A stretch of DNA of 53,865 bases from a virus (lineage: Duplodnaviria > Caudoviricetes), in IMG/VR virus record IMGVR_UViG_3300042398_001110, positions 1-53,865 of that record; one strand, given 5' to 3'. The notes beneath the pieces are model-generated. The model saw only the letters and a program-made list of their open reading frames with translations, ran no database searches and was not told where the DNA came from. The position numbers were made by a program, and so were the translations under genes. Of this stretch, positions 1 to 53,865 are shown in pieces. Position 1 is the stretch's first letter; every line of letters starts with the position of its first letter.

Positions 1-603
1 CTTGATCCAGAAGTACCACTTGATCCAGAAGTACCACTTGATCCAGAAGTACCACTTGATCCAGATGATCCACTCGTACCGCTTGATCCAGAAGTACCAC
101 TTGATCCAGAAGTACCACTTGATCCAGAAGTACCACTTGATCCAGAAGTACCACTTGATCCAGAAGTACCACTTGATCCAGATGATCCACTCGTACCGCT
201 TGATCCAGAAGTGCCACTTGATCCAGAAGTACCACTTGATCCAGATGATCCACTCGTACCGCTTGATCCAGAAGTACCACTTGATCCAGATGATCCACTC
301 GTACCGCTTGATCCAGAAGTGCCACTTGATCCAGAAGTGCCACTTGATCCAGAAGTGCCACTTGATCCAGAAGTACCACTTGATCCAGAAGTACCACTTG
401 ATCCAGATGATCCACTCGTACCGCTTGATCCAGAAGTGCCACTTGATCCAGAAGTGCCACTTGATCCAGAAGTGCCACTTGATCCAGAAGTACCACTTGA
501 TCCAGAAGTACCACTTGATCCAGATGTGCCTGAGCTACCACTGGTTCCACTACTTCCGCTTGTACCACTTGATCCGCTTGTTCCAGAAGAACCACTTGTT
601 CCA
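1..603 (-). repeat. Coding 18-bp tandem repeat (cttgatccagaagtacca and variants) encoding (GTSGSS)n
   Basis: Directly visible 18-nt period with synonymous variants. Confidence 0.97.
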
Positions 604-3347
604 GACGGACCTTCTACGCCTTCAACTTTAGTAATTAAAATTCTACTAGCAGGATAATTGTTTCTTACATTTATATTTTGTGACGTCAACTCGTTATGAA
701 AAACATATACTTCAAAATAATCATTATTTGCTAATGTTAGTGTTGAACTAAAATGTGTTACAGGATAATCATCATTGGCTGAAATACTATTATAAGAGTA
801 TCTTGGTTGAGAAGGAGAGGCGCTATTCTTAACTATAAATACTGATCTAGTAGTACCAGCGGTTGCACCATTTGCCCAGCTTATGTAACCATCAATATTT
901 ACAATACAAGATTCTCCAGAACTATTTGTAAATCTATTTGATGAAGTAAAAGTTAAACCAGTATTTCCTTGACTATTTGCAGTATCAACAGTATTCCAAT
1001 CTACTATAGTATCTGTACTCGGAAGTATTGTTTGAGCGGTATTATTATATTTAGCTAAAGAGCTTGCTTGTGTTGCTGTTCCACTAGTTCCTGATGATCC
1101 ACTTGTACCTGACGATCCGCTTGTTCCACTTGATCCACTTGATCCGCTTGTTCCTGATGAACCAGAAGTTCCGCTTAAAGGAGAAATTTCAACACCACGA
1201 AAAGTTAATACATTTGCAGTTGTATTTGTTAACGCGAATAAAATCGGCTTAGAAATTGTTCCATAGGCAGAAGGCTCAACTGGTTGCCATGTCCCAGGAG
1301 TAAGTTCATTTAAAAAATAAATAGCCCCAGCAGTCAAACCCGTCAAACCATTTATTAATCCATCTATTACTACTTTAAAAGTATCTCCATTTACTGATTT
1401 AACGACACCCAATACTTCTGCATTTGCGGCGCTGTCTGCTTGCGCTTTAAAATAATTTGTCCCTCCTGCGTATCCGATAACATCACCAACACTAAAACCA
1501 TGACCAACTTTTGTAAACTCTTCAATTAAAGAAGTGCCGCTCCCTGTATCTAATTGTTTTTTTACAATGTTATCTTCAACTACTAATTTATATAAATTTT
1601 CTGAAGTTGTTGTTGTTGGTAATTCAGTAAATACTAAATCATTACTACTATTATAATACAACGTACCTGTTGTTAATGTATCCGAATCAGAGAATTTTGG
1701 TATATATCCACTAACACCAGATCCATCAATTACTTTTTTACCACTTAACGGACTAAGATTTATTATGTTATTTACGTATCCAGAAGATATATAAAAAAGA
1801 TCAGAAAATTCTGAGACTACTTCATCACTATTTATTGCGCGAACTTTAACAAAATAATCGTTTTGTTCGTTTACGGGAAAAATAAAACTTGGATCAATAG
1901 GCGAATAAGTAAAATCAGCAAAACCAGTTATTCTTTTTGCCATGCAAATACCAGTATTGTAGTCACCCAAATAAGTTAATCCCGTACTATTTAAAGACGT
2001 ATTAGTTAAGTATCTAGAATCAGAATACGTTCCTGTATAAATCGTACCAGTATAATGTCCCCCAGAAGGTAAAAAATTAAAAGAGTTATTACCTGTATAA
2101 CCATAAGATAAAAATACTTCATTATTATTAGAACTACCAGAAGGCACTCTAATTTCAGTAATATATTTTAAACCTCCCGAATACTCTTCATAAAGTCCAG
2201 TAGGAAATGAACCGAAATTATCTACATATATCGTATGATCAGACCATTGTATTCCCGAAGATCCATAATTTTGAAAAATAGACCCACTAGAACTCATTCC
2301 TGTGCCGGTTCCAAATTGTAAATCGCCTATATTTTCAATCGATCTATTTTGTAAAAAGTAATCGTATTTATTTTTATTTTTACCGCTTTCTTCCACTAAT
2401 ATATGGAAACTACAATCTTGAGATTGAGTTATTGAATCCCATTTAATAAAAGCATTTAGATTTAAATCTTTTGACTTATCATTAAAGTCGAAATAAACAT
2501 AACCAGTTATATTTTCAATTTTTTCTGGCAAGCTGGTATTAGGGGACGGTTTTATTCCTGAAGAGGTAATTAAGGCACCTGTTTCAAAATAATTTGAAGG
2601 CAATAAATGAACATAGTATGGTTCTCTTATTGCATTATCAAAAACATTAGCAACAGAATTTAAACTCAACAAATCCGGTATTTGTATAGAATCAATATCT
2701 GGAAAAGTTGCTGTGTAATTATACAAGTAATTAGCATTACCTAAATCAAAATCTGAATCGTTAGTTACAAAAACATTTACATTTTTTATAGAATTTTTAT
2801 CAGAATATTCTAAAGACAAAAATGAAGATGAAAAAGTCCCCGCAGATATAGAAGAAACACTTAAAGTTGATGATGGGAAATTTATTAAAGCAACACCAGT
2901 GCTATACAACCCCGAAACACTAACAGAAACCACATCAATAAAAAACTGATTTAAATCTATTAAATTATTTTGCCCAGTTAAAAGCGTAAAAATTTCTTTA
3001 ATATCGCTTGTATTTTTTGAATACTCTGTTATGTTAAATTGTACTGGATCTTGATATAATAAATTTCTATTTATATCATAATAATTAGCAAAAAATCCAG
3101 AAAAACCATCGTCTATAACGACACCTGAAATTATATTTTTAGATATAGGTTTTTCAGTTTGCCACTTTAAATATATTTTTTCTTGCCTTAAAGATCCACT
3201 AACCAAAACCGTTGAATTATCAAAATTAAAAGTCGAAACTGGAAGGTTAGCATCATATGTTGATAAATTATTATCGAAAGAAAAAACTAAGTTTTTTATT
3301 AAAAACGGTTCCGAATAATTTATATCAATATTTTCTATAAAAGCCAT
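1..3347 (-). CDS. Large virion structural/fibre protein with Gly-X-Y (GTS-GSS) repeats; truncated by the window edge (>1115 aa); absent from the ORF track
   Basis: ATG at 3347 (MAFIENIDINYSEPF...) directly after gpJ. The frame is open at the points I checked and down to position 1. It contains FN3-like YFVKVRAIN, an HGFSVGD...AQADSAANAEVLG domain (~1186-1530) and SGTSGS repeats (1-603, ~1079-1176). Confidence 0.88.
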   Translation of the reverse strand, partial: MAFIENIDINYSEPFLIKNLVFSFDNNLSTYDANLPVSTFNFDNSTVLVSGSLRQEKIYLKWQTEKPISKNIISGVVIDDGFSGFFANYYDINRNLLYQDPVQFNITEYSKNTSDIKEIFTLLTGQNNLIDLNQFFIDVVSVSVSGLYSTGVALINFPSSTLSVSSISAGTFSSSFLSLEYSDKNSIKNVNVFVTNDSDFDLGNANYLYNYTATFPDIDSIQIPDLLSLNSVANVFDNAIREPYYVHLLPSNYFETGALITSSGIKPSPNTSLPEKIENITGYVYFDFNDKSKDLNLNAFIKWDSITQSQDCSFHILVEESGKNKNKYDYFLQNRSIENIGDLQFGTGTGMSSSGSIFQNYGSSGIQWSDHTIYVDNFGSFPTGLYEEYSGGLKYITEIRVPSGSSNNNEVFLSYGYTGNNSFNFLPSGGHYTGTIYTGTYSDSRYLTNTSLNSTGLTYLGDYNTGICMAKRITGFADFTYSPIDPSFIFPVNEQNDYFVKVRAINSDEVVSEFSDLFYISSGYVNNIINLSPLSGKKVIDGSGVSGYIPKFSDSDTLTTGTLYYNSSNDLVFTELPTTTTSENLYKLVVEDNIVKKQLDTGSGTSLIEEFTKVGHGFSVGDVIGYAGGTNYFKAQADSAANAEVLGVVKSVNGDTFKVVIDGLINGLTGLTAGAIYFLNELTPGTWQPVEPSAYGTISKPILFALTNTTANVLTFRGVEISPLSGTSGSSGTSGSSGSSGTSGSSGTSGSSGTSGTATQASSLAKYNNTAQTILPSTDTIVDWNTVDTANSQGNTGLTFTSSNRFTNSSGESCIVNIDGYISWANGATAGTTRSVFIVKNSASPSQPRYSYNSISANDDYPVTHFSSTLTLANNDYFEVYVFHNELTSQNINVRNNYPASRILITKVEGVEGPSGTSGSSGTSGSSGTSGSSGTSGSSGTSGSSGTSGSSGTSGSSGTSGSSGTSGSSGTSGSSGTSGSSGSSGTSGSSGTSGSSGTSGSSGTSGSSGTSGSSGTSGSSGSSGTSGSSGTSGSSGSSGTSGSSGTSGSSGTSGSSGSSGTSGSSGTSGSSGTSGSSGTSGSSGTSGSSGTSGSSGSSGTSGSSGTSGSSGTSGS

Positions 3348-3355
3348 ATAGTTAA

Positions 3356-3361
3356 TTACAC
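3356..3361 (-). promoter_or_regulatory. GTGTAA motif 8 nt upstream of ATG 3347 (putative late promoter element)
   Basis: Recurrent motif at near-fixed spacing before start codons. Overlaps the gpJ stop codon; context TTTAACGTGTAA is identical to that before the TMP. Confidence 0.6.
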
Positions 3362-6300
3362 GTTAAAAATTTTATAATTTGAATCGAACGCATAAAAATC
3401 TACAGATGTTTTAAACGTTTGACCGCCTACTTGAATTTCGCCTAAAAAGACAGTTATAAAATTTGCGTTAGATTTTAAAACATTAAAACTAAGTTTTTTT
3501 CCATTTCTATTGATTATACACATGATACCAAAAACATCTTTTGCGCCCCTATCTTGCAAAATATTAAATAGTTGAATAAAATTTATTTGCGCGTATTCGA
3601 ATTGGTTATTTTGAAAATCATCATTTAGCGTTTGCTTTTCTATGTAAAAAGTATAATCATAATCAATAGATACCGCTGCTTCATAATTAGCTGGAAAAAC
3701 TTTAAAATTAGTTACCAACTCTGAATCACTAAAAATTTCATTAATTACTTTATCGTTGGAAAAAACAATTTGTTTTTCTTTGCTTTGGTTTTGTTTTACA
3801 TAAGAATTGTTTTCGATAATATTAAACTTTTCTTCTTCGTATTTCATTGCAGAAAAAGAATATTCATTAGAAGAAACTTCGTTTATGCTTATTATTTTAT
3901 ACAAATCGTTTTGAGAGTCCTCTTCGTTAATATAAATAGCAAAATTAACGCCAGATCTTAAATTTGAGTATTTACCATATATTACGTCTGGATATTTTGA
4001 AAAAAGAATATTTTTAATTACTGTATACGAATAAGTCATCGCTACGACTCCGTGTAATGGCTTCCCTTTAGTTGTAGTAAATACGTTAACTGGGCCATAA
4101 ACTAAAGTTTGATTTCTATAGTATCTTACATACTCTCCATCATATGTAATTTTTAATACATCAGTTTCTTTAACGCTATTATCAGCCACAATTAAACTTT
4201 GCGGCGTATTGTTTTGTAGAATTGATAAAACAGCGGTTCCTCCACCTGTGATTTGAAATCCATAATTTATGTCGCTTTGATCTACTTTTGGATTATTTAT
4301 TGTTGATAAACCAACGACGCTAACATGAAGCGCAGGAGAAACAACAGAAAAAGATATTTGACAATCATCAACAAAACTGTTATTAGTATAAGCTTTTTTA
4401 TCGAAAATGACACCAGTTCCTCCTCCCGTAAGTTTCAATCCATCGTCTTCTACGACAATCGATTTAACAATAAACCAACTCATATAAGCATGAGAAACTA
4501 TTTTTAAACGCAAATTATGATTATCCACTTCTAGAACTGAAAAATTAAATTCTGAAACCACATTATCTACACTAGAATAAATTTTAACACTTTTACCCAA
4601 ACAATTTTCAGAAACCTCTCTATCAATATATATATAGTTATTTTTGAAATCCAATTCAGTTATTTTTCCAAAAACCATAGAAGCATTTTTAAGATTATCT
4701 GATATTCTTATAACATTTCCTATTTGCAATTGAGTTGCTTCTATGCCAGTTGAAAAACCTACTATTTCAGACTCCAATTTACCAGTAGAAAGATACCATT
4801 TACCTATTCTTTGAGCTTCAGATTTACTCGTTATACCAAAACTTAAAATCTCTTTTTCAACTACTCCAAACTTTCTAATTAAATCAGAGTCTTCTACATA
4901 AATAATTTTATCTTTAAAGTTATCGTTTTTATCTAAATAAGGAACTTTAGCTATTGAAAAAGAATTATTCAAATCTCCAGAAGCGTATGTAAATAAACCA
5001 TCTTTTACATTTGAATTAGTAAAAATATAAACCGGATTTTGCTTAACATCTGAAGTTAAATTAAGCAAGCCATTTTTAAAATAAAAAATTCCTCTAAAAA
5101 TAGAAGCAAGATCAGTCAATGTTTTCAAACCTTCATTTTCATTATTTATAAGAACGTTGCATGAGAAACGCGGTTCTAAGTATTCGTTATAACCAACATG
5201 TTTCGCCACGCAAGAGCCTTTATTTACGTTTAATGATGTATCAAATATTTTCTTGCTCATGTGCGACACACTGACATCCACATCTTGAGATTTAAAACTC
5301 AAATTCAAGCCAGTAATACCAAGAAAAAATTTAAGAATAAAAATTTTAATTTTATCTTCAACGTTTTCTGTAGGATTCGATTTTAAATATTTAATTAATT
5401 CTGTAAACAATATACCTTTTAAATCTTGTTCTAATATTTTTTTTGGACCAAAATCATTACATAGTTTTAAAACGACTGTAGTACTAGTTGGCTTAGAGAC
5501 AGAACAAATGATTTTCTTATAATTATATTTTATGTCTTCATCAAGTTTATTTTTTAAATCATATAAATACACTATAGAACCAAAAGGATATCTTTCTTGC
5601 AGTTTTTCTAATGTTTCTGTCGATGCTACAGTAAATGAAATTGAATTATAATTTAAATCTTGTATTGATAACGAATTATCAAAAGAAAATACATCTGAAT
5701 TATATTTACTATTTGAATATGTTTTAACCAGTTCATCGCAAAATTTTGATAAAGTTAAAAACTGCCATTTGTTTAGATCTATTTCGTTTATTTGACCTTT
5801 TCCTAATCCATATCTACTATTAGAACAAAGATCATAAAACACCCAAGCTGGATTATTAGTCCATATTAAATTTTTATTAAAAATACCCGACCAATTGTTA
5901 GTATATTCTCTGACTTCGCCATCATAATTTTCTGGAACTTTAATTTTTAGAAGCTTGCAATCGTAAGATCTAACTGGAATATTATTAAAATGCCTTGAAC
6001 TCACTGAATTGTAAACAAGAGCAGAATAAGGGAAAGAAAATGGATATGATATATTTTCTATTACTGAGTCTAATGATATAGATCTTTCTATTTGAGTTTC
6101 ACCACCAGAAGGAGGTTTAGGTAATAAACTATAGATATTTATTACTATTTCTGGAAAATTTATATTTTGTTTGTCAGAGCTGTCTAATTCAACTTTGAAC
6201 GGAACCATGATTGCCCCACCTTTAGCAACTAAATTACAACTACAAAATAAATAATAATTTTTATTACTAGACTTATTTTCAACATTAATTATAAAAATCG

Positions 6301-6907
6301 CCGATGTAGCTGATGTACCTGCGCTATTCACCGAAAACAATTGATCCAAACTAATATTAACATCAAAAGAATCAGAATATTTATTTTGAACAACATGACT
6401 GACTGTAAACGCATAATCTTTAGCTTTTATATAACTTTGAAATTTTGTATCTTTTGTGTCGTCCTCAAAAAAGATTGTTGCAATGTTGCTTAGTACCGTA
6501 CCTGTTAAATCAACTTTTACATCATTAAGACCCGCTACTTTATACGAACCCTTTGAAAAATCATAAATTTTACTTTTATATGTGTAGATAGCTCTAGAAA
6601 ATAATACATTATTTTTAAATTGATTTCCAAAAGAAACCGCAAATGAAGACTGAGAAAAATTATAAAGATTAGTTTTTTTATCTACAAGAGGTATATCATT
6701 ATAATATATAGCTTTGCCCAAAACATTTGATTTGGTTTTAACGTTTATGTAATCTACAGAGTTCCCATTAGAATCAACAAAGCCTTCAATCGGACCTTCG
6801 CATAAAAGATCTATAGCATCATATTTAGATTCAGTTTCTAAAGTCTGATTTATCTGATTTGTATTGTTTATAAATGTACTTATTATAGGATCAACAGAAA
6901 TTTTCAT
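3356..6907 (-). CDS. Central tail fibre / host-specificity protein, lambda gpJ-like
   Basis: DLLCEGPIEG, FPYSALV, KIKVPENYD, WTNNPAWVFYDL..N.RYGLG and EPRFSCN motifs; position after gpI. Confidence 0.92.
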   Translation of the reverse strand: MKISVDPIISTFINNTNQINQTLETESKYDAIDLLCEGPIEGFVDSNGNSVDYINVKTKSNVLGKAIYYNDIPLVDKKTNLYNFSQSSFAVSFGNQFKNNVLFSRAIYTYKSKIYDFSKGSYKVAGLNDVKVDLTGTVLSNIATIFFEDDTKDTKFQSYIKAKDYAFTVSHVVQNKYSDSFDVNISLDQLFSVNSAGTSATSAIFIINVENKSSNKNYYLFCSCNLVAKGGAIMVPFKVELDSSDKQNINFPEIVINIYSLLPKPPSGGETQIERSISLDSVIENISYPFSFPYSALVYNSVSSRHFNNIPVRSYDCKLLKIKVPENYDGEVREYTNNWSGIFNKNLIWTNNPAWVFYDLCSNSRYGLGKGQINEIDLNKWQFLTLSKFCDELVKTYSNSKYNSDVFSFDNSLSIQDLNYNSISFTVASTETLEKLQERYPFGSIVYLYDLKNKLDEDIKYNYKKIICSVSKPTSTTVVLKLCNDFGPKKILEQDLKGILFTELIKYLKSNPTENVEDKIKIFILKFFLGITGLNLSFKSQDVDVSVSHMSKKIFDTSLNVNKGSCVAKHVGYNEYLEPRFSCNVLINNENEGLKTLTDLASIFRGIFYFKNGLLNLTSDVKQNPVYIFTNSNVKDGLFTYASGDLNNSFSIAKVPYLDKNDNFKDKIIYVEDSDLIRKFGVVEKEILSFGITSKSEAQRIGKWYLSTGKLESEIVGFSTGIEATQLQIGNVIRISDNLKNASMVFGKITELDFKNNYIYIDREVSENCLGKSVKIYSSVDNVVSEFNFSVLEVDNHNLRLKIVSHAYMSWFIVKSIVVEDDGLKLTGGGTGVIFDKKAYTNNSFVDDCQISFSVVSPALHVSVVGLSTINNPKVDQSDINYGFQITGGGTAVLSILQNNTPQSLIVADNSVKETDVLKITYDGEYVRYYRNQTLVYGPVNVFTTTKGKPLHGVVAMTYSYTVIKNILFSKYPDVIYGKYSNLRSGVNFAIYINEEDSQNDLYKIISINEVSSNEYSFSAMKYEEEKFNIIENNSYVKQNQSKEKQIVFSNDKVINEIFSDSELVTNFKVFPANYEAAVSIDYDYTFYIEKQTLNDDFQNNQFEYAQINFIQLFNILQDRGAKDVFGIMCIINRNGKKLSFNVLKSNANFITVFLGEIQVGGQTFKTSVDFYAFDSNYKIFNV

Positions 6908-6912
6908 AAAAA

Positions 6913-7482
6913 TTAAGGAGCGTCTCTACGTTCAAAGTTTTGTTCTTGAATTGCTCTGTAAAAGCTTGAAAGTTCAGAATTTTTATCTTCATTTCGAATA
7001 ACAAAACTAATACTATTAGCTATTATAATAGATCCTATTTTTAATCTTCCATACCCTATTGGAATAGCAACATTTCTTAAAGACACATTTTCGTAACTAG
7101 AAAACAATCTAGAAACAGTTTTAATATCAATAGGTGACTTTGGAGTTAATAATTTTGTTATTAACATCTGAATTCCTGTCGAAATAGCCAATAATATTAA
7201 ACCAATTAATATTTCAGTACCAGCGCCTAAAATAAGAGGAACAATCTCTATTTTAGATTTTTTGTGTAAAATAGGTGAATTAATATATTCTGGAGGCATG
7301 ATTTCGCCATCAACATAAATTATAAAATGAGTTATATACTCATTTAATACGCCTAATGTAGATATCAATTTATTTGAATTAGCTTCTATGGCTTCAAAAG
7401 CTTCTAAAACCGATGAAACATTCAAATTCCATTCCGTATCTATAAAATTTTCAAAAATTCCATTTAATTTTATATTCACCAT
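6913..7482 (-). CDS. Tail assembly protein, lambda gpI-like (ubiquitin-like N-terminus)
   Basis: IKLNG...EAFEAIEAN, IEIVPLILGAG followed by a hydrophobic stretch, IPIGYGRLKIGS; between K and J. Confidence 0.88.
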   Translation of the reverse strand: MVNIKLNGIFENFIDTEWNLNVSSVLEAFEAIEANSNKLISTLGVLNEYITHFIIYVDGEIMPPEYINSPILHKKSKIEIVPLILGAGTEILIGLILLAISTGIQMLITKLLTPKSPIDIKTVSRLFSSYENVSLRNVAIPIGYGRLKIGSIIIANSISFVIRNEDKNSELSSFYRAIQEQNFERRDAP

Positions 7483-7486
7483 ATTA

Positions 7487-7819
7487 TTATTTACACTTCA
7501 TTTCTTTAAATTCTTCAGATTTTACGTTGTATAACAACATATTCATATTATGATATTTTTGTTGCAAAATGTCTAATTCTGAAAAAAATGCATTATCAAT
7601 ATGGCTATGAAAAAAATATAAAATCTTATGGTTGTTTTTTATGTTCAGATAGTCTTTGGGAGACACTAGAAAAAAATTTTTCTCATCTGGATGCTTATTT
7701 TCTGTTTTAATAAAAAACAAATCGTCTTTTTCAAGAACAACGAAACCGCAAACTTCTTTGTGACAATTTGCTACGCTATAATTTTTTATTTCAGCAAGAA
7801 TTTTATCGTTTATTATCAT
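7487..7819 (-). CDS. JAB/MPN metallopeptidase, gpK N-terminal-like (no NlpC/P60 domain)
   Basis: EVCG...FHSH...FSELD JAB motif. Start placed at ATG 7819 (MIINDK) rather than 7870 to reduce the overlap with gpL. Confidence 0.85.
   Translation of the reverse strand: MIINDKILAEIKNYSVANCHKEVCGFVVLEKDDLFFIKTENKHPDEKNFFLVSPKDYLNIKNNHKILYFFHSHIDNAFFSELDILQQKYHNMNMLLYNVKSEEFKEMKCK
7491..7496 (-). promoter_or_regulatory. GTGTAA motif 8 nt upstream of ATG 7482
   Basis: GTGTAAATAATAATATG. Confidence 0.6.
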
Positions 7820-8843
7820 GTGAGAAAGTAGAAGGAAACCCTCCAAATGGTAGAGATCTGCCATCTTCACCTTTTTTTAAAACATAATCTTCAAATCTCA
7901 ATAAGCATCCTTTAAGTGTTTTTGAACATTGATCTTGTTTCCAAATATCAGTATTTAAATCTGGTTGTTTATTGAAAACGCTATCTTCTATACAAACGTA
8001 AAATAAATTCGGTTTATTATTAAAAGACGAAATAGATTCAGTTTTTAAATTTGTTGTGATATTTGGTATGAAATCCAAATAAACAGAATCCCCTTTATTA
8101 TAAGTAGATGTATCAGTCCATTTGCCAGAATAATTTATTGAAGAGAATCCATAATTTTCATTACTTAATGATGTTTTATAGTTAGCTAAAAATACTTTAT
8201 CATTTTCATCGGCAATTGCCATACCAACCATTTTTCCTATTAAATTTGCGGTGTTTGAAACTTGTGTTGTATTTGTAGTTACAGGTCCAGAATAATCCGC
8301 TGTATTACCATAATTACATCCATAGCATCTATATCCCCAAGAACAAGTATCATTTGTGACTTTTCTAGAAGGAATATTGATATTTTGAATATCTATTTTT
8401 GTGGCAAGCTCTAATTCAATAAATTCTTTATTTTCTGATTTTTTTAAATTAATTAAAAATTCATCATATGAAATATACGTTTTAAAGTTAGAAACTCCAA
8501 AAGGGTTTATTCCATCTGAAAAATTAGAGACATCCAAGTCTCTTGCTAATATTTTTTTTCTAATGAAACTTTTACCAATTAAGTCGCCTCTATCTTTTAA
8601 AACATAAGACATGTAATTATTTATGTTAGCAATTTTTAATGTTGGCTTTGGCTGTCTTCCATCCGAAGACGACTCTAAATTTGACAATTCACATGGTATA
8701 AATATATATTCTTGATTTTGAAAAGATATGTTTTTGGAAAAATTTTTAGATCCATGAAATCTTAAATAGCCCTCAAATGATTCTAATTGTATTTCAAAGA
8801 GATCTAAAATTACATAATTGTCTAATTTAAAAAACGTATTCAT
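7803..8843 (-). CDS. Minor tail protein, lambda gpL-like
   Basis: LDLFEI, DGRQPKPTLKIAN, CSWGYRCYGC, CSKTLKGCLLRF and LPFGGFP; Cys pattern typical of the gpL Fe-S site. Confidence 0.92.
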   Translation of the reverse strand: MNTFFKLDNYVILDLFEIQLESFEGYLRFHGSKNFSKNISFQNQEYIFIPCELSNLESSSDGRQPKPTLKIANINNYMSYVLKDRGDLIGKSFIRKKILARDLDVSNFSDGINPFGVSNFKTYISYDEFLINLKKSENKEFIELELATKIDIQNINIPSRKVTNDTCSWGYRCYGCNYGNTADYSGPVTTNTTQVSNTANLIGKMVGMAIADENDKVFLANYKTSLSNENYGFSSINYSGKWTDTSTYNKGDSVYLDFIPNITTNLKTESISSFNNKPNLFYVCIEDSVFNKQPDLNTDIWKQDQCSKTLKGCLLRFEDYVLKKGEDGRSLPFGGFPSTFSHDNKR

Positions 8844-8844
8844 A

Positions 8845-11800
8845 TTAAACTGTTCCTGCCACTGAAAAAATATTTGGTAATCTATAACTATATAAGTCAG
8901 AAGATTTTAAATTTAAATTACTAACACCATTCTCACCAGCAAATAAACTAAAATAATCATTCACAAGAAAAGAATAAGCTGTATTTAACTCTTGTTCACT
9001 TAATACTCTATTATAAAAACTTATATCAAAATAATTGATACCAATTGTTGTGCTTCTATTTATTAACTTTAATGTTGTTTGATTTAAATTATTAATCAAT
9101 AACGGTAATTCCGTCGCGCTTACTGTAGAAAAATTAACTTGATTTCTATTTATAAAATAAAAATATTTATTTTGCACTCTTCTTATTTGTAAAACGAATG
9201 GCTGATACAAACTTGCAGATGAAATTTTGTGAATAACTGTATTTGAGCCTGAAGTCGTTAAGTCTATAGTCGCGCCTCCAGAAGAACTGGAGATTGTAAA
9301 AGTATTTGCGGCTGGCACAGTTTTTACATAATAAATTTGTTTTGTATATGGAGTGGATATATCATAAATATTTATCGGCAAAGGCAAACTGTCTCCAACA
9401 AATCCAATCGTATCTCCAACTAATAGATTATGATTAGTAGTTGTAGTTATCACATTTGTAGTCGTATTCACACTACTTATCGACAACAACGAATATAACT
9501 GTTTAGATATTTGCTGGCTTTTTGCATTTGAACCCATAGAAATAGCAACGTCTTTTTTATTTTGCAAACATGCGTTTTTATAATTAAAAAGTAAATTCTC
9601 TTTAAGATAACGATTATAAATTAACGGATCATTTTCAAAGGTCTCAAATTGATCTTTTGTAATATTTTCAGTATTTGCTGTATTAAACCAATCAAATAAA
9701 GATGCGTAAAGATAAGAAAATTTACCATTCACAGAATCAAACGCTGTATATGCAAAATTATCGAAACTACACACAAAAAACAAATCAAAATCAACACAAC
9801 TAACATTTGCAGATCCAAAATTTAATTCTAAAAATTGACTATTTTTTAAATTAATAGTTTCGTAGCCTAAGCTTTGATAATTAGCATTATAAGTTCCACC
9901 TGATGTACTACTCAAAGTGTAAGTAGAAATAGTAGTATCACTAGCCCATGAAGTACCACTAGCTATACCGCTATTTTTAAATCTAAATACGGGAGTAGAT
10001 GGCAATACATTATTATATAAATTAAATTTCAAATCGGATTCTGAATATGTTTCCGCTATTTTTCCAGGCAATCTGTTGGTTCGAATTGTATTAATAGGAT
10101 AATAAAGAACATAGTCTGGAAAAGGTGTAACTACTGCGTATCCATGATTATCTAAAAAGACATATCTATTTTCTTCTCTATTAGTTATATAATTTGTTGA
10201 TTTTATAAATTTTGAGTCTTTATAAGAGTCAATAAGTAAAGTTGCACTACCCATTTCACCATATCCCGAAGGGTTAACGGATACAACGTACCTACCAATT
10301 TGACCAACTCCTTGAGTAGGTCCAAGAACTGCGTTTCCCGCTGTGCTGTAAAAACCAACCGTCCAACGCAAAAATTTTTTATTATTGATAGGATCTAAAT
10401 AGAAATTTTTTGGCATCGAGCCATTTATTCCAACAAAATAAGTACGAGAAATGTTTGCAACTAATTGATCATGAAATGTATGTTTATCTGCAAGAGTATT
10501 ATACGCATAAATAAGTCCTGCTTTACCTCCTCCACCACCAGACGCTATTGCAGATGAAAGATTGTTGTTTATATTAACTTTTTGAGGATTACTCAATTGA
10601 CTATATAAATTATATTTTATATCTTTTCTTTTACCAACGTCCTGTATTTCGCTTTCAATTTTTAAAATAATTGCTGGACCACCATTTGAAGAATCATTAT
10701 ATCCTGCTTGATTCTCAAACGCTAAAAAAGAAGGCTTAGGAATAGCCCATAGGATTACATATTGATTTGTATTTGGTGGATAATCTGTTCCGTTTTTATT
10801 GCCAAACGGCTCATTTATATTTGTTCCATTTCCCATTGCGCCTAAAATTTGAGTTGTGCTGGGAATATAAAAATTAACGAATGTTCCTCCGACTCCACTA
10901 AAATTTTGAAAAATCCCTTCTAAATTAATCGCTCCTTTAGATGTGTCAATAGATTGAAAAATGCTATTTTCTGGCAAATAAACGTTTATACCAGAATAAC
11001 CAGTAAAATTAGCACTCCCTAAATTAGCTTCTATTATTTTACTATATAAATCGTATGTAGACGTAAAAAAAGAATTGTCGGGAGTTATATGAAAATCAAA
11101 AGCTTGTTTTTCTATTTTAATATTTATTGGAGTTCCAGAATATCCAATAAAGACTTCACTTGAAACCGGATCTGATAAAGATTCTACTCCACTAGCATAA
11201 ATTGAAACTCCACTGTTATTGTTAGAATATGTATGTATTCTAGCGTAATAATCCGTTTCTCTTGCTAGTGCTGTAAAATCGTCCTGTGTTACTACATTTT
11301 TTATATCATCATCTCCAAATCCATAATACGTAGAAAACTTAGGGTTTTGATTTGTGTTTTCTGCTATTCTAATTTGTTTAGTGTACGCTACGGGTGACGA
11401 AAAAGAAGAATTTGTGGATATTTCTAAAGTGTATCCAGTAATAAAATAATTGTGTAAATTGTCTCCTGTTATACCTGTTGGAGGTTTCCAATAAAAATTA
11501 TAAGCTGGAGGATTAAAGTTGCTAATTACTCTAAAAGATCTTGGATTGCCTCCGGTAATGTTTAAAATTCTTTTACCTGTTATGTTTAAAGTTATATCTC
11601 CACTAGGATCTACGCTGCCATCTTCAATCGATGTAGATTGAATTGTCAAATCTGTAATTTCATCTCCTATAGAAGAAGTTATAGTTGGCCTATAAAAAAC
11701 ATCAAAAAGATCAAACGAATCTGGATTTACGACAAAAGAACTTTTAGAAATACTAAAATTTGTATCGTTTGAGTTTTCAACAGAGTAAGATACTTGAGCG

Positions 11801-11892
11801 TTTCCACTATTAAAAACAGTTATTGGAAAATGAATACCAAAACCAGTTAAGCAATTACCAATATTTGTACCAGTTATTTTTACATAGCTCAT
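8845..11892 (-). CDS. Multidomain minor tail protein (Ig-like, FN3-like, Gly-rich and lectin-like segments)
   Basis: Beta-rich N-terminus, FYWKPP...YYARIHTY FN3-like pattern, SGGGGG, C-terminal YNRVLSEQE (LamG-like); lies between the M-like and L-like genes. Confidence 0.6.
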   Translation of the reverse strand: MSYVKITGTNIGNCLTGFGIHFPITVFNSGNAQVSYSVENSNDTNFSISKSSFVVNPDSFDLFDVFYRPTITSSIGDEITDLTIQSTSIEDGSVDPSGDITLNITGKRILNITGGNPRSFRVISNFNPPAYNFYWKPPTGITGDNLHNYFITGYTLEISTNSSFSSPVAYTKQIRIAENTNQNPKFSTYYGFGDDDIKNVVTQDDFTALARETDYYARIHTYSNNNSGVSIYASGVESLSDPVSSEVFIGYSGTPINIKIEKQAFDFHITPDNSFFTSTYDLYSKIIEANLGSANFTGYSGINVYLPENSIFQSIDTSKGAINLEGIFQNFSGVGGTFVNFYIPSTTQILGAMGNGTNINEPFGNKNGTDYPPNTNQYVILWAIPKPSFLAFENQAGYNDSSNGGPAIILKIESEIQDVGKRKDIKYNLYSQLSNPQKVNINNNLSSAIASGGGGGKAGLIYAYNTLADKHTFHDQLVANISRTYFVGINGSMPKNFYLDPINNKKFLRWTVGFYSTAGNAVLGPTQGVGQIGRYVVSVNPSGYGEMGSATLLIDSYKDSKFIKSTNYITNREENRYVFLDNHGYAVVTPFPDYVLYYPINTIRTNRLPGKIAETYSESDLKFNLYNNVLPSTPVFRFKNSGIASGTSWASDTTISTYTLSSTSGGTYNANYQSLGYETINLKNSQFLELNFGSANVSCVDFDLFFVCSFDNFAYTAFDSVNGKFSYLYASLFDWFNTANTENITKDQFETFENDPLIYNRYLKENLLFNYKNACLQNKKDVAISMGSNAKSQQISKQLYSLLSISSVNTTTNVITTTTNHNLLVGDTIGFVGDSLPLPINIYDISTPYTKQIYYVKTVPAANTFTISSSSGGATIDLTTSGSNTVIHKISSASLYQPFVLQIRRVQNKYFYFINRNQVNFSTVSATELPLLINNLNQTTLKLINRSTTIGINYFDISFYNRVLSEQELNTAYSFLVNDYFSLFAGENGVSNLNLKSSDLYSYRLPNIFSVAGTV

Positions 11893-13898
11893 AGTTTTAT
11901 AATAGTATTAAAATAAACATCTGAAATTAATTTTCCTTTAAATTCTAAAAATTTTACATTAATGTCGTGATTATCTTTAAATTTATAAGTATGACTCCAT
12001 TCTGGACAATAAAAAGTTAACTGTTTATTGTAAGGCTCTGGTAAAGTAAATTCAAATAATTTAAAACCACATCGATCATCTAAAAACTTTAAAACAGCAA
12101 AAGCTTCTTTATCAGATCTATTAGTAAAAGACAAAGATAGATCTAATATATTTTTATTTATTCCATCTTGTTCGAACGCCACAGAAGTCATTTCGTATTC
12201 ATTTTTTAAAAATCTAGGCTTCAACGGAATGGCAAAATCTAAATCTGGTTTAAAATAAAAATCTTTAGTAAATAAACTATTTGCACCAGTTGGACTTTGA
12301 CTTAAATTTAAAGATGTTGATGCGTCACCAGTATACCAATAATATCCACCATTAATAACAGAAGGATTGTTATAATAAATTACATCGTGTTTATTATATA
12401 TATTATTAAGTATAAAAGGTCTAATCGCTGATGTATCAGTGATTGAATAACCTCTATAGTTTAAATTAGAATCGTAAGCTGTTGTGCAATTGATTACTAT
12501 ATTATTAATGTTTGAATCTACGGATTTGTAATCTAAATTTTCAAAATAAATTTTAGCGTCATTTCTATAAGGATAAAATAAATCCATAGAAACATTTTCA
12601 TAAGAATCTACCATAGTTAAAGGTTCGTTTTCAAAAGAACTTTGAAAATAACCTGCTAATGCGTGCGCTTGTTTATCTGTTAATCCCTCGTAATTAATTG
12701 AAAAATTTGTTGCTAAATTATTAGCGTTAGGTATAACATTTAAAAAATAACCATCACCATAGTTAGCTTTTATAGCTTTCGTTGAAAAGTTTGCCGAACA
12801 TCCATATGTTTTATTAAAAAGATTATCAATATTTTTTGTTAAATGCAAAGACCCAGTTAAATTGATTGGAGCATAAGCATAACTTGTAGAAGTAAAATCA
12901 TCACTTGCGATATACAAGTTGTCATCGTTTTTAAAATATTTTTCAAATAAATATTTTTCTAACTTTAGAATCTCTTCATCTGTTGGCATTTTTGAATAAC
13001 CTATTATTTCATAATAAGATATATTGCTGGCATCATAATTATAATTAACACCATAATTAACTGCGCTAAGTATTTTACTATTACCAGCAGTTCCAATTCT
13101 CAAACTGGCGCACCCAGTAGCAAAAAAAGCAGCAGTGTTTTCGCTTAAAGTTTGAAATCCATTGTTTCTTACTCTTAAATTTGTTGTCGTGTTGTTTTTT
13201 AAAATAGAAACTATATTTTTATTGAATAAATTAGCCGCTGAAAAATCAGCGTTTATACTTGCTGCGGTAAGTTGATTTGGATCAGAATCAATAACAAAAC
13301 GTTGAGATCCAGGTTCCAAATTAAAATTTGTAATTTCTGAACCATTTATATTATTGCCATAAACTCCAAAAAAACCTGTAGATATCGTTGATGTATTTGC
13401 GTTATCTGTGTTAATAATCGTTGAATAATTTGCAAAATAACCTCCTACTTGTAAATTTCCTGCTCTTAAAGAATCAAACTTATAAACAACAAACCAACAT
13501 CTATCTCCTGTTATAAAACCACTGAAATTAGGAGAACCATTTGGTGGATATAGTTGATTATATATACCTTGACTTGCATCAGCAATGCATTGAACAGCAT
13601 TTGTAGTATTATTATAAATCGGTTTAGATCCGTCGCCATCATAATTATAAAGATTTTCAGTAGAATGACCGGGAGCAGAATTATACCAAACAGAAATTCT
13701 ACCAGAAGCATCAAAATCAAAAACATTTAAATCATCAGTTTTGAACCAAGCGAATAAACCAGATATATCGAGGGGATTTACACCATTACCAGTATAATAT
13801 TGATAATCAACTAAATCATATTTTTCATACGATACGTTATTAACATCAAAATCTTTTATACCTGAAACTGAAAACTGTGTATTTATAAACTTACTCAT
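11889..13898 (-). CDS. Distal tail protein with N-terminal LamG-like domain and two tandem lambda gpM-like domains
   Basis: ISGLFAWFKTDD...YSKMPTDEEILKLEKYL; then KANYGDGY..NN...TDKQAHALAGYF and INKN...RSDKEAFAVLKFLDDRCG..FEFTLP..FYCPEW. Confidence 0.75.
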   Translation of the reverse strand: MSKFINTQFSVSGIKDFDVNNVSYEKYDLVDYQYYTGNGVNPLDISGLFAWFKTDDLNVFDFDASGRISVWYNSAPGHSTENLYNYDGDGSKPIYNNTTNAVQCIADASQGIYNQLYPPNGSPNFSGFITGDRCWFVVYKFDSLRAGNLQVGGYFANYSTIINTDNANTSTISTGFFGVYGNNINGSEITNFNLEPGSQRFVIDSDPNQLTAASINADFSAANLFNKNIVSILKNNTTTNLRVRNNGFQTLSENTAAFFATGCASLRIGTAGNSKILSAVNYGVNYNYDASNISYYEIIGYSKMPTDEEILKLEKYLFEKYFKNDDNLYIASDDFTSTSYAYAPINLTGSLHLTKNIDNLFNKTYGCSANFSTKAIKANYGDGYFLNVIPNANNLATNFSINYEGLTDKQAHALAGYFQSSFENEPLTMVDSYENVSMDLFYPYRNDAKIYFENLDYKSVDSNINNIVINCTTAYDSNLNYRGYSITDTSAIRPFILNNIYNKHDVIYYNNPSVINGGYYWYTGDASTSLNLSQSPTGANSLFTKDFYFKPDLDFAIPLKPRFLKNEYEMTSVAFEQDGINKNILDLSLSFTNRSDKEAFAVLKFLDDRCGFKLFEFTLPEPYNKQLTFYCPEWSHTYKFKDNHDINVKFLEFKGKLISDVYFNTIIKL

Positions 13899-14701
13899 AA
13901 GCTATTCCTTAGTAACGCCAAACGTTGAGTGATAGACAAAGTACTTTGCAACACTCCATCATTAGAAACGTTTAAAGAACGTGATTCTATTTTTCCAGAA
14001 ACATTGAAAGTATTTAACAAAGTGTTGTTGTAGTTTTTTAGAAAGAGATCACAATAAACTGACTGTCCTTCTATTTGAGCAACATTTGTTTTTTTGAAAT
14101 AATTTCCATCTACAGACATAGATTTTGTTTTATTTGTCTTTGCTACTCTGAATGGAGAAATTTCTCCGTTAGCAAAAAAAGGCAACAAATTAACTTTTTC
14201 CGAATAATCAAACGAAAAAATTTCATCAAATCCAAAAACCCTATCGACATCCATTAAAAAAGTATGATGTGAATGAGATATATTATTACATTGAGAATTT
14301 CTTTTTGAAGAGAATGCGCTTAAGTTTGTTGTGCTATTTGTGGAGTTTATTGTTCCGTACCAATCAAATTCAGCAGACAACAACACAGGCTCAAAATTAG
14401 CAACTTTAAAAGATAAAGATTTTAGATAACATTTTGTTATTTCAATTCCAGCAAAGTTACAGTTCACCGAATCTTCATTAGTTGAAGTTGTGTTTAAATA
14501 AGAAGGAAGCGAGCCTGTTAAATAAAATTCTGTACTTAAAGATCCTATTATAGTATTATCTGGAGCGTATCTCAATAAGCTTCCATCAGATAACAAGACA
14601 GGAGAAATGTTAGACTGCAAAGAAATAGAAACAGAATTAGAATAAAAAATATCATTGTTTATTCTGAAATCTAAATTTTCATATTTTATGAATTTACTCA
14701 T
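13895..14701 (-). CDS. Tail-tube-fold minor tail protein (paralogue of the major tube)
   Basis: CYLKSLSFKV..FEPV..SAEFDWYG and IFSFDYS...GKIESRSLNV..LQSTLSI patterns resemble 29220..30584 and 16454..17404. Confidence 0.55.
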   Translation of the reverse strand: MSKFIKYENLDFRINNDIFYSNSVSISLQSNISPVLLSDGSLLRYAPDNTIIGSLSTEFYLTGSLPSYLNTTSTNEDSVNCNFAGIEITKCYLKSLSFKVANFEPVLLSAEFDWYGTINSTNSTTNLSAFSSKRNSQCNNISHSHHTFLMDVDRVFGFDEIFSFDYSEKVNLLPFFANGEISPFRVAKTNKTKSMSVDGNYFKKTNVAQIEGQSVYCDLFLKNYNNTLLNTFNVSGKIESRSLNVSNDGVLQSTLSITQRLALLRNSL

Positions 14702-16452
14702 TATACAATAATATATCTAAAAGAACTAGTCATTTGAACCACAGCGTTTAATGGGGTAGGGCCAGATGTGAACAATCTAAATTGAAGGAGTTGACCAGCA
14801 GCAAAGGAATGAGACGTAGGAATAACTAAAGTTGTTGTACCTGCAACTAATGATGTAATCGTGGTTGTATATTTGACATTTGCCGTATCAGTAGTGTCAC
14901 CAATATTATTTGTTGTAGAACTTGCTGCTGCTGGAGTTATTGCATAAAATTGAAAAATTACATTACTTATCGCGATAGTTGCTGTAACAGAAAACCTAAT
15001 TCTTTGTAGACTACCAGCATACATAGCGACTCCAAAAGGAGCATTACCAATAATATTAGAATTATTAGACGCAGAAGAAGCGTTAGTACCAAAAGGATCT
15101 ATATATATATGACTTGATCCAGCCAAGCTAGTGGTATAAACTTGTATATATTGGCCTTTACAATAACTGCTAGCTGTAGTATAACTACCATCTATATCTA
15201 AATTTCCGGCAGTTGATAATTTCGCAACAACGTCTGGGCTTGCACCAAAATATCCATTTTTTATAAACACAAAATCATCATTACCTCCAAAAGTTGTATC
15301 GTTATATATGTTTCCTATTGACCACACATCAACATCAGGACTAAAATCATCATGTCTAGAAAAAGTTACAAAAGAATTTCTTGGTCCCGAGTCTCCACCA
15401 GGAAGATCAATAACCTTATTACTAGCTATTATTATTTCACATGTTTTTTCATAATCTGTTTCAAAATAAGCCAAAGAATTACCTGCACTTGTTGATTTTA
15501 AATGCAATTTATATAATGGACTTGTATTACCTATTCCCAAAAGCCCATTACCAGCCATGCTATAAACAAGGTTAGTACTAGTTAGTGAATTAGAGCTTCC
15601 AATATATATCTTATTTGCAGAAACTCCAATATGAGCGGTATTCGTAGTATTTTTTAAACTTAAAGATGTATTTGTTTGATTTGTTTCAAATCTGCTGACT
15701 TGAGTAGCAGCACCACTTACATGCATTGTATAAGCTGGAATTGTATGACCAATACCTACTTTAGGAGTAGTTGAGTCATTATCTATATATATGGCATTTT
15801 TTCCTAAATTAATATCCCCAAGGTTATTATAATTTAATAATAAAATTTCATCAGTAGCGCTAGTTTTTATTTCTCCAGTATATGGATCAAAAATCAAAGC
15901 ATTTCCTGAATTTTGAAATTGAATAAATTCACCACTAATTAAAAACTTATTAGTTAAACCACCAGTAGTACCATGAATTGCAAAATTACCACTTTGATCA
16001 ACTGCCATTAAATTAGTAAAACTAGAACCACCATTAACGGAGGATTCTAAATATAGTTTTGTATCGTTTGGCTTTTTAGAGAATTGATAGTAAACGCTTG
16101 GATCTGTAATAGAAATTCCAATTTTTCTAGCACTACCACCACTGATTCTTATTTGACCTAAACCTAGGGTTGCGCCTGGAACATCAACAACATCTAATGA
16201 TACACCTGGAGTTCTATCATTTATACCTACAAAACCATAATCTCCACTTACTGAAAGACCGAAAACTCCAGCATCTTCAAAAATTGTAAAACCATTATCA
16301 TTTTGAGCGGTGAAGCCCGTAAAAGATTGAGACAATTCATCTCTTGTTATTTTATTGTCTTGTGAGGAATTGGCATTCGATATTAAAAAAATGTCGTCTC
16401 CCAAAACATTTGCATTTAGTTTGTCCGATAAAGATGAAAGAGGGATTGACAT
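14701..16452 (-). CDS. Short tail fibre/spike-like protein
   Basis: Repeated VGINDRTP / VGIGHTIP / LGIGNTSP..LH motifs typical of trimeric beta-fibres; location in the tail-tip block. Confidence 0.6.
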   Translation of the reverse strand: MSIPLSSLSDKLNANVLGDDIFLISNANSSQDNKITRDELSQSFTGFTAQNDNGFTIFEDAGVFGLSVSGDYGFVGINDRTPGVSLDVVDVPGATLGLGQIRISGGSARKIGISITDPSVYYQFSKKPNDTKLYLESSVNGGSSFTNLMAVDQSGNFAIHGTTGGLTNKFLISGEFIQFQNSGNALIFDPYTGEIKTSATDEILLLNYNNLGDINLGKNAIYIDNDSTTPKVGIGHTIPAYTMHVSGAATQVSRFETNQTNTSLSLKNTTNTAHIGVSANKIYIGSSNSLTSTNLVYSMAGNGLLGIGNTSPLYKLHLKSTSAGNSLAYFETDYEKTCEIIIASNKVIDLPGGDSGPRNSFVTFSRHDDFSPDVDVWSIGNIYNDTTFGGNDDFVFIKNGYFGASPDVVAKLSTAGNLDIDGSYTTASSYCKGQYIQVYTTSLAGSSHIYIDPFGTNASSASNNSNIIGNAPFGVAMYAGSLQRIRFSVTATIAISNVIFQFYAITPAAASSTTNNIGDTTDTANVKYTTTITSLVAGTTTLVIPTSHSFAAGQLLQFRLFTSGPTPLNAVVQMTSSFRYIIV

Positions 16453-16453
16453 A

Positions 16454-17404
16454 TTAATTATTTAAATATCCTTTATAATTAAGATTTACACTTAAAATGT
16501 CGTCGGCAGTTGAATTAAATTCTTGAGATATTAGTTTAACATTATTAAATGATTGATTAAAAATATTTATTCCTAAAGCTTTTTGATATAAAAGCAAATC
16601 ATCGCCTCCATTAACTCTTAAATTTTGCTTGTTAGTCGGTGTGCTGCCAATCTCTAAAACTTCATCTTGAAAAATTGTTCCATTTATTGATATTGAAAAA
16701 TTAGCATCTGTATCATTATTCAATATATCATATAATGATTTTGAACTGTAATCATCAACTTCTAAAGTAAAAGACGCTTCAATTTCAATAGGTAATTTTA
16801 ATAAAACTTCAGAAGGTATATAGTTTAATATGGGCGGCAACAATACTGATGGAGTATAACCGCTTTGATATAATGTATAAATAGGTTCTTTCGGGCAATT
16901 AATGGTATAATTAAAATTTGTAATTCTATTTGTGCTAGATCCACTACAACTTAATACAATATCTTTTACTTGTGGAACTGATATAGATGAAGGTTTGCGA
17001 TTTCCTGATGCATTATAATCTGGCCCCACATCTCCATAAACAACAATATCTGACGTTGTCGTTGGCACTTCTCCTACAGAACAAGAAAGATTTAATGAAT
17101 TTAGATAGCCTGATAAAAAACCAAATTTTTTATTTGAATAATTTAAACTGCCGCGAAAAGATTTTGCTGTTCTATCTGGATTTTCTCCAGTAAATTTTAA
17201 AAACGGATCGTTATATAATAAATATTTACTTATAGAAAAACTTGCAACTGGTACTTCAGCGATAACTTGTTTGTTATATCCAACGCCTATTGTTTTGATT
17301 GGCGCGTAATTAATATTATAATTCCCATTAACTGATGTTATACCAGATATAGTACTATCATTTAAGAAAAAATAATTTTCGTAATTTAATGTCGCGCCTT
17401 TCAT
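16454..17404 (-). CDS. Tail-tube-fold minor tail protein (baseplate tube-like paralogue)
   Basis: GYLNSLNLSCSVGEVPT matches tube NVFISEYGFEASVGAIPT; RITNFNYTI..LPIEIEASF matches HIQSFSFTL..VPINMDLSM; immediately after the TMP. Confidence 0.65.
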   Translation of the reverse strand: MKGATLNYENYFFLNDSTISGITSVNGNYNINYAPIKTIGVGYNKQVIAEVPVASFSISKYLLYNDPFLKFTGENPDRTAKSFRGSLNYSNKKFGFLSGYLNSLNLSCSVGEVPTTTSDIVVYGDVGPDYNASGNRKPSSISVPQVKDIVLSCSGSSTNRITNFNYTINCPKEPIYTLYQSGYTPSVLLPPILNYIPSEVLLKLPIEIEASFTLEVDDYSSKSLYDILNNDTDANFSISINGTIFQDEVLEIGSTPTNKQNLRVNGGDDLLLYQKALGINIFNQSFNNVKLISQEFNSTADDILSVNLNYKGYLNN

Positions 17405-17405
17405 A

Positions 17406-20400
17406 TTATGAATTTCTTGCTCCAGCTAATGAACCGCCAAATTGTTTTTCTTTTCTAATTACTTCGCCAACAGCAGCATATATCTTATTATTCAAATTCT
17501 TGGACAACTCAACATCTTGTTGTTCGTAGCTTGTTGTATTGCTTCCCATCTTTAAAGATCCATCTCTTTGAACGCTTGTATTAAAGTTAAATGAATTATT
17601 TGCGCTCGTATTATTATTAACCGTGGAGTTGCTATTTCCAGCACTACTAATTGATGAACCACCGCTTTGCATACCAGTTCCGTATCTTTTCACCATTGGA
17701 GAATCGTATAGTCCGCCTTCCATATAACCGGGAATCGTATCAGAAAGACGAGAACCAATTAAGCCGCCTGTTTGTTTGCCTGCTTTTTTTGGAGCAAATG
17801 GATTCATAGAACCTCTTTGATAAAAAGGAAGTTGACCACTTTGTAAAGGACCAGAAAAAATAGATTTAAATCCAGTATTAGGCGTTCCTCCTATATATTG
17901 ACCTGTTGGGCTAAGTAAACCTTTATTCATTAAAGGTCTAATAGACATAGACTCTGCTTTAGTTAATTCAGCACCAGATGTTAATTTACCTGAAAGGGCT
18001 TGAGTTTTTGTAGCTTGCATATTTTGAGCCACATTAGAAATTCCTGCACCAATAGCTATTGTTGCAGCAGCAGCCACTAAACTACCAATCATTGCTGCTT
18101 TTTGTTGTTTGTCGGCTAGTTTTTTCGCTCTATCTTCTGCGGCTTTTTGTTTTGCAGCATCATTTAATTCATTATAATATGGATCGTTTTCTAATCCCAT
18201 TTGAGTCATATTATTTTCCATGCTAGAAATGTCATTAAATTCTTTACTGAATGCTCCACCACTAGCAAAACGAGGTGCAGCAGAGAAATTCAAGGTATCA
18301 AGAGCAGCAGGACCACCCATCGCCATTACCGCTCTTCTATTTAATACATATTCACCATTCTCAAGCATAGCTGGATATTTATCGCCAGTTCCCGTGCCTG
18401 ATATATACATACCAGATTGAGCGCGAATTATCCCGCCTTTTTGACTCGGAACTGGAATTGCACTTGCTGAACCGAAACCTTGCGCTAAACTAGGAGCAAA
18501 TGAACCCATAATTTGATAAATACCAGATCTCATCATCATAGTACTTATTTCATCAAGAAATTTACTTGCTATACCCGTTAAAGCTTGACCTAAATTATCT
18601 GATTCTTTAATTGCGGCTTTTATACCATCAACTAGACCATCAGCAAACATTTTTGGCAATTGTCTTCCTATAGTTCCAATCAACATTTCTCCTTCAGTAG
18701 CTAAATCTCTAAATCCAGCTTTAAATTGAAAAACAAAATCTCTTGATAATTCCATTGCCATAAGAGCTTCTTTAAATTTTTCAGCAGCAATATTTAAATC
18801 ATCAGCACTTTCCTTTTCAGTAAGAGCTATGTCTTTTCTAATATTACTTATTTTTTGTAAATAGTCTTTTTGTTTATCAGTTGCTTTTTGCATATCCAAT
18901 GTTCCAAATTGATCTTTTATAAAATTTTCTGTCTTTTTTAAATTTTCTTCTGGTTTTGATAAATCAAAAGATTTTGATAACGCTAGATAAGCGGTTTTTT
19001 GAGCGTCTGATAAATTATAATAATCTTGTATATTTGTCGTTAAAAGTGTTTTAGAAATGCCTAATTCTTTTGTTCTTTTTTCTGATTCAGCGTCTTGAAT
19101 ATCAAAGTCATATTGAGTTTGTAAACTACTTCTTTTTCCATATAAAGATTCATCAATCATCATTGTATTTGGCCGTCTCACTCCTCTTAAATTTTTTTGA
19201 AATTCATCTTGTCTAGATAAATCTTTAAAAGAGTAATCTAAATCATTAACAAAATCTTTTAATTGTTGATTTAAATTAGCCACCGCTTCAGCAGCATCCG
19301 TCAAACCTTGAATCTGTTTGTCTTGACTTGTCTGATATTCATCAAATTTGCTAACAGCAACAACAAAACCATCAGCCAAAGCAGTGCCTAATAAACTTCC
19401 AGAAGTTGCTGCTTCTTTTAATGTTGCTACAATTGATTCTAATTCAGTACCTTGTAATCCTCCTTGTTTTAACAATTCAGTTAAATCACCAGTTCTAAAC
19501 TGTCCAAGTCCAAATGAACTTTCAAGTTCACTAGAATAAACTCTTGAAATTTCCACGATAGCATTGCGATCTACTTTTGACATAGATTTGAAAAAATTTG
19601 GATTCTCTTTGTAAATCGTTTCTCTTGTTTTTTTATTTGCTAAATCAATTTTAGAAAGTTCTTTTTCTTTCACTCCTCCAATACCCAAAAATTGCATCAT
19701 ACTATTTACTCCTCCAGAAGCAAATTTCATAAATTTAGCAACCTGACCAGTTCCCCCCTCTTCTTTTATTTTAAGAAGACCTGCCGATTTTAAAGTTTCA
19801 AAAGAATATTTTTTCTGAACTAATATAGCATCATTTAATACTGAAGTAGCTTCTTTTTGTTTTAAAGAGTATTCTTGAACTACCGCAGATAAAGAGTTAA
19901 TATCAGTACCTGCTAATTTTATTTTATTGGCAAAATCTGCATCTTTAATTGATGAAAGCTCCGCTCTAAGAGAAACAAGATTTTTTTTAATATCTTTTGG
20001 AGAAGTAGATTTACTTATTTCTTCTTGAATTACAAGGTATCTCTCAGCGCTTGAAATATTTTCAATAATTTTATTTTTTTGTTCTTCTTGTCTTTCTTTT
20101 AACTCTTCAACGCTTAAACTAGCGCTATCTAAAGCTGATTTAAGAGCGATCAAACCTCCAACCGCACCTCCAATTAATGCTCCAGGTAAACCAGCAGCTT
20201 GTGCGCCAATGCCTACACCTGTTGTTACAGCGCTTAAACCCGTACTTGAAAACGATTGCGCCATTCTTTCATTCGAAGACATTTCACTTCTTTTCTTATC
20301 TCCGAAAACAGATTGTTCAACTAATCCAGCAATTGTAGGACCAGCAACAGATATTGCAGTTCCAGCTCGCGAAAGACCTCTAGAAAACCTTGAAAATTTT

Positions 20401-23400
20401 GAATTACGAGAGCTATCAACGGTATTAGCAAGACTAGCTTTTAACTCAGGATTTTTATCACCTGTTGACTTAGAGGAGTTTTGACTTGTAAACTTATTTC
20501 TTATATTACTTATTGCATCAATCCCAGAGCTTGATATTGTTTGAGTAAATTGATTCCCAACTTTTGACATGCTTGATACTATTTTTTTAGCCGTTGATTC
20601 TGCAATTCTTTCTATTTTTTGTGGATCAAAATTTCGATTCATCAAACTAAGACTCAATAAAATATTTTCTTTAACTGTTCCAATCTTGAAACTTAATTTT
20701 TTACCAAAATCATCAACAGATTTAGATATTAAACTAGAAAATCTAACCACATCAAAACCTTTATTATTTTGTGGCGCTGCAAAATTTGGAACATATCCTT
20801 TATTCATCAATCCAGCATCTTTCTGCCCTCTCATAGAATCACTCAAAGCGTTTCCTAAACCACCATGATCGGCAATTGCGGAACTAAATGTTGGCTGACT
20901 CTTGTTTCTAATGTGCGGGAAAGGCTTAGTATCGAATACGGCTTTTTCTCCGCTCATGCTTTCTTCTAAGCCCATTACTGCTTGTTTATACGCAAAGTTA
21001 GGAATAAACCCTGAAGCATGAGAATTAACTAATTCAATCAATGCCATATCTAATTTTGCGGCATTGTATTTGTGACCAGCTATTCCGTTTTCAAAATCAG
21101 ACATTGCAATCTCCTTGCCATTGATTAAAAGCTTAGAACTCTTAGCCATTTTTGCCCAAGATAATTGAGGAAAAATAGCTTTTGCAGGAATAGATTTGCC
21201 GCTCGCGTAATCTGCCAAAGCTTGTTCTTGTGGTAATAATACAGATTTAATAGTACTACCGGAACCAATTTTTTCAGCAATGCTTCCGTATAATTGAGAG
21301 CCTAATCCTTGACCTCTAAATTTTTTACCGACTTCAACGCCTTCGATTTCATAATTATTTTTGCCAGTTTTTATGGCTGATATATTTCCTTTTCCTTTTA
21401 TAAAAGAAGATATCATTGAAGCAAAATTAGGAATAAAACCTCCAGAAGCTTCTGCTCTATAAAAACTAGGATTATTAACATATGAAGTTAATAATTCATT
21501 TGTTTTTTGTGAAAGTACTTTAAGTAATTCAGGACTATTTTTAGCAATCTCATCATAATTTGTTGCTGCTAAAGGTAAAAACTCTTTACCTAAAGCGCTC
21601 ATATATTGTAAATGCTGTGGATTTCCAGGTTCGTTAAAAACACCCAATAACTCTCTTAATCTAGCAGCAGCTTTTGGATTTTTTGTAGTAAAATTATTAT
21701 ATTTTTTAGTAATAATTCCTGTTGCACTGCCTCCAGTTTGTGAATCTTTAGGACCACCTTTAATTTCTATACCAACTAAATCAAGTAAATCTGTAGGATT
21801 AGTATTAACTAATTCCATGAAAGAATCGAAAGATGATTCGCCTTGTATAGTATCTGGTTCAAGAGATTGACCTAAAATTAAAGATTTTATTTTAGATTTA
21901 TTAGCTTGTAAACCTATAGAAGAACGAACAAATTTCTCATATATTGGACCAAAAACATTTCCGTCACCAGCTTTTTTATTATAATCTGTTTTATTAGTTC
22001 TGAATTGTGTGGATCTAAAAGTATCTGCTGCACCTGCCCCTGCAATATTTAATGTTGGCTGTTTTGCGTCGAATGATGGATTAGCGTATTTTTTAAACCA
22101 AGGTATTCTCAACATGCTTATAGGAGGAGCAAAGTTTGGAATAAAACCGTTTGATGAAATACCTAAACTAGCCAATCTTGTTTCTTTTGTGCCAGGTTTT
22201 GCTGAATAAACTTGATTTCTTTTTTGTATGCCCCAAATGCTAGATATATATTCTGGCATACCTGGAGTTTCATCAGAAGCCGTCATTAATCCAAGTAAAC
22301 TTGGATCAATTATTTTTTGTTGTATTTTTTGACGCAATAATTCACCAAACTGAGTTAATCTAGACTCTTTAACATCTTTTAATCTAGCTTCTTTATTCAA
22401 AAACATTTTTTGCAAAACGCCTTTTTTCTGTTCTGGAGCCACTCTACCATAAGCTGAATCACCAGTAGTTCTTACTAATGTTCTATCAAAATCCAAATAC
22501 GTCATTTGACGTTTTTGTTGTCTATCTAATATATTTTGTATTGCTTTGTCTGGAATTGGAAGAGATGCAATTCCTTTTGGAAAGTCATGTTTATTGCGAG
22601 CATTATCATCTATTAGCGGGGAAAAATTAGGTATAAATCCACCATATGATGTTGTTCTTCCTATTGTTTGATAAATTGGTAATGTCCCAAAATCTACATC
22701 ATTTTGTTTATCCCAAGTATTTGCATCCATTTTAGAAACATTAATTCTAATCGATTTCGCAATTAAATCGTTTATTCTTGCAGCGGTATTTTTCGCTTCA
22801 ATGCCTTTATACATTGTTGAACCTAAAATTTTAGGAACTAAATCTGCTGGATCAGTATTACCAGGGCTTATTTGATATGCACCAGATACATTTTCATGTT
22901 TTAACACTAATTGTTCATAAAAATCTCCAATAAAATTGCTATAATCTCCATTTAAAGACTTTTTAAATTCTTCGGATGTTTTATAAAGTTTTTTATTTCT
23001 AATAGATTTGTATTTTGTATTACTAGCTGCAACAGATTCATCTTCAGACGCCCTTTTTTTGAATTTAAAATCTTCACCTGTTAATCCTAATTTTTGAGAA
23101 GTTCTCAGATAAGCTGCTTCAACAGAAGCTTCATCCATGCCTAATTTAGTTATATTTAGATCAGTTGTCCATTTCGTATCACCAGAAATTAAACCATCCC
23201 AAGCAATTTTAGTAGCTTCATCGACTTTATTTTTTTCTAAATATTTTATTACTTTTAAATTTCCTGAGAGTTTATCATAAATTTTATTACGTTCGCCATG
23301 ATAATGAATTATCCTATTAGTTTTTGGATCTGTGACGTTATCATTGTAATAACCAGAATCTACTAAATTTCTTTTTAAATCTAAATCTTCATCAGCCTTC

Positions 23401-25406
23401 AAATTGATTGGATTATAATCAGTTAGCCTTACAGTATAACTCTCTCTTGTTTTATTGGGTTTTTTCCCTTTAATAACTTCACCTTTATCATCTATAAATT
23501 GTTTGTTAGCAAAATTAGGAATAAATCCATCATTCATGTACGGATCAACACCTGTTCTACTTATAGCATTTTGTCTATGTGCGCGGCCAGCTTTTGATCC
23601 AGCAGGAGGATTAATAAAAGGTTGAGCAAAACCGGGGACGTATTTAACATCTTCCGCAGTATTCATTACTCCACCAACAGGAGATTTGACTACTTTACCG
23701 GGAGCATAACCACCAGCTTGTGCGCCAACTGCTTCAGCCATTCTTGTTGCATTAGGAATATAACCTCCTGCGCGAGTGACCTGCAAACCACCAGATCCTT
23801 TTACTCGCACACCTTGACCGGCTAATTGAGTGGCTAATTGTTTTGCAAGAGTTGACTGTATTTGATATTCTGCTGTTTGTTGTCTAGCTAATTGAAGCAG
23901 CAACTGAGCTTGTGCAGCTTGATTGCCCATAGAGCCAGCAAGAGCTTGCGATACCGGCCCTTGTTGCTGCATGATTTGCAAAATAGATTGTTCAATGTTT
24001 TTTCTATTTTGAGTTTCTGTCGTGATACCAGCAATCTGAGGCAAAGCCTGAGCGAGATAAGTGAAAGAGTTTTGTATTAACTTGAAAAGCGTAAAGAAAG
24101 CGGCAATAGCACCGGGACCAGCTATTATATTACGAATACCTTTTAATAAACCATTAGCGAAAGTAGAACCAACTCCTTCTCCTTCAAGAATTTCGTTCAT
24201 GCTTTCGACAAGTGATTTCAATTGTTCTGTACCATATCTAGCCAATGGTTCAAACGTTACTTTACCAATGTTATTTGCTAGTTGTTGTGTAGAAGTAGCT
24301 GTTTGCTTTAATAAAGCGTCAAGAGTTTGATTTAGTTTTGCAGTAGCTACTTCAGCCTCATTTGTTGCTGATGCGCCTCTTTGTAAAGCTCCAGCATACA
24401 CGCCTTGAGATTTATTTAAATCGCCAACAATAGCTTTAAGAATGTTAACCTGATAAACACCCGCGACTTGTTCAGATAACTGCGCTCTTTGAGCGTCTCC
24501 TAAATTTTTATAAGCACCTGCAAAATTTTGTAGAACAGTAACTGCTGGTAAAGTGTTTCCTTGTACATCTCTTACAGCTATATTGAAAGCTTCTAATTGG
24601 TCAAGAGTTTCTGTACGTTGTAAACGAGTAAAAATTGTTTTTAATGCGTTACCAATAACTGCGCCGCCTCTTGCTGTGCTTTGTTGAGCGGCTGTAACCA
24701 ATGCATTTAATTGATCCAAGCTAACTCCCGCTTCTTGCGCCGCTTGACCTGTACGAGATAACGCTTCAGCTAAGTCTCCTGCGCCAACTGCGAAATCTTG
24801 TTCGACAGCTACAAGTTTATTTAATATTTGAGTTGTTGTTACTCCAGTTGCGGCAAAACCGTTTATAGTAGAAGTCAAAGCATCAACAGAATTTGCAGTG
24901 CTAATTCCAGCGACTCTTGCTAAAGTTAATGCGTCTTTTGTTCTTATTAAAACTTCTTCAGCTTTTAAACCTTGACGAGAGAATTCAAGAGCAGCTTTAG
25001 ACGCGTCATCAAATGTAGAAGCCGTTTGTTTACCAACGCTAAATAAATCTGTACTAAATTTTTGTAATTGACCAGTAGTTAATCCGAATACACGATTAAT
25101 ATCAGCAAGATTCTTTTCGACATCGATAGTAACATTAGCTAGTTCTTTAAAACTACGAATGACACCACCAAGAACAGCGGTTGAAGCTCCGAATGCAATA
25201 ACGCGAGCATTAGAAGCGGCAAGAGCCGCCTCAAAATCCTTAACATCACCAGTCATTCTTCCGAGCGGCTGAGAGAAAGCTCGTTGATTAACGCTTAAAT
25301 TAACCTGATTGTTCTGAGCGAATTTTTGATTGTACGCTTGAACACCAGCTTGAATAGAAGCTGTTAATGCTGCTTGATTGGCGGCGACATTGATTTGAAC
25401 GGCCAT
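17406..25406 (-). CDS. Tape measure protein (TP901-like N-terminus) with an internal array of enzyme-like cargo cassettes
   Basis: EKNLADINRVFG...AALEFSRQG...IGNALKTIFTRL TMP core; hydrophobic Gly/Ala stretches; C-terminal GTGTGDKYPAMLENGEYVL motif; follows two chaperone-like genes. Confidence 0.95.
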   Translation of the reverse strand: MAVQINVAANQAALTASIQAGVQAYNQKFAQNNQVNLSVNQRAFSQPLGRMTGDVKDFEAALAASNARVIAFGASTAVLGGVIRSFKELANVTIDVEKNLADINRVFGLTTGQLQKFSTDLFSVGKQTASTFDDASKAALEFSRQGLKAEEVLIRTKDALTLARVAGISTANSVDALTSTINGFAATGVTTTQILNKLVAVEQDFAVGAGDLAEALSRTGQAAQEAGVSLDQLNALVTAAQQSTARGGAVIGNALKTIFTRLQRTETLDQLEAFNIAVRDVQGNTLPAVTVLQNFAGAYKNLGDAQRAQLSEQVAGVYQVNILKAIVGDLNKSQGVYAGALQRGASATNEAEVATAKLNQTLDALLKQTATSTQQLANNIGKVTFEPLARYGTEQLKSLVESMNEILEGEGVGSTFANGLLKGIRNIIAGPGAIAAFFTLFKLIQNSFTYLAQALPQIAGITTETQNRKNIEQSILQIMQQQGPVSQALAGSMGNQAAQAQLLLQLARQQTAEYQIQSTLAKQLATQLAGQGVRVKGSGGLQVTRAGGYIPNATRMAEAVGAQAGGYAPGKVVKSPVGGVMNTAEDVKYVPGFAQPFINPPAGSKAGRAHRQNAISRTGVDPYMNDGFIPNFANKQFIDDKGEVIKGKKPNKTRESYTVRLTDYNPINLKADEDLDLKRNLVDSGYYNDNVTDPKTNRIIHYHGERNKIYDKLSGNLKVIKYLEKNKVDEATKIAWDGLISGDTKWTTDLNITKLGMDEASVEAAYLRTSQKLGLTGEDFKFKKRASEDESVAASNTKYKSIRNKKLYKTSEEFKKSLNGDYSNFIGDFYEQLVLKHENVSGAYQISPGNTDPADLVPKILGSTMYKGIEAKNTAARINDLIAKSIRINVSKMDANTWDKQNDVDFGTLPIYQTIGRTTSYGGFIPNFSPLIDDNARNKHDFPKGIASLPIPDKAIQNILDRQQKRQMTYLDFDRTLVRTTGDSAYGRVAPEQKKGVLQKMFLNKEARLKDVKESRLTQFGELLRQKIQQKIIDPSLLGLMTASDETPGMPEYISSIWGIQKRNQVYSAKPGTKETRLASLGISSNGFIPNFAPPISMLRIPWFKKYANPSFDAKQPTLNIAGAGAADTFRSTQFRTNKTDYNKKAGDGNVFGPIYEKFVRSSIGLQANKSKIKSLILGQSLEPDTIQGESSFDSFMELVNTNPTDLLDLVGIEIKGGPKDSQTGGSATGIITKKYNNFTTKNPKAAARLRELLGVFNEPGNPQHLQYMSALGKEFLPLAATNYDEIAKNSPELLKVLSQKTNELLTSYVNNPSFYRAEASGGFIPNFASMISSFIKGKGNISAIKTGKNNYEIEGVEVGKKFRGQGLGSQLYGSIAEKIGSGSTIKSVLLPQEQALADYASGKSIPAKAIFPQLSWAKMAKSSKLLINGKEIAMSDFENGIAGHKYNAAKLDMALIELVNSHASGFIPNFAYKQAVMGLEESMSGEKAVFDTKPFPHIRNKSQPTFSSAIADHGGLGNALSDSMRGQKDAGLMNKGYVPNFAAPQNNKGFDVVRFSSLISKSVDDFGKKLSFKIGTVKENILLSLSLMNRNFDPQKIERIAESTAKKIVSSMSKVGNQFTQTISSSGIDAISNIRNKFTSQNSSKSTGDKNPELKASLANTVDSSRNSKFSRFSRGLSRAGTAISVAGPTIAGLVEQSVFGDKKRSEMSSNERMAQSFSSTGLSAVTTGVGIGAQAAGLPGALIGGAVGGLIALKSALDSASLSVEELKERQEEQKNKIIENISSAERYLVIQEEISKSTSPKDIKKNLVSLRAELSSIKDADFANKIKLAGTDINSLSAVVQEYSLKQKEATSVLNDAILVQKKYSFETLKSAGLLKIKEEGGTGQVAKFMKFASGGVNSMMQFLGIGGVKEKELSKIDLANKKTRETIYKENPNFFKSMSKVDRNAIVEISRVYSSELESSFGLGQFRTGDLTELLKQGGLQGTELESIVATLKEAATSGSLLGTALADGFVVAVSKFDEYQTSQDKQIQGLTDAAEAVANLNQQLKDFVNDLDYSFKDLSRQDEFQKNLRGVRRPNTMMIDESLYGKRSSLQTQYDFDIQDAESEKRTKELGISKTLLTTNIQDYYNLSDAQKTAYLALSKSFDLSKPEENLKKTENFIKDQFGTLDMQKATDKQKDYLQKISNIRKDIALTEKESADDLNIAAEKFKEALMAMELSRDFVFQFKAGFRDLATEGEMLIGTIGRQLPKMFADGLVDGIKAAIKESDNLGQALTGIASKFLDEISTMMMRSGIYQIMGSFAPSLAQGFGSASAIPVPSQKGGIIRAQSGMYISGTGTGDKYPAMLENGEYVLNRRAVMAMGGPAALDTLNFSAAPRFASGGAFSKEFNDISSMENNMTQMGLENDPYYNELNDAAKQKAAEDRAKKLADKQQKAAMIGSLVAAAATIAIGAGISNVAQNMQATKTQALSGKLTSGAELTKAESMSIRPLMNKGLLSPTGQYIGGTPNTGFKSIFSGPLQSGQLPFYQRGSMNPFAPKKAGKQTGGLIGSRLSDTIPGYMEGGLYDSPMVKRYGTGMQSGGSSISSAGNSNSTVNNNTSANNSFNFNTSVQRDGSLKMGSNTTSYEQQDVELSKNLNNKIYAAVGEVIRKEKQFGGSLAGARNS
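20778..23768 (-). repeat. Seven dispersed copies of the peptide motif G(F/Y)(I/V)PN(F) within the TMP
   Basis: Copies at about 23748-23768, 23508-23531, 22620-22643, 22128-22151, 21420-21449, 20991-21017 and 20778-20801. Confidence 0.95.
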
Positions 25407-25415
25407 ATTCTTTAT

Positions 25416-25421
25416 TTACAC
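25416..25421 (-). promoter_or_regulatory. GTGTAA motif 9 nt upstream of the TMP start
   Basis: TTTAACGTGTAAATAAAGAATATG. Confidence 0.62.
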
Positions 25422-25434
25422 GTTAAATTATTAA

Positions 25435-26430
25435 TTATCCGAATATTTTCATCATGTCGTCCATGCTCAATGATCCGCCTTTCTTTTTAGCTTCATCTGC
25501 TAAAGATAAAGTCTTTTGACCTTTAGCCTTCAATCCTATATATTCAAGATCTTCTGATGTTGCACCAACTATTGAACTAGCTTGATTTTCTTTGTTGTTC
25601 TTTTTTTCAATTGTTTTTTTGGCGTTTTCATTGGCGTTCACATAATCAATGATTTTATCAGGATCGTCTTTAATATCTTGAGGCATTTTATCATTTTGCT
25701 GAAAAACATTCTTAAAAAATCGAGCATAAATAAGTAATTTTACTTGATTGTAAGTCAGTTCGCATACACATTTACCAAAGAATTCAGTAGGATTTTCAGC
25801 AAATGGCATATACAAATTGAAAAAATCTTGCAAAATTAGATATTGAATTGTGTTGTCGTTTATGTTCTTATATACTTCTGAGTATTGTTTTATGATGCAA
25901 GTGAGAGTTTCCGAATCAATATTATCGAACTCATCTTCTTCAAAAGCCTCTTCACTTAACTTTTTATCTTTATATAAACATTTCAATATATAATAATCAT
26001 TAACTCTTTCTTCGGCATAACTTTCGGCGGTTCTTTGAAAGAAAGATGCTCTTGTATTTTTTAAATCGTTTAAACGTTTTTGCGCCGATTCAATATCATT
26101 ATTAACTCTTGTTATTTCTGATTTTAGATATAATGATTTTTTTTCTTTATTGAAGTTCTCTATTAAATCTTGTTCTTGTGTTATTAAAGATTCTTGTTTT
26201 TTTGACCATTGTTTTTCCTCAACCAATCGTTCTAGTGTTTCACTATTTGTAGGAACGCCGCGTTTTTTAGCTTGATCAAAATAGACATCATAAATTTGAT
26301 CAATATCGACTTGATCTTCCAAAGACAAATGCTTTAAATAAAAAAGATTCTCTAAAACTTTAATCTCAGAGAATCCATTTTTTATATCCCTAAAAGCTTT
26401 TTTGTATTTACTCTGTTGGGACTGTTCCAT
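25435..26430 (-). CDS. Probable tail assembly chaperone (gpT-like position)
   Basis: Charged helical protein directly upstream of the TMP; positional inference only. Confidence 0.5.
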   Translation of the reverse strand: MEQSQQSKYKKAFRDIKNGFSEIKVLENLFYLKHLSLEDQVDIDQIYDVYFDQAKKRGVPTNSETLERLVEEKQWSKKQESLITQEQDLIENFNKEKKSLYLKSEITRVNNDIESAQKRLNDLKNTRASFFQRTAESYAEERVNDYYILKCLYKDKKLSEEAFEEDEFDNIDSETLTCIIKQYSEVYKNINDNTIQYLILQDFFNLYMPFAENPTEFFGKCVCELTYNQVKLLIYARFFKNVFQQNDKMPQDIKDDPDKIIDYVNANENAKKTIEKKNNKENQASSIVGATSEDLEYIGLKAKGQKTLSLADEAKKKGGSLSMDDMMKIFG

Positions 26431-27187
26431 CTATTTCTCCAATGATTCTATCGAATTCTTCTTTTTCTGTATTGCTGGTAAAGAACCAATAGCTAATAAC
26501 ACTAGCTAGTTTACTATAGCATTTTTCATAAATTTCATTCTTGTTCTCTTCATAATCGAACATTACAGATTCTTTAATTTCAAATGTCTTGCCGGGAAAC
26601 AACCATTCATATTCAGGACTCTTTTTACTATTATCCTTAAATTGAGTAAGGCTAAGTACATACCAAAGAATAGCTCTATTTTGAGCTTTAATATCAGCAG
26701 TATGATTAAACAAAGTCATATAACTCGTTTCTTTTTCAATAAGAGTCTTACGACGTTGAAGAATTTCAGAAGTTACTTTTTCAATCTTTAGCTTATAATC
26801 TTCATCGCGTTCCGATTCTGGCTTTAGATTAAGAATAGTTAGCCTGCTTTGTAGATCTCCAATTTCTCCAGCGGCAGAAACCATGATTTTCGCATCATTG
26901 TCGCTGATTAAACCACCAGTGTCGCTATATTTATTTAGCAACATGGCCTTTGTTAAAATTCCATTTCGGATACATCGGCTCATTTCAATACTGAATTCCA
27001 TATCAGCTTCTTGCATTTGTTTTCTATTCGGTTGAAGAATATGAATTTCTATTGGAATTTGTTTCTTAACTTTTTCCTTGTAAGTACGAACGACCTGTTC
27101 GCCTTGTTCATTTGTAACCGTTTCAGTCTTATCCTCTTCGACTTCGGCTGTTTTAAAAATGTTGAAACTATACAGTGACTTTGACAT
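26408..27187 (-). CDS. Probable tail assembly chaperone (gpG-like position)
   Basis: Acidic/helical protein overlapping the next gene by 23 nt; positional inference only. Confidence 0.5.
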   Translation of the reverse strand: MSKSLYSFNIFKTAEVEEDKTETVTNEQGEQVVRTYKEKVKKQIPIEIHILQPNRKQMQEADMEFSIEMSRCIRNGILTKAMLLNKYSDTGGLISDNDAKIMVSAAGEIGDLQSRLTILNLKPESERDEDYKLKIEKVTSEILQRRKTLIEKETSYMTLFNHTADIKAQNRAILWYVLSLTQFKDNSKKSPEYEWLFPGKTFEIKESVMFDYEENKNEIYEKCYSKLASVISYWFFTSNTEKEEFDRIIGEIDGTVPTE

Positions 27188-27228
27188 AATTTATTTATAT
27201 TAATATATATTCTATAGTTTTTCAACCA

Positions 27229-27234
27229 GTGTAA
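27229..27234 (+). promoter_or_regulatory. GTGTAA motif 8 nt upstream of ATG 27243
   Basis: GTGTAAAGGTATATATG in the divergent intergenic region. Confidence 0.62.
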
Positions 27235-27242
27235 AGGTATAT

Positions 27243-27698
27243 ATGGCTACGAATCTTATATCTGCTTCAGAAAGAACCGCGCTTAATGCGGTTATTGATG
27301 ATGTTCATGAGACTTTTGCTCGCGAAATCACTGTTTTTAAAGAAGCCTCACAGATTGTAATTATTACTGACCCTAACTTTAATCCATTATATAATACTGC
27401 TGGTCAAACCACTTCATATGTAAATACACCAGTTTATAAGACATTTAAAGTAAGAATATTTTATAACGACGACATTAGTAAAAAATACTGGAACGAATCA
27501 GGACTAGCTTCTCAAATTAAATTAGAAGTCGTTGTTGGATCTGTAAGAATAAAGATGCGAGCAGAAGATTATAATTATATTAAAGATGCCCGCCGTTTTG
27601 ATCTTGATGGAAAACGATTTGTATTGAATTCTTCATTTAGACCTCATGGTTTATTTGACAATCAATATTATACTCTTTATCTCAAACCTGACGCATAA
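27243..27698 (+). CDS. Putative head-tail joining/closure protein
   Basis: 151 aa beta-rich protein with RFDLDGKRF...YTLYL end; first gene of the operon leading to the tube gene. Confidence 0.5.
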   Translation: MATNLISASERTALNAVIDDVHETFAREITVFKEASQIVIITDPNFNPLYNTAGQTTSYVNTPVYKTFKVRIFYNDDISKKYWNESGLASQIKLEVVVGSVRIKMRAEDYNYIKDARRFDLDGKRFVLNSSFRPHGLFDNQYYTLYLKPDA

Positions 27699-27701
27699 AA
27701 T

Positions 27702-28292
27702 ATGGACCCAGATTACAGAAAAATAATGCAAGATTTGCAAGCCGACAAAGAGTATCAAAAAGAAGTTCATAGAATAGTTGAAAAAGAATTCAATAAAATA
27801 AAAAATCAATATTTACAAGAATTTCTTAACCATCCTATCACTCAAGAAATAAAAGGAGGTATAGACGCAACAAATACATCAGGAACTCTTGCCGGTATAA
27901 CTAATTTATATTCTTTTATTGGGTTCGATGAAGGATCTGACCCCATAAAACCCATTGAAGATTTATTAGAAAAATCTAATTACAGAATTGTTTTTAATAA
28001 CAAAGCTTTAGATAGTACAATTATTTTTGATATACCTACCGCTGTGCAAATATTTGAAATAACGCCTATGCCTTGGGCAGTTGGCAGAAGTTGGGCGAGA
28101 GGAATCGAAACTGGAATATCGGGTCTTGGATATTATTTAAAAAAAATAAAAAACAGTCGATCTGGATTCGGTATTCAATCATCAACCAATCAAGTTAGAC
28201 CGGGAACTGTTTTTAAAAATACAAAATACATATCTGATTTAATAAACAAATTCTCTAAAGATTTAAAAAGTTTAAATAAAATTACAGCATGA
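27702..28292 (+). CDS. Putative neck/tail completion protein
   Basis: NLYSFIGF and PMPWAVGRSWARGIETGISG motifs; position between closure-like and terminator-like genes. Confidence 0.45.
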   Translation: MDPDYRKIMQDLQADKEYQKEVHRIVEKEFNKIKNQYLQEFLNHPITQEIKGGIDATNTSGTLAGITNLYSFIGFDEGSDPIKPIEDLLEKSNYRIVFNNKALDSTIIFDIPTAVQIFEITPMPWAVGRSWARGIETGISGLGYYLKKIKNSRSGFGIQSSTNQVRPGTVFKNTKYISDLINKFSKDLKSLNKITA

Positions 28293-29149
28293 AACCGACA
28301 TTTACTCATAATGTTATTAATAGTTTTTTTCTTTGGTTCGATAATTTCTTAATGACCAAAGGTGACGCTTATAAAACTTATACAACAAAACTATATAATT
28401 ATCAAGACCCTCGACTTGGTGGAGATAAAGTTGTTTACGGATCTCCATATAAACAATGGGTATACGATAAAAACATAACTGGCGCAACAATACCATCTGG
28501 TTTCACAATTAATAATCAATTTGTATCTACTGGTACAAGCGGTATGAGAATTGATTTTGATAATGGCAGAATTATTTTTAATAGCGGAGTTTCAACGGGC
28601 CTGAACATAACCGGAACTTATTCAGTCAAAGAAGTAAACAGTTATATAACAGATCAGCCAGAAGATAATTTAATAATTGAAAACAAATTCGTAACAAATA
28701 GCAGATTCACAGTATCTGAAAATTATATTGCTCCATATAATCCTGTTACTCCTTGTATATTCGCTTCTATACAAACCGCTCATAATACTGCATTCGCTTT
28801 TGGCGGTGAAGACGAAACAAAATGCATTATTAAAGTCGTAGCGTTTTGTGAAAACTTATATCAGCTAGACGGAGTTCTTAGCGTATTTGGCGATTCATAT
28901 AATGAAATATTTAGCATCATACCAATGACAGGTCATCCATTAGGAGAATTCAATGAAATGAAAACTGGCGCATATCCTACAGGATATGATTATAAAAATT
29001 TAAGCAACGCATACAACTCTCAAACTCTTTTTATATCTCATGTCGAAACTTCAAAGATTCGCGATAGCGTTATTAAAGAATTAAATCCAATTCTTCATAT
29101 TGGATTTTTAGACTTTGAAATCAAAACTTATCGATACCCTCGATTATAA
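28289..29149 (+). CDS. Putative tail terminator/neck protein
   Basis: PCIF...FAFGG.DET and GFLDFEI C-terminus; directly upstream of the tube gene; ATGA overlap. Confidence 0.45.
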   Translation: MKPTFTHNVINSFFLWFDNFLMTKGDAYKTYTTKLYNYQDPRLGGDKVVYGSPYKQWVYDKNITGATIPSGFTINNQFVSTGTSGMRIDFDNGRIIFNSGVSTGLNITGTYSVKEVNSYITDQPEDNLIIENKFVTNSRFTVSENYIAPYNPVTPCIFASIQTAHNTAFAFGGEDETKCIIKVVAFCENLYQLDGVLSVFGDSYNEIFSIIPMTGHPLGEFNEMKTGAYPTGYDYKNLSNAYNSQTLFISHVETSKIRDSVIKELNPILHIGFLDFEIKTYRYPRL

Positions 29150-29219
29150 TTTCACAAAAACAACCAATCACTGTAAAAAATATTAACAATTTAACAACAA
29201 TTAAACAAATAAAAAACAT

Positions 29220-30584
29220 ATGGCAAGAAATCGTGTAATATACCAAAGTCAAGCTTTATTTATCGCTCCTAGTGCTACTGGCGTTCAAGTCAGTGGAACT
29301 ACTGGACCTAATGTCGGAATAACATTGTCCCCGACAATCAGCAATCCACTTAACACTGGAGAATTAGCTTCTGGCGTTTCTCTATTGAAAAAAATGGATC
29401 GTATTCAAAATTGTAATTTTAATTTCTCAATCAATAGACAAGATATTAATGAATTCGGCAAACTAGCTCGCATTGATTCTATCGTTATGGAAACTCCAAC
29501 TGTAGGTTTGGACTTTTCATATTACGCAACCGATGGATACAACGAAAGATTGATGGGTTTTAATATTACTGGATTCAAGAGCGATGGAACAACATTTATC
29601 GATGATAATATTGTTAATGGCGCTCAAGCTATTTCCGGATTGTTATCAGATCTTCAAGGAAATAATTATTATATCCTAACCGTTGATGAAGGTGAAGACG
29701 TAGTTGGTGGAAATTTAACTCCAAGTTCAACAATTGTCGCTTTAGGGAATGTCTTTATCAGCGAATACGGTTTCGAAGCTAGTGTCGGCGCAATTCCAAC
29801 CGTATCGGTAACTCTTGAAGCGTTTAATATTAAATCAGACGCTAGTGAAGCTCCATTAATATTAACTGCGGCTGTGACTCCAATTGGTAATGCTGGAGCA
29901 AATATTACTACTATCACTGGAATTAGTCCAGCAGTAGATCTTTTCGCTAACCCCGCTACCAAATTAACCAACGTTAAAAATGGTTATAAACTAGATATTA
30001 GTAGAGATTTTACAGGCTCAATTGGTTCCGCTCCTGGTGTTAACTTTACAGGATTTACTACAGGATCAAGCACTGTTTCCGCTCTTCGTCCCGGCGATAT
30101 CCAATTGACATTGCCATCAAGCGAAGGATTTACAAATTTATCAGCCGCTCACATTCAATCATTCAGTTTCACTCTGCCTCTTTCCAGAACAGTATTACAA
30201 CGTCTTGGAAACACATTCGGTTTCGCTAGAGTAATCGATGTTCCTATTAACATGGATTTAAGTATGAGCGCAATTGTTTCTGAATTGAAAGATGGAAATC
30301 TATTTGATATTCTTGCTAGCCCAACTAAACAAGATTTCACTATTGCCTTGAAAGATTCAAATGGCAATAGAAAGATCGCTTATACAATTAAAGGAGCCAT
30401 ACTACAAGGCGAAACGTATTCTGAAAACATTGGTGATAATCAAACGGTTGATCTAACATACACCGTTCAAATCGGTGGTGCTAATGATACTACTGCTGGT
30501 TTATTTATGTCTGGTAGTTACGCAAACAATCTTGATTCAATAACCAGCGGATTCTTTAAACTAGGAACAGGTAAGCTAGGTTAA
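29220..30584 (+). CDS. Major tail tube protein (internally duplicated tube fold)
   Basis: RIQNCNFNFSINRQDINEFG is echoed by HIQSFSFTLPLSRTVLQRLG; Thr/Gly-rich beta protein followed by a strong terminator. Confidence 0.75.
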   Translation: MARNRVIYQSQALFIAPSATGVQVSGTTGPNVGITLSPTISNPLNTGELASGVSLLKKMDRIQNCNFNFSINRQDINEFGKLARIDSIVMETPTVGLDFSYYATDGYNERLMGFNITGFKSDGTTFIDDNIVNGAQAISGLLSDLQGNNYYILTVDEGEDVVGGNLTPSSTIVALGNVFISEYGFEASVGAIPTVSVTLEAFNIKSDASEAPLILTAAVTPIGNAGANITTITGISPAVDLFANPATKLTNVKNGYKLDISRDFTGSIGSAPGVNFTGFTTGSSTVSALRPGDIQLTLPSSEGFTNLSAAHIQSFSFTLPLSRTVLQRLGNTFGFARVIDVPINMDLSMSAIVSELKDGNLFDILASPTKQDFTIALKDSNGNRKIAYTIKGAILQGETYSENIGDNQTVDLTYTVQIGGANDTTAGLFMSGSYANNLDSITSGFFKLGTGKLG

Positions 30585-30602
30585 TATAAAATAACAATAA
30601 AA

Positions 30603-30634
30603 AACCCCAGTCGAAAGACTGGGGTTCTTTTTTT
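30603..30634. terminator. Bidirectional intrinsic terminator
   Basis: AACCCCAGTC-GAAA-GACTGGGGTT perfect 10-bp stem, T-run downstream and A-run upstream, between convergent genes. Confidence 0.92.
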
Positions 30635-30636
30635 AC

Positions 30637-31149
30637 TTATGGATGACCATATCCATATGGATAATAAAAAAATCCAGATCCTGTAAATATTGGCGAACCA
30701 TCTTCACCAGCCACTTGCACAGGCGCAGCTTGATAAATGTTGTAACTAGATACTAATCTTTCCATTTCTTCTCTAGCGTCATTAGCTAATCCACGATATG
30801 TTTTTGCAAGTTCATTTTTATTTGTACGCGTAATCATCGTGTCGCCTTCACGCAAAGTTACGAAATCCACAGAGCTATCTACTCCGCGCAAAACTTGACG
30901 AGTCTTTTTTGTATAAAACTCATACAAGTACATTTGCTTATATATTGATCTTTCTTCTTGTTGAAAAAACCCTGTTGGTTCAAAATTAGAATTTTGTACT
31001 GAATATTGGCTGTATATTTTTGTATTTAACAAACCAACATTATTAGCAAGCCATCCTGAAATATAATAAAATTGAGCATAGCCGCTATCATACTCAAATT
31101 CATTCGCGAATATTTCATCAGCTAAATCATGTACACTATAAGCTACCAT
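30637..31149 (-). CDS. Putative head-tail adaptor (helical) or virion protein
   Basis: 170 aa helical; LREGDTMITR resembles adaptor beta-hairpins; preceded by the GTGTAA motif. Confidence 0.4.
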   Translation of the reverse strand: MVAYSVHDLADEIFANEFEYDSGYAQFYYISGWLANNVGLLNTKIYSQYSVQNSNFEPTGFFQQEERSIYKQMYLYEFYTKKTRQVLRGVDSSVDFVTLREGDTMITRTNKNELAKTYRGLANDAREEMERLVSSYNIYQAAPVQVAGEDGSPIFTGSGFFYYPYGYGHP

Positions 31150-31158
31150 ATATATATC

Positions 31159-31164
31159 TTACAC
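31159..31164 (-). promoter_or_regulatory. GTGTAA motif 9 nt upstream of ATG 31149
   Basis: GTGTAAGATATATATATG; overlaps the stop codon of the cysC-like gene. Confidence 0.6.
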
Positions 31165-31614
31165 TTTTTTATTTAACTTACGAACTAATTCGTTGTATAT
31201 CATTTTAGAATAATAATTGCTATTCTTACTTTGAACTTCGATATCAAACTTTTTCGGCGGCTCAAATACTTTATTAGTATCTTCGTATGTTGATTCGTTA
31301 ATGGTATTCATAAATATTAAAAAATCAGGATCAAATTGATCTCTAGTTTTTTGAAACGGACATACAAAGTCGCAAATGACTATTTCATTATATTGACCGT
31401 ACATGTCGGCCAAATCTTTCATTCTTTTACCTTGACGTTCACGACCAGTTTCACTGAAGTCCCAATCGTTAAATTGTTCACGAACTTTATCTGCATTTAA
31501 CCAATGACATTTATAATGATGGCTCAAAAGATAAGATAAATCTGCCGCTAATGTGGTTTTACCAGATCCCGGCAAACCCATAATTAATACCTTTAAAAAC
31601 GAACCAATTGGCAT
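31159..31614 (-). CDS. cysC: Adenylyl-sulfate (APS) kinase-like P-loop kinase
   Basis: GLPGSGKTT Walker A, LNADKVR, DFSETGRERQ..RM, ICDFVCP and FEPP motifs. Confidence 0.85.
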   Translation of the reverse strand: MPIGSFLKVLIMGLPGSGKTTLAADLSYLLSHHYKCHWLNADKVREQFNDWDFSETGRERQGKRMKDLADMYGQYNEIVICDFVCPFQKTRDQFDPDFLIFMNTINESTYEDTNKVFEPPKKFDIEVQSKNSNYYSKMIYNELVRKLNKKV

Positions 31615-31624
31615 ATTATATGGT

Positions 31625-32449
31625 ATGGTTGAAAAGATATTTTTTCAATGTTCACTACCTCGGGCAGGTTCGACACTTTTACAAAATGTGCTGGCGCAAA
31701 ATCCTGATTTTTATGCCACGCCAACTAGTGGATTAATTGAAATCTTCCTTAATGCTAGAAATATTTATTCTACAAATATTGAATTTAAGGCTCAAGACAT
31801 CAATGTAGTTGAACCAGCATTCAAAGCTCTTTGTAAAGAAGGCATGTTTGCATATTTTAACGCTATCACTGATAAGAAATATGTTATTGACAAGAGCAGA
31901 GGTTGGAGCGTTACATACGATTTTCTAAATTGGTATTATCCAGAACCAAAGGTTATTGTTATGGTTCGCGATCTGCGAGCGGTTGTGGCGAGCATGGAAA
32001 AGAAGTGGCGACAATATCAGCACATTGATGCTGGCCTTCAGAACTGGAACGAACTTCGTAACACTACGGTTGATAAGAGAATAGATTACTTTTTAATGCA
32101 AGCGCCGCCACTTGCTGTAAGTATTGATGTATTGTATGATACTATTATGCGTAAATTAAGTAAGAAATGTTTGTTTATTAAGTTTGAAAACTTCGCCAGT
32201 AATCCTCAAAGAGAAATGGAACGAGTATACGAATATCTTGAATTACCATTTTATCAACACGACTTTAACAACGTAGAACAAAAGACTTTTGAAGATGACC
32301 GTATGCACATTCCTTTTGGTGACCATACTATTCAAAAAGTAATCAAACCAGTACCTAACGACTATATAGATATTCTTGGAAAACAGAACTGTGATAACAT
32401 ATACAATAAGTTCTCTTGGTTCTATAAAGCTTTTAGTTACGATTATTAA
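31625..32449 (+). CDS. PAPS-dependent sulfotransferase
   Basis: SLPRAGSTLL 5'-PSB motif, IDKSR, MVRDLRAVVAS 3'-PB motif, KFENF..NP...M..VYEYLELP. Start moved to ATG 31625 to avoid overlapping cysC. Confidence 0.9.
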   Translation: MVEKIFFQCSLPRAGSTLLQNVLAQNPDFYATPTSGLIEIFLNARNIYSTNIEFKAQDINVVEPAFKALCKEGMFAYFNAITDKKYVIDKSRGWSVTYDFLNWYYPEPKVIVMVRDLRAVVASMEKKWRQYQHIDAGLQNWNELRNTTVDKRIDYFLMQAPPLAVSIDVLYDTIMRKLSKKCLFIKFENFASNPQREMERVYEYLELPFYQHDFNNVEQKTFEDDRMHIPFGDHTIQKVIKPVPNDYIDILGKQNCDNIYNKFSWFYKAFSYDY

Positions 32450-32469
32450 TTTCTATAGATAAAAAAATA

Positions 32470-32475
32470 GTGTAA
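32470..32475 (+). promoter_or_regulatory. GTGTAA motif 14 nt upstream of ATG 32490
   Basis: GTGTAAAATTAAATACAAATATG. Confidence 0.55.
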
Positions 32476-32489
32476 AATTAAATACAAAT

Positions 32490-32771
32490 ATGAGCGACCC
32501 AACATTCCCAATTATCAATCTACCAAGTGCTGTAGAAATTCAACAAGCTGCTAATACCAGCCAAATCGAAATCCTTCAAACCACAGACGACCCAATCGGT
32601 AAGACTGTAAAGAGTTTGGTAAAGATATCAACCACTCCTTACGCTCATAACTGGTATACAGTATGGTCTGGAGATACATATGATCAAGCTGGTCAATGGA
32701 CGGACACCCAATTGTCTGCCGCCATCGTTACTCTAGTAATGGCAGAATATCCTCCCGCTTTGACACGATAA
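32490..32771 (+). CDS. Small hypothetical protein (possibly abundant fibre-associated protein)
   Basis: 93-aa ORF with its own upstream motif and downstream terminator; W.G..YD.AGQWTD motif. Confidence 0.7.
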   Translation: MSDPTFPIINLPSAVEIQQAANTSQIEILQTTDDPIGKTVKSLVKISTTPYAHNWYTVWSGDTYDQAGQWTDTQLSAAIVTLVMAEYPPALTR

Positions 32772-32806
32772 TAACTGTAGAAAACAATACCAAAAAAACA
32801 TAAAAT

Positions 32807-32840
32807 ACCTCAAGGACATATTGTTCTTGAGGTTTTTTTT
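32807..32840 (+). terminator. Intrinsic terminator
   Basis: ACCTCAAGGACA-TAT-TGTTCTTGAGGT stem (one G.U pair) followed by a T-run. Confidence 0.8.
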
Positions 32841-33605
32841 ATGGCTGAAAAAAAGAAAGTATTAATAGCAACTCCATCTTACGACGGCAAACTGGATGTT
32901 TATTATATCGACTCACTTCTAAACACTTTATCATTAGCTGAAAAGAATAATGTAGAAGTATATCCATTGTTTATTTGTTACGACTCTCTTATTCAACGTG
33001 CGCGAAATGATTTGTTTAAACTTGCTTATAGTAACGATATTGATAATTTGTTTTTTATTGATGGTGATGTGGGATGGAATCCTCAAGATTTTTACAAGCT
33101 GGTAAAAAGCGACAAAGATATTATCGGCGGATCTTATAGAAAAAAGACTGATAACGAAGAGCTTTACGTTGTGAAAGCTCTTGATAAAGATAATTCTAAA
33201 TTAAATTTGAGCGTTGATAAAGACGGCATTCTTGAAGTGGCAGGTTTAGGTTGCGGATTCATGAAAATTTCTCGCAAAGCTATGAACGCTTTATGGGAGA
33301 TTTCTAAACCGTATACCTCAGAAAAAGGTGACACACGAATGGTGTTTGAAGTCGTTTGTGAAGACGGCGATCTTATCAGCGAAGATATTTATATGTGTAA
33401 GAAGTGGCGCAATCTTGGTAATAGCATTTATCTCGATACTAACATCACATGTTCGCACACAGGCGCGAAGACGTTCGTAGGAGACGTTGGTAAATGGATC
33501 AACTCTTTTAAAAATCAAAATACCTTCAATCCACAACCGACAACCGATCTGTCTAAATATTTTGTAAAGAATAATGATGAAGATGATTTTAAAGTTCTTG
33601 TATGA
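32841..33605 (+). CDS. GT-A fold glycosyltransferase
   Basis: VLIATP.Y, SLIQRARN, FFIDGD (DxD), GCGFMKISR, SEDIYMC and CSHTG motifs. Confidence 0.85.
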   Translation: MAEKKKVLIATPSYDGKLDVYYIDSLLNTLSLAEKNNVEVYPLFICYDSLIQRARNDLFKLAYSNDIDNLFFIDGDVGWNPQDFYKLVKSDKDIIGGSYRKKTDNEELYVVKALDKDNSKLNLSVDKDGILEVAGLGCGFMKISRKAMNALWEISKPYTSEKGDTRMVFEVVCEDGDLISEDIYMCKKWRNLGNSIYLDTNITCSHTGAKTFVGDVGKWINSFKNQNTFNPQPTTDLSKYFVKNNDEDDFKVLV

Positions 33606-34564
33606 CGGATATTTACGCAGACATTATTTTATTTGATAGCATAGGTTCTCCATACGATGGAAATACCATGCACAAATGTGGAATGGGCGGCAGCGAGTTT
33701 CAAGCTATTTTACTTCTTGAAGAGTTATCTAAAGAAGGATACAAAGTTATATGCCTAAACAATTCTAATAAAGAATCTTTTGTAAATGGAGTGTTGTATG
33801 CGCCAAACAAGTTGGTTGATAGTTATAAATTCAAGTGCAAGAATTTAATAATCCATAGGTATAGCGAAATTCCTAAAATCGCTCATAAAAAAGCATTCAT
33901 GTGGGCAACCGATTTGAATGGCGTTCATAATCTAAAATTCTATAAGCTATTTGAAGAAAAGAAACTAACTTTAATTACACTCAGTAATTTTCATAACGAT
34001 TTGTTTCCAAAGTCTTGGGACAAGCATGTAATTTATTTCATGATACCTGATTGGGTATATGAGTATTCTATACCAGAGAACAAGAAAGATTATATATACG
34101 CCAGTAGTTTGATGAAAGGATATTCATCCACATTACCATTATGGAAATATCTAAAAAATGAAAAACTACTTAGTAAAACTGATGTATTGAATGTTTGTTT
34201 ACCGGGATATGACAATCCGACCCAAGACATAAGCGAAAAAGATTATGGAATCAATTATCTTGGAACTTTGAAGTTCAAAGAAGTTATAGAACTGATGGCG
34301 AAATGTCGCGGCATGTTTTATGTCAATACTATGCCCGAGACTTTTGGCATAAGCGTTGTACTAGCCGACATATTAAAGACAACCCCATTTGTTTATGGTA
34401 TAAACGGTCTAGGAAGTTTATCTGAATTAATAAATAATAAAAATCTTACTACCGACATGCAAGAATACATCAATATGTTTAAAACTTATTCAAGCTTAAA
34501 TGAAACGCCGCGAAACTTCCGCCCAAAGATGGTTATTAAATGGTGGAAGAAAGTATTGATTTAA
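33602..34564 (+). CDS. GT-B fold glycosyltransferase (GT4-like)
   Basis: GMGGSE N-terminal loop, YASS..KG, PETFGIS motifs. Confidence 0.8.
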   Translation: MTDIYADIILFDSIGSPYDGNTMHKCGMGGSEFQAILLLEELSKEGYKVICLNNSNKESFVNGVLYAPNKLVDSYKFKCKNLIIHRYSEIPKIAHKKAFMWATDLNGVHNLKFYKLFEEKKLTLITLSNFHNDLFPKSWDKHVIYFMIPDWVYEYSIPENKKDYIYASSLMKGYSSTLPLWKYLKNEKLLSKTDVLNVCLPGYDNPTQDISEKDYGINYLGTLKFKEVIELMAKCRGMFYVNTMPETFGISVVLADILKTTPFVYGINGLGSLSELINNKNLTTDMQEYINMFKTYSSLNETPRNFRPKMVIKWWKKVLI

Positions 34565-35190
34565 GGTTTAATAAATAATAGACTTTCGGCAATCAATTCG
34601 TTCTTATCGTTCATAACTGTTTCGACTGGCATAATATAATCAAATTTTAGATCAAACATTTTGTTTAATATTTGATCTTTATTGCAGCCGCCTTCATTAT
34701 AATTATTAAAAGACACTTCGGCGATAACAACTTTAGCGTTTTTAAAAGTATTTATACCGCCTTCTATAATATCTAATTCACTACCTTGAGTGTCTATTTT
34801 TATAAGATCGTAAATATCTTTCACACAATCATCTAATCTATAAATCGGCAACTCTTCGACTATCAAATTTTGTTCGTTATATGTTTGCGAGTTTTCTTTG
34901 TATATAGAATTACCAGAACAAATTGGACTCCATTTTGTTTTATAAAATTTAGTTGTACCGTTGATTTTACCAAGCAATTTTATTTGATAATCGTAAAGTT
35001 GTTTCTGGTATAACTTTTCGCACTCAGCGTTTCCTTCGAATAATAATATGTTTGCGACAGGCCAGATTTGGCGCATAATGTCTGCCGTTTGGCAGACACT
35101 TGCACCGATATCTAATATATTTTTAGGATAAAATCCTTTGTCTCTGAGTAAGAAACAAATTTGAGAATAATAGTCATAAGAATAACCCAT
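34561..35190 (-). CDS. FkbM-family SAM-dependent methyltransferase
   Basis: ILDIGA, FEGN, RLDD, LIKIDTQGSELDIIEG motifs. Confidence 0.9.
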   Translation of the reverse strand: MGYSYDYYSQICFLLRDKGFYPKNILDIGASVCQTADIMRQIWPVANILLFEGNAECEKLYQKQLYDYQIKLLGKINGTTKFYKTKWSPICSGNSIYKENSQTYNEQNLIVEELPIYRLDDCVKDIYDLIKIDTQGSELDIIEGGINTFKNAKVVIAEVSFNNYNEGGCNKDQILNKMFDLKFDYIMPVETVMNDKNELIAESLLFIKP

Positions 35191-35210
35191 GACTATTATA
35201 TAAAAAAAAC

Positions 35211-35813
35211 TTAAGCATTAAAGCCTGGTATTGGATGAAATCCAGAAACGCCGTCAAAGCTTGGCATTGGAGGAAATGGAGGTATAGTTATATTTGGAGC
35301 AGATGTCGGAATGGTGGGCCACACCGCTTGAGTAATATCTGGGATATCTAACATTGTACGCAACTGTTGTCTGAAATTTTTAAAATCAAGTTTCGCGGCA
35401 TCAGACATTGGCGAATCAGACGACTGAGTAAAATCAGTTATCACAAGATATCTATCTCTTATTGTTCTTATGCTTTGTTTTAATTGTTGGGTGCGGATTT
35501 CTATTTCTGAAGTATCTGCGTTTTGTATTGAATAAGAAATTGTGCAAGTTTTTTCATTAATATTGAGTGTTTTGGTTTCTATTAATTTTTGATCAATGTT
35601 TATTGATGGTTTTTCATTAAAGATAGCGACCCAAAACGCTAAATTTGGACTACCTTGCCAAGTTAAATCAGATAACAATTCAGGTGAATTTTGTTCTAAA
35701 AAATTAAATCCACTTGTTGGTCCAAATGATTCCGGCAAATAATTTGGGCCTTGAATTATAGAGTAATTCTGATTATCGATTTTGGTGACTAAAAAATATT
35801 GTTTGTTGTTCAT
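35211..35813 (-). CDS. Tail fibre assembly chaperone
   Basis: IRTIRDRYL..TDFTQ..DSP...FRQQLR....WP motif; downstream of the fibre genes. Confidence 0.85.
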   Translation of the reverse strand: MNNKQYFLVTKIDNQNYSIIQGPNYLPESFGPTSGFNFLEQNSPELLSDLTWQGSPNLAFWVAIFNEKPSINIDQKLIETKTLNINEKTCTISYSIQNADTSEIEIRTQQLKQSIRTIRDRYLVITDFTQSSDSPMSDAAKLDFKNFRQQLRTMLDIPDITQAVWPTIPTSAPNITIPPFPPMPSFDGVSGFHPIPGFNA

Positions 35814-35835
35814 GTTCTTATATTAGATATTTATA

Positions 35836-36648
35836 TTATGGTATTCCAAGTTTAGGTTTCAAGCTTTGAAGAATTGCATCAGCTTTAGCATAGGTAAATC
35901 CTTGGGGGTAAGAATTACTTGTATATTCAAATCCTGACAACCAATCGCCAATTAAAACATTTGGTAAATAATTATCATCCCAACCACCATATTTGCCAAG
36001 AGCAGGAGACCCAGCTGTAGTTAAATTTACTCCTCCGATGCTTGTGTTAACATAAGATTGTCCAGCACTACTATAAATCGCAAAGTATCCTTCATTAAAA
36101 TATTGAGATTGACCTATTAATGCAATATAACGTCTTCCAGCTACTGGTGAAATGCCAGAAGAAACCCCAGAACCGTTCCTAGAAAAAATATAAGGAGCCA
36201 CTCCATATCCTGCAGTGCCTAACCAAAAATCGTGACTACTTCCCTGATATGCTCCTAGAATAATATCAGCACCATATGTAGTATTAGATGCTACGTATTC
36301 CCAACTAACTATAAAAGTGAACTCTGTAGTTCCATAAGCGCTGTAATTACTGCCAGCACTGGTAATAGTTTTTCCCGTACCTGGACTATACCCAGTTGTA
36401 TTATTTAAATGCAACATTCCTCCATATCTGTTTGGATAATAATCAGTCGCAGAAACATTATTAGCCACAAAATTTGAAGCGTTATAAATAGAAATATCTC
36501 TACATGCGGTTAGGCTTTTCCTAGGATTATAACTAAGCCCTTGTCTAAAATTAAGAAGAGTGAAAAAGTTTGCGCCAGATTGACTCGCAATACCTAAACC
36601 ATAAGGAAAGGCGGTTCCGACTATATTTGATGAAGCGTTTGTTATCAT
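35836..36648 (-). CDS. Putative ConA/LamG-like lectin, fibre-associated adhesin
   Basis: Aromatic- and Gly-rich beta protein between fibre and chaperone; FTFIVSW strand and C-terminal helix. Confidence 0.45.
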   Translation of the reverse strand: MITNASSNIVGTAFPYGLGIASQSGANFFTLLNFRQGLSYNPRKSLTACRDISIYNASNFVANNVSATDYYPNRYGGMLHLNNTTGYSPGTGKTITSAGSNYSAYGTTEFTFIVSWEYVASNTTYGADIILGAYQGSSHDFWLGTAGYGVAPYIFSRNGSGVSSGISPVAGRRYIALIGQSQYFNEGYFAIYSSAGQSYVNTSIGGVNLTTAGSPALGKYGGWDDNYLPNVLIGDWLSGFEYTSNSYPQGFTYAKADAILQSLKPKLGIP

Positions 36649-36652
36649 AATT

Positions 36653-39600
36653 TTATAAACTTGTGCTAACTAGCCCTTGAGCAACAACAGTTCCTATCCA
36701 AACACCTGTTGTTCCCTGATAAGAGGTTAACATATATACATCTGCATAACCAGATACTCCAGTTATTGTTGGGGTGATACCATTCGCCCATAACACATTA
36801 GTCCATGTAATAGAAGCTGTGCCGCCATATTTTATAACTAACATTATTGTATTTACAGAAGGATTAGGCGCTCTATAATTATATGTAAAACTAGATATTG
36901 TTGTTGAAGCGGCTAAAGTTAAAACATGAATACCAGCAGCGGCGACATCAATTGTGCATCCTACTGTTCCGCTCAATGATTGAGATGCGCTTTTTTGAAC
37001 GTATGAGTTTGCTCTTACGACGTTTAAAATAGACGTACCTGCTGGATCAGTATAATAACCAGTATCATTACTATCGTAGAATATTTGCGCTCTTACTGAT
37101 GAACCATCAAATAATACATAATCTCCACCAACAACTCTAACTCTCCAACTACCACTTTGATTCAATAAACCAACGTCATTAGCAGTATCTGCATAAAAAT
37201 ATCCACGAACAGTTCCTGCATGACCGCCAGTTCTTAATCTTATGCCTTGTGCGCTTGAAGAGCTTGCGACATTCCAATAACTGACATCATCAGAATAAAA
37301 ATGCTGACCAGTTGCTTCATTATATAAACCATTACCACTCGTAGTACTTCTAAACCAATTTGCAGTATAATATTGTGCTGCTGTTATATTACCGGCTGCG
37401 GTAATAGCGTTTAAGTTGCTTGTGCTGGCAGGATCACAATAATATCCAGTATTATCCCAATCATAAAAAAGTGTTCCGCGAACATCGCCTGGAGTCCTAA
37501 GACTTCCTCCTCCCCACGCGCCTTTGAACACACCATTTTCTAGTATTAATAATCCATGACTTGCTAGATTACCTGCCGCTCCACCAGCATTTTGATGAGA
37601 CCAAGCAATACCATACAAATTACCAGTAGTGGTTCCATCAGCGGCTAATTTATAAGAATCACCCATCGCAAATACGCCTTGATATCTGCTTGCAGAATAA
37701 ACACCAACTACAGTATTTCCATAATTATCATCAATATAAAAATTACCGTTTGCTCTTGTTGCTTTTGTGGCTAAAGTTGTAGTGGCGGAATTACCAGTAC
37801 AAGAAGCGGAGCTTCCAGTCACGCTTATTCCCCATGAACCACTTGCGCCAGTTCCTGTTAATGTTGGGGCGTATGAGTTGTAGTTGCCAGTATGAATCAG
37901 TGATATCCAACTTCTCCAAGTTCCAGATTCAAGCCTTCGCATTCTGATGTCGTCACTCCAGAACGAATATGCAAGCTGGTAGCCATAGCCATCTGGAGAT
38001 CCCCAACTATTACCGATACAACTCATCCAGTTCCACCAGTCTGTTGTCGGCATTCCTGTCGTATTAGTTCCGAAATAAAATCCGGACGGGTCTGTGAGGC
38101 TGTTTGCGGTCCCGTTCTGACGAGTGCTTGAGCGCCCACGCGATCCCTCTCCTTGAACAAAGTTAGCCGCAGCGTTTCCACCAAGCTGGGTCGAGTTAGA
38201 AGCTGTAGCGGCATTACCAGTACAAGAAGCGGAGCTTCCACCAGCATTACCTGTGATACTTCCGGTAATTGTATTGATTACAGTTAAACCAAGTAAATTA
38301 CTTGTGCTTGCGGGATCTGTGTAGTATACAGTATTATCATTATCATAATATCTTTGAGCATATATATCACCTGATTGATTGTTACCATAACTAACTAATT
38401 TAAACCATGAACCAAAGCTGCCACCACTACATCTTCTCCACCAAGGACCACTATCAGTATTATATTGAGCAACCATCTGCCATCCATATGCAGTGCCACC
38501 AGTTGTACCAAGACTATTAGTGGTATAATGAAGCGCATTAAATCCATGAATATGCGTAAGACCTGAAGGATAATTTGTTCCATCCCAAATATCAATGAAG
38601 CCAGAACCACCATGAAAAGTTTCATTCGCTCCATATCCATTATGACCAAATGAACCTACATGATAGTTAGCATCACTTGAATAATCGACTCTTCTACTGT
38701 AATTATTTTTTGCACTTCCACCGATACTAACTTTGAAATCAGTTAATCCTAAATATCTTAAATAATTATCAGTTGAACAAGTTATTCTTGTCAATCTGTT
38801 TGCGAATCCAGAATCTCCCGAATCAGTATTAATCCATCCAGCTTGAATATACCCACTACCGTCAGTTCGTACAACTTTGTTGACTTCGTTATTTCTGCCG
38901 GTGTGAACATTAAGTCCATATGCTGTTGCAGCATTACCACCAATATTTAAACCTGATACAGTTGTATTAGAAGTTGTGGTTATTACTGTTCCAGTTAAAG
39001 CTCCTTGATTTGTATCCGTCATTACTACGTTGCCCCAAGCGGACCAAGTAATATTGTCTGTTTTATTTCTTACTCTCCAACCACTTGACGGTATGTTATA
39101 ATAATATTCGTGTTGAACTGTTCCAGTAGAACCACCGGGATTAAAACTTAATAAATTTCTGCTGTAACCAGTGTAAGTTATACTTCTAAAACCATTATCA
39201 GTATATGTATCAAGATTAGCTTCAGTTCCGCTAGTCAATCCACGCATAAAATTGGTATTTCCTTCGCCACCAAATTGTGTTGAATTAGAAGCTGTAGCGG
39301 CATTACCAGTACAAGAAGCAGAACTTCCAGAAGTGTTTTGATTACCTGCCGTATTCACGCCGGGAAGATTAATAGAAGCGGAACCATTGAAACTAACGCC
39401 ACCTATAGTTCTTGCTGTTTGCAAGATAGTTGCTGTTCCTGCGTTACCTGAAATTGAACCAGTAATTGTATTGGTTACAGTTAAACCTAGTAAGTTACTT
39501 GTGCTTGCTGGATCTGTGTAATAAGCTGTATTATTACTATCGTAGAATAATGGCGCTCTGAAAGATCCTTCTGATTCCGTATAAGTAACTTCTCCAAAAT

Positions 39601-42600
39601 AAAATCTTCCACTAAGTTCTTGAAAATAAGCAGTTCTAGCAGTAGTACCATCATGAAATGATATATATGGACTCCCAGCACTATATACAGCTATCGCACC
39701 TGCGCTGGACATTCCTGAAGTAGATCCAGCTACAATGCTATTATGTCTTGTAGCGTCCAATATTGATGTACTTGCAGGATCTAAATAATATGCAGTATTT
39801 GCGCTATCATAAAGAATAGGTGTTTGAACGCTTGAATTTCCATAAACGATATTTGCAATAAAGTTTTCATAGCCTGTGCCAGGATTGTTTCTTATTGACA
39901 TTCTACCAGATGACTCCATCAATATGTTCGATGCAACAACTCCAGACCAATGAAAACCAAGAGCAGGAGCATAAATTTCACTGGTAAGACCACCGCCTCC
40001 AGCCGCTTCTCTAACTTGTATATGTTGTACGTATGAAGTTCCTGCGCTTGTGGTTTGTATAAATGCTTGACCAGCAGCATAAATTCCTCCTGAATTTCCA
40101 TCAATACTAATACCTGTTAATGTTTGACCAGCAGATGCTCTATTCAAAGCGATTGCTGTTGTGCCAACGTAATGAGTGCTGTTTCCAAGTACACCTGAAG
40201 GAATTGTACCACTTAAATTTCCAGCGGTTAGAGTCGATGCCGTAGTTAACGCAGTGTTACCACCAATAGTTAATGCGTTTAAAACAGATGTACTTGCAGG
40301 ATCTAAATAATAAGCTGTATTATTAAAATCATAAAATATTGGCGCACGAATAGACGATACTCGCCAAATAAAATTACCACTATTATCCCAAATGCAATCT
40401 TGATTCCACCCACCACTTGTGCTTCTTCTATAAAAATTTATACTATCGCTTGAGTGATGCAACATATACCACCAAGTTGAAGATGTGCTTTGGAATCCAA
40501 TACTTGGACTATTTCCACCTATATTTATTCCACCGCCCCAAGCACTTGCGCTACTGTCGTACCAATTTTTATTTGTTTTTAACTCTAAAATATTAGATAA
40601 ACTTGATGGATCTGTATAATAAGTAGTATCATTACTATCATAGAAAATAGGTGCGCGAACATCAACTGTTGAAGTTAAAGAGGATGTAAATGCAGAATAA
40701 TTAACATAATTACTAGTCGTTAATCCATTTGTAGCGGTTGCTGCATTACCATCTATGCTAACTCCAGTAAGAGTTTGAGATGCTGATCCTCTATTAAGAG
40801 CAATAGATGTTGTGCCAATAAAATGAGCGCTGTTTCCAAGAACACCTGAAGGAATAGTTCCACTAAGATTACCAGCGGTTAAAGTCGAACTAGTATATAA
40901 TCCATTTGTAACAGTCGCCGCGTTACCAGTAATACTTGTTGCTAGTTCAACTTTAGATATTGTAGTAACTCTTGTCAAAGCGGATGTAGTCGCATCTGTA
41001 ACCGTCCATCCTTCTAAAGGAGCATTGCCTTGATCATAAATACATCTTACATTAAATCTTCCGTAATAAATAAGACTAGATAAATGTAAACATACTTTTC
41101 CGCTTGCATTTGTTCCAATTGAAACAGTGCCGGGATTCCAAGCGCCTAAATTAGTGTAACTTAAATTTGTCCAGCTATTGTTATAAGCGTACCACACTAT
41201 TTCTAGATGTATTGGCACCCCATTACCGTAAGCGTAGCCCTCAATAATTACAGTAGGCATGTTGAATGTGCTGTAATCGATATTTGTAGTTATTAAATAT
41301 CCATTTGTAGGAGTTGCGCCTCCTCCATAATACACGCAAGTTAAACCATGATTGGCGGCAGATATAGTAGCTGCTCTTAAATTATTTAAGTTACTAGTAG
41401 AATTAGGATTAAGAAAATAACCAGTATCATTACTGTCGTAGAAGATCGGCGCTCGGAAATCAGTATCAGAATAAGCCGAACCAACTACATGTAATTTATT
41501 AGCAGGGCTTGTTGTGCCTATACCAACATTACCATTACCTAATATATTAACAAGATGATCGGCTGCATATAGCCCTAAAGAAAGCATGTTAAGTGCTGAT
41601 CCATCAGCTACATGTCTATAACCAATATACGAGCAATTATATTGACTCTGTGCTTTACCTATGAGATTTATTGCGGTTTCAGTTGCTGCTAAATTTGCGT
41701 ACATCACTGAAGATCCCCAATTAAATGCATCTGATGCAGTTCCTGCTATTCTTAAAAAAGCGACACCGTCACCACCAACACCTGCTAAATGTAATAATGA
41801 CGTAGGGCTTGTTGTACCTATACCAACTTTTCCAGCCACCAATAAAGATGTTCCTGAATTTGCGGCGTCTAAATAATATGCTGTATTATCACTATCGTAA
41901 AATATCGGCGCACGAAATGAACCAGACGATGTGGCATTTCCACCACCGAGAGTAAATGTCCATGTTGAACCATAACCATAATTATTAAACTCTACACTGC
42001 TTGAATTATTATACAAAATTCCTGAAGTTGTATAAGTTCTAGATCCCCAACTACCATATGATCCAGCCGTTCCGCCCAAATAAAGAATTCCACTTAATTG
42101 AGCATCACCGCTTACGCTTAGTCTTAAATCTGGAGTTACATTTCCTAAACCAAGATTTAATAATCGAGAATTACTAGCGGGATCAACATAATAAGCAGTA
42201 TCATTACTATCATAAAAAATAGGAGCGCGACTATCTGTATTAGCAGTCAACGATCCACCAAACCATCCATTACCATTATTTAAATCAACATAAAAACGAG
42301 CCGCACCAGCACCAACAAATCCCAAACGATTCGAATCTCCTGATCCGCCTAAGAGTCCACCAGCAATTGTTTCAAAATATAAACCCCAATTAACGTTGCC
42401 AGGGGTTATCCAAAAATTATTAACATCTACTACTTGCAAGTAAGCATAACCAGTAACAGCAGATGAAACTATACCTGCAAACGATGGCGTATTAGCTGTT
42501 CCTACGTTTTGATTGATTGTGTAAGCGGTTATGTTTGAGGAAGTTCCAGATGTGTTTTGGTTACCTGCTGTATTAACACCGGGAAGATTAATAGCAGCCG

Positions 42601-43354
42601 AACCGTTGAAGCTAACGCCACCTATAGTTCTTGCTGTTTGTAATATAGTTGCTGTACCAGCATTACCACTAACGCTTCCAGTGATTGTGTTGGCGACAGT
42701 TAAACCGACTAAATTGCTTGTACTGGCAGCATCAATATAATACGCTGTATTTGTAATATCATAAAACGATTGAGCATAAATATTATTTACAACTCTTACA
42801 TTACTGTCTGCATTTCCAACTGAAAAAATTTCTGTGCCTTCTCCGACAAGATTATTATAAAACCTAGTCCCACCGTAGCCATAGTAAGCCCCTATTCTTA
42901 TTCCAGTGTGCCAGTTTAATGTGAGCTTAGAATAGTTGCCGCCAACATTCTCCATTGCGGTAAATATCTTATAAGCTTGGCTGGAAGTGTAATCTCCACC
43001 AAATGTAAGTCCGGTTCCAGCGGTTCCACCAGCACCAACAGTCCACGGTTGAGCGTTATCAGCGCCAAAATTTAATCTTGTTAATTGTAATGTGGCAAAT
43101 GTAGGACTATTGCTACTCCCTACGTTTTGATTAATTGTATATGCAGTTATATTGGCAGCATTACCATCAATACTAACACCAGTTAATGTTTGTGCGCCGC
43201 TCGCTCTATTAAAAACATTTTGTGTAGTACCAACATAATACGTAGAATTAGCGGCTACGCCATAAGTTCCTATATTAGAGGCTGTGACTATGGTTGTTGC
43301 TGATTGTCCACCATCCGCTGTTCTTATTGTTGAACCATGATTAAGAATTGCCAT
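36653..43354 (-). CDS. Long modular tail fibre (2233 aa)
   Basis: 11 copies of the RAPIFYDSNxTxYYxDPASTS-type linker, GNAATA repeats, VGIGTTSP motifs and three pyocin-knob-like W..W modules. Confidence 0.88.
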   Translation of the reverse strand: MAILNHGSTIRTADGGQSATTIVTASNIGTYGVAANSTYYVGTTQNVFNRASGAQTLTGVSIDGNAANITAYTINQNVGSSNSPTFATLQLTRLNFGADNAQPWTVGAGGTAGTGLTFGGDYTSSQAYKIFTAMENVGGNYSKLTLNWHTGIRIGAYYGYGGTRFYNNLVGEGTEIFSVGNADSNVRVVNNIYAQSFYDITNTAYYIDAASTSNLVGLTVANTITGSVSGNAGTATILQTARTIGGVSFNGSAAINLPGVNTAGNQNTSGTSSNITAYTINQNVGTANTPSFAGIVSSAVTGYAYLQVVDVNNFWITPGNVNWGLYFETIAGGLLGGSGDSNRLGFVGAGAARFYVDLNNGNGWFGGSLTANTDSRAPIFYDSNDTAYYVDPASNSRLLNLGLGNVTPDLRLSVSGDAQLSGILYLGGTAGSYGSWGSRTYTTSGILYNNSSSVEFNNYGYGSTWTFTLGGGNATSSGSFRAPIFYDSDNTAYYLDAANSGTSLLVAGKVGIGTTSPTSLLHLAGVGGDGVAFLRIAGTASDAFNWGSSVMYANLAATETAINLIGKAQSQYNCSYIGYRHVADGSALNMLSLGLYAADHLVNILGNGNVGIGTTSPANKLHVVGSAYSDTDFRAPIFYDSNDTGYFLNPNSTSNLNNLRAATISAANHGLTCVYYGGGATPTNGYLITTNIDYSTFNMPTVIIEGYAYGNGVPIHLEIVWYAYNNSWTNLSYTNLGAWNPGTVSIGTNASGKVCLHLSSLIYYGRFNVRCIYDQGNAPLEGWTVTDATTSALTRVTTISKVELATSITGNAATVTNGLYTSSTLTAGNLSGTIPSGVLGNSAHFIGTTSIALNRGSASQTLTGVSIDGNAATATNGLTTSNYVNYSAFTSSLTSTVDVRAPIFYDSNDTTYYTDPSSLSNILELKTNKNWYDSSASAWGGGINIGGNSPSIGFQSTSSTWWYMLHHSSDSINFYRRSTSGGWNQDCIWDNSGNFIWRVSSIRAPIFYDFNNTAYYLDPASTSVLNALTIGGNTALTTASTLTAGNLSGTIPSGVLGNSTHYVGTTAIALNRASAGQTLTGISIDGNSGGIYAAGQAFIQTTSAGTSYVQHIQVREAAGGGGLTSEIYAPALGFHWSGVVASNILMESSGRMSIRNNPGTGYENFIANIVYGNSSVQTPILYDSANTAYYLDPASTSILDATRHNSIVAGSTSGMSSAGAIAVYSAGSPYISFHDGTTARTAYFQELSGRFYFGEVTYTESEGSFRAPLFYDSNNTAYYTDPASTSNLLGLTVTNTITGSISGNAGTATILQTARTIGGVSFNGSASINLPGVNTAGNQNTSGSSASCTGNAATASNSTQFGGEGNTNFMRGLTSGTEANLDTYTDNGFRSITYTGYSRNLLSFNPGGSTGTVQHEYYYNIPSSGWRVRNKTDNITWSAWGNVVMTDTNQGALTGTVITTTSNTTVSGLNIGGNAATAYGLNVHTGRNNEVNKVVRTDGSGYIQAGWINTDSGDSGFANRLTRITCSTDNYLRYLGLTDFKVSIGGSAKNNYSRRVDYSSDANYHVGSFGHNGYGANETFHGGSGFIDIWDGTNYPSGLTHIHGFNALHYTTNSLGTTGGTAYGWQMVAQYNTDSGPWWRRCSGGSFGSWFKLVSYGNNQSGDIYAQRYYDNDNTVYYTDPASTSNLLGLTVINTITGSITGNAGGSSASCTGNAATASNSTQLGGNAAANFVQGEGSRGRSSTRQNGTANSLTDPSGFYFGTNTTGMPTTDWWNWMSCIGNSWGSPDGYGYQLAYSFWSDDIRMRRLESGTWRSWISLIHTGNYNSYAPTLTGTGASGSWGISVTGSSASCTGNSATTTLATKATRANGNFYIDDNYGNTVVGVYSASRYQGVFAMGDSYKLAADGTTTGNLYGIAWSHQNAGGAAGNLASHGLLILENGVFKGAWGGGSLRTPGDVRGTLFYDWDNTGYYCDPASTSNLNAITAAGNITAAQYYTANWFRSTTSGNGLYNEATGQHFYSDDVSYWNVASSSSAQGIRLRTGGHAGTVRGYFYADTANDVGLLNQSGSWRVRVVGGDYVLFDGSSVRAQIFYDSNDTGYYTDPAGTSILNVVRANSYVQKSASQSLSGTVGCTIDVAAAGIHVLTLAASTTISSFTYNYRAPNPSVNTIMLVIKYGGTASITWTNVLWANGITPTITGVSGYADVYMLTSYQGTTGVWIGTVVAQGLVSTSL

Positions 43355-43376
43355 ATTTTTTTATATATTTATTATG

Positions 43377-46300
43377 TTACTTATTTAATTGCTTTTTTAA
43401 CTCTGCGAGTTCGGCGGCCAACTCATTTACTGCACTAATCAATACAGAAGTTAGTTTCGAATAGTTTACACCTAAAGGACGACCATTTTCATATTCTACT
43501 AATTCTGGATATACTTGGGCGACTTCTTCTGCAATCAATCCTAGACTGCGTTTGTTGTCTTTTTTGTAATTAAATGATACAGGCGACAGTTTGGCGATTT
43601 TGGCGGTTTGACTTGTGAGCTTTTTGACATTTGTTTTGGCGACAACACTTGATGTTTCAATCATTGTTGTACAAGTAATTGTGCCGACGACTTCTAGTTT
43701 GGTGGCTGGGCCTGTTGTTCCGATACCAACATTACCACTACTATCAACATTTATTCTTCTATTACCTTGGCCGTCAGCGATTATAATGTTATTGGCAATT
43801 GTGGCACTTAATCCTGTGACGTTTGCTCCGAGGATTGTGTTGTAGTTGCCTGTGGTAATACCACGACCAGTGTTAAATCCAAGTAATGTATTTGTTCTGC
43901 CTGTTGTTATGTCATAACCACCAGTTTGACCAACTGCTGTATTTTCAATACCAGTTGTATTATTTTGCAAAACACTATAACCAAAAGCGCTATTAGACAC
44001 GCCAATAGTATTATTAGGCAAAGCACTGCGACCTACTGCTGTATTATTACTACCTGTTGTATTTGCTGTTAATGCGAATACGCCAAATGCACTATTACTT
44101 TGACCAAAAGTATTATTTTGTAAAGCTATACTTCCAAATGAAGCGTTATACGCACCCGTTGTATTACTAGTTAAAGCGTTATAACCAACGGCGGTATTAT
44201 CACTTGTAGTATTATTAAGTAAAGCGTGAAAACCAATGGCTGTATTAGTTGAACCAACTGTGTTATAAAATAAAGCTTGATAACCAAAACCTGTATTAGC
44301 ACTACCTGTAGTATCCTGTCTTAACGCTCTATAACCAAAAGCGCTGTTACCACTACCAATCGTATTATATCTTAAAGCATCAAATCCAAACGCACTATTT
44401 CTATTACCAACTGTATTGGTAGTTAAAGCTCTAGTGCCAAATGCGGTGTTGCTTGTGCCTGTCGTATTAGCATTTAATGCTTTATAACCAAAAGCACTGT
44501 TATAATTTGTTGTATTACTATATAGAGCTTGATGACCCACTGCCACATTACCAATACCATTTACATTTAATCTTAATGTTTCATTACCTATTCCAACATT
44601 ATTCGCAGCACCAACTGTAGAATACATTGACAAATAACCAAAAGCATTATTATTAATACCCGTTGTATTAATAACTAACGCTTGCATACCAATTGCTGTA
44701 TTTCTATTGCCTGTAGTATTTTCTCTAAGAGCTTGAACACCTACCGCAACATTATTAGAACCAATAGTATTAAGTTTTAATGAATCAGAACCGACTGATG
44801 TATTATTAACACCTGTAGTGTTTGTAATTAAAGCTCTGTAACCAAATCCTGAATTGTTTGTACCAATTGTATTGGCTTGTAATGCTGCAAAACCAACTGC
44901 GGTATTTTGTATACCAGTCGTATTAGCAAATAAAGCTTTATAACCAAAAGCGCTGTTACTGTTTGTTGTATTTGCAAACAAAGCATAATCACCAAATGCG
45001 CTATTATTAGATCCATTGACATTACTTGATAACGCTCCGTTGCCGACAGAAACATTTCTATTGCCAACTGTATTTGCAATTAAATTATTAAGACCTATTG
45101 ACACATTCGACACGCCAGTAGTATTAGCTCTTAAAGCGTATTTACCAAACGCACTATTACTAGCGCCAGTTGTATTAAATACTAAAGCCTGAAAACCAAA
45201 TGCACTATTATTTGCACCAATTGTATTTCTTTCCAAAGCGCTAGTGCCAAATGCACTATTTCCACTGCCAGTTGTATTGAGATTTAGCGCTTGATAACCA
45301 ACTGCGGTATTAGTTATTCCAATTGTATTAGATAATAAAGATGCGTAACCAACTGCAACATTGTATGTACCTGTCGTATTATTTTGTAAAGCTTTATAAC
45401 CAAAAGCACTATTATTACTTGCAGTATTATCAAGTAAAGAGTTAAAACCAACGGCCACATTGCCTGTACCAACTGTATTATAATATAAACATTGATAACC
45501 AAAAGCTGTATTATTTTTACCTGTAGTATTACTTCTTAATGTTCTGTAACCAAATGCACTATTGCTTTGACCAATTGTATTAGATTTTAAAGCGTAAAAA
45601 CCAAATGCACTATTTAAAGATCCAGTAGTATTATGATAAAGAGCTTGATAACCAAACGCACTGTTGTTTGCGCCTATTGTATTACTATATAATGAATTAC
45701 CACCAACCGCAGTGTTTTTATTACCAGTTGTATTAGTGAATAATGATAAATAACCAACGGCAACGTTATTAGCTCCAATCGTATTTAACTGTAAAGAGTT
45801 AGAACCAACGGCTACATTATTATTACCAGTAGTATTCGTCTCCAAAGCACTTCTTCCGATAGCGGTATTTTGGTCGCCAATTGTATTGTTATATAAAGCA
45901 TTATATCCAAACGCACTATTAACCCCACCTATTGTATTGTTATGTAAAGCTCTATGACCAAAAGCGGCGTTACGAGCGCCACTATTATTATAGTATAAAG
46001 ATTGATAACCAACGGCGGTACTACTATAACCAATTGTATTACTATGTAAAGCGCTTAGACCTACAGCAGTATTATTACTACCTGTAGTATTACTCGTTAA
46101 AGCTGCCGCGCCTACCGCTACATTGCTTGTTCCAATTGTATTTGCAAACAAAGACATATAACCAAATCCAGCATTACCACTTGTGGTATTATTTTGTAAT
46201 ACTCTGTGACCAAATGCTGTATTTGAACTACCATTGACATTTGCAAATAATGAATACCAACCAAAAGTATTGTTTTTTGTACCAACTGTATTACTATATA

Positions 46301-49300
46301 ATGCGTTAAAACCTACTGCATTATTGGCAGAACCAGTTGTATTACTATATAAAGCGCTACAGCCTACAGCAACACTTTGAGCGCCTATAGAATTACTATA
46401 TAATGTTTTATAACCAAATGCTGTATTTTGATTACCTGCGGTATTAGTAAATAACGAAGAATGCCCTATAGCAGTATTACTTGTACCACTTGTATTATAA
46501 ACCATTGTATCTCTGCCGATTGCAATATTGTTATTACCTATAGTGTTTTCTCTTAACGATTGAAAACCAAATGCTACATTATTTATGCCAGTTGTATTTA
46601 ATTTCAAAGCATAAAAACCAAATGCACTATTAAAAGATCCAGTAGTATTGGTAAGTAAAGCTGAATGACCAACTGCGGTATTATATATACCTATAGTATT
46701 AGATTCTAATGCACTACGTCCAACTGCGGAATTATATATACCTGTAGTATTACTATATAAAGCTCTATAACCAAATGCGCTGTTATCACTTGTACTATTA
46801 CTATATAAAGCTTCTTTACCAAACGCTGAATTTCTAGAACCTCCATTATTATTTAATAAAGCGTAGTTTCCAAATGCACTATTATTAAGACCTGTTAGAT
46901 TGCTTTGTAAAGCAGCACGCCCAAAAGCAGCATTATGTGTACCTATTGTGTTATTTCTTAAAGCGTAAAGACCAAATGCGCTATTATTAAAACCACTTGT
47001 ATTTGCATATAATGATCTATAACCAACTGCGGTATTATTACTACCAGTGGTATTATAAACTAACGCATCTCTACCAAATGCACTATTAGCAATACCAATT
47101 GTATTAGTATATAAAGCATAAAAACCAAACGCACTGTTAGCTTGACCTATGGTATTAGACTTTAAAGCATAAAAACCAAACGCACTGTTTTGTACACCAC
47201 TTGTATTATTTCCCAACGCAGCAAGACCAACTGCGGTATTACGACTACCTGTTGAATTAGAATACAATGAATACGCTCCAACCGCAACGTTATATTGTCC
47301 AATCGTATTATTATATAATGAAAGAGCGCCAATTGCTACATTTTGTATACCAGTCGTATTACTAAATAAAGTTGCACGCCCTAAAGCTGCATTATAACCA
47401 CCAAATGTATTACTTTGTAAAGCATTTGCACCAATAGCGGTATTATTTGTGCCAGTAGTATTTGATAATAACGCTTTATAACCAAATGCACTATTAACTC
47501 CTGCTGTGGTATTATTTTGTAAAGAACCATAACCAAATGCACAATTTTGCTGACCAATTGTATTATTTTGCAAAGATTTATGTCCTACAGCAGTATTATT
47601 TGCGCCTGTGGTATTATTGTATAAAGATTCAAAACCAACCGCAGTATTTGCTGTACCAATTGTATTAACATATAAAGCCATTGTGCCAAATGCCACATTA
47701 TAACTACCTGTTGTATTAAATAACATTGAGGCATAACCAAATGCAGTATTACGCACACCAATCGTATTTAATCTTAGCGAGCTATAACCAAACGCACTAT
47801 TACGATTACCAGTTGTATTAGAATTTAAAGCTTTGTAACCGAATGCGCTATTATAATTACCAAACGTGTTAGCAGATAGCGAGTTATAACCAACGGCTGT
47901 ATTATAAGATCCTCTGGTATTTGATTGTAATGAGATGTATCCAACAGCAACATTGTACTGACCTGTTGTATTAGCATTTAATGCTTTATATCCGAAAGCA
48001 CTGTTGTTACTTACAGTATTATTAAGCAAAGCTTGAAAACCAACAACGGTATTATTATTACCAGTAGTATTATAAAATAATGAATTATATCCTATAGCGG
48101 TATTACTATTTCCAGAAACATTACTATACAAAGTTGTATAACCAAATGAAGTATTATTATTGCCAACTGTGTTTTGAGCTAAATTTTCATATCCAATCGC
48201 ACAATTAAATTGACCAGCTGTATTATTAAGTAAAGCTCTATTACCAACTGCAACGTTTCTTATGCCAACTGTATTTGATTTTAAAGCGTAAAATCCAAAT
48301 GCACTGTTAAAATTACCCGTGGTATTATTTAATAAAGCGTTTAGACCAAAGGCGCTATTACCTTCGCCTTTAGTATTTGCTTGTAATGTTCCATTGCCGA
48401 CGGCTGTATTATTGTTACCAGTTGTATTATAATATAATGAATTAAAACCTACTGCTACATTATTAACACCTATCGTATTACTTACTAAACTACTATAACC
48501 AAATGCGCTATTATTTCCACCACTAGTATTATAAAATAAACTAGCAACACCAACGGCTGTATTACCTGTGCCTATTGTATTATTTTGCAATGCGCCTTTT
48601 CCAAATGCCGAATTATTTATTCCTGTTGTATTACTTAATAAAGCGCTTAGACCAACTGCTGTATTGTTGTTACCTATAGTATTGCTTTGCAATGCGCTTG
48701 TTCCTACAGCAGTATTACTTTGACCTATAGTATTACTAAGTAAAGACTGATAACCTACAGCGGTATTATTTGCACCTATTGCATTAACAGCTAAAGCTTG
48801 ATTACCAAATGCGGTATTATAACTACCTGTTGTATTTGATTTTAAAGCGTAATAACCAAACGCACTGTTAAATCCACCGATTGTATTTAATTTTAATGAT
48901 CCCCAACCAAATGCGCTATTTCTTTGACCAATTGTATTGTTTTCTAAAGCGCTGTATCCTACAGCTACATTCAGAGTGCCTGTTGTATTAAGAAATAAAG
49001 CTCTATAACCAACTGCGGTATTATTACTAGCTATATTAGTATAAAGCGCCAAATAACCAACTGCGGTATTGTTTTCGCCACCAGAATTAGTAACTAATGC
49101 TCCATAACCAAACGCACTGTTGCGAACGCCGCCTGTATTATTTCTCATTGCGTACATACCAAATGCACTATTGTATGCACCTGTTGTATTTAATAATAAA
49201 GAATAAAAACCTACAGCGCTATTATAGTTACCAGTTGTGTTGTAATATAAAGCGCCAGATGCAACTGCTGTATTATAAACGCCTATTGTATTATTTCTTA

Positions 49301-52300
49301 AAGAAGCATTTCCTACAGCAGTGTTGCCTTGTCCACCAGTGTTACTAAGCAAAGCTTGATAACCAAATGCGCTATTATTAATACCAGTGGTATTACCATA
49401 CAAAGCTGAATAACCAACTGCGGTATTGTAACTGCCAGTAGTATTATTATATAAAGAATCTTTACCAAATGCGCTATTAACAGTACCTATAGTATTATTA
49501 AATAATGATCTATAACCGAAAGCTGAATTGTTACTTGTCGTATTATTTATTAAAGCTGAATAACCAAATGCGCTGTTATTAGCGCCTGTTATATTATTAA
49601 ATAAAACTGTGCAACCAAATGCTGTATTATTGTTACCAATTGTATTATTTTGTAAAGTGGCTGTACCAAATGCACTATTATTACTACCTATTGTATTAAG
49701 ACTCAACGCTTTAAAACCAACAGCAGTATTGAGACCAGTTGTATTTGCAAATAAAGCTTTATAACCAAAAGCACTATTATTGTTTGTGGTATTGTTATAC
49801 AGAGCAAAATAACCAAATGCACTATTATTGTTACCTAATGTATTTAGTCTGGATGCTTGATATCCTACAGCTACGTTATTTGATCCAGACGTATTAGCAT
49901 TCATTGTATAATAACCGAATGCTGTGTTAAATGTACCTGTAGTATTATTTTTTAAAGTTGATGTACCTACAGCTGTATGTCTTCTACCTATTGTATTTGA
50001 AGCTAATGAATTCCATCCTACTGCTACGTTACTATTACCAGTCGTATTTGTATATAAAGCACCATAACCTATGGCCGTATTTTGAATACCAATTGTATTT
50101 GAGTACATTGCTTGTAAACCTACAGCTGTATTGTTAATACCAGTTGTATTAGCAGTCAACGTTTGATATCCAACTGCTGTGTTGTTAATACCAGTTGTAT
50201 TAAATCTTAAAGCAGCATAACCAAATGCACTATTACCACTACCGGTTGTATTATTTCTTAGAGCATAAAAACCAAATGCATTGTTACTATTACCAAATGT
50301 ATTTGATAACAAAGCATAAAAACCTACAGCTGAATTGTTAATACCAGTTGTATTATTTGCTAAAGCACTTGAACCTATAGCTGTATTATAATTTGTTGTA
50401 TTAGCATATAAAGCATCAGAACCAATAGCAACATTGTGACTACCAAGTACATTACTGAATAATGATCTATAACCAAATGCTGTATTATAAGTACCACTTG
50501 TATTATTTCTCAAAGCATTATAACCAAATGCGTTATTTCTAAAACCTGTTGTATTTGCTTTTAATGCTTGAAAACCAAATGCACTATTATTGTTTGTGGT
50601 ATTATTGTTTAATGCACTATAACCAAATGCACTATTTGAAGCACCAATCGTATTATAAAGCAATGAATTATGACCAAATGCACTGTTATTCTTACCAGTA
50701 GTGTTGCTATATAAAGTATCTTTACCAACCGCAGTATTACTATAACCAAACGTATTGAATTTTAAAGATCTATTACCAATAGCTACGTTATAATTACCAG
50801 TTGTATTCGATCTTAAAGCGTAATAACCAAATGCATTATTATCAATACCAGTTGTATTCGCTCTTAAAGCGTCAGAACCAAACGCACTATTATTAACACC
50901 TATTGTATTTGATCTTAAAGCATAATAACCAAATCCACTATTTTTAACACCCGTCGTATTAAATTGTAAAACACCATAACCAAATGCACTGTTTTTAGAA
51001 CCAATTGTATTAGCATATAATGTACCATTACCAACGCTAACATTATAACTGCCAGTTGTATTGCTGTGTAAAGAGCTGTTTCCAACGGCTGTATTTCCTA
51101 TGCCTGTAGTATTTAAAAATAATGCTTTATAACCAAACGCACTGTTTAGGAAACCAGTTGTATTTGTATATAACGCCTTGTATCCAAATGCGCTGTTATT
51201 ATTTGTAGTGTTACTAAATAACGCTCTATAACCAAATGCACTATTCTTAGAACCAACAATGTTAGCATTTAAAGCGCTATATCCAAATGCACTGTTAAAT
51301 TTACCCGTGGTATTACTATATAAAGATGAACGACCAACAGCAGTATTATATATTCCAAATGTATTGGCGTATAAAGCAGAATGTCCAACGGCTGTGTTAT
51401 AATTACCTGTAGTATTGCTATTTAATGATTTAAATCCAAATGCACTATTTTCATTACCAATAGTATTGCTAAATAAAGATCTATAACCAAATGCACTATT
51501 TTGTGTACCACTTACGTTTGAGATTAAAGATTGATAACCGAAAGCGCTGTTATTGTTACCAACTGTATTATTTTTTAAAGCACTATAACCAAATGCAGCG
51601 TTATTTTTACCAGTTGTATTTAACTGCATTGATGTACGACCAACAGCAGTGTTATATACGCCAAATGTATTAGAATATAAAGCATTATGACCAACAGCGG
51701 TATTATAATTACCTGTTGTGTTAATATATAATGACCGATAACCAAAAGCACTATTCTGATTGCCTATTGTATTTGAATTTAAAGATTGATAACCAAATGC
51801 ACTGTTACTTGCACCTGTCGTATTTGCATTTAATGCAGTATTTCCAACAGCAGTATTACTAACAACATTACCAGTACCTCTTCCAACAATAACACTATTA
51901 ATAGATAAACTATGTACAACATCTGTAGTATTACTATCTCCAAGCGCTGATGCAGAAGTAAATTTGGCTATCGTATTTGTTGTGCCTGAAGCGTTGGCGC
52001 TTGTTCCAGAAGATCCACTTGTTCCAGACGAACCGCTTGTGCCAGACGAACCACTCGTTCCAGAAGAACCGCTTGTGCCAGACGAACCACTCGTTCCAGA
52101 AGAACCGCTTGTACCAGAAGATCCACTTGTTCCAGACGAACCGCTTGTGCCAGACGAACCACTCGTTCCAGAAGAACCGCTTGTACCAGAAGATCCGCTT
52201 GTGCCAGAAGATCCACTTGTTCCAGAAGATCCACTTGTTCCAGAAGATCCACTTGTTCCAGACGAACCGCTTGTGCCAGACGAACCACTCGTTCCAGAAG

Positions 52301-52697
52301 AGCCAGAAGAACCGCTTGTACCAGAAGATCCGCTTGTGCCAGACGAACCACTCGTTCCAGAAGAACCGCTTGTACCAGAAGAACCGCTTGTGCCAGACGA
52401 ACCACTCGTTCCAGAAGAACCGCTTGTACCAGAAGAACCGCTTGTGCCAGACGAACCACTCGTTCCAGAAGAACCGCTTGTACCAGAAGAACCGCTTGTG
52501 CCAGATGAACCACTTGTACCAGATGAACCGCTTGTTCCAGACGAACCACTTGTGCCAGATGAACCACTTGTACCAGATGAACCGCTTGTTCCAGACGAAC
52601 CACTTGTGCCAGATGAACCGCTTGATCCAGAAGATCCTGAAGTGCCGCTTGATCCAGATGTACCATTTCTTACTTGGAATGCTGTATAGCTGCTCAT
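43377..52697 (-). CDS. Giant fibre (3106 aa): Gly-X-Y segment, 14-aa beta-roll repeats, C-terminal peptidase S74-type intramolecular chaperone
   Basis: (GTSGSS)n N-terminus; NTTGxxNxAxGxxAL repeats; TSSVVAK..LSPVSFNYK..GLIAEEV..VYPELV..VNYSKL..L..AV.EL chaperone signature. Confidence 0.9.
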   Translation of the reverse strand: MSSYTAFQVRNGTSGSSGTSGSSGSSGSSGTSGSSGTSGSSGTSGSSGTSGSSGTSGSSGTSGSSGTSGSSGTSGSSGTSGSSGTSGSSGTSGSSGTSGSSGTSGSSGTSGSSGTSGSSGTSGSSGTSGSSGSSGTSGSSGTSGSSGTSGSSGTSGSSGTSGSSGTSGSSGTSGSSGTSGSSGTSGSSGTSGSSGTSGSSGTSGSSGTSGSSGTSGSSGTSGSSGTSGSSGTSANASGTTNTIAKFTSASALGDSNTTDVVHSLSINSVIVGRGTGNVVSNTAVGNTALNANTTGASNSAFGYQSLNSNTIGNQNSAFGYRSLYINTTGNYNTAVGHNALYSNTFGVYNTAVGRTSMQLNTTGKNNAAFGYSALKNNTVGNNNSAFGYQSLISNVSGTQNSAFGYRSLFSNTIGNENSAFGFKSLNSNTTGNYNTAVGHSALYANTFGIYNTAVGRSSLYSNTTGKFNSAFGYSALNANIVGSKNSAFGYRALFSNTTNNNSAFGYKALYTNTTGFLNSAFGYKALFLNTTGIGNTAVGNSSLHSNTTGSYNVSVGNGTLYANTIGSKNSAFGYGVLQFNTTGVKNSGFGYYALRSNTIGVNNSAFGSDALRANTTGIDNNAFGYYALRSNTTGNYNVAIGNRSLKFNTFGYSNTAVGKDTLYSNTTGKNNSAFGHNSLLYNTIGASNSAFGYSALNNNTTNNNSAFGFQALKANTTGFRNNAFGYNALRNNTSGTYNTAFGYRSLFSNVLGSHNVAIGSDALYANTTNYNTAIGSSALANNTTGINNSAVGFYALLSNTFGNSNNAFGFYALRNNTTGSGNSAFGYAALRFNTTGINNTAVGYQTLTANTTGINNTAVGLQAMYSNTIGIQNTAIGYGALYTNTTGNSNVAVGWNSLASNTIGRRHTAVGTSTLKNNTTGTFNTAFGYYTMNANTSGSNNVAVGYQASRLNTLGNNNSAFGYFALYNNTTNNNSAFGYKALFANTTGLNTAVGFKALSLNTIGSNNSAFGTATLQNNTIGNNNTAFGCTVLFNNITGANNSAFGYSALINNTTSNNSAFGYRSLFNNTIGTVNSAFGKDSLYNNTTGSYNTAVGYSALYGNTTGINNSAFGYQALLSNTGGQGNTAVGNASLRNNTIGVYNTAVASGALYYNTTGNYNSAVGFYSLLLNTTGAYNSAFGMYAMRNNTGGVRNSAFGYGALVTNSGGENNTAVGYLALYTNIASNNTAVGYRALFLNTTGTLNVAVGYSALENNTIGQRNSAFGWGSLKLNTIGGFNSAFGYYALKSNTTGSYNTAFGNQALAVNAIGANNTAVGYQSLLSNTIGQSNTAVGTSALQSNTIGNNNTAVGLSALLSNTTGINNSAFGKGALQNNTIGTGNTAVGVASLFYNTSGGNNSAFGYSSLVSNTIGVNNVAVGFNSLYYNTTGNNNTAVGNGTLQANTKGEGNSAFGLNALLNNTTGNFNSAFGFYALKSNTVGIRNVAVGNRALLNNTAGQFNCAIGYENLAQNTVGNNNTSFGYTTLYSNVSGNSNTAIGYNSLFYNTTGNNNTVVGFQALLNNTVSNNSAFGYKALNANTTGQYNVAVGYISLQSNTRGSYNTAVGYNSLSANTFGNYNSAFGYKALNSNTTGNRNSAFGYSSLRLNTIGVRNTAFGYASMLFNTTGSYNVAFGTMALYVNTIGTANTAVGFESLYNNTTGANNTAVGHKSLQNNTIGQQNCAFGYGSLQNNTTAGVNSAFGYKALLSNTTGTNNTAIGANALQSNTFGGYNAALGRATLFSNTTGIQNVAIGALSLYNNTIGQYNVAVGAYSLYSNSTGSRNTAVGLAALGNNTSGVQNSAFGFYALKSNTIGQANSAFGFYALYTNTIGIANSAFGRDALVYNTTGSNNTAVGYRSLYANTSGFNNSAFGLYALRNNTIGTHNAAFGRAALQSNLTGLNNSAFGNYALLNNNGGSRNSAFGKEALYSNSTSDNSAFGYRALYSNTTGIYNSAVGRSALESNTIGIYNTAVGHSALLTNTTGSFNSAFGFYALKLNTTGINNVAFGFQSLRENTIGNNNIAIGRDTMVYNTSGTSNTAIGHSSLFTNTAGNQNTAFGYKTLYSNSIGAQSVAVGCSALYSNTTGSANNAVGFNALYSNTVGTKNNTFGWYSLFANVNGSSNTAFGHRVLQNNTTSGNAGFGYMSLFANTIGTSNVAVGAAALTSNTTGSNNTAVGLSALHSNTIGYSSTAVGYQSLYYNNSGARNAAFGHRALHNNTIGGVNSAFGYNALYNNTIGDQNTAIGRSALETNTTGNNNVAVGSNSLQLNTIGANNVAVGYLSLFTNTTGNKNTAVGGNSLYSNTIGANNSAFGYQALYHNTTGSLNSAFGFYALKSNTIGQSNSAFGYRTLRSNTTGKNNTAFGYQCLYYNTVGTGNVAVGFNSLLDNTASNNSAFGYKALQNNTTGTYNVAVGYASLLSNTIGITNTAVGYQALNLNTTGSGNSAFGTSALERNTIGANNSAFGFQALVFNTTGASNSAFGKYALRANTTGVSNVSIGLNNLIANTVGNRNVSVGNGALSSNVNGSNNSAFGDYALFANTTNSNSAFGYKALFANTTGIQNTAVGFAALQANTIGTNNSGFGYRALITNTTGVNNTSVGSDSLKLNTIGSNNVAVGVQALRENTTGNRNTAIGMQALVINTTGINNNAFGYLSMYSTVGAANNVGIGNETLRLNVNGIGNVAVGHQALYSNTTNYNSAFGYKALNANTTGTSNTAFGTRALTTNTVGNRNSAFGFDALRYNTIGSGNSAFGYRALRQDTTGSANTGFGYQALFYNTVGSTNTAIGFHALLNNTTSDNTAVGYNALTSNTTGAYNASFGSIALQNNTFGQSNSAFGVFALTANTTGSNNTAVGRSALPNNTIGVSNSAFGYSVLQNNTTGIENTAVGQTGGYDITTGRTNTLLGFNTGRGITTGNYNTILGANVTGLSATIANNIIIADGQGNRRINVDSSGNVGIGTTGPATKLEVVGTITCTTMIETSSVVAKTNVKKLTSQTAKIAKLSPVSFNYKKDNKRSLGLIAEEVAQVYPELVEYENGRPLGVNYSKLTSVLISAVNELAAELAELKKQLNK
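51999..52664 (-). repeat. Coding 18-bp tandem repeat, about 74 Gly-X-Y triplets (GTS-GSS)
   Basis: Directly visible. Confidence 0.97.
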
Positions 52698-52711
52698 ATT
52701 ATATATTTATT

Positions 52712-52717
52712 TTACAC
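52712..52717 (-). promoter_or_regulatory. GTGTAA motif 14 nt upstream of ATG 52697
   Basis: GTGTAAAATAAATATATAATATG. Confidence 0.55.
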
Positions 52718-52753
52718 TTTTATTGTTATGGTCGTGACTTAACAAATGTTTAT

Positions 52754-53865
52754 TTAACTAATTATTATACCCCTGTATCTTAGTATATTTCCAGTAGTAG
52801 ATGATGTGGCTATTAATATTGGTTTAGATATCTGAGTGATAGTGGATGGTTCAGTTGATGTTATTGCTCCAAGTACCGTTGGAGATAGAAAATAAACGAC
52901 ACCAATTGTCAAACCACTTAAACCAGTAACTTTTCCTTCGAAAACAATATCAAAAGAATCACCATTTACTAATTGAACTATACCAAATACTTCTGCATTT
53001 TGCGCCGAATCTGCTAATGCTTTATACCACGTTCCCGTATCAAATCGTATAACGTCTCCTAATATAAATCCATGTGATACTTGAGTATAAGTTTCATATA
53101 ATGAATATGAACTACCCACTCCTGAAGTGCCAGACGATCCGCTAGTTCCAGAAGACCCTGAACTTCCTGAAGAACCGCTAGTTCCTGAAGACCCACTTGT
53201 TCCAGAAGATCCAGATGTTCCTGAAGACCCAGAACTTCCAGACGATCCGCTAGTTCCAGAAGACCCTGAACTTCCTGAAGAACCGCTAGTTCCTGAAGAC
53301 CCACTTGTTCCTGAAGAACCGCTAGTTCCTGAAGAACCGCTGGTTCCTGAAGAACCGCTGGTTCCAGAAGATCCAGATGTTCCTGAAGACCCAGAACTTC
53401 CAGACGATCCGCTAGTTCCAGAAGACCCTGAACTTCCTGAAGAACCGCTAGTTCCTGAAGACCCACTTGTTCCAGAAGATCCAGATGTTCCTGAAGACCC
53501 AGAACTTCCAGACGATCCGCTAGTTCCAGAAGACCCTGAACTTCCTGAAGAACCGCTAGTTCCTGAAGACCCACTTGTTCCTGAAGAACCGCTAGTTCCT
53601 GAAGAACCGCTGGTTCCTGAAGAACCGCTGGTTCCAGAAGATCCAGATGTTCCTGAAGACCCAGAACTTCCAGACGATCCGCTAGTTCCATTTGATCCTG
53701 AACTTCCTGAAGAACCGCTAGTTCCTGAAGAACCGCTAGTTCCTGAAGAACCGCTGGTTCCAGAAGATCCAGATGTTCCTGAAGACCCAGAACTTCCAGA
53801 CGATCCGCTAGTTCCATTTGATCCTGAACTTCCTGAAGAACCGCTAGTTCCTGAAGAACCGCTAG
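52754..53865 (-). CDS. C-terminal part of a Gly-X-Y repeat virion protein; start lies beyond the window (>370 aa)
   Basis: The frame of track ORF 52754..53119 stays open upstream as (S/T)SGSSG repeats to the edge. Its C-terminal domain is homologous to the domain at ~1186-1530. Confidence 0.88.
   Translation of the reverse strand, partial: SGSSGTSGSSGSSGSNGTSGSSGSSGSSGTSGSSGTSGSSGTSGSSGTSGSSGSSGSNGTSGSSGSSGSSGTSGSSGTSGSSGTSGSSGTSGSSGTSGSSGTSGSSGSSGSSGTSGSSGSSGSSGTSGSSGTSGSSGTSGSSGSSGSSGTSGSSGSSGSSGTSGSSGTSGSSGTSGSSGTSGSSGTSGSSGTSGSSGSSGSSGTSGSSGSSGSSGTSGSSGTSGSSGTSGSSGSSGSSGTSGSSGTSGVGSSYSLYETYTQVSHGFILGDVIRFDTGTWYKALADSAQNAEVFGIVQLVNGDSFDIVFEGKVTGLSGLTIGVVYFLSPTVLGAITSTEPSTITQISKPILIATSSTTGNILRYRGIIIS
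53121..53865 (-). repeat. Coding 18-bp tandem repeat with a 270-bp higher-order duplication (53130-53399, 53400-53669)
   Basis: Marker ccagacgatcc recurs at 53130, 53238, 53400, 53508, 53670 and 53796 (spacings 108, 162, 108, 162, 126). Confidence 0.95.

Follow-up and report, generated by a model that had tools for sequence, protein, structure and literature searches.

A siphophage tape measure protein with a modular, motif-bounded array of putative enzyme domains

A tape measure gene with an internal array

The longest tail gene in the 53,865-nt window, the whole stretch of viral DNA analyzed here, lies directly upstream of the tail-tip genes and encodes a tape measure protein (TMP; Table 1). 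Residues 123-316 match the TP901-type TMP family PF10145 (E 6.3e-27; 95.2 bits against a cut-off of 33.2), and the N-terminal part is matched by 11 PHROG TMP families, with a best E of 3.7e-46. The ORFs downstream match phrog_14 and phrog_18 (minor tail), phrog_32 (tail assembly), and phrog_31 (central fibre J). We conclude from these sequence matches that the protein is a genuine siphophage TMP with lambda-like tail-tip genes adjoining it. Its 2666 residues include no cysteine, and hydrophobicity analysis places a hydrophobic stretch at aa 426-445 of the N-terminal part and hydrophobic glycine-rich stretches at aa 1735-1762 and 2435-2461 of the C-terminal part. A Pfam scan of the whole protein returned no cell-wall hydrolase family, no MuF or other head-protein family, and, at E values up to 1, no protease or peptidase domain.

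The first-pass annotation had described about 1000 of the 2666 residues as unlike helical TMP sequence and as forming six segments between seven copies of G(F/Y)(I/V)PN(F). Exactly this span, aa 547-1543 (window positions 20778-23768), was recovered using the pattern G[FY][IV]PN, and the four large segments, which had been put at about 288, 156, 226, and 134 aa, measure 289, 157, 229, and 136 aa. Composition sets the array apart from its two flanks, with 5.1% proline versus 1.1% and 2.3%, and 8.7% aromatic residues versus 5.1% and 6.7%. AlphaFold2 predicts mixed alpha/beta rather than all-helical structure for the array, in two models that each cover a multi-cassette stretch and have low mean pLDDT (53.4 and 48.0). 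All six segments, S0 to S5, are net basic. The entry and exit segments, S0 and S5, gave no match in Pfam or further family searches.

Table 1. Features of the TMP gene, its array segments, and the junction motif copies. Positions are those of the window; nt in the last column are positions in the TMP coding sequence.
Feature	Position	Strand	Basis or remark
TMP gene, 2666 aa	17406..25406	(-)	stop-free ORF and translation, PF10145, PHROG TMP families
N-terminal TMP part, aa 1-547	23766..25406	(-)	91-100% identity in ~60 relatives
C-terminal TMP part, aa 1544-2666	17409..20777	(-)	translation, comparison with relatives
S0, 72 aa, conserved entry segment, family F02	23529..23744	(-)	86-100% identity in relatives
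S1, 289 aa, first-slot cassette, family F09	22641..23507	(-)	PD-(D/E)xK-like core in C-terminal half
S2, 157 aa, optional cassette, family F14	22149..22619	(-)	HAD-like motif I, weak fold matches
S3, 229 aa, core cassette, family F01	21441..22127	(-)	PD-(D/E)xK-like invariant residues
S4, 136 aa, accessory cassette, family F03	21012..21419	(-)	minimal GNAT-like; F03 in 26/120 TMPs
S5, 64 aa, conserved exit segment, family F00	20799..20990	(-)	76-98% identity in relatives; F00 in 104/120 TMPs
Motif copy 1, GGYIPNA, aa 548-553	23748..23765	(-)	degenerate; no breakpoints there
Motif copy 2, GFIPNF, aa 627-632	23511..23528	(-)	first exchange junction
Motif copy 3, GFIPNF, aa 923-928	22623..22640	(-)	exchange junction; similarity to 6 loci begins nt 2766
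Motif copy 4, GFIPNF, aa 1087-1092	22131..22148	(-)	exchange junction; breakpoints nt 3256, 3278-3279
Motif copy 5, GFIPNF, aa 1323-1328	21423..21440	(-)	exchange junction; breakpoints nt 3960-3997
Motif copy 6, GFIPNF, aa 1466-1471	20994..21011	(-)	exchange junction; similarity to 52 loci begins nt 4389-4399
Motif copy 7, GYVPNF, aa 1537-1542	20781..20798	(-)	last junction; similarity to 49 loci ends nt 4625-4630

Module exchange at the junction motif

Shuffled versions of the protein contain the motif 0.016 times on average (2000 shuffles), compared to the seven copies observed. Apart from the first, all copies read G(F/Y)(I/V)PNF. The motif occurs in no ORF of the window other than the TMP gene, and every copy in 1.375 Mb of sequence from 84 related loci also falls inside a TMP ORF. 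Across 646 instances, two positions that our search pattern had left wholly free are occupied by F (94%) and A (75%), and the position at which it permitted N or S is N in 99%. The junction peptide, small-small-G-[FY]-[IV]-P-N-F-A, is strictly conserved. Third codon positions vary synonymously among the seven copies (GGA/GGT/GGG, ATT/ATA, CCT/CCA, AAT/AAC, GCT/GCA/GCG). Thus, the peptide itself, and not the DNA alone, is conserved.

The first-pass annotation had proposed looking for the motif in metagenomic TMPs, and at least 120 of these keep it. The search gave 255 TMP matches, of which 120 were listed; after dropping P0002, which is identical to the TMP studied here, we compared this TMP with the other 119 listed (n = 120). 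Cut at their motifs, the 120 proteins yield 525 cassettes in about 40 families and 80 architectures with a positional grammar. Conserved S0 comes first and is followed by the first slot, a HAD-like cassette that is optional, the core cassette, and zero to four accessory cassettes; conserved S5 closes the array, which has three to seven modules after the motif at about aa 627. First slot and core are two obligatory, position-fixed modules, the core being of family F01 or F08 in 117 of the 120. Profile comparison with hhalign linked F07 to F09 (95%), F01 to F08 (93%), and F16 to F19 (95.5%), and more weakly F08 to F09 (80%), F07 to F19 (80%), and F08 to F25 (74%).

Cultured relatives did not turn up: a tblastn search with the array gave no match among 50,697 phage records, and the N-terminal part matched only distant TMPs (<60% identity). 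A scan of a genome collection returned just two contigs from metagenome-assembled genomes, labelled Gammaproteobacteria and Proteobacteria.

The first-pass annotation had proposed to test whether close relatives differ in the number and identity of their cassettes but agree in the flanks, and this is what the comparison revealed. In relatives with 91-100% identical N-termini and 76-98% identical S5 segments, the cassettes in between are absent or only 20-45% identical, and accessory cassettes come and go among near-identical phages. To the other side of the array the pattern differs, as the first 700 residues of the C-terminal part vary strongly and the helical part after the array varies as much as the array itself. 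For this reason, the variability of the array may reflect pressure on the whole TMP, for example from defences that bind TMPs.

The places where nucleotide similarity between relatives starts or stops mostly coincide with the motif. Among 172 blastn similarity breakpoints in the array, 142 lie within 6 nt of a motif and 156 within 15 nt, a distance within which 10.9% of random positions are expected. Six of the seven motifs serve as breakpoints; at the second, for example, 41 loci cease to be similar at nt 1896-1938 of the coding sequence. We conclude, from these alignments, that the motif codons are sites of module exchange between relatives. The exchangeability proposed in the first-pass annotation is therefore borne out, but the array does not sample effectors at large in a free manner, because the grammar is fixed, two modules are obligatory, and the core, as described below, is confined to TMPs.

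Enzyme-like features of the cassettes

A clear enzyme domain of the family is one that the window lacks. A staphylococcal-nuclease (SNase) cassette, F05, fills the first slot in 21 of the 120 TMPs. Its profile matches thermonuclease (E 1.9e-10, 43.9 bits; query 8-127 against SNase 13-140), and DGDT, RL, DAxE, and R do not vary across its alignment; a single representative has no Pfam match at E 0.1. One carrier, P0012, has an N-terminus 93% and an S3 95% identical to those of the TMP studied here. By sequence, then, a nuclease unrelated to the S1-type module clearly stands in its place, and the SNase domain in this slot shows that at least some of these TMPs do contain an enzyme domain.

The first-slot and core cassettes of our TMP, S1 and S3, had both been called PD-(D/E)xK nucleases, and this assignment is only partly supported, by motif and topology. 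In S3, E1157, D1194, K1216, and K1235, with an [ED]xK, are invariant across 28 F01/F08 sequences that are 14-92% identical to S3 (F08 rows, 14-21%); in segment numbering, E64, D101, K123, and K142 are the only invariant columns of that alignment. In S1, E831, D855, E870, K872, and K884 are invariant across the ten F09/F07 sequences of alignment A5, where they account for five of ten invariant columns (E198, D222, E237, K239, and K251 of the segment). The order E..D..(D/E)xK..K is what we take to be the pattern of the PD-(D/E)xK superfamily. In the AlphaFold2 model of S1, the five residues lie on a helix, three strands, and a helix (pLDDT 59-87), and the modelled elements (helix 279-295, strands 304-306, 316-318, and 329-332, helix 338-350, strand 364-373) suggest, at low model confidence, the alpha-beta-beta-beta-alpha topology of a PD-(D/E)xK core. 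VIA comparison gave weak similarity of S1 to PspGI, Cfr10I, Bse634I, Ecl18kI, and FAN1 (Z 3.8-4.3). S3 was modelled with pLDDT of about 40-60 and generic alpha/beta matches.

Significant family matches did not accompany these features. S1 and S3 matched no Pfam, NCBIfam, or PDB sequence family, the F01/F08 and F09/F07 profiles had no match in the PDB, and a Pfam scan of every member of alignments A4 and A5 produced nothing significant; sub-threshold rows named SduA_C (E 0.12) and Tox-REase-9 (E 0.19), each in one of 28 members. Protein Atlas placed S3 near unnamed viral clusters (0.93), with R.HinP1I as the nearest Pfam-bearing cluster (0.90, a lead only), and gave no score above 0.85 for S1; Mrr_cat (0.82) was a further lead for this pair. 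A permissive PD-(D/E)xK regular expression matched the first-slot and core families at rates of 0.50-1.00, versus 0.10-0.43 in shuffles, and we rejected it as evidence because it is too loose; it matched the 78-aa family F17 as well.

Where the core cassette occurs bears on its role. An exhaustive profile search of 1.84 billion representatives returned 33 matches, all of them TMPs or motif-bearing fragments, and hence no homologue of the core outside these TMPs. A word-based search at near length for standalone homologues, run for S3 and S2, returned only one short-contig fragment each. A core confined to TMPs is as compatible with a structural or translocation role specific to this lineage as with an effector role.

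For the optional cassette S2, annotated at first pass as a HAD phosphatase, motif I and weak fold matches stood and no motif IV was seen, so that a HAD-like identity is only partly supported. We assumed the usual HAD motif definitions (I, DxDx(T/V); II to IV, S/T, K, and an acidic pair). All 11 F14 members share an invariant DFDxTLV (motif I) and TASDxTPG, of which TASD may be motif II, and a conserved K; inspection of the alignment by eye revealed no conserved acidic pair. For S2, AphA and class C acid phosphatases fill the top ten Foldseek rows (E 0.02-0.34, probability up to 0.97); the HAD matches at E 0.02 have a probability of 0.91-0.97. VIA aligned 137 residues with HAD (Z 5.2, rmsd 5.4) from a model with pLDDT 26-79, the match to TIGR01488 fell below the cut-off (E 0.037), and the F14 profile had no match in the PDB.

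S4, annotated as a GNAT acetyltransferase, is by its sequence a borderline minimal GNAT. On its own it passes the PF00583 cut-off (23.0 bits against 20.7) through motif A only, whereas within the whole TMP it remains below (18.2 bits). It contains FRGQGLG, corresponding to the acetyl-CoA-binding motif A (Q/RxxGxG/A), preceded by only about 22 residues, and is much shorter than a standard GNAT. In the PDB its profile best matches YjdJ, a 93-aa minimal GNAT (E 0.0061), and most of the other weak matches are GNATs too.

Of the named folds, the models suggest the S1 topology and, weakly, a HAD match for S2, at low confidence. For the S3-S5 model, Foldseek returned unrelated rows (probability at most 0.16) and VIA a generic alpha/beta fold (best Z 6.0), and these rows are uninformative because the underlying model is poor. 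Among the remaining families, 20 representatives had no significant Pfam match, and profiles of F18, F23, F06, and F10 had no match in the PDB. Some accessory cassettes carry a Walker A motif. An R...SxS...E pattern seen by eye in F18 had suggested an ADP-ribosyltransferase, a candidate we dropped for lack of PDB or Pfam support.

Possible roles of the array and its relation to known systems

The explanation we favor, and to which we give about an even chance, is that the modular mid-protein array of this siphophage TMP lineage is a set of putative enzymes carried in the tail and delivered at infection. The two obligatory modules would be nucleic-acid enzymes or binders, and the accessory modules, here S2 and S4, enzymes that modify small substrates or proteins. 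While in the tail lumen, the array would be compact or unfolded, because trimeric domains of 25-32 kDa, once folded, would be too large for a lumen of ~4 nm, a misfit that we estimated rather than computed from a structure. At infection the whole TMP, array included, would exit by the tail tip; the array would then refold, either at the inner membrane or within the cytoplasm, and would act before or during DNA entry. The motif would serve for linear recognition: it might be processed to set modules free, or a tail assembly factor might dock on it. Its ~20 nt of shared sequence would allow in-frame recombination as a side effect. TMPs do reach the inner membrane during injection; in lambda, the TMP was the phage protein robustly labelled by TurboID-ManZ (PMC13190303).

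A different reading, which we find unlikely but take seriously, makes the modules part of the genome-injection machinery at the periplasm or inner membrane, where nuclease-fold domains would hold or process the end of the phage DNA. The modules would engage host membrane proteins, and their turnover would reflect host range and escape from TMP-recognising defences or exclusion proteins. The obligatory, position-fixed first slot and core look more like machinery than optional cargo; the confinement of the core to TMPs and the equal variability of the helical part after the array point the same way, and staphylococcal nuclease is by nature a secreted enzyme. TMP regions also determine which inner-membrane protein is used, and the SNIPE defence binds TMP regions, with escape mutations mapping to TMPs (PMC13190303). 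However, GNAT-like, HAD-like, or Walker A accessory cassettes imply cytoplasmic cofactors (acetyl-CoA, NTPs), and the gain and loss of these cassettes among near-identical phages is unlike a core machine part.

Delivery could also take a stronger form, and we regard it as doubtful. Here the TMP would be a self-loading, recombination-programmable magazine, in which processing at GFIPNF(A), perhaps autocatalytic at the invariant Asn, frees two nucleases and variable modifiers into the host ahead of the DNA, while the motif codons allow in-frame payload swaps. Autocatalysis at Asn occurs in several non-enveloped virus penetration proteins.

Cleavage is central to another possibility, which we judge improbable: that the TMP is a polyprotein, cut at the motif by a protease or autocatalytically at Asn, whose cassettes are excised during tail assembly, work as late enzymes in the producing cell, and are absent from virions. 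A strictly conserved peptide of six to seven residues between unrelated domains is the typical pattern of polyprotein cleavage sites, TMP processing is known in lambda and T5, and removing the cassettes would dispose of the lumen-fit problem. The junctions are probably exposed, too, because AlphaFold2 confidence is very low there (pLDDT 26-38 at aa 627 and 923, the two checked). Yet the Pfam scan showed no protease domain in the TMP, the motif is restricted to TMP ORFs in the window and in 84 related loci, excision of the middle would leave the N- and C-terminal halves unconnected, and the arrays and the remainder of their TMPs are uncorrelated in length (r = 0.10, 92 proteins).

We attach a similarly small probability to the cassettes being catalytically dead remnants of captured domains, with enzyme-like motifs left over from their past, that serve only as spacers, assembly elements, or tail-length modulators. 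Low AlphaFold2 confidence, the scarcity of significant family matches, the missing motif IV of S2, and the truncation of S4 relative to standard GNATs would suit such remnants. Against this, the residues that stay invariant in F01/F08 down to 14% identity are exactly the E, D, and K of the PD-(D/E)xK type, and those at the SNase catalytic positions are invariant in F05; without catalytic selection, such residues would be the first to go. Finally, the idea that the variety stems from chimeric contigs joined at the repeated motif can practically be dismissed. At the DNA level the motif does form a short repeat, and metagenome assembly is the source of every relative. However, the repeat has synonymous differences and its ~18-21 nt fall short of the k-mers that assemblers usually employ, the same architectures are seen again in independent sources and many contigs (P0088 in 35 contigs, P0040 in 23 member sequences), and the reading frame is kept in every case.

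If the array is delivered, as in the explanation we favor, siphophages would have a second route, besides head-packaged proteins, for bringing in enzymes ahead of any phage gene expression, and the payload could be exchanged through simple in-frame recombination at a junction of six to seven residues. Were the magazine-like form of delivery true, tailed phages would have a new route of effector delivery, and proteins for delivery by phage could be plugged into a natural scaffold. The family is a directly testable system, with ~40 cassette families (most without a known relative), a clear nuclease slot, and natural swap variants on near-identical backbones, and it suggests a scaffold for engineered phage-delivered proteins. 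It also bears on the co-evolution of TMPs and TMP-sensing defences (PMC13190303).

We found no description of this architecture for a TMP in the literature searched, in agreement with the first-pass annotation. The nearest phage cases differ in content or location. Cell-wall hydrolase motifs are embedded in the TMP of mycobacteriophage TM4 and in T5 pb2, which likewise place an enzyme-like domain inside a TMP and bring it to the cell envelope with the tail (delivery that would apply here by analogy), but each has a single peptidoglycan-directed motif, in contrast to the three to seven exchanged nuclease-, HAD-, or GNAT-like modules and the junction peptide found here. MuF polymorphic toxins, T4 Alt and internal proteins, P22 ejection proteins, and the N4 virion RNA polymerase are carried in virions, reach the cell together with the genome, and act before phage transcription; they are packaged in the head, whereas the array belongs to a tail TMP without a MuF or head-protein family.

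Two effectors of actinobacterial contractile injection systems set a precedent for an enzyme-bearing, TMP-like carrier: Tme, a TMP-related carrier with an EndA-type endonuclease (PMC11126660), and Sle1, a TMP-related effector with exchangeable functional domains (PMC13277306). Both share with our protein a TMP-like carrier, hydrophobic segments, and an enzyme or enzyme-like domain, and their functional domains differ among relatives and can be swapped. Those are bacterial contractile systems with one C-terminal functional domain and, in the same portions of these sources, no junction motif; here, a siphophage TMP carries an internal array of several modules.

Polyvalent proteins are large mosaics of conflict-type enzyme domains, including GNATs and nucleases; the proposal is that they accompany the DNA into the host and come apart when deployed (Iyer et al. 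2017, PMC5512222). They resemble the TMP in combining several enzyme or enzyme-like domains in one large mosaic protein. As described there, they are head- or DNA-associated and have MPTase domains, whereas our protein is a tail ruler with no peptidase, a fixed grammar, and a junction motif, and the word 'tape' is absent from the main text of that paper (PMC5512222).

TMPs as a class were flagged by sequence as often mosaic in a systematic survey, whose authors stated that they could not confirm a genuine case of recent mosaicism in them (Smug et al. 2023, PMC10684548). The family described here provides such a case of recent domain shuffling in TMPs, with exchanges resolved to within a few nucleotides.

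The tape measure protein and its motif-bounded array

Translation of the tape measure gene gives an uninterrupted 2666-aa product, identified as a tape measure protein (TMP) by a PF10145 match at aa 123-316 (95.2 bits against a cut-off of 33.2); 11 PHROG TMP families match its N-terminal part, at about aa 35-490. It contains no cysteine. The ORFs that lie downstream of it, on the same strand, have matches among lambda-type tail-tip families (phrog_14, phrog_18, phrog_32 and phrog_31, the central fibre J), which indicates a siphophage, probably with a Gram-negative host. G+C of the window is about 27-39%, and an identical TMP (P0002) is recorded once, on a 67 kb metagenome contig. Two ORFs directly upstream occupy the usual site of tail assembly chaperones; they share 23 nt, read in different frames, where no obvious slippery heptamer was seen, and neither matches a PHROG. 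Other features are collected in the table.

Features of the window and of related loci (L-numbers)
Feature	Position	Strand	Remarks
TMP ORF	17406-25406	-
Helical part behind the array, aa 1544-2250	17409-20777	-	variable like the array
Segment S5	20799-20990
Segment S0	23529-23744
ORFs upstream of TMP	25435-26430; 26408-27187	-	331 aa; 259 aa
Methyltransferase/chaperone-domain pair	34561-35190 + 35211-35813	-	between fibre genes and block of + strand genes; FkbM type (PF05050, E 2e-11) adjoining protein with phage tail assembly chaperone domain (PF16778, E 8e-07)
Very large ORF flanking tail module	3-3347	-	at least 1115 aa; collagen repeats; probably long fibre
Very large ORF flanking tail module	36653-43354	-	2233 aa; no Pfam match; probably long fibre
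Very large ORF flanking tail module	43377-52697	-	3106 aa; collagen triple-helix repeats, C-terminal Peptidase_S74 (endosialidase chaperone) domain; probably long fibre
Divergent TMP	L064:3300-10010		IMG/VR contig of 104,736 bp
F27 accessory cassette	L031:6744-7265; L073:9509-10018		Walker A motif GPAGSGKTT

The motif-delimited array that the first-pass annotation had described in this TMP stands. The motif G[FY][IV]PN occurs at aa 548, 627, 923, 1087, 1323, 1466 and 1537 and bounds six segments, S0 to S5, of 72, 289, 157, 229, 136 and 64 aa as computed here; the claim of seven copies of G(F/Y)(I/V)PN(F) holds, except that the copy at aa 548 lacks the final Phe. Shuffled versions of the TMP contained a mean of 0.016 motifs (2000 shuffles). 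The seven copies vary at synonymous sites, and thus selection acts on the motif peptide. Pro and aromatic residues are commoner in the array than in its flanks, and all segments are net basic. AlphaFold2 models of multi-cassette stretches, built from 17 and 29 alignment rows, were of low confidence (mean pLDDT 53.4 and 48.0) and predicted mixed alpha/beta structure. Junctions at aa 627 and 923 had pLDDT 26-38, which fits an exposed linear motif, a reading weakened by the low confidence of the models. By eye, S0, S5 and a conserved C-terminal part of the TMP (around aa 2290-2330) share a G-G...[ML]-x-E-x-G-E-x-V-like pattern, the C-terminal version being GGIIRAQ...AMLENGEYVL.

Cassette order and exchange among relatives

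Searching with aa 541-1550 matched 255 proteins; the 120 matches listed were all TMP-sized, all metagenomic, and nearly all carried PF10145. We assembled a working set of 120 proteins from the window's TMP and 119 of the matches listed, and left out P0002, whose sequence equals that of the query. Every one (120/120) contained the motif, with the first full copy usually near residue 627 and a last inter-motif stretch usually of 71-75 aa. In the search pattern G and P were fixed and three further positions restricted; across 646 instances, Asn is followed by Phe in 94% and then by Ala in 75%, the Gly has small residues before it, and the outer positions are variable. Scanning IMG/VR with the seeds GFIPNFA and QPFINPP yielded 571 stretches. 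Of these, 128 proved to be relatives, and 78 loci were retained; in these loci and two MAG contigs, motif copies always lie within the TMP ORF.

Cutting the 120 TMPs at the motifs produced 525 cassettes, which fell into 40 families (blastp E 1e-5, 60% coverage) and 80 architectures. Their order is constrained. Family F02 (S0) opens the array and is followed by one first-slot family (F04, 05, 07, 09, 13, 16, 19, 20, 24, 25 or 32), sometimes then by F14 (S2). The core is F01 in 102 of 120 TMPs and F08 in most of the remainder, and after it come zero to four accessory families (F03, 06, 10, 11, 12, 15, 17, 18, 21, 22, 23 and others), with F00 (S5) closing the array in 104 of 120. The window's TMP reads F02-F09-F14-F01-F03-F00. 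Profile-profile comparison linked F07-F09 (95%), F01-F08 (93%), F16-F19 (95.5%), F08-F09 (80%), F07-F19 (80%) and F08-F25 (74%), which makes the core and several of the first-slot families distantly related to one another. The more divergent TMP of L064 has 11 motif copies, with spacings that include an alternating 241/153/241/151, suggesting a duplicated cassette pair, and one 928-aa stretch; the majority of its cassettes fall outside the 40 families.

The first-pass annotation had proposed testing whether cassettes vary among close relatives while flanks stay constant, and this test came out positive. Among relatives that share 91-100% identity with the window's TMP over the first 626 residues and 76-98% over S5, S1 and S2 are absent or replaced, S3 identity is about 95-100%, 40-45% or 25-30%, and S4 may be there or missing; all combinations occur. 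We then aligned the TMP coding sequence by blastn to 80 loci, leaving out four duplicate fetches of the same contigs. Of 172 HSP ends within nt 1600-4700 of the coding sequence, 142 were no more than 6 nt from a motif and 156 no more than 15 nt, where random positions would give 10.9%; as many loci have a common history, the ends do not count as independent events. Breakpoints fell at six of the seven motifs, the degenerate copy at aa 548 being the only one unused. Array length is uncorrelated with that of the remaining protein (r = 0.10, 92 proteins). In relatives sharing the N-terminal 626 residues at 91-100%, the helical stretch of 700 aa behind the array is 28-55% identical or unmatched; few keep it (P0021, 89%; P0022, 79%).

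Candidate enzymes in the cassettes

Both S1 and S3 had been labelled PD-(D/E)xK nucleases. In the core, 28 F01 and F08 sequences (14-92% identical to S3; F08 rows 14-21%) share only four invariant columns, E64, D101, K123 and K142 (aa 1157, 1194, 1216 and 1235), with an acidic residue two positions ahead of K123. The first slot has 10 invariant columns in F09/F07, among them E198, D222, E237, K239 and K251 (aa 831, 855, 870, 872 and 884), which the AlphaFold2 model places on helix 279-295, strands 316-318 and 329-332, and helix 338-350 (block pLDDT 59-87); we take this residue order and topology to be those of PD-(D/E)xK nucleases. VIA over the S1 range gave Z 3.8-4.3 to PspGI, Cfr10I, Bse634I, Ecl18kI and FAN1, a level that VIA rates as common, and Atlas leads for the PD-(D/E)xK-like cassettes were R.HinP1I (0.90) and Mrr_cat (0.82). 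Neither segment had a significant family match in Pfam, NCBIfam or PDB profile searches, or a significant fold match, and both labels therefore stand at the level of motifs, joined for S1 by topology. The core profile, run against 1.84 billion representatives, found 33 matches, all TMPs or motif-bearing fragments, arguing for lineage-specific domains and not recent captures from a general pool.

A further first-slot family, F05, occurs in 21 of 120 TMPs, and its profile matches PDB thermonuclease over 120 residues (E 1.9e-10) with DGDT, RL, DAxE and R invariant; judged by sequence, it is a staphylococcal nuclease (SNase) domain. In P0012 this domain stands in place of S1 and S2, while the N-terminus is 93% and S3 95% identical to the window's TMP. 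No other single observation weighs more for us than this displacement, since two unrelated nuclease-type folds sharing one slot speak for nucleic-acid chemistry as the function of that slot.

The HAD and GNAT labels proposed for S2 and S4 are moderately supported. DFDxTLV and TASD are invariant in S2 and its top Foldseek rows are all HAD phosphatases, but the scores are weak (E at least 0.02, probability up to 0.97; VIA Z 5.2) and no HAD motif IV was seen. In S4, motif A passes the PF00583 cut-off, but only when the segment is scanned alone; among solved structures its best relative is YjdJ, a minimal GNAT (E 0.0061). Fold searches with S3-S5 were uninformative. Among the other families, 20 representatives had no significant Pfam match and four profiles no match in PDB. 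Matches of F27 to P-loop NTPases (PhoH, AAA_23; E 0.018-0.04) were weak and all below cut-off.

Proposed role, alternatives and known systems

The proposal of a TMP-borne magazine of exchangeable enzymes is thus partly supported: architecture and exchangeability are firmly shown, and enzyme identities are moderate for S4 and S2 and motif-level for S1 and S3. What the analysis shows is the modularity of the array, protein-level selection on the junction peptide, recombination breakpoints where modules join, active-site-like conservation in both obligatory modules and, in relatives, a genuine SNase occupying the first slot. TMPs leave the tail at infection. In a study of lambda injection, the phage protein that TurboID-ManZ labelled robustly was the TMP (PMC13190303). 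On these two grounds, the array would leave the tail together with the TMP, and its modules may become active in the cytoplasm or at the inner membrane, either while the DNA enters or earlier. It would travel compact or unfolded, because three copies of folded 25-32 kDa domains are estimated to exceed the lumen of about 4 nm. The motif itself is most likely a recognition element, whether for processing or for docking.

A minority reading, to which we give real weight, is that the modules are injection machinery and vary under host-range pressure or TMP-sensing defences. Polyprotein-like excision of the cassettes in the producing cell seems improbable to us, and the reading of the cassettes as dead spacers equally so. 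That the variety is an assembly artefact is very improbable.

Enzymes embedded in TMPs are known for cell-wall hydrolases. We found no description of such a TMP array, with exchangeable motif-bounded cassettes, in full-text searches of open-access papers and preprints; enzyme-bearing TMPs and TMP-related carriers are already known. The authors of a survey of mosaic phage proteins were unable to confirm recent mosaicism in TMPs (PMC10684548). Polyvalent proteins bring together GNAT, nuclease and other domains, but tape measure proteins go unmentioned in the main text of the paper on them (PMC5512222). Two TMP-related carriers are known from actinobacterial contractile systems: Tme, with an endonuclease (PMC11126660), and Sle1, with exchangeable functional domains (PMC13277306).
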